From: Nageia nagi
Taxonomy: Eukaryota > Plantae > Pinophyta
DNA: 64,000 nt
NCBI GenBank assembly: GCA_050084985.1
Contig: JBITNC010000002.1
Span: forward strand, 16,554,001 to 16,618,000
Direction of reading: 5' to 3'
The notes under the pieces are model-generated. The model was given only the letters and a program-made list of their open reading frames with translations. It was not told where the DNA came from and made no database searches. The position numbers and the translations under genes are program-made. Below are positions 1 to 64,000 of the stretch, in pieces. Numbering within the stretch: the stretch's first letter is position 1; every line of letters begins with the position of its first letter.

Positions 1-966
1 ATTGTTGTTGTCTATGTAGATGATATAATTTTTGGAGGAAGCAAGAATGAGCTATGTAAAAATCTTGCTGACAACATGCAAACAGAATTTGAGATGTCTA
101 TGATAGGTGAGCTTGCATTTTTTCTTGGTTTACAAATCAATCAGTTGAAGAATGGCATGTTCATTTCTCAAATCAAGTATGTTAAGGAGATGCTGAAAAA
201 GTTTACCATGGAAGACTGTAAACCTGTGAGTACCCCTATGACGACAGATTGCAAATTAAGCAAGGATGATAAAGCACCAACAGTAGATCAAACACAATAC
301 AGGTCAATGATTGGAAGTTTATTATATTTGACAGCTACTAGACCGGATATTCTTCAAGCAGTATGTATGGTTGCTCGATTTCAAGTAAATCCCAAAGAAA
401 CACATGTTACTGCAGTAAAAAGAATATTTAGATATCTCAAAGGTACAGTAGAATATGGTTTATGGTATCCTAGAGGATAGGACCTTACACTTAGTGCCTT
501 TTCAGATGCAGACTGGGCAGGATGCGTGGATGATAGGAAGAGCACCAGTGGAGGAGCATTTTATTTGGGTAATAATCTTGTTAGCTGGCACAGTAAAAAG
601 CAAGACTCAGTATCCCTATCTACAGCAGAAGCAGAGTATATAGCAGCAACTTCTTGCTGCACACAGATTCTATGGATGAAGCAGATGCTAAAAGATTTTG
701 GTATAGAAATTAACGAACCCATATCAGTTCTATGTGATAACACAAGTGCAATCAATATATCCAAAAATCCTGTTATACACTCACGAACAAAGCATATTGC
801 AATCAGATATCACTTTCTAAAAGAACGCGTGGCACAAGGAGAAGTACAATTGGATTTTGTTCCAACCACAGAGCAAGTAGCCGACATATTTACAAAACCT
901 TTGCTCAAAGACATCTTCGTAAATCTTCGCAACAAGCTAGGAGTTGTTGTCCTTCCCAAGCATTAG
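1..966 (+). pseudogene. Ty1/Copia pol 3' end (RT C-terminus + RNase H), one in-frame stop
   Basis: Frame 1 reads VYVDDI (RT active site), YRSMIGSLLYLTATRPDI, FSDADWAG..DDRKSTSG, STAEAEY, HSRTKHI; ORFs 76-480 and 526-966 share a frame and are split by TAG at 478-480. Confidence 0.95.
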
Positions 967-1065
967 CTAGTTCTGGATGTCACATTCTCAGGGGAAGTGC
1001 TTAATTTTCCTTCCTATATTGTTTCTGTGTATCCTGTGTTTCCTGAGAATGTCATGTATGGACTC

Positions 1066-1173
1066 AGGGGGAGTCTGTAAATGCCCTTTGTTATTGTTGA
1101 CAAAGGGGGAGAGAAAAGTCCCGATGTTGGTGTCTGATCAGTTGGTGTTGCCAACAATTCCAAAGGGGGAGAT
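1066..1173 (+). promoter_or_regulatory. Multiple polypurine tract (AGGGGGAG x3), Sirevirus-type
   Basis: AGGGGGAG at 1066-1073, 1104-1111 and 1164-1171; the last is followed by AT and then TGTTG. Confidence 0.85.
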
Positions 1174-3377
1174 TGTTGAGTATGTGTGATTGTAATTGTT
1201 GTCAACAAGGTTTCGATCGGGTTTCGGAGGTTTGACTGGGTTCCAGAGGTGAAGTGTGATTGTAATTGTTGTCAACAAGGTTTCGATCGGGTTCCGGAGG
1301 TTTGCCCGAGTTCCGGAGGTGAAGTGTGATTGTAATTGTTGTTAACAAGGTGTTGATCGGTTTCGGAGGTTTGACCGAGTTCCGAAGGTGAAGCGTGACT
1401 GTAACTGTTGTCAACAAGGTGTTGATCGGGTTCCAGAGGTTTTGACCAGGTTCCGGAGGTGATGAATGATTATAATGTTGTCAACAAGTAATTTTGGTAA
1501 ATCCAGAGTTAGTAAACAAAGCGTTCTGGTAGAAATGATGTCAGTGATTTCGGGCTATCACTCAAAACCGGAGTCCGAAAGTGATGAGGTCAGCAAGGAG
1601 CGATTAAAGAGCCAGAGCCAGCGAGTAAAACATTCCGGAAGCAAGAGATGATGTCACGGGGAGAACGATGTTCACATTTGTGAATAGAATCAGGTTCTGG
1701 AGATGATGAGGTCAGCAAAGAATGATCAAAGAGCCAGAGTCAGCGAATAAAGCATTCCGGAATGCAGAGATAAGATCGGTAAAGAGAGATTGAAATTCTA
1801 GAGTCTATAAAGTAAATGTCCCAGAAGTAAAATGTTCCAGATTAAAAAGATGACATCACAGAGGATAAGATAGTCGAGTTTTGGTAAAGACCAGAGTCCG
1901 GAGATAAAGGTCCGGAGATGATGACATCATGCGAGAAGCGTTTTTACTCTACTACCGGAGTTCAGAGATGATGACATCATGGTGGAGGTGTTGAAAAGTT
2001 CGGAGATAAACGTTCAGAGATAAAAGTCCAGAGACAAAAGTTCGAAGATAAAGGTCCGAAGATGATGACATCATGCGGGAAGCATTTTTACTCTACTACC
2101 GGAGTTCGGAGATGATGACATCATGGTGTAAGTGTTTAAAAGTCCGGAGACAAAAAGTCCAGAGATAAAGGTCTGGAGATGATGACATCATGCGGGAAGC
2201 ATTTTACTCTGCTTTCGGAGTCCGGAGATGATGACATCACGCTGTATATAATAAACATCCGGCAAGCGAGACAAAGAGTCCGAAATTAATAGAAATATCA
2301 TTATGAAGAAGACAAAGAGTTCAAAATTAACAGAAATATCATTATGAAGAAGATAAAGAGTCCAGAATTAATAGAAATATCATTATGAAGAAGACAAAGA
2401 GTCCGGAATTATCATAAATAATCAGATACTGTCAAATCTCTGAAATTAGTAGAGAAAGAGGTACACTTGTCTAAATTGAGCAAAGGAGCGTTCGTCAGTT
2501 ACAACAGATGCAGACTCAGTTAGTGAAATCCCTTTGGTGTAGGAGCAGTTACAAACAAGGATTATTTTTAGTTTGTTTTTGATAACGTGTAATGAAAGGA
2601 ATAGATTCTCGGGGTTTTTCATGATGCGTAATGTTTTTCTTGGGAATGAAAGAAAAGTGTGATGCGTGAATTGTGTGATTAAGCAGTGTGCGCGAAGAGA
2701 GAAGAGTGTATGGTGAAGAGCCGGAGTGGAGGCAATAGTGTGGATGAGATGTGCGTGTAGAGAAGTGCGAGAGAGGAGGTGATAGTGTGGAAGAGGGGAG
2801 TATCGGGAGAAGGTGAAGTGAGCAAATGAATATGCAGAGAGTATAGTGATTGTTTAACTGTGTTACTTTGGAGCTGTGTGCAGAGAACGAACAGTGAGCA
2901 CTAGAGCTAGACCATTGAGGGTCTTCTAGAATTGTATTCTGTCATCCCTTTTGAATGTTGTATCAAGTTGGTGCTTGATAGCTGGAGTTGGTGCTCCAAG
3001 CAGTAGGTGCTGCTATTTCTAAAGTGGTAGTTGGTGCTACCCTTCACAGTTGGTGCTGTGAATTTGAGAGCTGGAGTTGGTGCTCCAAGCAGTAGGTGCT
3101 GCTTTTGCAAAGTGGTAGTTGGTGCTACCCTTCACAGTTGGTGCTGTGAATCTGTAAGCTTTCTTTAATGGCTGGATTTAGATTGGTGTCCAAGCAGTCA
3201 TGTTCGAGGATGTAGCCAATCTGGTGAACCTCGTTACATCTGGTGTTGTGTGATGTACTGATGTGCTTGCTCAATTCTCTCTGGTTTTTAATCTGTCTTT
3301 ATTTAAGAAGATTAAATTGATTATAATTTTTAATACACTGATTCACCCCCCCTCTCAGTGTCACTCGAAATCCAACA
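1174..3377 (+). mobile_element. 3' LTR (~2.2 kb) of Sirevirus-like Copia element
   Basis: Starts TGTTG after the PPT, ends CAACA at 3377, with C-rich ATTCACCCCCCCTCT just inside the 3' end; internal tandem repeats. Confidence 0.88.
1184..1490 (+). repeat. 70-bp tandem repeat (~4.3 copies) inside LTR
   Basis: GTGTGATTGTAATTGTTGTCAACAAGG unit starts at 1184, 1254, 1324, 1393, partial at ~1466. Confidence 0.92.
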
Positions 3378-3613
3378 GAATTAAAATATCAAAATCTTGA
3401 TATATCAAGATCTTGATATTTAACTCTAAGAAAATGCATGTATTTTAATTTTAAAAATCAGTATCCCAATATTTATTGGGATCTCAAACCTAAATCAAGA
3501 TCCTAATTTTAATTTATTGAAATCAAGATCCCAATTTTTTTGATATTGAATTTTAACTTTGCCCATTTCCCCCCACTTCCCCTTCAAGTTGACTCAGTTT
3601 CTTGCTTTCACCC
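3378..3613. mobile_element. Putative DNA-transposon terminus, related to 24800-25121
   Basis: GATCTC/GATCCC-rich subterminal zone; 3574-3613 matches 25082-25121 at 34/40 nt and both end CTTTCACCC. Confidence 0.55.
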
Positions 3614-4921
3614 TCAAATGGTATAATATTTGGTACAATTATTAACCTATCTACAAAGAGTCCTAAATTTATCTCACTTGATGTGAGGGTCATACCACTA
3701 GGAAGTGGATGTTCCTTGCATTTGTTATAATGCCACAAAATTTATTTCTTGATCACTTCATCATCTTCAATGGCATCTACTGCATAAGCTTCTTCCTCAA
3801 CATGTAACTCATTGAAAAGTTTGATGATTTTATGACTATTTTCCTTCAAACTCATTATTTTTTAGAATATTTTATCATCACTTAATCGAGTGATGATTTC
3901 TTCATAAATTGCATAATATGAGGTATATTCTAATTTGGAGGGGTGTGGAATCCATTATTGGTAGAACCAATCATTTGATTACCTATCCTTTTTGAACTAT
4001 CCAAATTTTTTGCAAAGCTTTCTTTATCCATAAGACTTTCATCAATCCATTCTTTGGTTATTTGTCCATGCAATTTGGTGTATTTTTGGTTCTTATGGAT
4101 TATTTCACTCTATGTCTAAGAAAATCACATTTTACAAACCTTTCTACCCTTAGTAACCTTCCTAGCTACAAGGTTAGTAGATTCATAAAAGATATTTGCA
4201 TTTTTTTTGCTAGTAACATAAAATGCCTTTGGAATATAATATGTAAATAATAACTTTAATAGGCTAATAATTGTAAAATTTTAATATGGGTTCAAGAGAA
4301 TTTATTTGCTACCCTAATTAAGAGAAGAATATCATAGAAAAGGTGGGTGCCAATATGTTGTATGTGTTTAATTACCCCTAGGATTTTAGCCCAAGTGAAA
4401 CTAATAACACATAATATTTAAGTATGAATTATCTAAGATTTTTAGCTCAAATAAACATATATGATATACAAAAATAATAGAAATTAATATAGAAGTAGTA
4501 TAATAATGAAATAATAGAACTAGGTTTTTATTGAATCAATGACATTAGTGATGTTGATAAGGAGATCCAAACATATAATTATAGAATATGGAAGATAGAT
4601 ATGCTAGAGTGGTAACAAGATTCTAATCTCAATATGAAGCATTTAGAAATTCCCAAGAGTAAGGTATTGACTAGCAAGATGTAAATATGATTGCTTTCTC
4701 AGGTTGGAGACACTTACATTTATGTAGGCATGAATTCCCACCAAATGACCCCTTGTAATAAGGTTGAAGCCCATGTCGGTGTACCTAACATAAAAATAAA
4801 AATACCACCTGAGATACGTGTGATTATAAACCCATAACATGATTAAAATATGATTCTAATGTAATCATGATATTACATCTAAGTGGGAGCACTTTAGGGG
4901 GAACAAATTTAGGTGTAAACA
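3614..4921 (-). mobile_element. Tat-like Gypsy 5' LTR (4356-4921), PBS (4342-4352) and decayed internal start
   Basis: Minus strand LTR begins TGTTTACACCTAAA and ends CAACA; followed by TGGCACCCACC (CpG-decayed tRNA-Lys-type PBS TGGCGCCCACC); both LTR ends resemble 57699-58501. Confidence 0.7.
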
Positions 4922-7900
4922 TTAGCATGGATAATAATGAGTTACTTTTTACATGGTATTTCATTCTTTACAAAATAGGTTATCTTGGTGGGTTATTTGT
5001 ATGAGTTTTATTGCAATACCATCCTCTCTTAGTAATAGGCTGAATTCTTTAAGGATTTTCATCTCTTGTTAAGTAAAAATAGAAGTCTCTTTCTCCTTTT
5101 ATTTTAATTATTCATATTTATATAAAAATTCATTATGTTCTTGCTTTGATTTGGTGGTTTTCCTATTCTCATGAGGATTTGGATACATCTTTTTTAAGGA
5201 TGAATTCTTGAATAATTGGATCATTGAATCTTACCTTTTTGGATCCTAATCTAGTTGTAACATAGGCATTCTACATCATATCTTGAACCTAGTGATATAC
5301 CAATTTTTTATTAGTCATCAAAGGTTTATTTTCTTTATCCTCTACTTCTTAAGTGTCTACTATGTTGGGTTCTTCTATTTTCATATAGCCAACCCTATAC
5401 ACAGTCATCAACAGTATTTTTATCATGATCTTGATTTTGGATGAAGATTCTTATTCTCATTTAGAGGTAACTTATCTAACATATTTTGTAGGAGTTTAAG
5501 TAATTGAGTGTATCACTTATCATTCATTTATTTATAGTACTAATAAATGATGAAGGATTCAATATGAGGGAAATGAAAGTGGTGATACATGGTGTTGCCA
5601 CAATTGAAGTACTGTGATATTATACCTTTCCCATGAACTTGATTATTAAAGCATTATTTATTTACTCCACTTATCCCCTACCTATTCCTTTGATTATTGT
5701 TCTAGTAGTGATTAAGGAAAGGTTTATTATAATTCCCTTGGCTATTATTAGGTTGTGTTTGAGCAATATCTACCATGAGAATGTAAGTAATACCAAATTA
5801 CTCTATAAAGAAGGCCAACTTTGATTATTCAACATTTATATAGAATGATGTTTAGTAAGCTTCCATAACTTAAGAGTTTAGATGTTTCCTTAGGTCTTAT
5901 TCAATATCATTAAGGAAATATTTACCTTGAAATTGGTATATCTAGTAGCGTTTTGATCCAATAGTTTTGCAATGTGATCTAACAATACCAATCATCCATA
6001 TTTTCCTTAATTATACAACTAGATAATTTTGAATAGTATATGTTCCCATCATTTGAAAAATTTGATAAAATTATTCTATAGGTTTGTTCAAAGTGGGGCA
6101 TTCATTGGATACATTCCATTCCTTATTACAAAGCTAATACTATCTATCTCTTTTGGTTGGTATTGATTCATACAATTTATGAGTAGAAGGATTAGAAATT
6201 TGGTAAGGTTCTTAATCTAGTTTGAAATATCTAGGTCTAGCCATTCAGATCACCAAGGCTGAGATTTAATTTCACCTACTTATTTTAGTGTATCTATATA
6301 AGATGAGTATACTTTGTGCATAAATTATTTGATATTAGTTCAAAGACTTGATATGAACCATTCAATCTTCTTTTTTACTATTATTGGTTATTATAATTCT
6401 CTTTGCATTGCTTTTAATTATTTATCAAATTCATACACACTCTTCCTAGGACCTTATAATATATCCCTTGGTTTACTAACACTCTCAATACCAACTATAG
6501 GAAAGTGATATTTTGCTTCAAAAGCATCTATGTTTTCTTTCCATATCTTGTTTAGTTGATTACCTATTACCTTCTTGAACTTCATGAACTAATATAAGAC
6601 ATCATACCTTATGTATTAGTGAAGTCAAATATTTTGATATCATCATTTGTTACTTGAGATGTTTTTGATCATTCTCTAGAATGAAAATTTGTTCTTTAAC
6701 ATCATGGGTATATTTCTAAAAGATTGATATCATGAATGTGGAGGAGGAAGCCATTGTTTATCTTAATTATCTTTTACCATTTTGTAGTTTTGGATTTGGT
6801 TGTATGGAGGTATTTCTCCCTTCATTTTGTGATGATTTTATTTTCTTGGCTAATCTCTAAGTAAACAAATTTCAAAGAATTACTCCTTGATTAATTCAAA
6901 TATATCTTTGAAATATGGTTCATCATTGCCTCCTTCCTAGTGAGGTGGTGACTCTATTATGGATTTTCATTTTTTAAAGACATTTTCTTTATTGATATAT
7001 GATAAAAAGTAAAGTTTATCAATTAGCATGAGGGATGGGGAGAGTCCATGGATCAATGATTTTTTTGATATCCATTTCTTATCTATATTCATTAGGGTAT
7101 ATTAACAAAGGTGTTGACATGTTTCTCATAGAATCATAATGATCATAAGATTATTTGTTCTCAAAATTGTCTTTTTGATATATCAAAAGGATTTTTGTTG
7201 GATGGAAAGGTATCAATATATTATTTTTTCTCTATGAATAGTTGATCAAAATCTTATATTAATTCTTTAATAATACTCTTCATCCTTTTCAAAGAAGCTT
7301 TAGCAAGATCCTTATTGCTAGAAGAGGAAGAATCACTATGTTTTGTAATAGATCTTGTAAAGGTTTGTGCTTTATTAAATTTTTTTGATTTTAACTTAAT
7401 ATTATAAGAAATACAATCCATATTATTAGTACAAACATATAATTATACATGGATTTTATATCCTAGTTCATTAACTTGTGTACCTTTTCCTTTTGGTTGG
7501 GTGTCTAGTGATCCTTATTTTTTGGTGATCTTGATATTTTTGGAAACTCTTGAAGTTTTGATGATTTCTTTGGCATTTGTGATTTTGATGTATATTCTAA
7601 ATTAGTTTTAGGATTTTATTATTGGTATGGATCTATCATTATTTTTGTGATATTTTTGTATCGATAAAAGGAGTGAATAGGTATTCTTCTAAGATAGATG
7701 ATATTAATGGAGGATTTTCTTGGTCAATTTTTGAATATTTTTCATCATTTTTAGGCATCCCTTTGGTTGATGGTAATTCAATAGTCGGTGTATCTTCAAA
7801 TTTTTTTTTAGTTTGTGAACATAATTCATATATTGATCCTTATAAATTTTTATTACTTCCTTTAGATGTTTCATCAATCTAACAAGTTTCCTTAGCACTT

Positions 7901-8001
7901 AGTATTTTTTTTAACTCCCATGTTAAATAATAGATTTAAGTCCTTAGCAAAGTTTCCTTCAATATTCTTTTGATATTACCTACATTTTCTTTACTTTTGA
8001 A

Positions 8002-10121
8002 TGTTGGAATGTATAATGCATTATTTTAAATAGATGTATTAAATCTTCTATGTAAATTCACTAATACATAAGAGTATTATTTGATACCTTAAGTATTTTA
8101 GTGAATATAATAATGTAACTTGTCCTACACTCCAAGTCATGAGCATGCCCCTTAAGTCAAAGATGTGCATGTCATGCTTAGGTCATCCAAGAAGGGATTT
8201 TGGCCTATAAATATAAGGCTCCCCCTTTGTAATGATATACCAATTGTGGAGTAAGGATATGCTATAGGATAGAAGTGTAGGAGTTGAGATCAAGGATTGT
8301 AAGCGAGTTGTATTTGTGAAAGAAGTAAACATCTAGTTAATGGATGTACTCCTAGTTGGAGGAACCACTTTACATCTTGTGTTTTGAGATTGATTTGTGC
8401 ATTTATTGAATATAATTATGATATTTCATGTGATCTTGGTAGTTTAGGAATTGTATATAGAAAAATAGAACAATCATGGAGATGGCTAGATGCATGTTGG
8501 GTAATCTTCCTAAGTTCTTATGGGATGAAGCTATAAGCACTACTATTTACATCTTGAATAGGTTTCCCACAAAAGATTATTAAAATAAAACTCCTTTTGA
8601 GGCATGGTCAAGAAGAAAATATAAAATTTCTCACTTAAGGGTGTTTGGTTGTGAAGCTTTTTCCTACATTATTTCTAAGAAAAGGAAGAAGTTAGACCAT
8701 AAAGTTGACAAATGAATCTTCATGGGTTATGATAATCAACATAGAGGATATAGGCTTTACTCTCCCACCTCTAAAATAGTATTCATTTCAAGGGATGTAA
8801 AGTTCAATTAACTTCCTGAAGAATCTGCTTCTAACATGGATGTTGATAATCCAAAGGACTCTTCAAATGCTCCTAATTGGTTGGATATTGATGTAGATAA
8901 GTAACCATCTAAACAAAATTCTCCAACATAAAGGGTAATAAGGAGTATGACCTTGGATAAATTCTTACTTGCCAAGATTGACAACAACCATGAGCCCTCA
9001 ACCTTCAAAGAAGCTTCTAAGCATGCGTACTGGATAGAAGCCATGAAAGTGGAGTATAAGGTGCTTATGAAAAATAAAACTTGGGAATTGGTTCCTTATC
9101 CCATTGATAAGAATGTGATTGGAAATAAGTGGATCTACAAGTTCAAGTTCAATTCTGTTGGAGATATTAAGAAATACAAGGCAAGGTTAGTAGCTAAATG
9201 TTTTGCTCAGAAATATGGTGTAGATTATGAGGAAACCTTTGCTCCCATGGCAAAGATGCCTACTGTGAGAGTTCTTCTTTATCTTTCTACAACTCAAGGA
9301 TGGAAAATTTTTCAACTTGATGTTAAGAGTGCATTTCTCAATGGTGACTTGGGATGTGGAAATATTCATGCATAAACTAGAAGGGTTCATTGTGTAAGGT
9401 AAAGAGTCCTTTGTGTGCAAGCTAAAGAAGTCATTGTATGGACTTAAGTAATCACATTGAGCTTGGTACAAGAAGATTTTACGGTATTTTTATGAAAAAA
9501 GTAGTGAGTCTCAAACTAGATCTTTATTACTTCAAAAATATGTAAAACGTTCTCATCTCCATTGTATCTATTTGGAGGAGAACTCTCTTACTTTCTCTTC
9601 TTCTTCTCTCTTACATGCTCTATCCCAATATTGCATTAAGGGGGAGTGTTGGAATGTATAATGCATTATTGTAAATATATGTATTAAATATTCTATGTAA
9701 ATTCACTAATACTTAAGAGTATTATTTGATACCTTAAGTATTTTAGTGAATATAATAATGTAACTTGTCCTACACTCCAAGTCATGAGCATGCCCCTTAA
9801 GTCAAAGATGTGCATGTCATGCGTAGGTCATCCAAGGGGGGATTTTGGCTTCTAAATAGAAGGCTCCCCCTTTGTAATGATATAACAATTGTGGAGTAAG
9901 GATATGCTATAGGATAGAAGTGTAGGAGTTGAGATCAAGGATTGTAAGATAGTTGTATTTGTGAGAGAAGTAAAGATCTAGTTAGTGGATGTACTCCTAG
10001 TTGGAGGAACCACTTTACATCTTGTGTTTTGAGATTGCTTTGTGTATTTATTAGATATAATTGTGAGATTTCATGTGATCTTGGTAGTTTAAGAATTGTA
10101 TTGTTAGTGTTAATTCCTTCA
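8002..10121 (+). mobile_element. Internally deleted Copia element with two similar LTRs
   Basis: Direct repeats 8002-8456 and 9647-10101 start TGTTGGAATG; PPT TTAAGGGGGAG before 9647; integrase remnant NRTIMEMARCML..LNRFPTK; RT N-terminus KYKARLVAK..QLDVKSAFLNG (ORF 8947-9375). The 3' end at 10121 is inferred. Confidence 0.88.
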
Positions 10122-13100
10122 CTAAAGTAATGCACCATTCCTTCTTTTCTCTTATAGTTATATACATTTTATTTCTATTTATTTATCATAACTCTTAATT
10201 ACCATTTTATTTTAAATTTAGTTTGAACCCTTTTTATATTTTATTATTTCCCTTAGGTATTGCATCATTGTATCATTTTTCCTGGTACCCTTTTGAACCT
10301 AATGTTTGTTAACTAATTGCACCCCATCATCCTAGTTTCTCTTCTCATCCCTTGGCACCTTTCCTCCTACAAATAGGAAAAAGTGTTAAGGGATAATTTT
10401 GTTCAATAATATATATTTTATAAATATGAGATAATGTATCTATAAATATCCTTTGATATCCTTTAAATAATCTCTATTTCTAGCATCCCATGATACTCAG
10501 TCCTAAAGAGAAAAATTAGTCTGATAAGTATCGAGGGCATTCTCAACCCCACTTATTAGTCTTTTTAGTATTAGATTTTTGTAAATTATATAACTTGATT
10601 AATGTAACATATTCCAATTTATTTCAAGGATTATGATTTTGGTTATGAATTTGATCTATTTAATGATCCAAGAATGGAATGATTCAAGGAATTCATACCA
10701 AACTATTTTGTAGCTTCCATCATCAAATATTATATCTTCTAGTTTTTGATATTATAAATATAATTATATGGATAAACCAATTTTTTAAATTTATTATCTA
10801 TTTAGAGAGCTAAAATTTTATTGATTTGATAGATGGTTTGAAAGGTACTCTTTTATAAGTTTCATTTATTATTCCATTAAGATCTCATGTCTCTAATTTT
10901 GTAGGAGTCTTGATAATAAAACTATTGATCGGTTTGGTGATATGAATAAATCTAATTGTTATGATTCTTTCCTATAAATGATAAAGAGTAAGGAAAAAAG
11001 AAAAATAAAATAGAAATGTTAAAAATTAAAGGATTGAACTTAAAAAAATTTAAAATAATGGGTAACTTATATTAATAACAATTAAGTAAAAAAGTTTCCA
11101 ACATGTGGTGATATTATTATAATGGTGAGATGATATATTTACATTATGATGCATTGTTGATCAATGACTATTAGTTCTTTCTCTTATTTCTCTCTTATTC
11201 ATACACACTTCTCATGATTCTTCTTCTTTTCCTAAATTTGAATTTTTATATCGTCAACTTATTGTGAGCAAATTTGGCAATGTTTTGTTAAGGTTATGAT
11301 TCTTCATTATTGTAGTATATATTTATGCATGTTGAAAAAGCATTCACTATTGTAAAAAATATCAGGATCCTGATGTATTTTGGGATCCCAATTTTTTTTT
11401 ATATGTACAAAAAACCACTTCAGGATAGAGATCTTCTGCATTATTCCTCTTCCCCATCATACAATACAATAGATAATTATGTTTTATGCAAAAAAGCTTC
11501 ATTTTATATTATGCATGCATCTCAAATAGTATTATATTGAGGTTGGGACCCAAGGTAGCTATTAGAGTTAATTTGAAGCTTAATTAAGATTTTTATGAAG
11601 AGAATTAAGGTGTTAGAATTTTTATTCTATTAAGATTTAAAACTTGAGGCAACTATTACAATTACTTTCATGGTCAATTAAGGATTTCTTTAGAAGATAT
11701 ATAGTGTTGAATCCCTAAATTCTAAACCTAATCAACACCATGGGTGATAAAAAATGGTAATCAAGTAGAGAAAGGAAGGTTATGTCACTTGAAGAAATTA
11801 TTGCAACTAGAGAGGGATGTAAAATAAAAAAAGATATAAAAAATCAAGGATTAAAGAACTAAATAATAATTAAGAATCTAAAATTTCCATGCCAATTGAG
11901 GAGGAGAAAATTCAAGAGAACATGAATATAGATATGATTATAGATGATGCATGCATGGAAGAGGAGAATGCGATAGAATATTCAAATCTGAATACATCTT
12001 CAAATCCACCATTGAATGAAGCTTCAAATATAATGACTATGGACATGAATCCATATATATCTTTGGATCAAGATCATATCCTTTTATGATTTTAGGTGCT
12101 TTTCAACATTCTCATAGAACTTCTTCAAATGATTGAGAAATTATTTAATTAATAAATACCTCTTTAGATGATCATGGATTATTGAAATTAGGTTTATTAC
12201 CACTTTCAAACTCCTTTCATAGACCACTTGAAATGACATCTAGCTCATTTGTACTCTTACTATTAGAGTTGTTGATAAATTTTTCTTGTACAATTACTTA
12301 ATCCTATACCTTCAAGTTATTTCACACTCTTATTAATTATCTTAAGAACCTTAATTATGATAACTAATAATAATGGCTCATAGAAGAATTTGATTATAAA
12401 AAATAAAGTAAAATTATTAATGTTATAAATAAAGCTACATTATTATCAATATTTTCTTAAGTGGAAGGAAAGAGGATCCTCTAAATATATCACACATGAT
12501 TTTATTCTATATATTTTATTTCTATGTTGAATTTATGGTTATGTGTGGTGAGATGTCAATTCACCACTTAATTTATCAATCCAAGGTTGGTGTCCAAAGG
12601 TTGTATACAATTGAGACTCTATTTTATATCTGTAGTTTCCTAAATCATACTTATAGAAATAAAAAATTCAAATAATCATGAAAGCATAAAATAACTTGCA
12701 GGAATTAAGATGAAAATAGAATAACAAAGATGTAGTTGCATAAACTTAAAAAATATAACATGAATGAGAAATAAAATACTAACAATAATAAAAAACAAAT
12801 AACATACATAAAGGAAATAAAAACACATGGTAATATATACCAATAAAGCTAGCCAAGATTCATCAACAAATTCCCCAAGAAAAGACTCAGAAGATTGAAA
12901 AGAACTTTAGGCTATTATTCTTTTAATGCTTATAATTCCATCATACATCAAAAAAGTCTACTACTATCTCTATTGTTTAACCTATCTAACTAATTGATTG
13001 AATAACTCCTTAGTCATTGAGAAGTATTATTTATTCTAATATATTTACAAAAGACTATTGATTCCCTTACTATCATATTATTAAACTAATCTTATATTCT

Positions 13101-14029
13101 TGTATAAGAACATGTTTATTCTTTTATAGTAAACTATTTATAACATAGAATAAATCTAACATGAGTCACTACTAATCAATTTTAACATTTTCCAGTTTTT
13201 ATCAACATATTGATATGGCCCTTATCTATAGTGGAAATATTCAAATCCAACCATATTCTTCAGCAATACAATCTTTATTTTGACCAAGTATTTAATAGTT
13301 GTCAAATTTGGAACCCAAAATTGTACAGGTCATAACTCCCTTACTACTAGGTATTTTTCAAAACTGTAAAATGATACGAGTACCATTTTGCAAGGAATAT
13401 TCCCCTCAAATTTCACATAATATTGAATTTTATTCATCATTATGAAGCTTTTTCTTATTCTAAAGCTTGATAATTCTGAAGTATCAATAATTCCAAAGCT
13501 TCATCCCAATTCTAAAGCTCGTAGGTTCTCAAAGGATTATGAAGTGTGAACTATTATAGAATTTTGAAGCTTCCTTGATCAGGCTTGATTCTAGGATTGC
13601 ACTTATCTAAAGTTGATTACAATTCTTATGCTAGTAGTACTCAAGTATTAGACATGATTTTGGAGCTATTTATGAATAATATTAAGATATAAATTTTTAT
13701 CCCTTTTATTGCTGTTACAAAGATACAAAGAATTAGATCTTCACATAAAATATAAAATATTAGTAAATTACAAAATATGACATCTTAATCTATTTAGACT
13801 AATTAAACATATTAAAACATGCAATCCTATTGCTAGAGCATCTCTTATGGTATTTAAATAATGGTGTTTTTATGTAAAAATGAGGCCATTATTTGGTCTC
13901 ATCAATGTGTACTTATGACGCATAATTAATACATGGATCAACTTGTAGCCTTTTTTTTAGGAAACTTTTTTAATTTAACAAGGAAAACCATTATTTAATA
14001 CATATAATAACACTTTTAAAATATGAACT

Positions 14030-16520
14030 ACATGTAGATAGATAGATAAGTTTAATAACATCCTTTTATTTAACTCAAGAATTTTGTAGGACATATCAAT
14101 GTTCATCCAAAAGTTTTTACAAACATATAGTTGAATGATTATTTCTCACAAACACATAAGAGATTAATATGAATACTTGGCAAATGGGTTTGAAAACTTT
14201 GCCAACAAGGGTAAATTATTTTTCCAATGAGTTTAAACATTTGACCAATAAGGTTAGACATTACAGGTCAACAAGGTTAAACACTTAGTTAACAGGGTTA
14301 AACATTTAGCCAACAAATTTTAAGAGTTTAATGGTTAAGGGTTTAACATTTTAATGGTTTAGGAGTTTAGGGTTTAAGATTTAGCTTTTAAAAGTTAAGG
14401 GTTTATGTTTTAGGGATTTATAATTTAGGGTTTATAGTTTGTAGAACTTTTCAACATTTATCTAAAAGTGAATAAATAGATAGATAAGTCTTTTCATATC
14501 CTTTTAAACCTAATTGGATTGTAGTACTTATCAAATTTTATCCAAAAGTATTTACAAACATATAGTTTTCTAATTATTTCTCATAAATAAATATAATATT
14601 AATATGACCACTTGGTCAAAGCGGTTAAACATTTAACCAATGCAGTTGTACATTTTTCCAATGGGGTTAAACATTTGGCAAATGGGGTTAAATATTATGT
14701 TAAAGGGATTAAAGAGTTTAAGGGTTAAGGGTTTAGGGAGTATGGTTTTAGTGTTTAATATTTTAGGGTTTACATTTTTAGTGTTTATATTTTAGTGGTT
14801 TAAGGCTTAAGAGTTTAGGGCTTAAGAGTTTAAGGGTTTAGGGTTTAAGGTTTTATGGTTTACATTTTAATATTTAGGTTTTAGTGGTTTAGGGATTAAG
14901 GGTTTATGTGTTTAGGATTTAGAGTTTAGGGTTTGTAGGTCCTTTGAAATTTTGACCAACAATGTTAAATATTTGGCTAATAGTGTTAAACATTTGGCCA
15001 ATGGGATTAAATAGTTTAAGTGTTTAATTTTTTTTACATGAAATAAGACATACCTCATATATTTAAGTAGGATTTATAGATTTAGAATTTAGGGTTTATA
15101 GTTTGAAGGACCTATTAAAGTTTTTCTAGAAGTGAATAGATAAATAGATAAGTATTTTAATATCATTTTGAACCTAATTGGATTGTAGGACCTATCAAAG
15201 TTGATCCAAAACCATTTACAAACATAAAGTTGTATACTTATTAATCACAAATAAATAGGAGATTAATATGACCACTTCACCAAATTGATTAAATATTTAC
15301 CAACAAAGTTAGACATTTGGCTAATGGGGTTAAACATTTGGCCAATGGGGTTAAACATTATGTTAAAGGGGTTAAAGAGTTTATGCATTATCAGGGTTTA
15401 AGAGTTTAAGGGTTAAAGTTTTAATAGTTTAAGGGTTTAAGATTTATGATTTTATGGTTGTAGGGAATATGGTTTTAGAGTTTACATTTTAGTTTTTAGG
15501 TTTTAGTAGTTTAGTGCTTAAGGGTTTAAGATTTAGGTTTTATGGGTTTAGGGTTTTTAGGTCCTATCAAAGTTTGACCAACTGGGTTAAACATTTAGCT
15601 AATAGTGTTAAATATTTGACCAATGATATTAAAGAGTTTAAGTGTTTAATATTATTTTACATGAAATAAGACATACCTCATCTATTTAGGTAGGTTTTAG
15701 GGATTTAGAATTTAGGGTCTATAATTTGTAGGACCTATCAAAGTTTGTCTAGAAGTAAATAGATAGATATATAAGTCTTTTATATTTTAGTTTTTAGGTT
15801 TTATCAGTTTAGCACTTAAGGGTTTAGGTTTTAGTGGTTTAAGGTTTAGAGTTTAGGGTTTATAGGTCCTATAAAAGTTTGACCAATGGGGTTAAACATT
15901 TGGCCAATAGGATTAAAGAGTTTAAGTGTTTAAGATTTTTTACATGAAATAAGACATACCTCATCTATTTAAGTAGGTTTTAGGGATATTGAATTTAGGA
16001 TTTATATTTTGTAGGACCTGTCAAAGTTTATTTAAAAGTGAATAAATAGATAGATAAGTCTTTTAATATCCTTTTAAACCTAATTGGATTGTAATACCTA
16101 TCAAAGTTTATTCAAAAGTATTTACAAATATATATTTATATGATTGTTTCTCACAAACAAATAGGATTAATACGACCACTTAGCAAAAGCGGTTAAACAT
16201 TTTGCCAATGGGGTTATACATTTGGCCAACAAGGTTAAACATTTGGCTAATGGGGTTAAACATTATATTAAAGGGGTTAAATAGTTTAAGGGTTATTTGG
16301 GTTTAAGAGTTAAGGGTTCAAGGATTTAGGGAATAGGGTTTAGGGTTTACATTTTAGTGTTTAGGTTTTAGTGGTTTAGGGCTTAAGGATTTAGAGTTTA
16401 GGTTTTAGGGGTTTAGGGTTTATAAGTCCTATAGAACTTTGTTCAACAAGGTTAAACATTTGGGCAACAAGATTAAATATTTTTACATGAAATAAGACAT
16501 ACCTCATCTATTTAAGTAGG
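14030..16520 (+). repeat. Degenerate TTTAGGG/TTAAGGG-like array with ~22-bp GGGTTAAACATTTGGCCAA units in higher-order blocks
   Basis: Many GGTTTAGGG/TTAAGGG variants; block marker TAGATAGATAAGT recurs near 14035, 14475, 15140, 15760, 16045. Confidence 0.85.
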
Positions 16521-17749
16521 ATTCCCATATTTGAACAAAATTATAGTTAAGAATTAGTAGTAGTTTATCCTCCTAATTAGTTTATTGATTTTATCTTCAT
16601 AGTTTCATACATCTCCATGCTTAATGTAAAGAGAAAAGGAAGGGGAAGGGGTGAGGGGAAGGGAATGGGGAAGGGGTGGAATGCGAGATAGCTTCTCTTG
16701 TAAATCAACTCTTGAATGGTATTAAAATTAGGATAATCATATGTCACAAAAGGATAGAATATATATATATATATATATATTGATTTCTTAGTTTACAATT
16801 TTCCTTAAGTTTACATCATGCTACTATATATTGGTTACTTAGTTTCTTAAATTTCAACTAACTATTAGCTTAATGCTTGATCAAGTCCTCAACAACTCAC
16901 TAATTAATTGTTGTATGTTTCCTTTTTTTCCCTCTATAGTAAAATTTGGTATGTCTTTAAATCCATCTTTGAATGATATTGAAAATGAGAATAATGAAAC
17001 ATATAATGTAGATATATCTTCTAATCCATGTTTTGATAATACTGATGATATCAATCATGTTATTGAAAAAAATGAAATAATAAATGAGATTTAAATTCCT
17101 AGTAGTTTGGATAAATGACATGATCATAATAGTTATTTTTTTGAATTAAATGCAATATCTTAAATGATATTCCTGGTAAGATATACTCAAAGATAAATAG
17201 AAAATATGAAAATAAAATATATGATCAATTTTTCCTTAATAAGGAGTTAGGATTTCAATGTCAACTCATGTTACACATTTGAGAATGTAAAAAATGAGAA
17301 TAGTAATGAAAACTTTAGCTATTTGTGTGAAAAAAGAGAAACCCCTAAAATAATTTATGTCCACTATTGCTATTGCCATGGACTCTATTAGAAAAAAAAA
17401 GAGTCGATCTAAAGATAGGAATGTGGCATGATGAGAGATAACAACTGTTTTAGTAAATAAAATAACTTCACAAAAAAATGATTGGTAACCGTAGTGGATA
17501 TGTAATTGTGCACTATAAAACTTTGAAAATAACCATCAAGATAAGAAAGAGTATTGAAATTGATCCAACCAACTAATGTTGGAGTTTTAGTGTCAGACTT
17601 CCTAAGTTTGACATGAAATTAACTAACAAGTTCAAACTTATAATTGAGAAATATTGACATGATAATAAAAGGGTATCATATAATACTAAATATGTTTTAA
17701 AAGGAAGAATTATAGGGTAAAAATATCATCAACATGAGCATACAAAATA

Positions 17750-19304
17750 CTTTTTAGATATGACTTAAAGTCAATTGTATAAAAAAAATTTAAATGATAA
17801 AATTTTAAGTACATTTAATATTAGCATAAGTTAAATATATTTTGAGAAATGCAAACCTTATTATGTTAGAATTAACAAGCAAAGAATAACATGTTGTTGT
17901 AAACCTCATATTCAATTTAGATATTATTATCAAGTTTTTCAACATATATATGGTACTTTGAATAGTAATGATTTTATGTAGCAATGTGGTTTTAATAAAA
18001 TACCTAAATCTATGTATGTGTTTATAGGAGGTTAATTTTGCCAAATTTCAGATTGCCAATCATTTTATTCAAATGCATGTATTTTAGGACAATGTAGTAG
18101 ATGTGGTAACCTTTTATTTTTAGTAAAGTGTATGCATTGAATATCAAAAAATTTGGATAAACATTACTGGATGTCAAAAAATTCAAGAATGTTGAGTATG
18201 CATTAAGGGATGGAAAAATTAGAAAGTGTGTTAATCTAATCAATAAAAAAGTTAATGTGCATATATTCATGGATGATTTTAAGAGTAAGTTTATTCTAAT
18301 ATGTGAAACATTATCAATATGCTTGTTGGATTAATAGTGAATTTCATCAATGTAGAAACATATTTTTATATGGAACTATATTATCAATCATAGACTTTGC
18401 AAAGAACTATACTCTTGCACCAAAAGAAGAAATACAGTCTCAATATTATAATTCTCAGCATGTTTCCATTTTTGTTCATATCGTATATAGACATGCAGAT
18501 GAGAGTACAAAAGAAAATATAAGATTTTTGAGGGAGTATCATTTCTATGTGAGTTATAGCCAATTATACTCACCAAAGTTTATCCAATTTTGCTTTAAGA
18601 TATTTTATAATAATTTGAATGAAAGAAATATTCAAATGGTACAACATTTCATATGGTCAGATAGTTGTATGGGATAATTTAAGAATGCATGAATATTTTA
18701 TTAGCTAAGTAGGATGCATAAATAACATAATATCCAACATATGTGTTCTTTTTTTGAAGCTAGACATGGTAAAGGTGAACATGATGGAGCTAGTGCAGAT
18801 GTGAAAAGAGCTCTTGCTAGAGAAAAACATTAATTTGAAGATACAATAAAATTTCAAGATGCATGTTCAATTGTAAATTAGTGTAATACAAATATATCTA
18901 CTGGATCAAAAAAGAATTATATAATTTGACTATTTTTTTGGTTAGTTGAAGAAAATGATATTATGAGTCATTATAATTATGAGATAATCAATGGATCAAT
19001 GAAATGGTATTCATTTAGGAGTCCAAATGCAAACACATGGACCATTTGGACAAGGGAGCTTGCGTATTTTTGTTAGTATTATATTCCAAGTGATTGGAAT
19101 GAATGTACAAAAACAAAATGGGTTGAGGAATGGAAATAAAAATCTTTATCACCTACAAAAGCACATGGTGAACAATAAACTACAATTAAAGATGAGAATC
19201 AACTATTTGAATAGCGTAACTATGATCATGTCTTAGAAATTTTGCAAGAAGGTAATTTTATTCAATTTGAATTATGTTCTTTATTTTAGTTTATTTATAA
19301 GAAT

Positions 19305-19357
<53 letters not shown>

Positions 19358-19785
19358 AACTAATTTTATATGTCACACTTTATTGATATAAATTTTATTT
19401 GTAAGACATGTGTATGTCATTATGGCACATGAGGGAAGTTAAGAGGAAACAAAGTATTGGTTGACTTGATGCATTGAGAGAAAACATAAGTTAACTTGTT
19501 ATCAATGTACTGATGGTGTTTGATTATCCAAGAAGTTTTGTGGTGTTTGTTGGCACATGGATAAAAAAATTAAAATAAGAAGGAATGGTTTGGGAACATA
19601 CAAAGACTATGAAACACATAAGAAGATTATACACTAATATCATTTGGTGCTGATAACAAATATAAAACTATCTAAATATATATGGAGATCTTATACAAGA
19701 GTGTTGTGAAATATTTCAATGCAATATCATGAGGCAAGTATGAATGCATTGCATGAAAGAGAGGATGTAGATGGTATAGCTAACT
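17750..19785 (+). pseudogene. Decayed Sola2-type DDD transposase
   Basis: DFAKNY..EIQSQYY (ORF 18303-18677), HFIWSDSCMG*FKN, FFEARHGKGEHDGASADVKRALARE (~18750-18825), Cys-rich N-terminal CILGQCSRCG; many stops; probable intron from ~19252. Superfamily is recalled from the DFxENY/SD/HGKxxxDG motif set. Confidence 0.7.
19306..19355. repeat. (CA)25 microsatellite
   Basis: Perfect CA run. Confidence 0.97.
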
Positions 19786-19807
19786 AAAAAATACATTTAA
19801 GTTTATC

Positions 19808-20150
19808 TTCCCTTCTCCCTTCCCCTTTAATCCTTAATCTTTTTAAGCCATCTCATTACTCCCCTTAAGCCATCCCCTTAGGCCACCCCTTAATCCTTAG
19901 ATGCCTTAAGCCATAATCCTTAATCCCCTTAATCCAACCTATTACTCCCCTTAAGTCATCCCCTTAATCCCCTTAATCCATCCCCTTAGGTTACCCGCTT
20001 AATTCTTAAACCCCCCTTTACTCCATAATCCTTAATCCTCTTAATCTAGCCTATTAATCCCATTAATCCATCCCCTTAACCCTCTTAAGCCATCCTCTTA
20101 GGCCACACCCTTAATCCTTAAACCATCCCATTAATCCCATCAATCCATTA
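19808..20150 (-). repeat. CCCTTAA-rich degenerate array (TTAAGGG on minus strand)
   Basis: Repeated CCCCTTAA/CCTTAA/CCATCCCCTTA motifs. Confidence 0.85.
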
Positions 20151-20364
20151 AGTTCAAATTCATTTAAATATCGTATTTTAAGTCATCTCGTAATTTTACA
20201 TTGCTTATAAATTTTATTTCAAGTCTCCCACATCTAATGGGTTAGTGACTATTGCTTGTGCATTTAATTGGTGAGATATATTTAGAGGTAAGGAATAAAT
20301 TACTTACATGTTATATATGCATTTAATTATTACATATGAATTTTGATCTTTTTGTTTCATGTCA

Positions 20365-20437
20365 TCTATCTTAGCTCAATTGGTAGAGCAAGTGGCTTTT
20401 AACCACATGGTCGTGAGTTTGATTCCCATAAATAACA
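20365..20437 (+). pseudogene. tRNA-Lys(UUU) pseudogene
   Basis: TAGCTCAATTGGTAGAGC (D arm/A box), GTGG-CTTTTAA-CCAC anticodon arm (TTT at 20398-20400), GAGTTTGATTCCC (decayed B box); acceptor stem broken. Confidence 0.85.
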
Positions 20438-21419
20438 TATACCTATTGAACAATTCCATCACAAGCTTCTTTAAGAGTCTTTGAAGGGTTTTTGATTTAA
20501 TAAATTCAATTGGAAATGGATTGGGAACAATGATATGTTTATGTTTATCAGACTTGCCTTTGTAGTTTATCATCATCTTAATTGAGAAGTTATGTTTATC
20601 ATATTTATGTTTTTGTTTATCTCTAAGGTGTTTGTGTTATATTGTAGTTGTTATCATTATTTACATGCTTATTACAGGCCATTTTTATTTTTCTTTATAT
20701 CTTGGTTGTTATCATTTTTAAAGTGTTTTGTGCTTATAATTTATTTTTATCTCTAAGGTTCTTATTGCAACCCATTTTTATTCATCTTCTTTATATTGTA
20801 TTATGTGATTAGAAATAGATTATGTTTAATTAGATGCTTATTGCAATCATTTTTATTCTTTATTATTGTTAAAGTGTTAATATTATGGTTGTTAGATCTT
20901 TATTTGCATGCTTATTGCAAATGAAATTTTTATTCTTCTTCTTTATATTGTGGATGTTATTGTTATAGTTGTTAAAATATTTATGTTTTTGATTTATGTT
21001 TATCTCTAAAATGTTGTATTATGGTTGCTATCGTTATTTACATGCTTATGTTATTGTACATCTTTTGGATTAAGTTAAATTACACATGCTTAAAAATGAT
21101 TATACATCTAACTTATGATTGTATATGCCTAGTTCATTTGAATGTTCAATTTAATGCTTATGCATGAAAATATCATAACAACATCATAATCATCAACATC
21201 CATTGAATAACATCATCAACATAATAACATAGTTCATAAGAATGCCCATACAAAAAATGCCCATATAAAAAATTTCCATAGTATATAGTCCATAAGAATG
21301 TCCAAAGTCCACCATAACATGTCTATCCACACATCATTGTCGTACATATATATCATAATTTACAACTAGAACATACAAAAAAATCTACATGTAATTAATC
21401 CTAGATCTATCTATCTAGG

Positions 21420-23260
21420 ACTAGATGTGTCTCCATCATCGATCATCCTATTCCTTTTAAGTGATGCAAATGCCCCATACTGTACAAAATAAAGAAACTT
21501 AACTTATCATATATTATCATTCATATTTCAAATTCCTTTAAACATCAAATAAAATAAGTTTTCAATATAGATTTACACTATAAAAATGTATAAATATTAT
21601 CATATCATGTTGCTTAGATCCTTTGATAGCCATTATAACCTACTACGTAGATGGTATACCCATCTCATCAATATGAAAAGTGTGAGAAATAACATCCTAC
21701 AAGAACAAATAAAACACTACTAAATAAAAAAAATATATATATTTTTTAATATATATTTTTAAGACTTGACAATTGCATACATACATAAAAATTTATTTAA
21801 AAAATGAACTAAAATGATGTATATGTATGAGTGTTAAACTATGGAATGATGGAAATTGAAGTAGCCATAGACATGCCCTTTGGTCGATCTAATGATGTAA
21901 ATGTCTAAGCATCAAAATATGGAATAATTAACACTTGAAGAGACATTGACATGCCCTCTAGTCCATCAGATGGGGGTCATCTCAAGCCCTCCCTGGAATA
22001 ACAATTTTGTTTTAGCATGTACATGTACATATTCAAATGTGAATATCTAATAAAATTAACGTGAAATTTTTTAAACTCCATAAATCTATTTATCTCATAA
22101 GGTGCACCACTAGGTCTAGGAGTCAGATCATATAAGTTTTATGAGATGCATTTGATGTGGATGCTACCATCATCTATAAATTTTTTTTTTATAAAGGTAT
22201 TTAAAATTATAAATACACATGTACATTAATACAAGTAGAATATGACACACATGTACCTATCTGCTAGAAAAATCAACATAATCCATTGACATCATCTTTA
22301 TATAAGATACCCCATGATCAGCTGTAGTGTGGCCAACACATATATCATAACAAATTTGGAAAAAATGGGGAGTAACTCCACTAACTACTCCATGATCTTT
22401 ATGCTCACTAACATCATCTACCACATGGGTAGCTTGTTCAATGTGAGTGTGGATGACCTAACTCAAAGATTCCAATATCAAAACCATTGCTTGATGAAAA
22501 TAAGGTGTAGGAATAAGAGGAGTAGGAGGATAGATGAGAGGTGCAAGATGTGAGTCTATCTGGATTGACCCATGCCCCTAGTCTATTCTACCCTGAGCCA
22601 TGACTAATGATCTAATTACATCTCATGTTAAAATAATTAACATGTCTTCCCAAATGACACTTAACATATAATTTCTTCCAAAAATACAAAGGGGAATTAG
22701 AATTAGAATATGGTGGTTTATCAAATAACATCCACCTTCAATCCTAAAACCTTTAAGATATCACTGGATGTTAACACCAATCATAAAGAATTATTTATTT
22801 ATTATGGGGTATGGGTTCTCCAGTAGATGGATTAATGATGAATAGAGAAAGGGTGGCTTTAGTGATACCTAACTTATTGACATCTTGAGTGGACATACCA
22901 TTTGAAAAGTGATCTCTTATGCGGTCTCTCCAAGAGTCAAAATCATACATATCCCCATCAACAGATCTAACAATGTCAACTATGATTTGTATCAAATATG
23001 CAAACCATACAACATGGCTTGGGTAACTACGAATATTGTTTATGTGATTTATTTTTCTTTATAAATCAATCATATTTTGATCAATAATATCTTGTAATTA
23101 TTTCTCATCTATATTAGCGAGTGGGGATGGGGGTTAGGGTGGAGGAGGATGGGATGGAGGTTGGCACGTGGAGAGGGTGAATTGTGTGGGATATTTTGGT
23201 TTACCTCATCCAATGTGTCATATATACCATGATAAAGATCATCAGATGTCTCATCCATGA
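21420..23260 (-). pseudogene. Decayed multi-exon gene of unknown product, probably a transposon accessory gene
   Basis: Coding-like blocks (ORF 22795-22995, Pro-rich block ~23120-23200) alternate with AT-rich intron-like segments; lies between the transposase and the terminus. No family recognised. Confidence 0.35.
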
Positions 23261-23359
23261 TCACAAAAGGGCACTTGCAAACATTACCAATTACATAGAA
23301 ATAGAAATAAACTCAATTACAAAGAAATATAACTATAAATAAGATCAATTACATAGAAA

Positions 23360-24310
23360 TTTTCATCAAACTAAACTAAATCTTCATCAAACAAACCTAA
23401 CCTAAAATTTTCATCAAACTAACCTAAAGTTTCATCAAACGAACCTAATGTTTCATTAAATGAACCTAAAATTTTCATTAAACTAATCTAAAATTTTAAC
23501 AAACTAAACTAAATTTTCAACAAACTAACCTAAATTTTTATCAAACAAACCTAACATTTTGATCAAATTAACATAAATTTTTCAACAAACAAACCTAAAT
23601 TTTCATCAAACTAACCTAAATTTTCATCAGACTAACTTAAGTTTTGATCAAATTCATCTAAATTTTGATCAAATTATCCTAAATTTTCACCAATGTAATC
23701 TTAAAGTTTCATCAAATAAACTAAATTCTAATCAAACTAACCTAACCTAAAATTTTTATCAAACTTAGAACCTAAAATTTTCATCAAACTAACCTAAATT
23801 TTGATCAAACTAACCTAAAATTTTCAACAAAATAACCTAAATTTTCATCAAATTAACCTAAAATTTTCATCAAACTAACTTAAATTTTGATGAAACTAAC
23901 ATAAATTTTCATCAAACTAACTTAAAATTTTCATCAAACTATTCTAAAATTTCATCAAATTAACCTAATTTTTAATCAAAAAACCTATTTTTTTTTATCA
24001 AACTAACTCAAAATTTGATCAAACTAACCTGAAATTGTCATCAAACTAACTTAAATTTTGATCAAATTAACCTAAAATTTTCATCAAACTAAACTAAATG
24101 TTCATCAAAATAACTTAAAATTTTGATCAATATAACCTAAATTTTGATCAAACTAACCTAAATTTTGATCAAACTAACATATAATTTTATCAAACTAACC
24201 TAATTTTTTTATCAAACTAACCTAAAGTTTTATCAAACTTTTATCAAACTAACCTGATTTTTTTTTATCAAACTAGAACCTAAATTTTTATCAAACTAAC
24301 CTAAATTTGA
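23360..24310. repeat. 22-23-bp minisatellite (TTTTCATCAAACTAACCTAAA), about 40 copies
   Basis: Directly visible tandem unit. Confidence 0.95.
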
Positions 24311-24799
24311 TAAATAACTATTTTTTAAGGTCCAATACTAACCTATGAAGCATGTTTGAAGGAAGGAAAATGATAATATGATGGGGATACTATATCTTTC
24401 TTTTCATTGATAGATAAACGCTTAGTAATTTTTTTTATAATTATGGGCATATTTATATTACATAACAAACTAATTAAAATTTGGAGTTCAATTTGTGGTG
24501 ATGAGGATGCAATATTTTAGCTTAAATGTGAAAGAATAAAATTGTTATAGTTTACTTATGAAGGACTATAAGTGTTATGATTTGGTTAATTTATAACTAG
24601 GTATTTTTTACATGTTGTTTACATCTACTAATTTCATTATTAAACTCAAAAATTAAACTAATAAAATAAAAAATTTTATAAAATAAAAATTCATAAAAAA
24701 CATTACATTTTTAGTTAAAAAATTCCAAAAAAAGGAAATGGTTAATAGAGCTTACCTAGACAAAGCTTGATGAAACTGAAGGCAAGTAGGGGAAAAATA

Positions 24800-25121
24800 A
24801 TAATGAATTTTGGGATCTTGAAATGGACATTCGTCGATATTATGAGTGTTTTGAAGTTGCAAGCTATAGAGCTAAAGAACGAGCTCTGCATTCTGTTGCA
24901 TGATATTTATATTTTAAATATTGGAATCCCAAAATTTTAGTATCTCAATTTATTTCGGTATCTTGATCCTATATCAAGATATCGATATATCTAAGGTTAG
25001 GGATATCAAAACTATTAAATTAGGATCATGGTATATTTTATATCGAGATCTCAATATTTTTGAATCTAAATTTTCCACTTGCACTTCCTCTTCAAGTGGA
25101 CCCAGCTTCATACTTTCACCC
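24800..25121. mobile_element. Putative right terminus of the Sola2-like element
   Basis: GATC-palindrome-rich subterminal zone ending CTTTCACCC; similarity to 3574-3613 stops abruptly at that CCC. Confidence 0.55.
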
Positions 25122-27671
25122 AATCTTTAAATTCAATTTTATATTTTTCATACTTCTCTATTCTTCTTTGGATTATGCAATTTCAATACTTTTCATTATA
25201 TATCCAAAGAGGGAAAAATGTAGACACCTAAATATAATTTTCTATTTATTATTAAATCATATTGTAGGTATGTAGATAATAAATTATTTAAATAATGTAA
25301 ACATCTAGAATATGTAGATTAATGTGCTAATAGTTTATTAATCATATGCTAGTCAAGGATAATATCTTAATCATGTTTATATCTAGAATTATCTTAAGAA
25401 TATAATTAATATTATATATTCTTTTGTAATTGTATTGAGATGATTATTATTGTTTCATTATCAGATCTCACCTTCTTTTATGTATTTGTAGGCATAAATG
25501 GAGGAACATGACTTGACAATCCCTATCAAATCTCCCTAATAGGGGGTTATCAAATTACTTCACATCACATTATTGAAATCTCTTGATGCCACTGATCTAA
25601 AAAAATATTATTCTCTAAGCTTGATATTGTGCTATATTCTACTTGCATATACCCTTTCAATGTAACAGAAACAATGCATTCAATATTGGTGCTTTATGAA
25701 TACGACACATGTGGTGTTGGTACCCTACAATTATGATGTGTGCAATGTTATTCTTTGGTAAGTAGAGTGCTAGATCTGAAGAATGATAAGCATTTATTTA
25801 GATCCAATCCAATACACTACATATCTAATCACATCTTAAGGATTACTATCATATTAGGTACACACTTTATTGGTTATAGGAATTAAGATATATATAAGTG
25901 ATTGCATCATATTCATAATCTTTATTTAACTTTATTTTTTTATTGTAAATCATTATTTAGAGACTATAATCACCATATCCTTAGAGACCAATACAAATTC
26001 AAGTTATGTAATATGAAATCAAAGAATGAAGATAGTTTCATATTTATTTATCCCATCTATTATAAAATTCAAGATCATTTCCATTTCTTATTTAAAGATA
26101 CCCACACTATGAATTCATAGATGGATTACAAATATAAAAAAATGCATCATGAGCTCTATATTAGAGAAGCCACCCACATGATAGATCTTGCAACACATCG
26201 AGCCCTAGAATTATCACATCCTATTTTCAACCATAGGCAACAACAAATCAAAAGTGTCACATGAACTTTAAATATTCTTGAAGAACCACATATTGGTGCT
26301 TCATCACTAAATGCTAATGCACCTCTTTAACTCTCCATATATAAGTTTCCTACCTCACTCAAATCTATTGTATGTTATACTCTTTTTTGTTTACTTCACT
26401 CTTACATATTGGAGTTACACTAGATGTTCCTTTGCTCTAATTATATGTACTTTTATATAGTTTTGTTGATTATTTTTATCATCTACAAATATTAATATGA
26501 TAGTTTGAAGTGGAGATTCATATGATATTTGTCTATCTTTAACCCTAGAGGTAGATACCCTTAAAATTAAATTTAATGAATAGTACAAAATTATCCAATA
26601 TTTATAATAAACCCTCCAAAATTAATCTTCTCGATATTCTTTCATATCAAAAGAAAATGATTAGTAAAAACATATGCATCCAAATAATACTATTGAAATT
26701 AAATAATGAAAACTTGTAACTCCTTAAACTAACAAACATCCTTAATCCTTGTATGTTAGTTTCATTCCAAATAAATCATAGAAGTATTCTTTCATTATGA
26801 AGAACTCTTGCCTAATGGATGCCACATGGAAGTCACCATAAAATCTCCAATAATAATTTTCTAACTTCAATGTTTTAAGACAAATATTTCTCAAGGGGAT
26901 GGTATATATCTAAATCGCATCTCCTTAATCTTTGTAAAGAAATATGGATGCAAATACATGTCACTCATAATTCTAAGAGAATAAGAAAGAAATTATCTAG
27001 TGATAAATTGCAAACTTACATTGTTAAAAAATCATTCCAAGTTTGTAGAGAAAATATTGGTGGTACTAGAAGCCTTTAAACATAATTAAAAGAGATGACG
27101 GATGCACAGTGTTTACTTTTCAGCTGGAAAGCCAGAGTATTGATCAGGTAAATAATGAAGCCACCAACCAATGGGAAGAACTTAACATGCAAAATAAGCA
27201 AGTTCATGAAGTGTGAAACAACTATTTTTGAAAGCACTTCTTTAATTTCTTAGTAGTTTTTTAATGTGTTTTCTGGCTCCTATAATTTCTTAGTAGTTTT
27301 TTTTTTTTAATGTATTTTAAAACCTGAAAGAGATCTGGGTGCAAAAGAGATTTACAATCGATCAACCACAGTTGAAGAATTTCAAGCATGTATTGGCCTC
27401 ATCTGTACGCATTTTCTACTCCATTAAATTTTCAGAAATTTGTCACTTTCTCTAACGTTTAGTCTCTAGTTCGTTGAAAGAAAAAGTAAAACATTCAGAA
27501 CCATCTATTGAAATTAAAATACAGAATTTGAAACTTCAAAAAATAGAAGCAACCTTGGGATTAACTGAACTGTATAAATTTCACTCACATGCAGTATGAC
27601 ACGAACTGTTATTGTTGGAGTTGTGCAAATTTGGCAGATAATAATAATTTCAGTCCAAGCCAATAGATTTC

Positions 27672-27788
27672 CAAAAGCATTATTGAGCGTAGCATTGACG
27701 ACTCAATGGATTGGAATGGGCAGAAGAGCTGCCCATAATCCAAATACCTGCATTTTAGTCATCAACGCTGCGCTCAATGACGCTTTTG
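27672..27788 (-). ncRNA. MIR397: MIR397 precursor, copy 1; mature UCAUUGAGCGCAGCGUUGAUG (27760-27780)
   Basis: Mature arm differs from canonical UCAUUGAGUGCAGCGUUGAUG only at U9C; it pairs with 27680-27700 (2 mismatches, 2 G:U); basal stem CAAAAGC/GCTTTTG; inner stem ATGGGCAG/CTGCCCAT. Confidence 0.95.
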
Positions 27789-27855
27789 CTTTGGCAACTC
27801 ATCACTCCAAGCTTCTCGTACAAATTTGTTCATGGGAGAAGCCATGGAAGGATTG

Positions 27856-27976
27856 ATTTATAGCTGTGATCAGACATTTAAAAGAGTATGTTTAAGTAGT
27901 ACAGGTGAAGAGTACATAGTAATAGTCGTACGTTAGGTTTGTTAATAATTGCAGTGCAAATTGGCCTGGGCAGTAC
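27856..27976 (-). promoter_or_regulatory. MIR397-1 promoter: TATA box plus 4 GTAC copper-response motifs
   Basis: TATAAAT on minus strand at 27856-27862; GTAC at 27899, 27912, 27928, 27973 (one more at 27818). Confidence 0.8.
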
Positions 27977-28709
27977 AATATAGTTTTGGAAGAGGCTCGA
28001 GTCCTGTCCCTCGCTCGTATATTTATTTTAATGATCAATCACATGCTATGCTGATCTGAAATTTGCGTTGTCAAAGTATTTTTTAAAAAGAATGATTGAC
28101 TTGGACTGTCTTACACTTCTGTAAAGAATAATTGAAGTAAACTACTCATCTCATCATTTCCGCAGCACTAATGCATTTATGTAGACAGGATAGTTAATAA
28201 TGTTGTTAATAGTTTTGAATAAATATGAGTTGAAGCAATGGTGTTTGAGATTATGTTTTAGTTAAAAGTTTGTAAGAGATTGAAGGTTGATTTGTATTGT
28301 TGTTGTGTAGTATATTTTGAAATATATGAAATTTGAATTTTCATATCATGTTTGAAATTTTGAATAGATCTTAAGAATTTTGTAAGTGTTGTTTATGTTT
28401 TTTCATGATAATAGATATTTAATTAATTTAATATTTTTAGTAATTTTTATTTTATTAGAGCAAGATTTTACATTAAATACTATAAGAATACTATCCACTT
28501 CAAATTTTCTAATAAAATAGTATCTATTAGTAGGTTAGAGGTGATATAATTTATAGCATAATCAAAAGGGTACTCTTACAATCTTTTGTTTTTGGTTTGA
28601 GATTATTGTAAATCTCTTTTTCGGTAGACTTTCATAGAAAACTCTAGAGTTGGTAAACTTGGAAAGTCTATAAAACTGCATCTATTTATTTAGTTATTTC
28701 ATAGCTACA

Positions 28710-28848
28710 ATGGCTACAACTTATTCTTCCTTGTCAATCCCACCATTAAGAGGAGATAATTATAAAAATTGAAAAAAAATCAAGATCAAGATTTTATTGG
28801 AAAAATAAGGAGTCTTTGAGTTTATAGAGAAAGGATATGTAGAGCCTT
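28710..28848 (+). mobile_element. Copia gag N-terminal remnant
   Basis: MATTYSSLSIP..GDNYKN..KIKILLE..VFEFIEKGYVEP, cut by the LTR at 28849. Confidence 0.55.
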
Positions 28849-31302
28849 TGATACATCCTACCCGGGTTAGGACTTTTGATCACCTTATCAGGATCGTAAC
28901 TTTTGATCTAGGTGTCCGTTTGAGCCTTTTTTTCAAATTGAGAAGAATTGAATTCTCCATGCTATGAAAAAGTTCTCATGAAGAGCCTTGGAATTTTTTG
29001 GACCACTTTTTAGGACCTAAAGAGTTCATCTTAGGGCCTAAATATAGCTTTGAATATTATTGAAATCGTAACTTTTAAGAGTGTTAGAATTTTAATATCT
29101 TTTGGGTGTAGTGTTAGTTTAGAAATGTTATTTTTGAAATGGAACAATTGTTGAATAATAGATGCATTTTTCCGTTTTGGAACTCATTCCAGCTATATTT
29201 TATACCTTCTAATAATAGCAAGTCCTATTTTTTCTAAAAAATAGAGATGTACTAATTTAAATAATAAGTATAGGTAGGAGTGTTTTGGGGCCTTTTTGGA
29301 TATAAAATATATTGTAATCCTCTTGAAGGACTTAGTGTAAATACAAGAAATTAATGAAATTATGATTGTAAAATATTATTTTCCATTGATTTGGTTGATT
29401 TTTGTTAATCATTTTGGAGTCCATTTTGAGTCTCTTATAGGAATCTACATCATTTGGTATCATAGTGGGTGTGATCTCACTTAGGGGAGAAGATGCCACT
29501 TGGAAGGGCACGCAGAGGATTATATGCCCAAATGAATAGGCATATAGAGGATCTACATGCATAAATAGAATCATTAATTAATGCGATTAACTGCATGGGG
29601 AAGAAATGACCCAATGCATATCCAAATATAGGATTTGATACTAAGAGCATGGTAGAGGAAGATGGATATGAAGTTGAGATGGAGGTAGAACCAAAAGGTC
29701 CAAAGGGAGTAGTGGAAAGATTTGAAAATAGGTTAATCCAAGCCTTGAAAAGGATAAAAGGAAACTAAGATGGAATCAAGATCGAGGTCCTTAAGTACTC
29801 TGGTGGGTTAAAACCAAAGAACTTTATTGATTGTGTAAACAACATGGAAACATATTTTGAATGGAGTAATCTTTTTGAGGATAAAAAGGTGAAGCTTGCA
29901 TGCAAAAAGTTGAAGGGGCATGTGTTAATTTGATGGTATAATCTATAGACTGCATGATAGAGGAAGGAAAAAGAGAAGATTAGGGCTTGGGCCAAGATGA
30001 AGAAAAAGTTGCAAGAGAAATTTATGCCTATAGACTATTCCCAAGCCTTATTTCATAAATTTTAGAATCTTTGATAAAAGGACCACAACATCGAGGACTA
30101 CACCAACAAGTTCTACAAGTTATCCATTCAAGTGGAGCATAATGAGACAAATGAACAAAGGGCTATGAGGTATGTGAATGGTTTAAGGTTTTTTATTCAA
30201 GATGAGATAAATGTGCATCACATTCTTATTGTAGAGGATGCATACCAAATAGCCCTAAAAGCTAAAGAGGATTAATAAAGGGGTAAGAAAGGATTAGCAC
30301 CCTCTTCAAATTGAGTGCATGGTAGATCCAATTTTTTCAAGGGCTTGAATCTTCAATATTTTCCAAAGAAGAGGATTAGGATGGACAAGGTCAAGGTACC
30401 TTCCAAAGAGGAAGAGGTAATGGGAAAGATAGTACTAGGAATGGACCATGGAAAGGTCATTCATCTATTATAGATATGGAGAGGAAGGTCATAAAGAATA
30501 TGGACATCCCTAGTATGATGGTAAAGAGAGGGGACCAACTAGGGTCATTCTAGTCAATGAAGAGGAGGAGCATGAGATATAAGTTACTGCAAATATGGGT
30601 GAAACTCTCATGATAAGGAGAGAACTAATTGTTCCAAAGAAGATGGTGGAGATTCTTGGCTACATACTAATATCTTACGCATAAGATGCACATAGGGAGG
30701 AAAGATATGTAATGTGGTCATTGATAGTGGTAGTTATGAAAATATAATCTCTAATATTATTGTTGATAAATTAAATCTAAGATGTGAGAAGCATCCAAAA
30801 CCCTATCGTGTTTCAAGGATTAAGAAAGGAAATGAAGGGTAATTTAAGAATATTGTTAATGATAATTTATAAGCATTCAATTAATTGAACTTGCAAGAGC
30901 TGAGTCCTTTTCAACTAGAGGATAATGATACACTCTACTAGGCTAGAATGTTTTATCACTAGGATCGTAACTTTTGATTCAAGTGTCCATTTGAGCCTTT
31001 TTTCAAATAGAGAAGAATTTAATTCTCCACATCGTGGAAAGGGTCTCTTAAAGAACCTTATATTTTTTGGATTACTTTTTAGGACCTAAAGAGTTCATCT
31101 AAGGGCCTAAATTTATGTTTGAAGATTAATTCCTAGCTTTTACAAGTGTTAGAATTTTAATATCTTTTGGGTATAGTGTTAGTTTAAATTTTTTATTTTT
31201 AAAATGGAGAAGTTATTGTATAATGGATGCATGTTTCCATTTTGGAACTCATTCGATCTATATTTTAGGCTTACTAAAAATAGTAATTCCTATTATTTCT
31301 AA
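28849..31302 (+). mobile_element. CRM-like chromoviral Gypsy carrying only gag and protease remnants
   Basis: 5' LTR 28849-29452 (TGATAC..CATCA), PBS TGGTATCA, gag KKVKLACKKLKG..WAKMKKKLQEKFMP..RYVNGL, protease VIDSGSYENII..HPKPY, then second LTR from 30926 (TGATAC) truncated at ~31302. Confidence 0.85.
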
Positions 31303-31529
31303 TTATTATTGTACAAGACATAGTTTGGTAGTTGCAAAATAATATAGAGTAACAATTTAAGTTAATGAAATTGATTAAGAAATCAATTACATATTTTCTA
31401 CTTTTTCTTTGTAGGTGAAATTATGTATGCTTTGTACATGCTTTACTTTATTTAAGGAAAAATGGTGATATAGAAAAGTGGAGAAGCCTCTAAATTATAT
31501 CTTTATTATTTTTTATTTTACAATCTTGT

Positions 31530-32990
31530 TTTTTTTGTAAGGTTAAATTGAAAGGGGTTTTTTAAATAGGAACCCGCCTACAAGAAATAAATTTGGTTCA
31601 TCATCCTTCCCTATTTATTTTATACAGTTTTGGATGTGAGAGAATCAAGGTAATCCATAGGCTAGATACTAGTTACAATCCATTTCTATGTATAATACAA
31701 TTCTAGTCCTAATCTATAGAGAGTATCAACTATGAAGTTCATAGTGAATCTGTCTTCCTTCCATAGAATAATTCTTATCAAGTTTGAGGAGAAAACCTTT
31801 CCCAAACTGAAGCAAGAAGGCCTATTTTCCATTAGCAATATCTTTAATAGTTTCCTTCTCTCTTACCTTGCCATTATTTGATCTTCCCACATGATGCTAG
31901 CCTACATCCATTCTTTTTGACATACTTTTAGTGACTCTATGATCACCTCTGATGAGTCGTGTTTCTTCTTAGTAAATATGGTGACCCTTAGCCACCAAGT
32001 AAACTTTCTTTCCTTTATTCATAGCTATCCTTATGGTTGCCTCCTCTATTTATTGATTTACTGAATCCAAATCCTTTGTGTTTCAACTATTTATGGCTAT
32101 GAGTCGAATGCTCCTCCTTTTTCCTGGTTCATTAATTTCATCTCATTTATGCTTTTAGCTATTTCATATAGTGGTTTGAGGGCTACCTAAACTCCATTAG
32201 CCTCTCTATCCATTGATGACGCTTTCTCCTAATCCTGATCCTCAAGCTTTCCTTTTAATCTCCATTCCTTTTTCTCTACAGAGATTCTAGTCGAACATGA
32301 TTGTTCATTGTATCCAACCTTAGTGCAAATTTGATTGAGATAAATATTTTGCTCATACTTAATCCTTTGGTTATGCTTACTAAACTTTGATTCATGAAAT
32401 ATTGATGGGTATTTTAGTACCAAAATCCACCATGACATACATTCTAGCTGCTTGAGTATGGTGCACACTTTTGTAACTGGGTATGCAATGATAAACTTAC
32501 CAAATACATATGTTGTTCTTTCATAGACCTTTTGATTCAAAAATTTCATCAGGGAACCTGTGAGAATCACCCACATTAGAGTCGCCATTAGTTGAGTCTT
32601 TTTCAAATCAAAGCTAGGATAACATTTCTCCAAAATCATTCCTCTCTTTTCAAAAAAACATGGTCTACTCAAAACTTGATCTCTATCTTTTTCTGACCCA
32701 AATGTGAACATAATGAAATCATTTAGCATGGTAGCCACTTCTACCTTGGTCTTCACCTTCCATCGTGAACTAACCCATTCCCAGATGAGATCAATATTTG
32801 ATTTTATGCCATGCATTTTCCTAATTACACTTAATCGACCTCTTTCTTCTACTTGTGTGATTACATCATTCAAGATTATTAGAGAGATTTTATCCCCCTT
32901 TGCTTCTGCTTGTAAATGAGGTATCACTTGAGCTTGAGGTATCTCCCCTTGGGAGAGTTTCCACACTCAATTGATGGATGCCATGGCATA
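31530..32990 (-). mobile_element. L1 LINE remnant (ORF1, DUF4283-like, and decayed ORF2 start)
   Basis: ORF 32229-32966: WVSSRW..FIMFTF.SEKDRDQVL..P.FF..MILEK.YPSFD..MWVIL..L plus decayed zinc knuckle CTKVGYNEQSC. Confidence 0.75.
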
Positions 32991-33909
32991 CTACAAAGTT
33001 TGGCTTCTACGCAAGAACTTTATAGATACTATGCTTGACCTAACCCATTTTATAATCTTGTTTTAAAGTTCAATATAATATACTTTTTACACTTTATGTT
33101 ATTATTTAATCAATTATTATTATTATTTTTTTATATATTAGCAAAGTTTGTGGATAATATTCATGTTAGTAGATTATTAGTCCTTTAGTATTTAATATAT
33201 GTTTCTAGGACTATAAGTTTCTCAATTAGATAAAGTATTTACTCTAGGAATATAATTTTTAAATGGAAAATGAACTATCTCAAGAAGGCATGATTGATTT
33301 TTCATATAAAAGGTTCTATATGCATTTAAACTAAGTTATCTTGATGATATCTAGTTATTTCGTAGGTTCATTTCCACATGTTTAGCATGTTCTTAAGTAA
33401 AGGAATAATGTAGATTTGGGACACATGAAATATTTTACTTCTTTTGTGATGTAAAAATATGTAATGAGATCCATTATGATTATGAACTTTAATTAATACA
33501 TACTAACTACTATTATTTTTAGGAGATTTTTAATAGAGATAGATAAATATCATACATATTTGACACTTATCCCCCTCTCTTCATGAAGGAAAAAGAAGTT
33601 GATCTATAAAAAATAAAAAAAATGATAAATTGAGTAATTTATGAGAAAATTATTTTCTCAAATATTGATTGATACTTAACACTTTTATATGTAAATTTTT
33701 ATAGTGATTTAAAGATCATGTTTTTTAAATGTGGAATACATAAATCCTTTTAAATTTGAATAATATTTCTTTTTCTTTTTCAATAATGTCTATGATGTTT
33801 ATTATGCATACTATAAATAAAAATATAATTTTACTAGAACCATTGTATTATATGAAGTCTTTTCAATTATGAAAATAACATGAAACAAAGATAGATGTTA
33901 CTATAATAT

Positions 33910-34365
33910 GTAGTCAAGAAAATGAAGTTGTTCAAAGAAGAAACTATTCTATTGTTGAGATGGCTAATATGTGTGTTGAACTTCAATAGTATTTTTCTTC
34001 AAGATGTATGCCAAATGAATTTGTTGAATTCTTGAAGCAACACGGAATCAAAATATATCTTATCATAACATATTCTCAACAAGATGGAGTTGTTCAAAGT
34101 TAAACTATTACATTGCTAATATGATAAATGCATGTTGAAGGCTACCAATCTTGAATAGTATTCTTTTTTTGTAAAAGTTATCAATACAACAATTTATTTA
34201 TTAAATTACTCCAATATTAAGTCACTTGCTACAATGGGACATTGAAGAGCTTTTGATTGATAGAAAACTTATGTCAAGTCTTCGAAAGTACAAGATATAT
34301 GTACATTCCTAAGTAAATACACAACAAAGTAGATGAGAAGAGTATCAAATGTGTTCTTATTGGTT
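33910..34365 (+). mobile_element. Copia integrase remnant
   Basis: QENEVVQRRNYSIVEMA, EFVEFLKQHGI, KVDEKSIKCVLIG. Confidence 0.65.
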
Positions 34366-36056
34366 TTTTGTTCTTACAAATGAAGATTTTGAAAAAGAAA
34401 ATTTTAAGAGGAAAATTTTTGAGGTGGTTTCTTAAAAATAAGCCTCAAAGAAATATGTAGCATAAATGGTGTATTGATATAGTAGTATAATGTTATCTAA
34501 ACCCACAAACATCTCGACATATGGTGGAAAAGAAGTAAAACTAAAGAGATTGATTATAACTTCATGTGTAAGATTGTTAGTGATCTAGAACTACAGAAAA
34601 TAAAAAGAATTCCTTGGATTGCCTTTTTAGAATAAAATAATTGAATTTGCTTAGTATAGTTCCTTCATTGAAGTACAAGAGATGGGGGCTCCATAATGCA
34701 CCATTTACAAAGAAGTAATTCCTTGCAATTTTGTACTTTAAATAAACTATTTAGAGTATAATCAATAAATGCAAGATTTATCTTACAAAAGGTTACACAT
34801 ATAAGGAGGACCAAAAGATATTATTAAAAATGTTGATCTTCTTAATGTATGATATATCAAAATTGATGATCATCTTTTCTCTCAAACTTTTGAATAAGTC
34901 GTTTATATTTTAATTTTGATATTTATCAAGAACTTAGAGAAAAAAGTAAAAGTATATTACCAACGGGAGATCAACCAATCTATGAGACGATTGTAGTAGA
35001 CTATTACATAGCATGCATATATTTGTAATAGGAATCAACATCCAACATAAGACATAAAACACAACAAAATCAACACATAAAGAATGACCATTCTAATTTA
35101 TGTTAATAATTTATTATTCATGAAAAGAAAAATTATACTTTTGTTTTATAAATTAAGTATGAAAAATATTACTTGAGAAATTTCTTACCATAAATTGCGA
35201 ACTTACATTATTAAAAAATCATTTTAACGTTGTAGACAAAATATTACATTGTTTCTTGATTTGACAAGAAATGGGAGAGGTTTTTTTTAAAGTATTGAAG
35301 GAAAATCAGGTCAATCAAAACCAGGCATTAGAAGCCCTTAAACACAATTAAAACAGATGAATGACGCAGAGTCTTCAGTTGTCAGCTGGAAAGCCAAAGC
35401 GTATCGATCAGGTAAATAATGAAGAGTATTGATCAGGTAAATAATGAAGCCTCTTATTATTGGGGAAACTTTGGTACAGAATGCTCCATTTTTGAAACCA
35501 CTTCTTTAATTTCTTAGTATTTTTTAAATCTCTGTTTTCAGGTTTCTTCGAGTTCTTCGTAGTCTCTTTTAATGTGTCTGAAAGCCTGAAAGAGATCTGT
35601 GTGCAAGAGAGGTTTACAATCGATCAACCACAGTTGAAGAATTTCAAAGCCATTCATATGGATTGATAAAAGTCTTCAAACGAATGGAAAGATGGGATTC
35701 AAAATTTCAAACATAAACACCCGCTATGGAAAATGCCTTTTCTATCAGTCCACCTAGCATGTGTTCGCCGATCTGTACGCATTTTCTGCACTCCTCCATT
35801 GAATTTTCAGAAATATGTCAATTTTTTGTAACATCTGTTCTGCAGTTTGTTGACAGCAAAATAAAATCTTAAGAACCATCTATTTAAATTAAAAGATAGA
35901 ATTTGAAACTTCAAAAAATAGAAGCAGCCTTGGCATTAATGAACTGTATAAATTTCACTCACATGTTGTATGAGACGAACTCTTATTGTTGGAAATGTGT
36001 ATCTGGTACATAATAATCTCCGTTACATTCCATTTAATTCCAAGCCAATAGATTTC

Positions 36057-36160
36057 CAAAAGCATTATTGAGAGCAGCATTGACGATTCAATGGATTGAA
36101 ATGAAGAGAAGAGGTGCCCCTGCGTTGGAATCGTCAATGCTGCAGTCAATGATGCTTCTG
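36057..36160 (-). ncRNA. MIR397: MIR397 precursor, copy 2; variant mature UCAUUGACUGCAGCAUUGACG (36132-36152)
   Basis: Paralogous to copy 1 over more than 1 kb; mature arm differs from canonical at G8C, G15A, U20C; pairs with 36065-36085 (positions 10-21 perfect, mismatches at 2, 8, 9). Confidence 0.88.
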
Positions 36161-36206
36161 CTTTGGCAACACATCACTCCAAAGTTGTTGGACAAATTTG
36201 TTCTGG

Positions 36207-36412
36207 TGAGATGCTGTGTAAGAATCAATTTATGGCTGTGATGAGATGCCGTGTAAGAATCAATTTATGGCTGTGATGAAACATTTTAGATAGTGAGTTT
36301 AGGTAGTACAACCGAAAAGTACATAGTAAGAGACAGCTTGCTTGCAATTGCAGTACAGATTAGTTTGAGCAGTACAATATAGTTTTGTAAAAGGCTGGAA
36401 TCTGTAAAGTAC
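36207..36412 (-). promoter_or_regulatory. MIR397-2 promoter: duplicated CATAAAT box plus 5 GTAC motifs
   Basis: 35-bp tandem duplication 36207-36276 covers the TATA-homologous site; GTAC at 36306, 36319, 36353, 36372, 36409. Confidence 0.78.
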
Positions 36413-37169
36413 AAATATATTTAATTTAATGATACACTACATAGTGTGCTGATCCTGTCAAAGTGTTTGAAAAAAGAATATTTGAATTATACATGGTGTT
36501 TGGATAACGAAGAGACAGTTTGCCATGATGAAGGGAATGGAATTCGACTGTCATACTCTTCTGCAAAGAATGATGGAATTTAACTACCAATCTCATCATT
36601 CCGGCAACACTAAATTTACGAAAGTAAACAAACAAAATAAAAATAGGCTTCCTTCTTTTATGACATGACTTCTATTCAATTTGTCATAGACAATTTTTAA
36701 CCAAGACAACAATTAATTTTATTTTATTTTTAAATCTTCAAGCATGTTGAACAATAACGGAAACAGTTTCCATAAATCCATTCTAAATGAATGTATTTCA
36801 TTGTTAACACCATTAGTTCATTTTCTATTTATATCAATCATTTTTTAATGAAGTAATGCATGAATTTAATTTTGTGAAGAGAGTGTTATTAAACATAAAT
36901 GCTTAAACTCAAGTGAAGAATTCTATGATGTTTCAATACATGATATTCCATACTTTTGTTTTTATAAAAGTTTAGGATGGGAAAAATGGAAATAAGAGTA
37001 GTAAATAGTCCTAATACCTACTTAGATTGAAATAATCAAAGATAAACGATATCGGAAATAAATAATATTCAACCAATAACAAATTGGTACCTATCAAAAT
37101 GGAAGATCAGATACTTACCTATGATACTTATGCGTTACGGATGAAAGGAAGCAAGACATGAATGAGCAA

Positions 37170-39120
37170 CGATAAGATGATGACATCATACAAATCACAG
37201 CTTGTCAATATGTCAGAAAAGGTCATTATCGATCCTCAATGGACCATTATTAGTCCTTGGTAGGTCATCATCAATCCTTAATAGGTCATCGTTAGTCCTC
37301 ATTAGGCCATTTACAGTCCTATTTTGCAAGAACTATGCATTGTGACCAAGTTTGATGCTTCCTTCACCTACTTAGATGTCGAAAATGTTCACAATAACAA
37401 TTTTAGTGGAACATGCCAATTTTGCTCCAGGAAGTGTTTGGATAGGTTTGATCCATGTTGATCTTATCGACATGTATGAAAATAATTTTAAATAGTGTTA
37501 GATATGTCTATTTAGTGTTCGGGTCGATTGGTGGCATCATCGGTACTTGGTCGAGTGATTTTGTACTTTTTAAGATAGATAAAAATGTGTTTTGAAATAG
37601 CCTCTGTACAGGTGAAATATTTCAAAATTTGAGAGGATTTAGGATATTAAATTCTTACAAGAGGTATTTTAAAATACAGAGAACATATAGTTAAAATTTT
37701 TGCTCAAATGGAGATTTGAGGAAGAAATGGTATGAGTTGCAAAAAGCTAGTTTGTTACTTTTTCTAGCTTTGACGATGCAAAATCAACATCAGAGGCCTT
37801 TTTGCAGGAGGATTTACAAGCAACTCAAAAATTGAAATTTGAACTATAAGTGTAAGGATATAGTGTGAGCTTAATTTTCAAATTTCATCCAAAATCGATA
37901 TCCTAACAAGAAGTTATGGCTCTTGGAAATTGGATTCAGAGCACTTTTTCCAATTTTGGATAGTTTCATTTTTGTGATAGTTTTGCTTTCGAATGCTCAA
38001 ATTCATATTTTCTAATTGTTGAATTCTCCATTCAAGTGTTATTTCACTCTTAGCTCATCGAACTAAACATATTTGCCTTTTGATCTGTGTGATTTCGATG
38101 CCTCCAAGTGTAAGAATGAGAAAGTTGCACAATAGTTTGGCCATATATTGTTTGACAAAATGTTTCAACAATTTTAGTAATATATGCAAATGTGAAAATA
38201 TTTTTTACTTAAATTGGTATCATGAGAGAATAATGTAGCATGGAATATTAGTTTTTCCTCATAAGAATAATTGGTAGGTGACAGGAGTTACAAATGAGAA
38301 TATTACATAAGAGGGAGTTACATAAAGAAAGTAGTTATAAAAGGAGTGATATAAGGAAAGACTATGAAAAGAGGTTTACTTAGAGAGTTGGGCGGGTTCT
38401 TTTGATTTTAGGGAATTGAGAGAGAGGAGTAATTAAAATAAAAAGTTTACTTTTTGAATTTTTGTAGAGGATTCTCAAAGACATGTGAGAAACGAGAGTG
38501 TGGTGGAAGCAATAAAATGGTGAATGTAATAAGAGAGTTTATGTTTTGAATAATAACAAAGTAAGTGCCATCGGATCATCAATGGATGTTATCTTTACTT
38601 TTTGGCTGAGAGCTATAGAGTCAGTTCAAGCGTTATTATGGTGAAATAAGATTTGAAATTTGATTTGTCAATGTGAAGGTGAAAGATTTTAGTGAGTTAG
38701 AACACTCAAGGTCTTATTCATAGGAATCAAATTCTTCTTTAGAGCTTTTTTCATTTTTTCATGTCGATTCTTGGTAACAGGTTTTGGTGCTCTTTTTAGT
38801 TGGTGTTGTTAAATCTAGGGATTGGTGTCTCCTTACAGTTGGTGCTGATAAACTTTTAGGTTGATGGGTACCATTCCTGATAGTGGATGCTGTCAAAATT
38901 TTGTAAATACCAAATATTTTGAGGTTGTATTTGGATAGGAGTCCAAATAAGCCATTAACATAGTGATTTTTCCCGCATTGGGTTTCTATTATAAATCTAG
39001 TGTTGTGTGATTGCTTTATTTAATTTGAGTTTCTTGCAAGTATTTATTCATGTAGTTGGGTTAAATTTCAAATTTATACATTGATTCACGCCCTCCCCTC
39101 TCGGTGTCACACCTATTTCA
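37170..39120 (+). mobile_element. Older Sirevirus-like LTR remnant (5' boundary unclear)
   Basis: 3' end ACATTGATTCACGCCCTCCCCTCTCGGTGTCAC..TTTCA mirrors the end of 1174-3377; shares CAGTTGGTGCTG and GATGATGACATCAT motifs. Confidence 0.65.
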
Positions 39121-42100
39121 ATAAGATTATGGCATGACATAGTATTTTGTGATGATGTCATGCTAGTAAAATCTTAAACTTAGTTATTATAGTGTAACAT
39201 AGTGTATTAGAGGATAACATCATCCTAGTGATTCTTGGATAAAAAAATTTCATAATATATATTTCAAAACTCACATCATATAGACTATTTTATACCTTCC
39301 CAGATTCAAATCTAAGTTGTGATAATGTCATGATGGTAAAACCCCCAGTAATACATTATTTTCTCATTTTTTGGGAATAGAATACTTAAAAATATGCCTC
39401 ATCAGATTATAGTTTTGTATTTCCTCACAAACAAAATCTTCAAATGATTTCTATGTTTTGCTCTACTTTATCTTGACTTCTTACCCAGAAACTTTCAGCT
39501 CAAAACAACGTCATATAATAAACTTATATCCAAAATGCAACCCATAGTTTTGTAGAACTTTAACAAGAATGAACTCATGTTCTTAAAAATGAAAGTTCAT
39601 TATGGAGATATGGATTGTTATTTGCATCAATAAAAGTATGGTGAATCATGTATAGGATGATGAAAGAATTTGAGCCATGGATCTAATTCATAGAAAAAGC
39701 TCAAAATATGACTGATTGAAAAGATTGATGAATCCAATTTGATTTTCATGAATATTAAGGATCACCATGAATCAAATCTTATTACCATTAACTTGTGTTG
39801 GACGGATATCAAGAAGATGTTGATCCAAAAAATATGAGGATCAAATCCAATAGTCAATAATATCAAGCTTATATATTGATTGATAAAATACCAATTGAGA
39901 ATTATAATGGAATCATATCGAACATCGACTAAAATTCAAGAGATCCTAACACTAATAAGTTCATGTTCGTAAGGATATAAAGTACGTTTGACATAAACTT
40001 GAAGAGATTGGTTAAGGAGATAATAGATCAAATCTTATCTCCATTAATTCTAATTGAATACTGAGGAATTTGATGTTGGATAGAGACAAGTTCTAATCTA
40101 GATAAGTTTTATTTCATTAAATGCATTAATCTTTTATGTTTTTCTCTATTGTAGAAAGATAATTTGTAATGGCTATATAAGCTAGAAAAGTTTACTCAAA
40201 AAATGAGTTAGAATAGCTAAAACTTTGGGTATTTTTAGGATTTTTCTTATGCTTTCTTGATTATCTTCCTCTATCCATAACTAGCTTTCTTTTTAATATT
40301 TCTACTAGATGTTATTTTAATATCTTCCATATGATATCTAATAAGAATTGTTAGAGCCTAAAAGTGTTGTATTCTTTATGAATGATTATCTATTTGTTTG
40401 AAACTTTTAGATATTAAGAGTTTATTCAAAAATTGATCCCATTATGATTAGAATTGGTCATTCATATCGATTGGTTATAGGTTGGATTCAGTAAAGTGTA
40501 GCAATTCTTAATAGATTCTTAGTAGTTAGTAGAATAATGATATATTTTCTTGCTTTATTTTATATTTCTTTTGAAACCATTATGATCCATAGTCCAAATA
40601 TAGAAGAGTATTATGATCCATAGTCCCATGATCTATTTTCTTTCTTTATTTTATAACTTAGAAAATACCGTATAAATTTAACCTTGTGCATGGTCAACAT
40701 ATCATTGTCTACCAACTGGCATAGATATTCTATCATCTTAATTATATTTTTTTAGAAATTATCAAGCATATTTATACTATTAGGTACTTAACCCTAATAG
40801 AGGGAAGGATTAACACCCTTCCACTAGAGTTGTGGTGGTCATAGTAGACTTCCCTTGGATTTGCAAGCTCAAGGTAAGGTCATCCAGGTTTCATGACACA
40901 AAAAATACCATTACCAAGCAGTTCAATTATTTTTTTTCTTTTGGATTTGGAAGCTTTTCCATCATATATTTAGAAATTTCTTCAATAGGATAAGAATGGG
41001 GAGAACTTATGGTAAGATGACCATACCTGAATGGTATATCCTACAATGAAATGGTAGGTTCTCATAATTGATTGATCCTATTCAAATTTCTCTCCTTATA
41101 TTTTAACCTTCATGGGAAAATAATTATCCAAGCCAAGGTAGACAAAACTCTTAGTGTAAGAACTAGTATTGAAGCCTTGTTTCCTATCTAACACCTGCAT
41201 AAAGATATCTAGAGATTTATTGATGGTATCAAACAATCACTCCTTCCAAAAAACCAAAGAGAAATTTTACAATCTAACCCAAACTAGAGAAAATCAAAGA
41301 AATTATTTATTTAATTTAAATTTTGTATATCAAGGCTTTATAAATAACCCATCCTTTCTTAGGAACTAAGCACCCCTTAGAAAACTATATCTCTATCTTC
41401 TTTAGGCTCGAAATAATAAAGGAAATACCCATAGGAATATATGATAAAACTAACCCCTATGCTATTACATCTATTTTACCCCCAAAACCATTGGATTACA
41501 AGAAGATGGGGGTGATTGTCCAAGAAGAAATGAATTAGGGCTTTTGATTCTAGCTCCATTTATACTTTGTTGATATCTAGGTTCTTTATCCTTACAATGG
41601 GTTCTTCCTTTGCAATGAGTGGATAACCAAATTCATTCTTATGGTATAAAGTGGGGGTGCAAACAAGCTATCACTACCCATTAGAGACCAAATAATAAAC
41701 AATGAAGTATGAATTTTTCTTTAACATGTCCTTATAGGAGGGATTTGATGGTTGAAATTGATCTCCTCCATTGAAGTTTTACATTATTGATGACTATAAG
41801 AATCCTTCCAAATTCATAATGAATGTGTTGACCTCAATGATAAAAAACTCACTTCGAATTAAGGATGATAGAACCCCTTATTTCATTAAAATAAAGTCAT
41901 CGCTTAATATATATATATTTGTGTGTATGTATGTATATATACACTTCCATCTATTTTTTGAAAGATAAATGAATTTGAACTAAATAATGTGGATCTTACA
42001 TATTACTTTTTGGAATGGAAGTATACCAAACTAAAGAAGGTATTTTTTTAAAGAGATTCAATATAAAAAATTGTAATGAATTTATAACATAATTTTCTCT

Positions 42101-42134
42101 AGGAGAGTAATTGATGAAAGAAAATGAAAGATAA

Positions 42135-42700
42135 ATGTATCTTGTGAGAACTAGACTAGATATAGCCTATAGAGTGTTACTTATTTCAATATTCATATAA
42201 AATCCAAGTAAAACATACTTGAAAGGTATAAAGAGGATAGTAATGCATGTAAAAGAAACCCAAGATATGACATTTATTTATTATAGTTATAATTAAAAGA
42301 TAATGTTATTTTTTATAGTTATAATTAAAGAATAAGAATATGTCATTATATTTCAATTGGCAACAGAATCATGAAATGATCTTTTAAAAAGTAAATTATC
42401 ATAGTTTCTATCCATATATTGGAAGATGAATACATGGTAATACTACTTGCATGCATATATTGTATACAACTAAGAAACTACTTGAAGAAATGTGTGCATT
42501 ATACATGGTAATCCTACTATAATTCATTATGAAAATATAACAGTTATTTCCCTTTCAAAAAACATTCTATTTCATAGTAGGAGAAAACACATAGATATCA
42601 AGCATCACTATATTAAGAATTACATGGAAAAAAATATTATTGATTTAAAATATATTACTTGATCAACAAGCAAGTGATTGACAAATTCTAAAATCAAGTG
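42135..42700 (+). mobile_element. Copia RT/RNase H remnant
   Basis: YLVRTRLDIAY..NPSK..KRI; FHSRRKHIDIKHHYI. Confidence 0.7.
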
Positions 42701-45454
42701 ATTAAAGAAATTATTAGAAATAACAAAATATTTGCATTATGGAGTTAGTAGCTTGATTGATTCAAAATTTTCTCTTTTAATGAAATGACCATAAATATTT
42801 TGAACTTTTGTAAATTCAAATAGATATACTCTTACAATGAGGTGGAAATAGTATTTTAAAATTTAAATAATTTGAATATTTATTCTCTTTAAGATAGGTT
42901 GTAAAATATATTTATATCTTTTATTATCTATTATGGTTGAATAAGATTTACTAAAATGTTATGAGTCAAATGCATTTTCATTGCATTTAGGGTATTTGGA
43001 TAGTTAATACAATAATTGAATATTTTCAAATGTATAAATATAAATTAGAGAAAGAGAATTTAGGATAAATGTTTAGCCCAAGTTTATAAAAGGTTCAAGG
43101 TTGATATCTTATGGTGTTATGTTGTAGAAACCATACTTTGAAGCATACAAAAGGTACTTTTATATCAATTTCATTTTTAGTTCATAATTAATATTAAAGA
43201 AAATGAATAAGGAATAAGAACATAATCCAAAAAAGCATTCAAGTAGAAAGAACTAATTATATAAGCTAAGGTAGAAGGATATTTAAATATTATTCTCTTT
43301 AAGTCAAAACATTTCAACTTTTACAACTATTGCAACATTCCTAAAAACATCATAACATATTTTTTTTTTCAAAAAATCCAAATTTCATTTCAAGTGAATC
43401 ATCACCATTTTATCGTTCTTTTTGATAACACATCATTTAAGGGGCATAAACTAAACTCATAAACATCATGAACCTCATCATCATCACCTTTCTTAAATAA
43501 CCATAGTCATATTATTTGATAATAATCTTTAATCATAGTAAAAATCGTAAATCATCATTACATCTCTTCACCATAGTTTTATGTTGCACTTTAACTCACT
43601 CAAAACATAATACAAAAAGGGAGAAATATAGACTCAAAACCTGCACATTGTCCTCGTAGCATTACATTATAGAAACTAATTACTAAAATCTTAAAACTAA
43701 TAAAAATTAACTATCCATATTAGGGAAGTTGGGGAAGTAATGGAAATACTCTACAAGAGACCCAAGTTCAAATATTTGCACCCCTACATGATAAAACATG
43801 TAAAATATTTTGAAGTACCCTTCTCAAAAATTTTAGAAGAGGTTGAGTAATATTTGAAAAGAAAAACACTATAAGATTTAATCAATACATATAAAACCCT
43901 AAAAGATCCAAAATATCATTAAGAATATATAAACCCCTAACTTCTAAACAAAATTGACACATGGAAGCAATCACTATAAGTGTATTGTCAAGACTTGCAA
44001 AGATAATTTTGAGACAATTCAATTATTTTTTTCTTATCTTATATATATATATATATATATATTTTCTTAACAATTCTCAATCATAAATATGTTTAAAAGA
44101 GTATGCCATAGAAATTTTAGATTCTTCTAAGATTCATTTGACCTCTTCCAATTCATAATAATAATTATTTTGGGTATAAACATTTATAGAGGAAAATCTC
44201 TAATAATTCATGAAAATATTAGTTAGCATTTACAAAATTGCAAAGGTAACTCAAGGTGCTTATGAAACAAAATATTTGGATCAATTTCTAATTATTTACA
44301 CATTATTTATCATATATATACATATCAACAAATCCATTATGGTAAATTTGATATAGATTTATCATTTATTTATAGCTATTTAATAACTTTCCTCATAATT
44401 TTGAATGATACTCTTTCTATAGCTTTTATTTACATTTTTATCAAAGGAGATAGAGGCTTAAACATCCTTTTGAATATGATAATTCATTTGGAAAGCCTCT
44501 ATAGACTAAGTTATTAATCAATTTTTATCCAAGATTGTGTAAAAATTCTATTATATGCAAGAAGATTTCGTAAGAGAAACATCCATGTTTTGAATGAAGG
44601 TATATGAAGAAGGTATAATGTATATCTTTGTGGCATCCTTAAGGCCACTTCCATTTGAATATAGGTATGAATAAGTTACAATTTATGTAACTATTTCTAT
44701 GTAATTTTTTAGATCTATAATCTTGATCTCATTAGCCACTAAGATTAGATTACTATATCAGCTGAACTCCACTCTAATTGGGAAACTTTTAAGATTTATA
44801 TGCACCTATCAAAAGAAAATGTTGGATTTATTTTATGAATGAATGTATAGGGATGCCAAGGATTTTATGAATTCTTACAATACTTATTAAAGAAAGAAGG
44901 GTAAAATAATTAATTCCCTAGGGTTTCTCTAACCACTCCTCATCCTAATGATAACAAAGTTTGATATTGCAATGCATTTTATCAAAGGCTTCTAGCTTGT
45001 GGAGGTAAATAAATGATATTTATAATCGTCAATTAGTTTATATGGGTATGCTCATTTATATATATAAGAACACCAATATATAGATACCATTATCACATAA
45101 ACATTCATGGATAACATATTCCAAATTTAAATAATTCTTTAGCCAATTATCAATTATAGTGATCTCAATTTCCCTACCAAATTCTAGCAAGACCTATTTA
45201 GGTAGGAAGGCATTACTTTATCCTATCTTTTCACTCATAAATAAATGGTTTAATCAAAGCAATTAATACATATTTCAAGATATATATTAGATTCTTCACC
45301 TCTTTTCACCAATATTGTTGGATTCAATAGTTTCCTTTGGTTGAATAATAGTATAACACCTCTTACTATTCTTCATCTAAGATGATGTCATTTAAAGCAT
45401 TACACGACTAATCACTATCATATATACTAATGTATCTACCTAGTAATTTCAAGA

Positions 45455-45752
45455 TAGAAGCAATGGATGCCACACTCACCACTCATACAAGGGTAACTTG
45501 GTTATAACTCAAAACATTTGAAACAAGAGGCTAACATACATATAGATTAGTGGGAGTTTGATGTTGGAGATATGGTCTTCCTACGACTCCAACCCTATAA
45601 ATAAACCTCCTTAAAGCTTAAGGTTGACACAAGTTTACCTAAGATTTTATGGACCTTATAGTCGCTCATTAGATTGGTGAGGTCATGTATAAACTAAAAT
45701 TACCACTCACGAACAAGATCCATATGATTTTTCTTATATCTTGCCTCAAAAA
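45455..45752 (+). mobile_element. Chromoviral Gypsy integrase C-terminal (GPY/F) remnant
   Basis: EFDVGDMVFLRLQPYK..PRFYGPY..IGEVMYKLKLP..IH..F.ISCLK. Confidence 0.8.
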
Positions 45753-46379
45753 TATGGTTGACAGAAACTCTTGAAAGCAACGATGGAAAATATTTTACTC
45801 AGTTTGCTATTGTTGCCGAATTGGGTGTTGGAAAAAGATGATTCCTTGTGAGAAAGGGATACAATATTAAAAATCCATTTGTGAGGAAAAGATGTTTCTC
45901 TTTAGAAAGGGCTGCAGTATTGGGGAACCATTTAAGAATTTGGATGGGGACAGAGTAGAAAATCCGATACGACTTCACTATCAACAAATGATGGATGGAC
46001 ATGGAAACCTGACGGGAACTAAAGGCTGGAATGTGGACAGACTAAGAACTAATTATGAATCAATGATGGGGAGTGGAAAAACTAAGAACGAAGGAGGCTG
46101 CTGAACTTTTGGTAGAAGAATACTCCATGTAGCCCATCGTGAGAATAACGGGTATGATATGCAGAGAAATACTTCATATACAAAATGTATTGTAGATTAT
46201 GAAATCCAATTTACAGCTTACACTGTAATATGTAAAATTAGAACCCATTTATGTATATTTCTTCACAGTTTTGAACTCTGCACCTGCACCTGCCTCAAGA
46301 AAAGCTCAAAAGACGGACTCCATACTGTTGTAGTTATGTCTTTTGACAGATTGTAGATTGGATTGGGGTTATAAGATTT

Positions 46380-46500
46380 CCAAAAACATTATTGAGTGCA
46401 ACCTTGACAATTCAATTCAAAGACTACAAGAGAAAAGAAGAGCGGGTAATGCGAGTACCTGCACTGAAATTATCAACGCTGCACTCAATGATGCTTTTGG
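46380..46500 (-). ncRNA. MIR397: MIR397 precursor, copy 3; mature UCAUUGAGUGCAGCGUUGAUA (46471-46491)
   Basis: 20/21 identical to canonical miR397; pairs with 46389-46409; basal stem CCAAAA/TTTTGG. Confidence 0.93.
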
Positions 46501-46536
46501 TATTGAAAAATCCAAAGTTGTTGAAATAAAGAATTG

Positions 46537-46758
46537 ATATATCACAGAGCAAAAGGGTAGTACTAGCCCATCTCCTACCTCCCTATGTTTTTTCAAGCAA
46601 TGAAAGATCTGAAATGGCGAGTTTGGGTAGTACCAATCCATCTCCTACCTACCTCCGTTTGTTTTTAAAAGCGATGTATCTGCAATGGGCAGCTTGGATA
46701 GTACAGTCCAGGAGTACGTCTCCTCAACTAAAGGTGGTTTTGTTGCCCGTTGGAGTAC
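46537..46758 (-). promoter_or_regulatory. MIR397-3 promoter: TATA-like element plus 5 GTAC motifs
   Basis: ATATAT at 46537-46542; GTAC at 46560, 46630, 46701, 46714, 46755. Confidence 0.75.
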
Positions 46759-48049
46759 AGATGGTGCAACAACTACTAGCAAGTGCTGCAAACTTAGAAA
46801 GTTGTTAAGAGATCATTATGAAAAGGAGCTGTTTAACAATCTTTTAGTTTAAGGGGTAAAGAGTATAGGTATCTTTTTCATCAAATTCTATGAGGATTTG
46901 AATTGGCTCTCTTATGAGAGTTTTTAACATACCCTTTCTCTCAACTCTTCTATTAGGTTATCCACAACTCTTCATATTCAATTCCTACACATTTAAAAAT
47001 TATAATAATATTAAATCTAAAAATATAAATATTTTTAATATAATACTACATCTATGACTCTTTAATATTAATATATTATGAATAATCTAATTTTCTAAGG
47101 TTTAAGTGTTCAACATGTTTTATCTAATATCATTAATAAAAATTCATTTTAACTTTAATATACCACTTAAGTTTCAAGACATAGAAGATGTTTAGATTTT
47201 TTGGAATGTAAATTACTTAGCATTTATTAATAATATTTTTTAAAAAAGGTTGAACAAGTTAGTTTTACCAATATGTATTATGTGAAAATTTGACTAAGTA
47301 ACAAAATCTAGTTATTAACACAAGATATAATGAATGATAATGAATAACAAGTAATCATAAATGATATAGCTATACATGAGAGAAGAGTGATTAAAAAAGA
47401 AAAAAAACATGAAGGATAGTTTTGTTATTGACTTGTAGTATGCACACTTGTAAAGTCCTAATATATTTGATTCATTTGAAGGAATATCAAGTAGTGATCC
47501 ATGATGCTTAGAATAATATTTAAATGATCTCCAATTCTTAGAAGAATGATTGAATGATCTTTGTAGTAATTTTGAAATATCATAACCATTTCTTAAATTT
47601 CCTTTTTCACCATCATAGATTTGGATACAAACCTATTTAAATCTCTATACATCTTCTATTACATGCGATCTATAATATGGTAATTAGAAAATTGATATTA
47701 ACATTTGTAAAAGAGAAGTCTACTTTTGATGGATGAAATATCCTTGATAACAGTTGGACATTGTAAGCGAGAAATCAATTTTCAATATCTTGTATATATG
47801 CATGTTATCAAGCATATTATCAAAACAAAAAAAGAGTTACATATTTAATCAATATCAAATTATAAGATTATAATATTCCCAAACTAGATATCTTAAAAAT
47901 AATTGTAAAATATCCTTAAATCAATTTGGTTCTTGATTTCAAGCTATTAAATGTATGCAATTGGTTATGTAAGGAAATAATAATAGATTAGTAAACTAAG
48001 AGGCATTCGTTCATATTATATGAATCTCCTATTAAATAATGTAAGTAAC

Positions 48050-49700
48050 ATTGTAAAACCACCCCATGGACTCTAAAGAACATAGGTAATACAATAAAAA
48101 TACCCCTACAAATCAGTAGTTGGTTATATAACATACGTTAAAAAGCTAGAAGTCTAATATCCTAAATGGAATTATATAAGGTACAAGTTAATTGTATCTC
48201 ATCCCTAAAGTTAGTAAAAAATAAGATTACATAGGATGTATCCCCCACCCTTTATGGTCAATCCTTATCCTCTTATGATCCTCGATTTAAGGGAGTTACT
48301 TATCAACCTTGACTAGGTATGTCTGACTTATACTATCCTTCAATGATCCCTTTTGCCTTACACCATCCTTGGGATGGATAGGTGTTATAATTGAAATAAT
48401 AATTAATTAGAGTTATTTAAGATATTCAATTTGATCAAATAATGATGAAATAACAATAAATAAAATATGATAATGATCTAATATGACCTAATTGATATTG
48501 ACCTATCAAACCTAGATTAATGAAAGAAACTTTACCTATTACAATGAATGAAGGTGATATTCCAATCAAAAGAAAAAAATAAAGAGCTTCCTTGATTAAC
48601 AGATCCACCAAACTATCCTCAACCTAGTAGCGCTGCTAGGATCATAGAAATGTCGTCTAGTTATGATTCTAGATTACCTATCCCTTTCGCTTGATATTAT
48701 CGATACACCTTCAATGCTCATAATATTGCAAAACTCAAAGTATAATAAAATCCATATATGATAGGTGATGTTGAGAAATACCGATAAATAATTACAAAAG
48801 TATATTACCACCTTTAAGGATTTTGGATCATATCATGATTTTTCATACACAATCCTTCCACCTTTATAGATAGTAGGTCTATTTCCAAGGCTCTTGCTTT
48901 TACTTATGGTGATGCAAGTCGACCTATCATGATAAAACTTAAAGGTAGATAAATATGCATAATGATAATAGTAATAAATCAATTAAATAAAAGAATTATT
49001 ACAAATAACTAAAAGGGGTATTTTAATTAAATTATAATTCCTTTTTAAGTGTTAACATATGCCCCACTTTGAATATGATTTGATACTTTTGGGATAAAAG
49101 AAAATCAAAGCATAAATTCAAAGTATAATAAGATAAAAAAGAAAATACTCCTTGAAAAATTTATTCACGATGATAACTTTGGATGCCCCAGTTTTGACCA
49201 ATGTTATTCCCTCTCTTTGGCTTAGTTGCAACATGATAGACCTCTCATCATAGGAGAAACCCAAGGAAAAGATAAAGGAATATGTAATCATCTTAAATAA
49301 GAAATGTTTTACACAAGATATCTCAAATATAGACATTAAACATCATATGCTATGTAAATAATTAAAGAATAAGATACCAAACCTATCCTTTATAGCTTAC
49401 CTACTAAGGGTATGATAAGAGATTTCCTTTGATTAAGAACTTGACTTGCTGCCTCAACTTAATGATGAGGGCTTACCAATTTATGTGATAGACCTAGAGT
49501 GTAGTGAAGTGTTCAATAGAACCCTCAAAGACACCATATTACCATATATTTTGATAAGCATGACCCTCTCTTACAGAGAGGTATTTGATAAGAATACCTG
49601 CCTCCCTTACAGAGATACCAATGATAAGAGTGCCCTTCCCTTATAGAGAGATCAATGATAAGAGTGCCCTTCCCTTACAAAAGGACCAATGATAAAATTG
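48050..49700 (-). mobile_element. Tat-like Gypsy 3' LTR start (49057), PPT and 3' UTR with ~35-bp tandem repeat
   Basis: Minus strand AAAGTGGGGCATA-TGTTAACACTTAAAA; TGATAAGAGTGCCCTTCCCTTA units at 49552, 49586, 49622, 49656. The left LTR boundary is a guess. Confidence 0.55.
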
Positions 49701-52429
49701 ATATGACAAATATTATATGATAAATAAGATATGATAAACATTATATAATAACCATGATATGACAAGTGTGATATGATAAGCATGATACAAAGAATATGGT
49801 ATGAAAAATATGATATGAAAAAATATTTTATAAAATCATGATATGAATCTAACACTTAATTCATTGTATGATCATCAACTTTTAAGCAATGAATAAAAAT
49901 AATAATTGCAATATCAAAAATAATCATTTACATTAAAATAAGGAGTTATTCATGTTTACCTTCACTTACCTTTATGAAAAATATGATTTTTTAAAAATAT
50001 TTGATTTTCTTCTTAATAAGATAACGAAGTCACTCATAACCTAGCAGTGTCGTTGGAATAATGTAAAAATTATCTTTTATCTTTAGGTAATCAACAAAGC
50101 TATCCTTAACATACACTTCTCAATTTCTTTCATTTGCTAAGGTTAACTTCCAAATATGAACAATATTAGAAAACATCATTGCATCATTTAATCATTACCA
50201 AATTGCCCCAATTAAGAGAACTTACCAATTATCAAATATTGTATGAAATCAAAATTACATTTCCACTTTTATCAATAATTTCATAATCCTAGGATGAATA
50301 AGCTATAAGTAAAGTTTATCTACATTTAGTTATTTTGCATCATCATATTTTTAAGAAGCAATATCAATTTTCTTTTTCAAGTGGAACATTGTCGCTAGGC
50401 TTGGAGCGGAGCTATTTAAAATATTATAGTAATTTGCTACAATTTTTGTTAGGAAATATAAATAAAAACATATGATATCTCATATAATAATTTTTATCTC
50501 ATCATATCATATGATTATCATATAACTATAAAATATATAAGGATAATTATAACCAGTAAAGCATAAGAATCAACATCATGAAAACTATAAGGATCATCAT
50601 AGTATATATTACCCCAAGTATGCAAGTGATAAGAATAAAATAATAGAATAATCAAGTACTTATTACCCCAAATACCCAAGGGATGAGAATAATCTAGTAC
50701 TTATTGCCCCAAGTACCCAAGAGAAGGATAATCAAATAAATTACAAAGATCAAATTGGAAAACAATATCTATATTTACCTTTGAATGGGTGGACATTTAG
50801 CCTCCAATAATTAGAGAAGAACATAAATATTATTGAATACAAAAGTTATAGGCTTACCCTTTTGCATACAATTTGAACCTATCATAGAATTTTTGTAACA
50901 TTATCTTTATCTTTTTCTACACACTTCGTTATTTTCCTATTACTGTTCAACCTTCTTTTTATATTCTTCTTGCACTTCAACTTCTTAGGATACTTAGAAA
51001 ATATTACAATTGATTATGTTGGTTTTGAATTAGTTTTTACATTCATATCCATATACCTGATCTCCTAAAGCTTTTTTATTTCATAATTGACTTCATCTAT
51101 GGAGCATCATCACTTAGATTCCTCTTCCGTGGAGCGACATCATTCTGTTTTATGTAAATAACATACTATCAAACTTCCAAAATTCTTCCCATACACTTTT
51201 ATCATCAAAATTAACCACCACTATGATTGAATCAATTATTATAACATGTTTTTGCTCTTTTTGCTCCATTTGTTCTTTTCGCATCTTCCCTATTTGGTAC
51301 CTTATTATCTTTGATAGTATTTTTTATCTATGGTTGTATCATTTCTGGAAACTCATTTACTGAAATATGAGTGTATACATTTGTGTTCTTGGAAATTATT
51401 TCTTAGATGTTAACACCAGATTAAAAAAATATTATTCTTGGATGATCAAAGAATGGAAAAGGTACCTCTTGTTTATACTTGAGATGGTTAATCGTACCTA
51501 ATAATAATATTTGGAAAAATATAAAAGAATAAACTTTTGATTTATATTTTATTCATATTAGTATTAATTAAAAATTTTAAATTTGATTTATATATTTATA
51601 TTTAATAATTTAACTTTATTCAATCATATAAGAAGAGTTGGAGAGGCAAATCTCAAGTTGAAAAAATAAGATCCCCAATACATGAAATCTAATTTCAAGA
51701 ACTTTCCTCCCTAAAAAGAATGATTTCTATATATTTGTATTATCTAATTAAGAAACTAATCATGGTGAAGTATATCCAACCTTTGCAATGCCCCCTTGTA
51801 CATAAGCATCCTTTTTGACACCTGTTAGAAAAAGGACATGTCAAATGCCAAAAGTTGAAGAATTTCTAATGAACATTTTTTTTTAAATTTTGATTAAGGA
51901 GGATTGCATGGAAATTATCTAGGACTAGCATGTGATTCTCCTCACATTTTTTTTAAAAATTTTGTTAGGTAGAATTTCCTGGTGATTCTTCAAGACCTCT
52001 TGATGATTCTATCAAACTGCCAAGTGATTCTACCAAATTTCTTGATGATTTTCAAGAACCACCAGGTGATTCTACAAAATAAATTTTTAATATTTTTTGG
52101 GTAGAATCACTTGGAAATTATACCAAACCATTAAGCAATTATAAATGCATAATGGGCAACAACTTGAGGTTACCTACTAACCTAAATTTAATGCATGTGC
52201 TAAAAATAGTTTCCAAATTTTATCTGAATGAAATTTCACGTGGTCAAGGGAGATCAAAGAAATATTTTTATACATGTTTAGAGAACTATATTTTGGGCAT
52301 TTCATGATTGTATTTCTAGCATTCAAAGGAGAGACTATAGTTGGAAGGGTATTTTAGAGCTACATGCAGGTGTTTTTTTGTTGCATTCCATGAATTTATG
52401 TTCCTTTTAACCCTAATGAGAAAACTAGA

Positions 52430-55150
52430 AACATTGTACATCTGATGTATCTCCTACATGAAAATCATGGAATATTTTATCAATTGTAATCCAAACTTAC
52501 ATCTAAGTATCTTCTTGATTCCTTTATCTTTCATCAATGTCCTTACTCTTTGAAATAATAACATTCAATGCAAAACCATTTTCAACTACTCTTTGATTAC
52601 ATTTCTTTTAAAGCTCCAACGGTGGCACCTACAGCAAGAATGTTTGTAAAGGTTCTAAATTTTATATTTAAAGCTAACAATTGCATCTTCTTAAAACTAT
52701 TTAGAGCCTTTTCAAAAAACCCATTTTATGCATATCCTATGATCATTGTATTCCATAAAACTGTATGTATCATGCAAATCAAATATTTTAAAGTTATCCT
52801 TGTTATATCCATGAATTGCATATCCTCCAATGCATTCCATCAAATTGTGTCTACATCATGCATATTCTTAAATACTTTTACTATGATTTATAGTATACTC
52901 TTTTATATTTTACATACATACCTATCAGTGCATTCATAATCACAACATTCGATGCAAAACCATTTTGAACTACTCTTTGATAAATATCCATAGCTTCTTT
53001 TAGAACTCCCATGGTGCACATGTTGGAAGAATATTGGAAAAGTTTTCAAAGTTTGGCCTTACATATGACAATTGCATCTGATTAAAATTATCTAGAGCCT
53101 TTTCATGAAACCTATTTTGTGCATATCTTATAATCATTGTATATCATGAAACTATTTGCATCATGTCAATCAAAGAGTTTAAGGATATCCTTTTTGTAGC
53201 CATGAATTTCATATCTTGCAATCATTGTATTCCATCAAACTATGTCTGCATCATGCATTTTGTTAAATACTTCTTAGGTTTTTTGGTATATCCTTCCACA
53301 TTTTGCATACATACCTATCAAGGCATTCACAAAAAATAACATTTGATGCAAAACCATTTTCAAATACTCTTTGATATATATCCAAACCTTTTTCTAAAGC
53401 TCCCATGGTGGCACATGTTGGAAGAATGTTGGTAGAGGTTACAAAGTTTGGCTCTACATTTTAAAAATTACAATTACTTAAAAGTATCTCTTGCCTTTTC
53501 AAGAAATCCATTTTGTGCATATTATATGATCATTGTATTCCATGAAACATTTTGTATCATCATATGAAATATTTTAAGGGAATCCTTGTTGTATCCATGA
53601 ATTTCATATCCTCTAATCATTGCATTCCCTCAAAATATGTCTACATCATGCATCTTATTTCAAAATTCCCAAGCTTTGTGGTATATTCTTCCACATTTTT
53701 CATACATATGTATCAAGGCATTCATAACCACAACATTCAATGAAAAAATGTTTTTTATTACTCTTTGATGGATATCCACACCTTCTTCAAAAGTGCCCAT
53801 TATCGCACATGCTAGAAGAATGTTGGTAAAGGTTACAAAGTTTGGCTTTACATCTAACAATTGCATTTTCTTAAAAGTCTTTATAGCCTTTTCATGAAAC
53901 CCATTTTTTGCATATCATGTGATAATTGTATTCAATAAAACTATTTATATCATGCATATCAAATATTTTAATGGCATCCTTATTATATCCATGAATTGCA
54001 TATCCTCCAATCATTACATTCCATCAAATTGTATCTACATCATGCATCTTGTTAAAACATTCCTTAGCTTTATGGTATATTCTTTCATATTTTGCATACA
54101 TACCTATCAGGTAATTCATAAATACAACATTAGATGCAAAACCATTTTCAAGTACTCTTTGATGAATATCCATACCTTCTTCTAGAACTTCCATGGTGGC
54201 ACATGTTGGAAGAATGTTGTAAAAGGTTACAAAGTTTGGCTTTACATTTTAACAATTGCATTTGCTTAAAAGTTTCTATATCCTTTTCATGAAATCCATT
54301 TTGTGCATATCATGTGATAATTGTATTCCATGAAAATTTTTTTATCATGCAGATCAAAGAGTTTAAGGGCATCCTTGTTGTATCCATAAATTGCATATCC
54401 TCAAATCATTGCATTCCATGAAACTATGTCTGCATTGTGCATCTTGTTAAAAACTTCCCGCTATTTTTGGTATGTTCTTACACATTTTTCATACATACCT
54501 ATCAGGGCATTCATAACCATAACATTCAATGCAAAACCATTTTCAAATACTCTTTTATGGATATCCATACCTTCTTCTAGAGCTCCCATGGTGGCACATG
54601 CTAGAAGAATGTTGGTAAAGGTTACAAAGTTAGGCTTTACATCTAACAATTACATTTTCTAAAAAGTATCTATAGCCTTTTAATGAAACCAATTTTGTGC
54701 ATATCATGTGATCATTATATTCCATGAAACTATTTGTATCATGCATATCAAAGAGTTTAAGGGAATCCTTGTTGTATCCATGATCCATGAATTGCATATC
54801 CTCCAATCATTGCATTCCATTAAATTATTTCTACATCATGTATCTTGTTAAAAAATTCCTAGTATTTATGGTTTATTCTTCCTTAATTTGCATTCATAGC
54901 TATTAGGGAATTTACAAACAAAATATTTGATGCAAAATCATTTTCAACTACTCTTTGATGAATATCCATACCTTCTTCTATAGGTCCCATGGTGGAACAT
55001 GCTAGAAGAATATTTCCAAATGTTATAGATTTTGGATTATATAATAATTCCATCTACTTAAAATTATCTAGATTCCTTTAGAAAATCCATTTTGTACATA
55101 TCCTATGATCATTCCATTCCATGAAACTATGTCTACATCATGCATCTTGG
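52430..55150 (-). pseudogene. PLS-class PPR pseudogene with ~7 tandem ~394-bp units and E2/E+ tail
   Basis: SWN.MI..YAQNG, VKPNFVTFTNILLACATMGALEEGMDIH, NALIGMYEKCG, NAMI..YAIHG in every unit; anchors at 52561, 52945, 53339, 53733, 54127, 54522, 54923; tail VRTLMKDKGIKK..WITID..HDFHVGD at ~52445-52550. Confidence 0.92.
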
Positions 55151-57698
55151 TAAAAAATGTTGGAAAAGGTTAAAGAGTTTGGCTTTACATATGATAATTG
55201 TATCATTTAACATATTGCTAGACTCATTAAGTATTACCATTAAAGAAAATAACCAACCTTTCCTATTTTTATGTTTCCATACAAATTCAATAAGCTTCAT
55301 ATTCATATGCAATTGTTGATTTAAAGTTCATGAGCTTTTAAAAGAAAATAAAGGTATAATAAAATTTGAATAGTATACACTACACTTCAACTGCAACATC
55401 TACCAATAAGAGAATACATTCATGTTTCTTAAATAACATATTAATTATACAAAATACATGGACTATAATGACCATATTATGTATTCTTATGGCCATCTCT
55501 CTTGTTCATTGGATTACAGTTGGATATCCTTACAACTTGATTTTCCTTCAAAACAAAATTCAAATTTTATATCACTCTAATTAGGTGTTCATTTTTTCAC
55601 TTAGTAATTACTAAAATGGTGAAGGGTAAGAAGTGGCTCAAGTTATTCAACCTACTTATCGAAGAAATATATAAAAATGATATTTTTTCAATTTGAACTA
55701 TCATGGAGCAAAGTTCATTGCATAGGATGTAGTAACATAGACTTGGTGACAATGATATATATTGATAAAGTGAATGATTTCAAGAGAGGTGAAGAAAATA
55801 TTCTAAAATCCCAATAAAATTTTGTATGTAAGCATGAAGTGAACAAGGTATATAATAAAAATGGTGTTGATTATACACCAAAAGGATTTACAATATGAAC
55901 ATGTTCCAACTAAGTGTAGTGTTTATTTTACCCTTTAGTTTTTCATTATCTAAAATGTAGGACATATAGTCACTAATCTAATATTATGAATTGTAGTTAT
56001 TGGTTCTCATATGGGTACAAATATAAGAGTAAATACCCACCTCCTCCTAAAAGGAATATACATTTCATCTAAAATAGAGGATGCTAATGTCATTATTTGG
56101 TAAAGGTTTATGAATGGAATCTTAATGTTGCTTTCATTATCTATAATTATTTCAAACATATGGATCTAGATGGATATCCTTGCCAATATGGTATCCATGA
56201 CTCATTAATAGACATTAAGAGGTATTTAGTTGAACCATGTTTATCATGTGATATAATGTCCATGATTAAGGAGTTGTTGGTTATAAGTGTGTCTATTGAT
56301 AAAATTTATGATAATCAGTACTTGAATAAGTTGTTTGGTGATTTGCTATAATGAGGAGAGATGTCATCAACATATGTAAATGGTTTCAAAATATTGATGT
56401 ACTAGAGCATAATGATGGTAGATAATGTATTCATTCATGGTATCAAGAGGAGAAGGATACATATTTTATTTATAATCCACATGAGGAGGGGTTGCACAAA
56501 TTTATTTTTAGCATTCAATCTCCATATATGTTGGTGAAAATGGTGAAATTATCCCATAATAATATTATTGCAATGGACAAATATTTAATATCAACTGGTA
56601 CCTGGTAAGTTTAGTGTCATATTTTCTTCTCACTTTAGATATAATATTTGAAACATTTATTTTTTCTCTCCTTTAGTAGGTATTAACATAAATGTGGATA
56701 TTCCTTTTATTAAACTCAGTCTTTATGTCATACATTTTTTATATTCTTAAAGGAGTAGTTACTCATTTGAAGGACTTCTACTCAAGCTCAAGCATATTTT
56801 TTCTTTTTCTTAAGTGTTATTTATCAAAAATATCAAATACATTATTAATGAGAGTGTTAAGAACCCCCATCTTCTAGGAATGTTAAGAATCTAGAATCAA
56901 GATTTGAAATGATAGAAGAAAAAAAACCATAATAACTGTAAACATTTGTAAATGGTATTGTCATTATATTTAAAGAAAAAATAATATAACAATAAATATG
57001 AGGTTGTATAGAAATAAAGGATATTATTTTAATGTTGTTATTCCATGCCTCAAATATGCAAACAATGACATCACTTAGAGTTGAATATTCCTTTTCTACC
57101 ATGTCCACTATGCAAGATAACATCATACTTTGCATAAGTAAACAAGAACTCTAGATACAAAATTGGACATATAACATATTTTAATGTAGAATCTATATTT
57201 TTCTATAACATTTAATATGTACTCTACCTTTCATAGAAGCTTAGTTCAATCTGCAATCGTCTAATCTATTTAAGTTAATTGCTAGATTACATGAAAACTA
57301 TATTCTAAAAATAAGATATGAGATTATCATAGTAACATGAATTTTAACTAAAATAGGAAAATTCAATTCATATTCTTTATATAAAACTACAATGTATAGG
57401 AGACTCTCCAATTCATTTCAAAGTAAAATTCTTTGCACTACTATGCATCTTAGATTTTAATTCAACCTAAATAATACTTTTTGTATGTGAGAAGTAAAAT
57501 TACTAAAATTCATTTGACACAATATAATATAAGTGAACAATACATGCCTTGGCATTTTTTATTAAATATTGGGTGAAATTTTACAAAATTATGGAGTTTT
57601 GAGAGGCCCTCTAGTAACCTTGTCCAATTTTGGTACAAAATTCCTTAACAACCCAAATGCAATTGATAACTTCTCACTATGCTAGAAGAGAGGCACTT

Positions 57699-60582
57699 TG
57701 TTGATATGTTTTTTGGTACACCTAGGGTTTTGGCCTAAATGAACTAAATACACATAAACATTTAAGTATGTACTATCTATGCTAATTACTCAAATAAGCA
57801 TACATGAATTATGGGAAGTAATAATGCAGTAATAGAATTAGGAATTATATTGATGTCAAGATGTAAAACGAATGCATGCATTAAAGAAATGGAATCAAGT
57901 GTAAGATAAAAACTTGTATATACTTACCTTTGTCAAGGCATAAAATATGCATGATGAACTTATCAAAGAGAGGTGACCTTGTTGTGTGAACCCCATGGCT
58001 AATAGCAGAAAGAATCCTAGCATGAGCGCTAGGTTCAAAGGACTTAGTGTTGGTGCGCACTTCAACATGGTGCTAGAATTCTGGTAGAATGAGGTCCACC
58101 AACATGGATTGATGATAGCATTTATGAAAACAAGTCAAACCAAGTATATGATCATGAATATGGATGAAATATATTTTCATGAGTGTTAACAAGATTTCAA
58201 TCTCAATAGGTAGTGTTTGGAAACACCAAGAGTAGGGTACTAGTTATTAAGATGTAATCTTGACCTACTTTCCATATGTTAGAGATACTTACATTTATAT
58301 CAAGCATGATACAATCATTTAATCACTTATATGAAGGTTGAAGCTATCCCAATATACCTAATATAAAAATAAGAACATAATCTGAGAAATAAGTGATAAT
58401 AAGGTACAATATGATTGAATGTAACTAAATGTGATTAAATATTTATGTAAAGTTGCACCTAAGTGATACCATATTAAGAGGACCACTTTTAGGTGTCAAC
58501 AAATACGCCCTTTGTAAGTATAATGAAATTGAATCTTGAAATGATATTATACTTGCAAAGGAAATAAAGGTAAAGAGAATAAAAATTTGAAACTTCCCTA
58601 GTTTAGTTGTAGACTGTCCAAATCATCAGGGAATGATAATGTATATTTCCATCTCTTTGCATTGGTTATGATATGTAATGGCTTACATGAAGTGGAATCA
58701 ACCAAGAGAAAATAATAAAACTTTAAAATGAGAGATAAAATAACACCAAACTTTCCAACATATATATGATGGTTAACTCATAAAAGATATAGCAATGATA
58801 GTAAGAGTAAATCATCATAACATTTCATCACAAGTGATATAGTAGTAATGAAGCAATAATGAAATAAATATAAGATTCATACATCATATTGAGAACACTA
58901 AATATAAAAATACTCAATATTTCATTCTTAGATGCATACATACAAGATCATGATAAAGGTTTTTCCACATCATCATGGGGTACGTGCCGCATTCCTAGAT
59001 GGAACACATGTAATCAAAATCATATATGCTAACATTGTCATGAGGTACATATCCCATTCCTAGATGCAACATATGAATCATAAAGAACTAGCATGATGAT
59101 GGTTAGTTGAGGCCCAACCAATAAAGATAAATCAAAGATGATAATGGAGGTTAGTTGAGACCCAACTAACAAAGTTGAATCAAAGCAAGGATAATGGAGG
59201 TTAGTTGAGATCCAACCAGCAAAGGTGACTCAAATAAATGATAATTGAGGTTAGTTATAACCCTACCAGAAAAATGATTGAAAGCAATAATAATGGAGGT
59301 TAGTTGAGACTCAACCAATAAAGGTGAATAAAAGATGATTGTCTTATTTTCCAACCATGCATGATTATAGCACCAGTGATAATGTGGTAATTAGATTAAT
59401 GATTAGTTTAGTCCCAACCAAATGATCATAAAATAGTGATGGTTATTTAATGGCCACCCAACAAGGACATAATGTATGAAGCAATAATTAAGCATGATAA
59501 AAGTAAATTATGAATCTTGAATCATGAATGTAAAGAAAAGAGAGGAAAAAAAATACTTGTGCTTACCTTTGATAAACTATATGATTTATTCCAAGAACAC
59601 TAGCATGGATACTACTATTAGCATGGGTGCGTAAGGTAGTATGGGTGCTGAGCCTGGTATTGATTCTTATCTTAGAATTATTTTGGTGTTGAGATGTAGC
59701 TATTATGAGGGATTTGATTTATGTGTGATATCTAAGGACTAAGCCAAATTGATGAAGGTATTGCCTATATGACTAATTGAACTCATGTCATTGATATGTA
59801 TATGAAAACTAACTAATCCTAATTTGATACTATCACATGTCCTATTTGACTTGGATGTGATCCCTGATTCTTATGATATGTACTTTTATATAAAATGTGA
59901 AAAGAATACTAGCACATATGATAAGCTATATCAAAAAGGTTAATGCAACAAGTGCTAGCTTAACATATTGATAATGGAGCTAAGATAATGACAAATAACC
60001 TATAACCTAAAGATTGAATAAAGGGTAACTATTAAGACTAGTGTGACAAGCATATCTTATGGATAAAAGGACTTGAGGTACTTTACATTGGTTGAGAATT
60101 TATCCACTTTGACATCAACTATTACTAATCTATATGCATTATCTGGATATTTTATTTTGATGATGTATGGACACATCCAATTTGTTCTAAAATTTCCCTT
60201 GTCTTATTTTTCAGCCTATGATTTGTTGTGGTTCTCTTTGAGCACTAGGTAACCCACTTGGAACTCTATTGGTATAAACTTATTTCCATATGCTTTCTTG
60301 CCTATTATTTGATAAGCTCTGAGATATTCTAAAGTATGGATTCATTTTTCATCTAATCCTTCTAGTTGCCTTAGTCTTGATATTTATTGCTTTTCCCAAT
60401 CAATGATGCCTTCTAGAGACACCATTAATAATGGTATTTCTACTTCCAAAGGTAAGATTACCTCATCTCCATAGACTAATGAAAATAGTGTACACCTTTT
60501 AGCTGATCTAATTGTTGTTTTGTATGCCTAAAATGCATAGATAAGCTATGAATGCCAATCTCTATGAGTTTGGTTGACTATT
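57699..60582 (-). mobile_element. Tat-like Gypsy 3' part: integrase remnant, 3' UTR, PPT and 3' LTR (57699-58501)
   Basis: Integrase DWHS.LIYA..AYKTTIRSA..FSLVYGDEVILPLEVEIP (~60420-60580); GGGCGTATT-TGTTGACACCTAAAA LTR start; LTR ends CAACA. Confidence 0.82.
59090..59330. repeat. ~50-bp tandem repeat (5 copies) in Tat-like 3' UTR
   Basis: GGTTAGTT(G)A at 59101, 59149, 59199, 59249, 59298. Confidence 0.9.
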
Positions 60583-61224
60583 TGTAATGTCCCAGAAAAG
60601 AAATTACAGAAATACAAGTATAGAAAAAATATAGAACTGAAATATTACTCAAAAGACACCCAAAAATGAGTAATAACTAGCCAAGAGAATATATTAAAAT
60701 ATTACAAGACAATACATGCGCTGGAATAACCAAGGGCATCCATAAAATAACATCAAAATGCAGATATAACACCTTCAGAATGCCATGAATCTCCTTGGGA
60801 CTATTTTTGTGTTTATAGGGCAATCACACCTTCAATGAAATTGCCAAAGATCCCAACCATGCACCTTCAATGCACTTTGGGGTGAGCAAGACCTTCAATC
60901 TTCACTCAAAGAAACTCAAGGGTTTCAGATTTCAATTTCAATAATATCAATAACATGCTCCAAATGAGATGCTCACTTCCTTTTATAGAATGAGGTTCTA
61001 ATTTGGAGTTGACATCTCCTAACCCTAAAATCACTTAAAGTACCTTATTACAAAAAATAAAAATATAAAACATAAATAAACACAACTTAAGTTATGTCTC
61101 CTAGTCACATGAACCCCTTTTCCACTTTTATAATTAAGTGTAGGAGACATTTACAAAATATTTATTTTTGGGACATTACAAGTCCACCCTCCTCAAATTG
61201 CTTGTCCTCAAGCAAAGTCAAAGT
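60583..61224 (-). mobile_element. Chromoviral Gypsy 3' LTR (60583-61180), PPT and chromodomain tail
   Basis: 11-bp terminal inverted repeats TGTAATGTCCC..GGGACATTACA; preceded on minus strand by GAGGAGGGTGGACT and codons LLEDKQFEEGGLVM; inserted into the Tat-like integrase. Confidence 0.88.
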
Positions 61225-64000
61225 TGGATCAAAGAAGACATGAAGAGATGAAAATGCTGAATCATCAAAAAGAGAAGCAAAAGTAGGTGGTAAGATGTGG
61301 CTTCCTTTAGCAACATATAATGCTCTCATCATATACCATGAATAATGCTGAACACATTTTATCGCCAGTTGATGAAAAGTAACCAATGCATGCGAAAGTA
61401 GGATACCATTCAATTCCACAGTTGCCCCCTTTATAGTTGGTACCTTTATAACAGAATGCAACAAGGCCCATAATGTTTCCTAGGCTGATGTATAGTTTGC
61501 CTATGGATTCCCAGGTAGAAAGTTTGCTATAATCTTTATTGGATGAATTTCAAAGCTTTCAAAATAAATTTTTCAGTTGGAAGAAGTTGACTGAGCTAGT
61601 GAAGTTCGGTAGAAAGGAACCAGCTTCATTAATGTATCTTCATCAATATTCAAATTAATGTGCTTAAGAAGAATGGATGAGTACTTCACATGGTTGGGAT
61701 TAGATGCATGATTAGAGATAATAGCAAATATATGCAGTACAGTTTCATCCCTTTCAAATGTGTCTTTATCATGTACCCTTAACATTACCACAAAGGGAGC
61801 CCCTTGCCACTTCTCATCCACTTCAAATGTCTCAAGTTTAAACTGGCACAGTGTATGCTTGCTTGCAATGGTAAACTCTAGCATCAATCTCCTAGTCCTT
61901 GCACTTATTATAGAAATGTACCAATTATTTTCATTTGAATCCTCATGATCCTGGGTTCCTTACTCTAGCAGGCTAATTCCCATATATGAAACCTTATAGT
62001 CAATCTTTGCATATAGAAATTCATTTTGAGCTCTCTGTTCTCTTCTTTTCCAGCTATTGATGTCTTCACAGAGGCATAAAATCCTAGTTGGTCCATTTGC
62101 ATATACTTCGTACCCCGCCTTTGACAAATCCAATTCATCTAGTATGTCATTAGTACTGTCAGATGGAAGAGGAAAGGTAAATCCTCTAATGTGCTTTGAT
62201 TTACCAAGGGATTTCCATGGGCATAATTTATCCAAGGCTATTTTATGCCAAAGTTGTGTTCCTGCCACACTGAAAATGAGCTCATGCGGTGCAGTTAGGT
62301 CATCCCAAACATAACCTATAATGGCACCAGGTTTTAAAACATCCACTACTATCAACCCCTTCTGATGAAATAGAATGGATGCCTTGCAGAGAGTGTTATT
62401 TATTTGATATGGTAAATATTCAGGTGATATCAAACTGAAGTACATTATCAATGAACTTCTTTCTTCTCTAACATCAATAACTGCAAATCTAGTGATCTAT
62501 TTTTCCCGCAAAGTATTTCCAATTGGTGAAGAATTTCTAAGGATATTTGAATGATTACTGAATTTCAAAAAGAAATGCCCTAAAGAAGCAGCACAAATTG
62601 ATCCAGACCAGGTCCATCCATCTTCCTTCAATGAAAATTGAACAAGTAACGAGTAATCTGGGCTTGAATTTCTATGCATTTTCAAAATGTTACCAGTAGA
62701 ACGAACAGGTTTGTCTTCACCAGGCAAGATTTTCATATTAAGTATAGCTCTTTGACTAGGGTCGAGTGACTATTTTGCATCTTCAGTTTCCTGCAAACCA
62801 TTTTGACAAACAAAAATGTCCTCATTTGAATGATTCACAACAATGTGTCTAGGAACTAAATAAATAGTTTGTGTTGGCTCCAAGACACTTGATGAAGATA
62901 CCCGAGAATAACCACCCAGCTTTACTATGTCCTTTAAACCAGCTTCAGAAAGTTCTAAACTAATTTCTATGAAACTTGAGAAGAATTCTAAATCCAGTAA
63001 TGATGCAACTGCATTTTGTTCTATCCTTCGAATGAGTAACTTGTCATACCTCTGAATCCAGGAGATTTTTGACCCAGGATTGAGATGAATTCCATGTCCT
63101 GTTGGGGTTGATTCCAGATTATTTTTGCCTCTCCCTCTCCACAGAAAGGTATTCTATTTTGAAGCAAAGCATATAAATGGAATATGTGTGTCATTCTAGA
63201 GAGTGTAAGGTGAATAAATAACCACTTCTAAAAGCCCTCGATCTCCTCATGACAGCCTCATCATAACCAAATTTTTCCCATCCCTAAAATCCAATTCTAC
63301 ATCTAGACCATGTAGGTCACCTTTAGAGTTGTGAGAGTTTTTCCCAATCACCAGCATTTATCAGTTTGCTTTTTTCATTAAATTTACAAAGTGTTATAGT
63401 CAGAAAAAGTTTGTAAAGGTCTACATACATATATTTTTTACATCCACCTTGAACAAGAATATGATTGCTACTATCTTCAGAAGTTTCAACTACACTCGTG
63501 TCTGAACAATCACTTAACATCACTGTAATATCCAATTCAAGAAGATTAGAAACCTGAATGGTTGGCAAAATCAAGATTTCTTGTTGTTCATGCCATGCAA
63601 CTCTTAAGGACTCTTTCTCTCAGTCATCAGAAGTATGAGATCTTGTAATGGGAAGTTTCCTTCTTGTCATTCAAACTAGAAAATAAAGATCTTTAAACTT
63701 TGTATGAGCAGTCTTGCTACCATAGTGAATTGTGGTAAAAGAGGATTCTGATGATAGACCATTGAATTTCTTCTTGATGCGATAACTTAACTTTTGAAAT
63801 AGACTCAAAAGTCGAATAGCTTTTACACCTTTCAAATCCTCTGACCACTCAAAGAAATCAGTCCTTTCACTCTCCACTATGAACTTCTCAGAAGTTGCAG
63901 GTCAGAGACAAAGTAAATAATTTCCAAGATTGAGGGATATAAGGGCCTTTCTCATTTCACCAAAATATTTTAAAGCATCAAGAGCTACCATGTAATCATC
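61225..64000 (-). pseudogene. VPS13: Intron-less VPS13-family (At3g50380/VPS13X-like) gene fragment with stops and frameshifts
   Basis: WTWSGSIC..SLG.FFLKF, PYQINN, YVWDDLT.PHEL, GYEVYANGPTRIL, LNIDEDTLMKLVPFYR, LHSVIKVP.IK..VELNG..QHYSWY.MRALY.AKGS..LPP.FAS.FDD..FFDP; ORFs 62497-62736 and 61960-62451 are one frame split by a TAG; continues past the window end. Confidence 0.88.

Follow-up and report, generated by a model that had tools for sequence, protein, structure and literature searches.

Three hairpins of the MIR397 family, all folding as good miRNA precursors, are located on the minus strand of the 64-kb window (the whole stretch of gymnosperm DNA analyzed here), and GTAC and GTACTRC arrays are strongly and specifically concentrated before each of them. 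MIR397 is a well-known plant microRNA gene that silences laccases, the lignin-forming enzymes. In our judgment the locus probably comprises three paralogous MIR397 genes, each a minus-strand transcription unit of its own, which by analogy with flowering plants would be induced by copper scarcity and directed against laccases. The hairpins and their predicted mature and star strands are as follows.

27672..27790, minus strand: hairpin of copy 1 (Rfam MIR397 51.0 bits, E 1.9e-7; MFE -62.6 kcal/mol)
27780..27760, minus strand: mature strand of copy 1, UCAUUGAGCGCAGCGUUGAUG (U9C relative to canonical miR397)
27698..27678, minus strand: star strand of copy 1
36057..36162, minus strand: hairpin of copy 2 (Rfam MIR397 52.1 bits, E 1e-7; MFE -44.6 kcal/mol)
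36152..36132, minus strand: variant mature strand of copy 2, UCAUUGACUGCAGCAUUGACG (G8C, G15A, U20C)
36083..36063, minus strand: star strand of copy 2
46381..46501, minus strand: hairpin of copy 3 (Rfam MIR397 49.7 bits, E 4.1e-7; MFE -50.0 kcal/mol)
46491..46471, minus strand: mature strand of copy 3, UCAUUGAGUGCAGCGUUGAUA (G21A)
46407..46387, minus strand: star strand of copy 3

The starts of the mature-strand matches are separated by 8372 bases (copies 1 and 2) and 10339 bases (copies 2 and 3), in agreement with the original prediction of three same-strand hairpins about 8.4 and 10.3 kb apart. As the canonical reference we used the miR397 mature sequence UCAUUGAGUGCAGCGUUGAUG, as printed for Populus miR397a (PMC8438446). 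It has three matches with at most three mismatches in the 64-kb window and none in 100 shuffles; in all three copies the miR397-like strand lies on the 5' arm, starts with U, and differs from the reference at one, three, and one positions in copies 1, 2, and 3, respectively. The MIR397 identity proposed for all three hairpins holds; in Rfam, MIR397 (RF00704) is the only family that they match, over the full model (positions 1-117) and with E-values from 1e-7 to 4e-7. These matches appear in the E-value mode alone: all three scores fall short of Rfam's curated gathering score (55) by 3-5 bits, and a run at gathering thresholds found no MIR397 in the window. Neither further MIR397 copies nor other Cu-miRNA families were found in the 64-kb window by Rfam in the E-value mode.

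Folding of each precursor, proposed as a check on the prediction, gave the free energies listed above, each far below that of shuffled sequence (z-scores of -8.7, -5.7, and -7.5 for copies 1, 2, and 3 against dinucleotide shuffles). With longer flanks, the lower stem of copy 1 lengthens to about 16 bp, interrupted by one internal loop. Plant miRNA genes are recognized by a stable hairpin and by a miRNA/miRNA* duplex that ends in 2-nt 3' overhangs, has at most five mismatches, and lacks large asymmetric bulges. All three copies have these hairpin and duplex features; their 21-nt duplexes are clean, contain two, three, and two mismatches in copies 1, 2, and 3, and are free of bulges. Position 2 is unpaired in every one of them, as it is in the MIR397 family consensus. 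At duplex position 9, the expected compensatory difference between copies 1 and 3 is indeed seen (C-G in copy 1, U-A in copy 3), copy 2 having U.U there, and two more stem pairs bring the compensatory double changes to three in total. Pairing within the hairpins has survived many substitutions. The exact mature sequences of copies 1 and 3 have appeared in the literature on other plants, namely bean, maize, and Persicaria, and in a study of miRNA adenylation, and that of copy 2 was not found in the literature search. Copies 1 and 3 are each one position off canonical miR397 and should act on ordinary miR397 sites.

Upstream of the hairpins, the following promoter elements were delineated.

27818..27976, minus strand: proximal promoter of copy 1, GTAC 5' ends at 27976, 27931, 27915, 27902, and 27821
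27976 and 27902, minus strand: GTACTRC sites of copy 1
27862..27856, minus strand: TATAAAT of copy 1, 82 nt upstream of the mature 5' end, a putative TATA box assigned by eye
36207..36412, minus strand: proximal promoter of copy 2, GTAC at 36412, 36375, 36356, 36322, and 36309, with three GTACTRC
36207-36279, minus strand: recent 35-nt tandem duplication of copy 2, 97% identical, doubling the CATAAAT TATA-like box
46537..46758, minus strand: proximal promoter of copy 3, GTAC at 46758, 46717, 46704, 46633, and 46563
46555-46633 and 46625-46704, minus strand: internal duplication of about 78 nt in copy 3, one GTACTACC per unit and two in total
46543..46537, minus strand: GATATAT TATA-like box of copy 3

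Each hairpin is preceded by exactly five GTAC cores, at 28-183, 144-247, and 59-254 nt from the 5' edge in copies 1, 2, and 3. The clusters of four to five cores per hairpin described originally are therefore real, whereas the accompanying chance rate of one per 350 bp is the mononucleotide expectation (364 when recomputed), and the frequency observed in the 64-kb window is one per 533 bp (120 cores). At least five cores within 200 bp occur in three places only in the 64 kb, all directly upstream of these hairpins; the Poisson probability of at least five in 250 bp is 1.3e-4 per site. The extended motif GTACTRC was not part of the original prediction. The window contains 10 such sites, where shuffles average 4.3, and seven of the 10 fall in about 750 bp of promoter, against 0.036 expected, all in the sense orientation and distributed as two, three, and two in copies 1, 2, and 3. 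GTACT lies on the sense strand in 13 of the 15 promoter cores (background 0.28, P 3e-6), and TGTACT is found in 10 of the 15. The promoters of copies 1 and 2 are homologous, and because of this shared ancestry their GTAC clusters are not independent observations. In the copy 3 promoter, the block GTACTACC(C/T)AAAC aligns co-linearly with copies 1 and 2; by a rough estimate, the 16-nt block common to copy 3 and copies 1 and 2 is marginally beyond chance. No repeats of the three promoters were found elsewhere in the 64-kb window.

The hairpins could in principle be inverted-repeat debris that happens to resemble miR397, with GTAC clusters produced by chance or by a repeat family. The surrounding region is both repeat-rich and AT-rich, and the Rfam scores are under the gathering cut-off, as such an accident would allow. 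Yet the shuffles contain no miR397-like match where the window has three, MIR397 is the single family matched at E about 1e-7, the three GTAC clusters of the window coincide exactly with the three hairpins, their promoters recur nowhere else in the window, and the stems carry compensatory changes. We consider an accident exceedingly improbable, and the shuffle test, Rfam matches, GTAC clusters, and compensatory changes together effectively refute it already. A hairpin carried by a transposon was also considered and rejected, since neither promoters nor units recur in the 64-kb window and terminal repeats are absent.

A separate promoter for each hairpin, as originally suggested, is borne out by the TATA-like box and GTAC array present at every copy; with the spacing of 8-10 kb, this makes a polycistronic transcript unlikely. 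The suggested local amplification likewise holds, copies 1 and 2 representing old duplicate units of the following extent.

26988..28171, minus strand: copy 1 unit of the duplication, comprising promoter, hairpin, and a downstream stretch of about 680 nt, homologous to 35176-36613
35176..36613, minus strand: copy 2 unit of the duplication, homologous to 26988-28171

The two units have about 1.2-1.6 kb in common at roughly 77% identity (blastn blocks at 73-83%), which indicates that the duplication is old. In global alignment, identity is 82-89% over the 400 nt that follow the hairpin and 68-79% in the promoters. The K2P distance of the flanks, hairpin excluded, is 0.27, which corresponds to about 60 My at 2.2e-9, a rate applied in dating Welwitschia LTRs. 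The mature arm, 81% identical in copies 1 and 2, does not stand out in conservation from its flanks (77% overall, 82-89% downstream) and so bears no sign of constraint on the mature-strand sequence since this duplication. By BLAST, copy 3 has the hairpin arms alone in common with copies 1 and 2; overall it shares with them the hairpin and short promoter blocks and nothing else. It is older still than the copy 1/2 duplication.

The sequence between the copies was described at the outset as transposable-element debris, and this is documented in part by two features.

32229..32966, minus strand: ORF of 245 aa with a DUF4283 domain (Pfam PF14111, E 1.9e-12), probably a transposon-related relic
28890-29237 and 30961-31302, no strand assigned: direct repeat pair of about 350 bp, 83-91% identical, with a spacing of about 2.07 kb

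The repeat pair, which separates copy 1 from copy 2, resembles the LTR pair of a small, decayed element. The DUF4283 ORF is the only one of at least 90 aa in 26000-48500, and no Pfam domains were found in nine short ORFs between the copies. A tRNA was reported in the window by Rfam, and ARAGORN found none there.

By analogy with Arabidopsis SPL7, copper scarcity would lead an SPL7-type SBP-domain factor to bind the five-GTAC array, whose cores are mostly TGTACT or GTACTRC, lie nearly all in the gene direction within about 250 bp upstream, and stand beside a TATA-like box. Binding would drive the pri-miRNA, DCL1 would cut the hairpin to release a 21-nt miR397 with a 5' U from the 5' arm, and miR397 would guide AGO1 to the conserved site in laccase mRNAs. 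From the DNA we infer copper induction, SPL7-type binding, transcription start sites, small-RNA production, the dicing register, and laccase cleavage alike. GTACTRC is enriched among SPL7-bound, SPL7-activated Arabidopsis genes, and TGTACT is cited as the best in-vitro SPL7 site (PMC9516184), so the concentration of GTACTRC at the hairpins (seven of 10 sites, all sense) strengthens the case for copper. The motif alone is no proof of copper control, because GTAC is bound by all SBP-box proteins. The loci could be real MIR397 genes with arrays that serve mainly other SBP-box proteins, for instance the miR156-regulated SPLs of age and development; expression would then track development or wood formation instead of copper supply. 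The GTAC core is indeed common to all members of the SPL family (PMC9516184), and rice OsSPL9 and banana MaSPL4/5 are reported to drive Cu-miRNA promoters (PMC13222354, PMC13000952). However, the extended flanks found here, GTACTRC and TGTACT, are those tied to SPL7 by ChIP and EMSA in Arabidopsis (PMC9516184), and the factors of rice and banana are in turn described as linked to copper (PMC13222354, PMC13000952). We regard control mainly by other SPLs as rather improbable and retain copper control by an SPL7-type factor as the preferred reading.

The status of copy 2 is less clear. With three of its 21 mature positions changed, including position 8, it may not regulate canonical miR397 sites, and it is either specialized or weakened. 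The cluster could be only partly alive, with copies 1 and 3 working and copy 2 decaying or off the canonical laccase sites, its array and hairpin being uneroded relics. This would account for the mature-strand changes, of which G8C lies in the core pairing region, for adjacent central mismatches at duplex positions 8 and 9, for the weakest fold of the three, for a mature arm as diverged from copy 1 as the flanks are, and for the 35-nt duplication that upset the spacing between TATA box and array. On the other hand, copy 2 keeps 28 of the 30 stem pairs of copy 1 despite 12 arm substitutions (P 0.003 in a neutral simulation at flank divergence, 0.04 at 15%), two of its three mature-strand changes convert G.U wobbles to Watson-Crick pairs, and it has all five GTAC cores, the most GTACTRC sites, and the highest Rfam score of the three. 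On balance, a partly dead cluster seems somewhat unlikely, and three working genes remain the preferred interpretation.

The antisense of the mature strand encodes INAALND in copies 1 and 3 and VNAAVND in copy 2, in what would be the laccase reading frame. The five mature-strand differences among the copies fall at the third position of the target codon (three sites) or at the first (two sites, giving the conservative replacements I to V and L to V). Because of these codon positions, an ideal target of copy 2 would encode VNAAVND rather than INAALND. As expected for a seven-residue motif, comparison of the antisense ORFs with PDB and Pfam (E up to 10) gave no laccase link, and a literature search for the peptides INAALN and VNAAVN returned spurious matches alone. 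Rather than a dying gene, copy 2 may be a miR397 variant that has been retargeted, and, separately, the same-direction GTACTRC array may reflect an SPL7 promoter layout common to gymnosperms and angiosperms; we offer this as a speculation with the odds against it. The codon pattern would be consistent with co-evolution between paralogous miRNAs and diverged laccase paralogs.

The locus adds an unannotated non-coding gene cluster to an AT-rich gymnosperm genome. It suggests that flowering plants are not alone in linking copper supply to laccases through an SPL7-type factor and miR397, the parallel including the GTACTRC motif and its orientation. Its three promoters and the variant miRNA of copy 2 are natural variants on which copper control of gymnosperm lignification could be tested. 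In itself it is a real but ordinary part of a known regulatory system and changes nothing in the knowledge of that system, since multi-copy MIR397 families and GTAC-rich MIR397 promoters have been described previously (PMC4651229, PMC6848093, PMC9516184).

Among known systems, MIR397B of Arabidopsis (At4g13555) is covered by SPL7 ChIP-seq peaks and carries two GTACTRC motifs (PMC9516184), compared with two or three GTACTRC and five GTAC cores per promoter here. MIR397B is a laccase-targeting Cu-miRNA gene beside a second laccase-targeting miRNA gene, MIR857a (At4g13554), an arrangement with a putative counterpart here; the present locus differs in having three MIR397 paralogs 8-10 kb apart instead of two families side by side, in belonging to a gymnosperm, in the nearly uniform sense orientation of its motifs, and in that SPL7 binding and the copper response are putative. 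The Musa MIR397 promoter, with 11 GTAC cores in the proximal 500 nt, resembles those described here in that many cores lie near the precursor. The banana gene is one individually studied monocot locus with measured expression, induced 8-10 fold by copper deficiency while its laccase targets drop (PMC6848093), whereas the five cores per promoter within about 250 nt found here are known from sequence alone. Populus Ptr-miR397a, whose mature sequence is ucauugagugcagcguugaug (PMC8438446), is one base off copies 1 and 3. Its role as a negative regulator, both of numerous laccase genes and of lignin content, is documented, and it has undergone functional testing in an angiosperm tree, unlike the present genes, whose function we infer. 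Finally, Norway spruce has 21 MIR397 MIRNA members, the text searched for that study containing no genomic arrangement or promoter analysis of these loci (PMC4651229). MIR397 is thus multi-copy in another gymnosperm as well, and a three-gene cluster is not unusual.

Taking the Populus miR397a sequence given in PMC8438446 as the canonical miR397 21-mer, we found three matches to it in the window. They lie at 27760-27780 (copy 1, one mismatch), 36132-36152 (copy 2, three mismatches), and 46471-46491 (copy 3, one mismatch), all on the minus strand; 100 shuffled sequences gave none. At the curated Rfam thresholds, no MIR397 was reported in the whole window, the sole report being a tRNA-like element elsewhere. 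In the E-value mode, the only strong matches in the window were the same three loci, each assigned to MIR397 (RF00704) over the full model, with E-values of 1e-7 to 4e-7 and scores 3-5 bits below the gathering score of 55. Weaker plus-strand matches are reverse complements of these hairpins. Both searches agree with the three same-strand hairpins of the original prediction:

27672-27790, minus strand: MIR397 hairpin, copy 1 (Rfam RF00704, 51.0 bits)
36057-36162, minus strand: MIR397 hairpin, copy 2 (Rfam RF00704, 52.1 bits)
46381-46501, minus strand: MIR397 hairpin, copy 3 (Rfam RF00704, 49.7 bits)

Folding of the precursors, which had been proposed as a check, gave energies of -62.6, -44.6, and -50.0 kcal/mol for copies 1, 2, and 3, respectively, with z-scores of -8.7, -5.7, and -7.5 relative to dinucleotide shuffles. 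In each copy, the mature strand occupies the 5' arm and has U as its first base; the 21-nt duplexes have two, three, and two mismatches, respectively, without bulges, and mature position 2 is unpaired in every copy, as in the family consensus. With longer flanks, the lower stem extends to approximately 16 bp with one internal loop in copy 1, and to 10 bp, a loop, and a further 7 bp in copy 3. When the copies are compared, three stem pairs are found to be altered on both sides and still paired. One is the compensatory pair at position 9 that had already been noticed (C-G in copy 1, U-A in copy 3; copy 2 has U.U here), the second is at position 21 (G-C versus A-U), and the third lies two positions further up the stem, past the mature 3' end.

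The regions directly upstream of the hairpins (27818-27976, 36207-36412, and 46537-46758) contain exactly five GTAC cores each, at 28-183, 144-247, and 59-254 nt from the hairpin 5' edge in copies 1, 2, and 3, respectively. Over its 64 kb, the window contains 120 GTAC (1 per 533 bp), compared to 1 per 364 bp expected from mononucleotide composition, and the Poisson probability of at least five cores per 250 bp is 1.3e-4. In a sliding count, the three MIR397 upstream regions are the only stretches of the window with at least five GTAC per 200 bp, and the predicted upstream enrichment is thereby borne out. The extended motif GTACTRC is enriched among SPL7-bound, SPL7-activated genes of Arabidopsis (Schulten et al., PMC9516184), where MIR397B coincides with an SPL7 ChIP peak and carries two such motifs (PMC9516184). 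The window contains ten GTACTRC sites (shuffle mean 4.3), seven of them inside the three promoters (two, three, and two for copies 1, 2, and 3), all in sense orientation, versus approximately 0.036 expected there from the background rate. Sense-strand GTACT is found at 13 of the 15 promoter cores (background 0.28, P 3e-6), and TGTACT, cited in PMC9516184 as the best in-vitro SPL7 site, at ten. The other three GTACTRC sites (13634, 14521, and 61734) also are on the minus strand, so that all ten share one strand, which we take for a coincidence. TATA-like boxes, assigned by eye, may be placed at 27862, 36234, and 46543, preceding the 5' end of the mature strand by 82 nt in copies 1 and 2 and by 50 nt in copy 3; transcription would then be predicted to start some 30 nt downstream of each box. 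No further copies of any of the three promoters were found within the window.

Copies 1 and 2 belong to a common unit of approximately 1.2-1.6 kb (26988-28171 versus 35176-36613), with blastn blocks of 73-83% identity. With the hairpin excluded, the K2P distance between them is 0.27, which corresponds very roughly to 60 My at 2.2e-9, the Welwitschia LTR-dating rate, and scales with the rate chosen. Three GTAC cores are common to these copies, and others were gained or lost, still leaving five in each. The best conserved part of the global alignment (82-89%) is the 400-nt stretch that follows the hairpin, compared to 68-79% for the promoter, 81% for the mature arm, and 93% for the star arm. On the minus strand, 27062-27671 and 35324-36056, the stretches of approximately 400-600 nt that follow hairpins 1 and 2, are 82-91% identical in blocks, exceeding the promoters, and a possible GTGAGT-type splice donor occurs about 90 nt past the hairpin. 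This conservation could reflect either a constrained exon/intron structure of the pri-miRNA or gene conversion. As for copy 3, the hairpin arms are its sole similarity to copies 1 and 2 detected by BLAST. A co-linear block, GTACTACC(C/T)AAAC, also aligns it with the other copies, as does the CAACAACTTTGGA block directly upstream of the hairpin; taken alone, the former is, by a rough estimate, only marginally beyond chance. Local duplications are found in two promoters: a 35-nt tandem repeat (97% identical) duplicates the TATA-like box of copy 2, and a duplication of about 78 nt supplies the second GTACTACC site of copy 3.

The mature strand of copy 2 differs from canonical miR397 by G8C, G15A, and U20C. 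G15A and U20C each replace a wobble pair by a Watson-Crick pair. G8C together with a star-strand change creates adjacent mismatches at positions 8-9. Compared to copy 1, the two 36-nt arms of copy 2 carry 12 substitutions, and only two of the 30 stem pairs of copy 1 are broken. When copy 1 is mutated at random to the flank divergence, a mean of 8.8 pairs is lost, and the probability of losing two or fewer is 0.003; at 15% divergence this probability is 0.04. Because so few pairs are broken relative to these simulations, the comparison, albeit of modest power, points to selection on the copy 2 fold rather than free decay. The exact copy 2 mature 21-mer was not found in a literature search. In one frame, the complement of the mature strand reads INAALND in copies 1 and 3 and VNAAVND in copy 2 (36132-36152), where one change falls in a third codon position and two in first positions, leading to Val. 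The miR397 site of laccases presumably encodes INAALN as a conserved peptide. Of five variable mature-strand positions, three are at codon position 3 of the INAALND frame and two correspond to I-to-V and L-to-V, a pattern that is suggestive, not significant.

The GC content of the window, 29.6%, is in line with the approximately 29.07% reported for Welwitschia (PMC8275611). The DNA between and around the genes contains the following elements:

28890-29237 and 30961-31302: direct repeats of about 350 bp, 83-91% identical, spaced by approximately 2.07 kb
32229-32966, minus strand: ORF of 245 aa with a DUF4283 match (E 1.9e-12); no other long ORF occurs in the 22 kb around the cluster
37220-37310: small 21/42-nt tandem array with 66-78% matches, just upstream of the copy 2 unit

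The direct repeats resemble the two LTRs of an element that is small and decayed. Small tandem arrays occur between the MIR397 genes, and nine shorter intergenic ORFs have no Pfam match. Transposon debris between the copies, as originally proposed, is therefore plausible, with the DUF4283 ORF and the LTR-like pair in its favor, and only partly shown. Elsewhere, a tRNA match at 20365-20437 on the plus strand (Rfam 44.3 bits, gathering score 29) has several non-standard acceptor-stem pairs, and ARAGORN found no tRNAs across the whole window; this match probably represents a tRNA-derived relic or a SINE head. The plastid psbA 3'UTR family is weakly matched at 3377-3424 on the minus strand (31.6 bits, E 0.043; gathering score 55.8). 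This site lies in the GC-richest region of the window (1-4000, 37-40% versus about 29% elsewhere), and could be a plastid-derived insert or a chance match.

From the sequence and by analogy with the angiosperm literature, we infer that the cluster would be expressed, bound by an SPL7-type factor, and directed against laccases. miR397 is a conserved laccase-targeting Cu-miRNA whose promoter GTAC motifs are bound by SPL7 (PMC9516184; Yamasaki 2009, as cited in PMC9887407). A literature search combining miR397, gymnosperm, and GTAC returned nothing on gymnosperm MIR397 promoters. Of modest interest are the extended, one-directional array of SPL7-type motifs in what is probably a gymnosperm, and the variant copy 2 with its maintained structure. 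Given the SPL7 precedent, the 21 MIR397 genes of Norway spruce (PMC4651229), and the banana MIR397 with 11 GTAC cores in the proximal 500 nt and 8-10 fold induction under copper deficiency (PMC6848093), the cluster is a further case of a known kind of system, in which multi-copy MIR397 (as in spruce) and a GTAC-rich MIR397 promoter (as in banana) have both been described.
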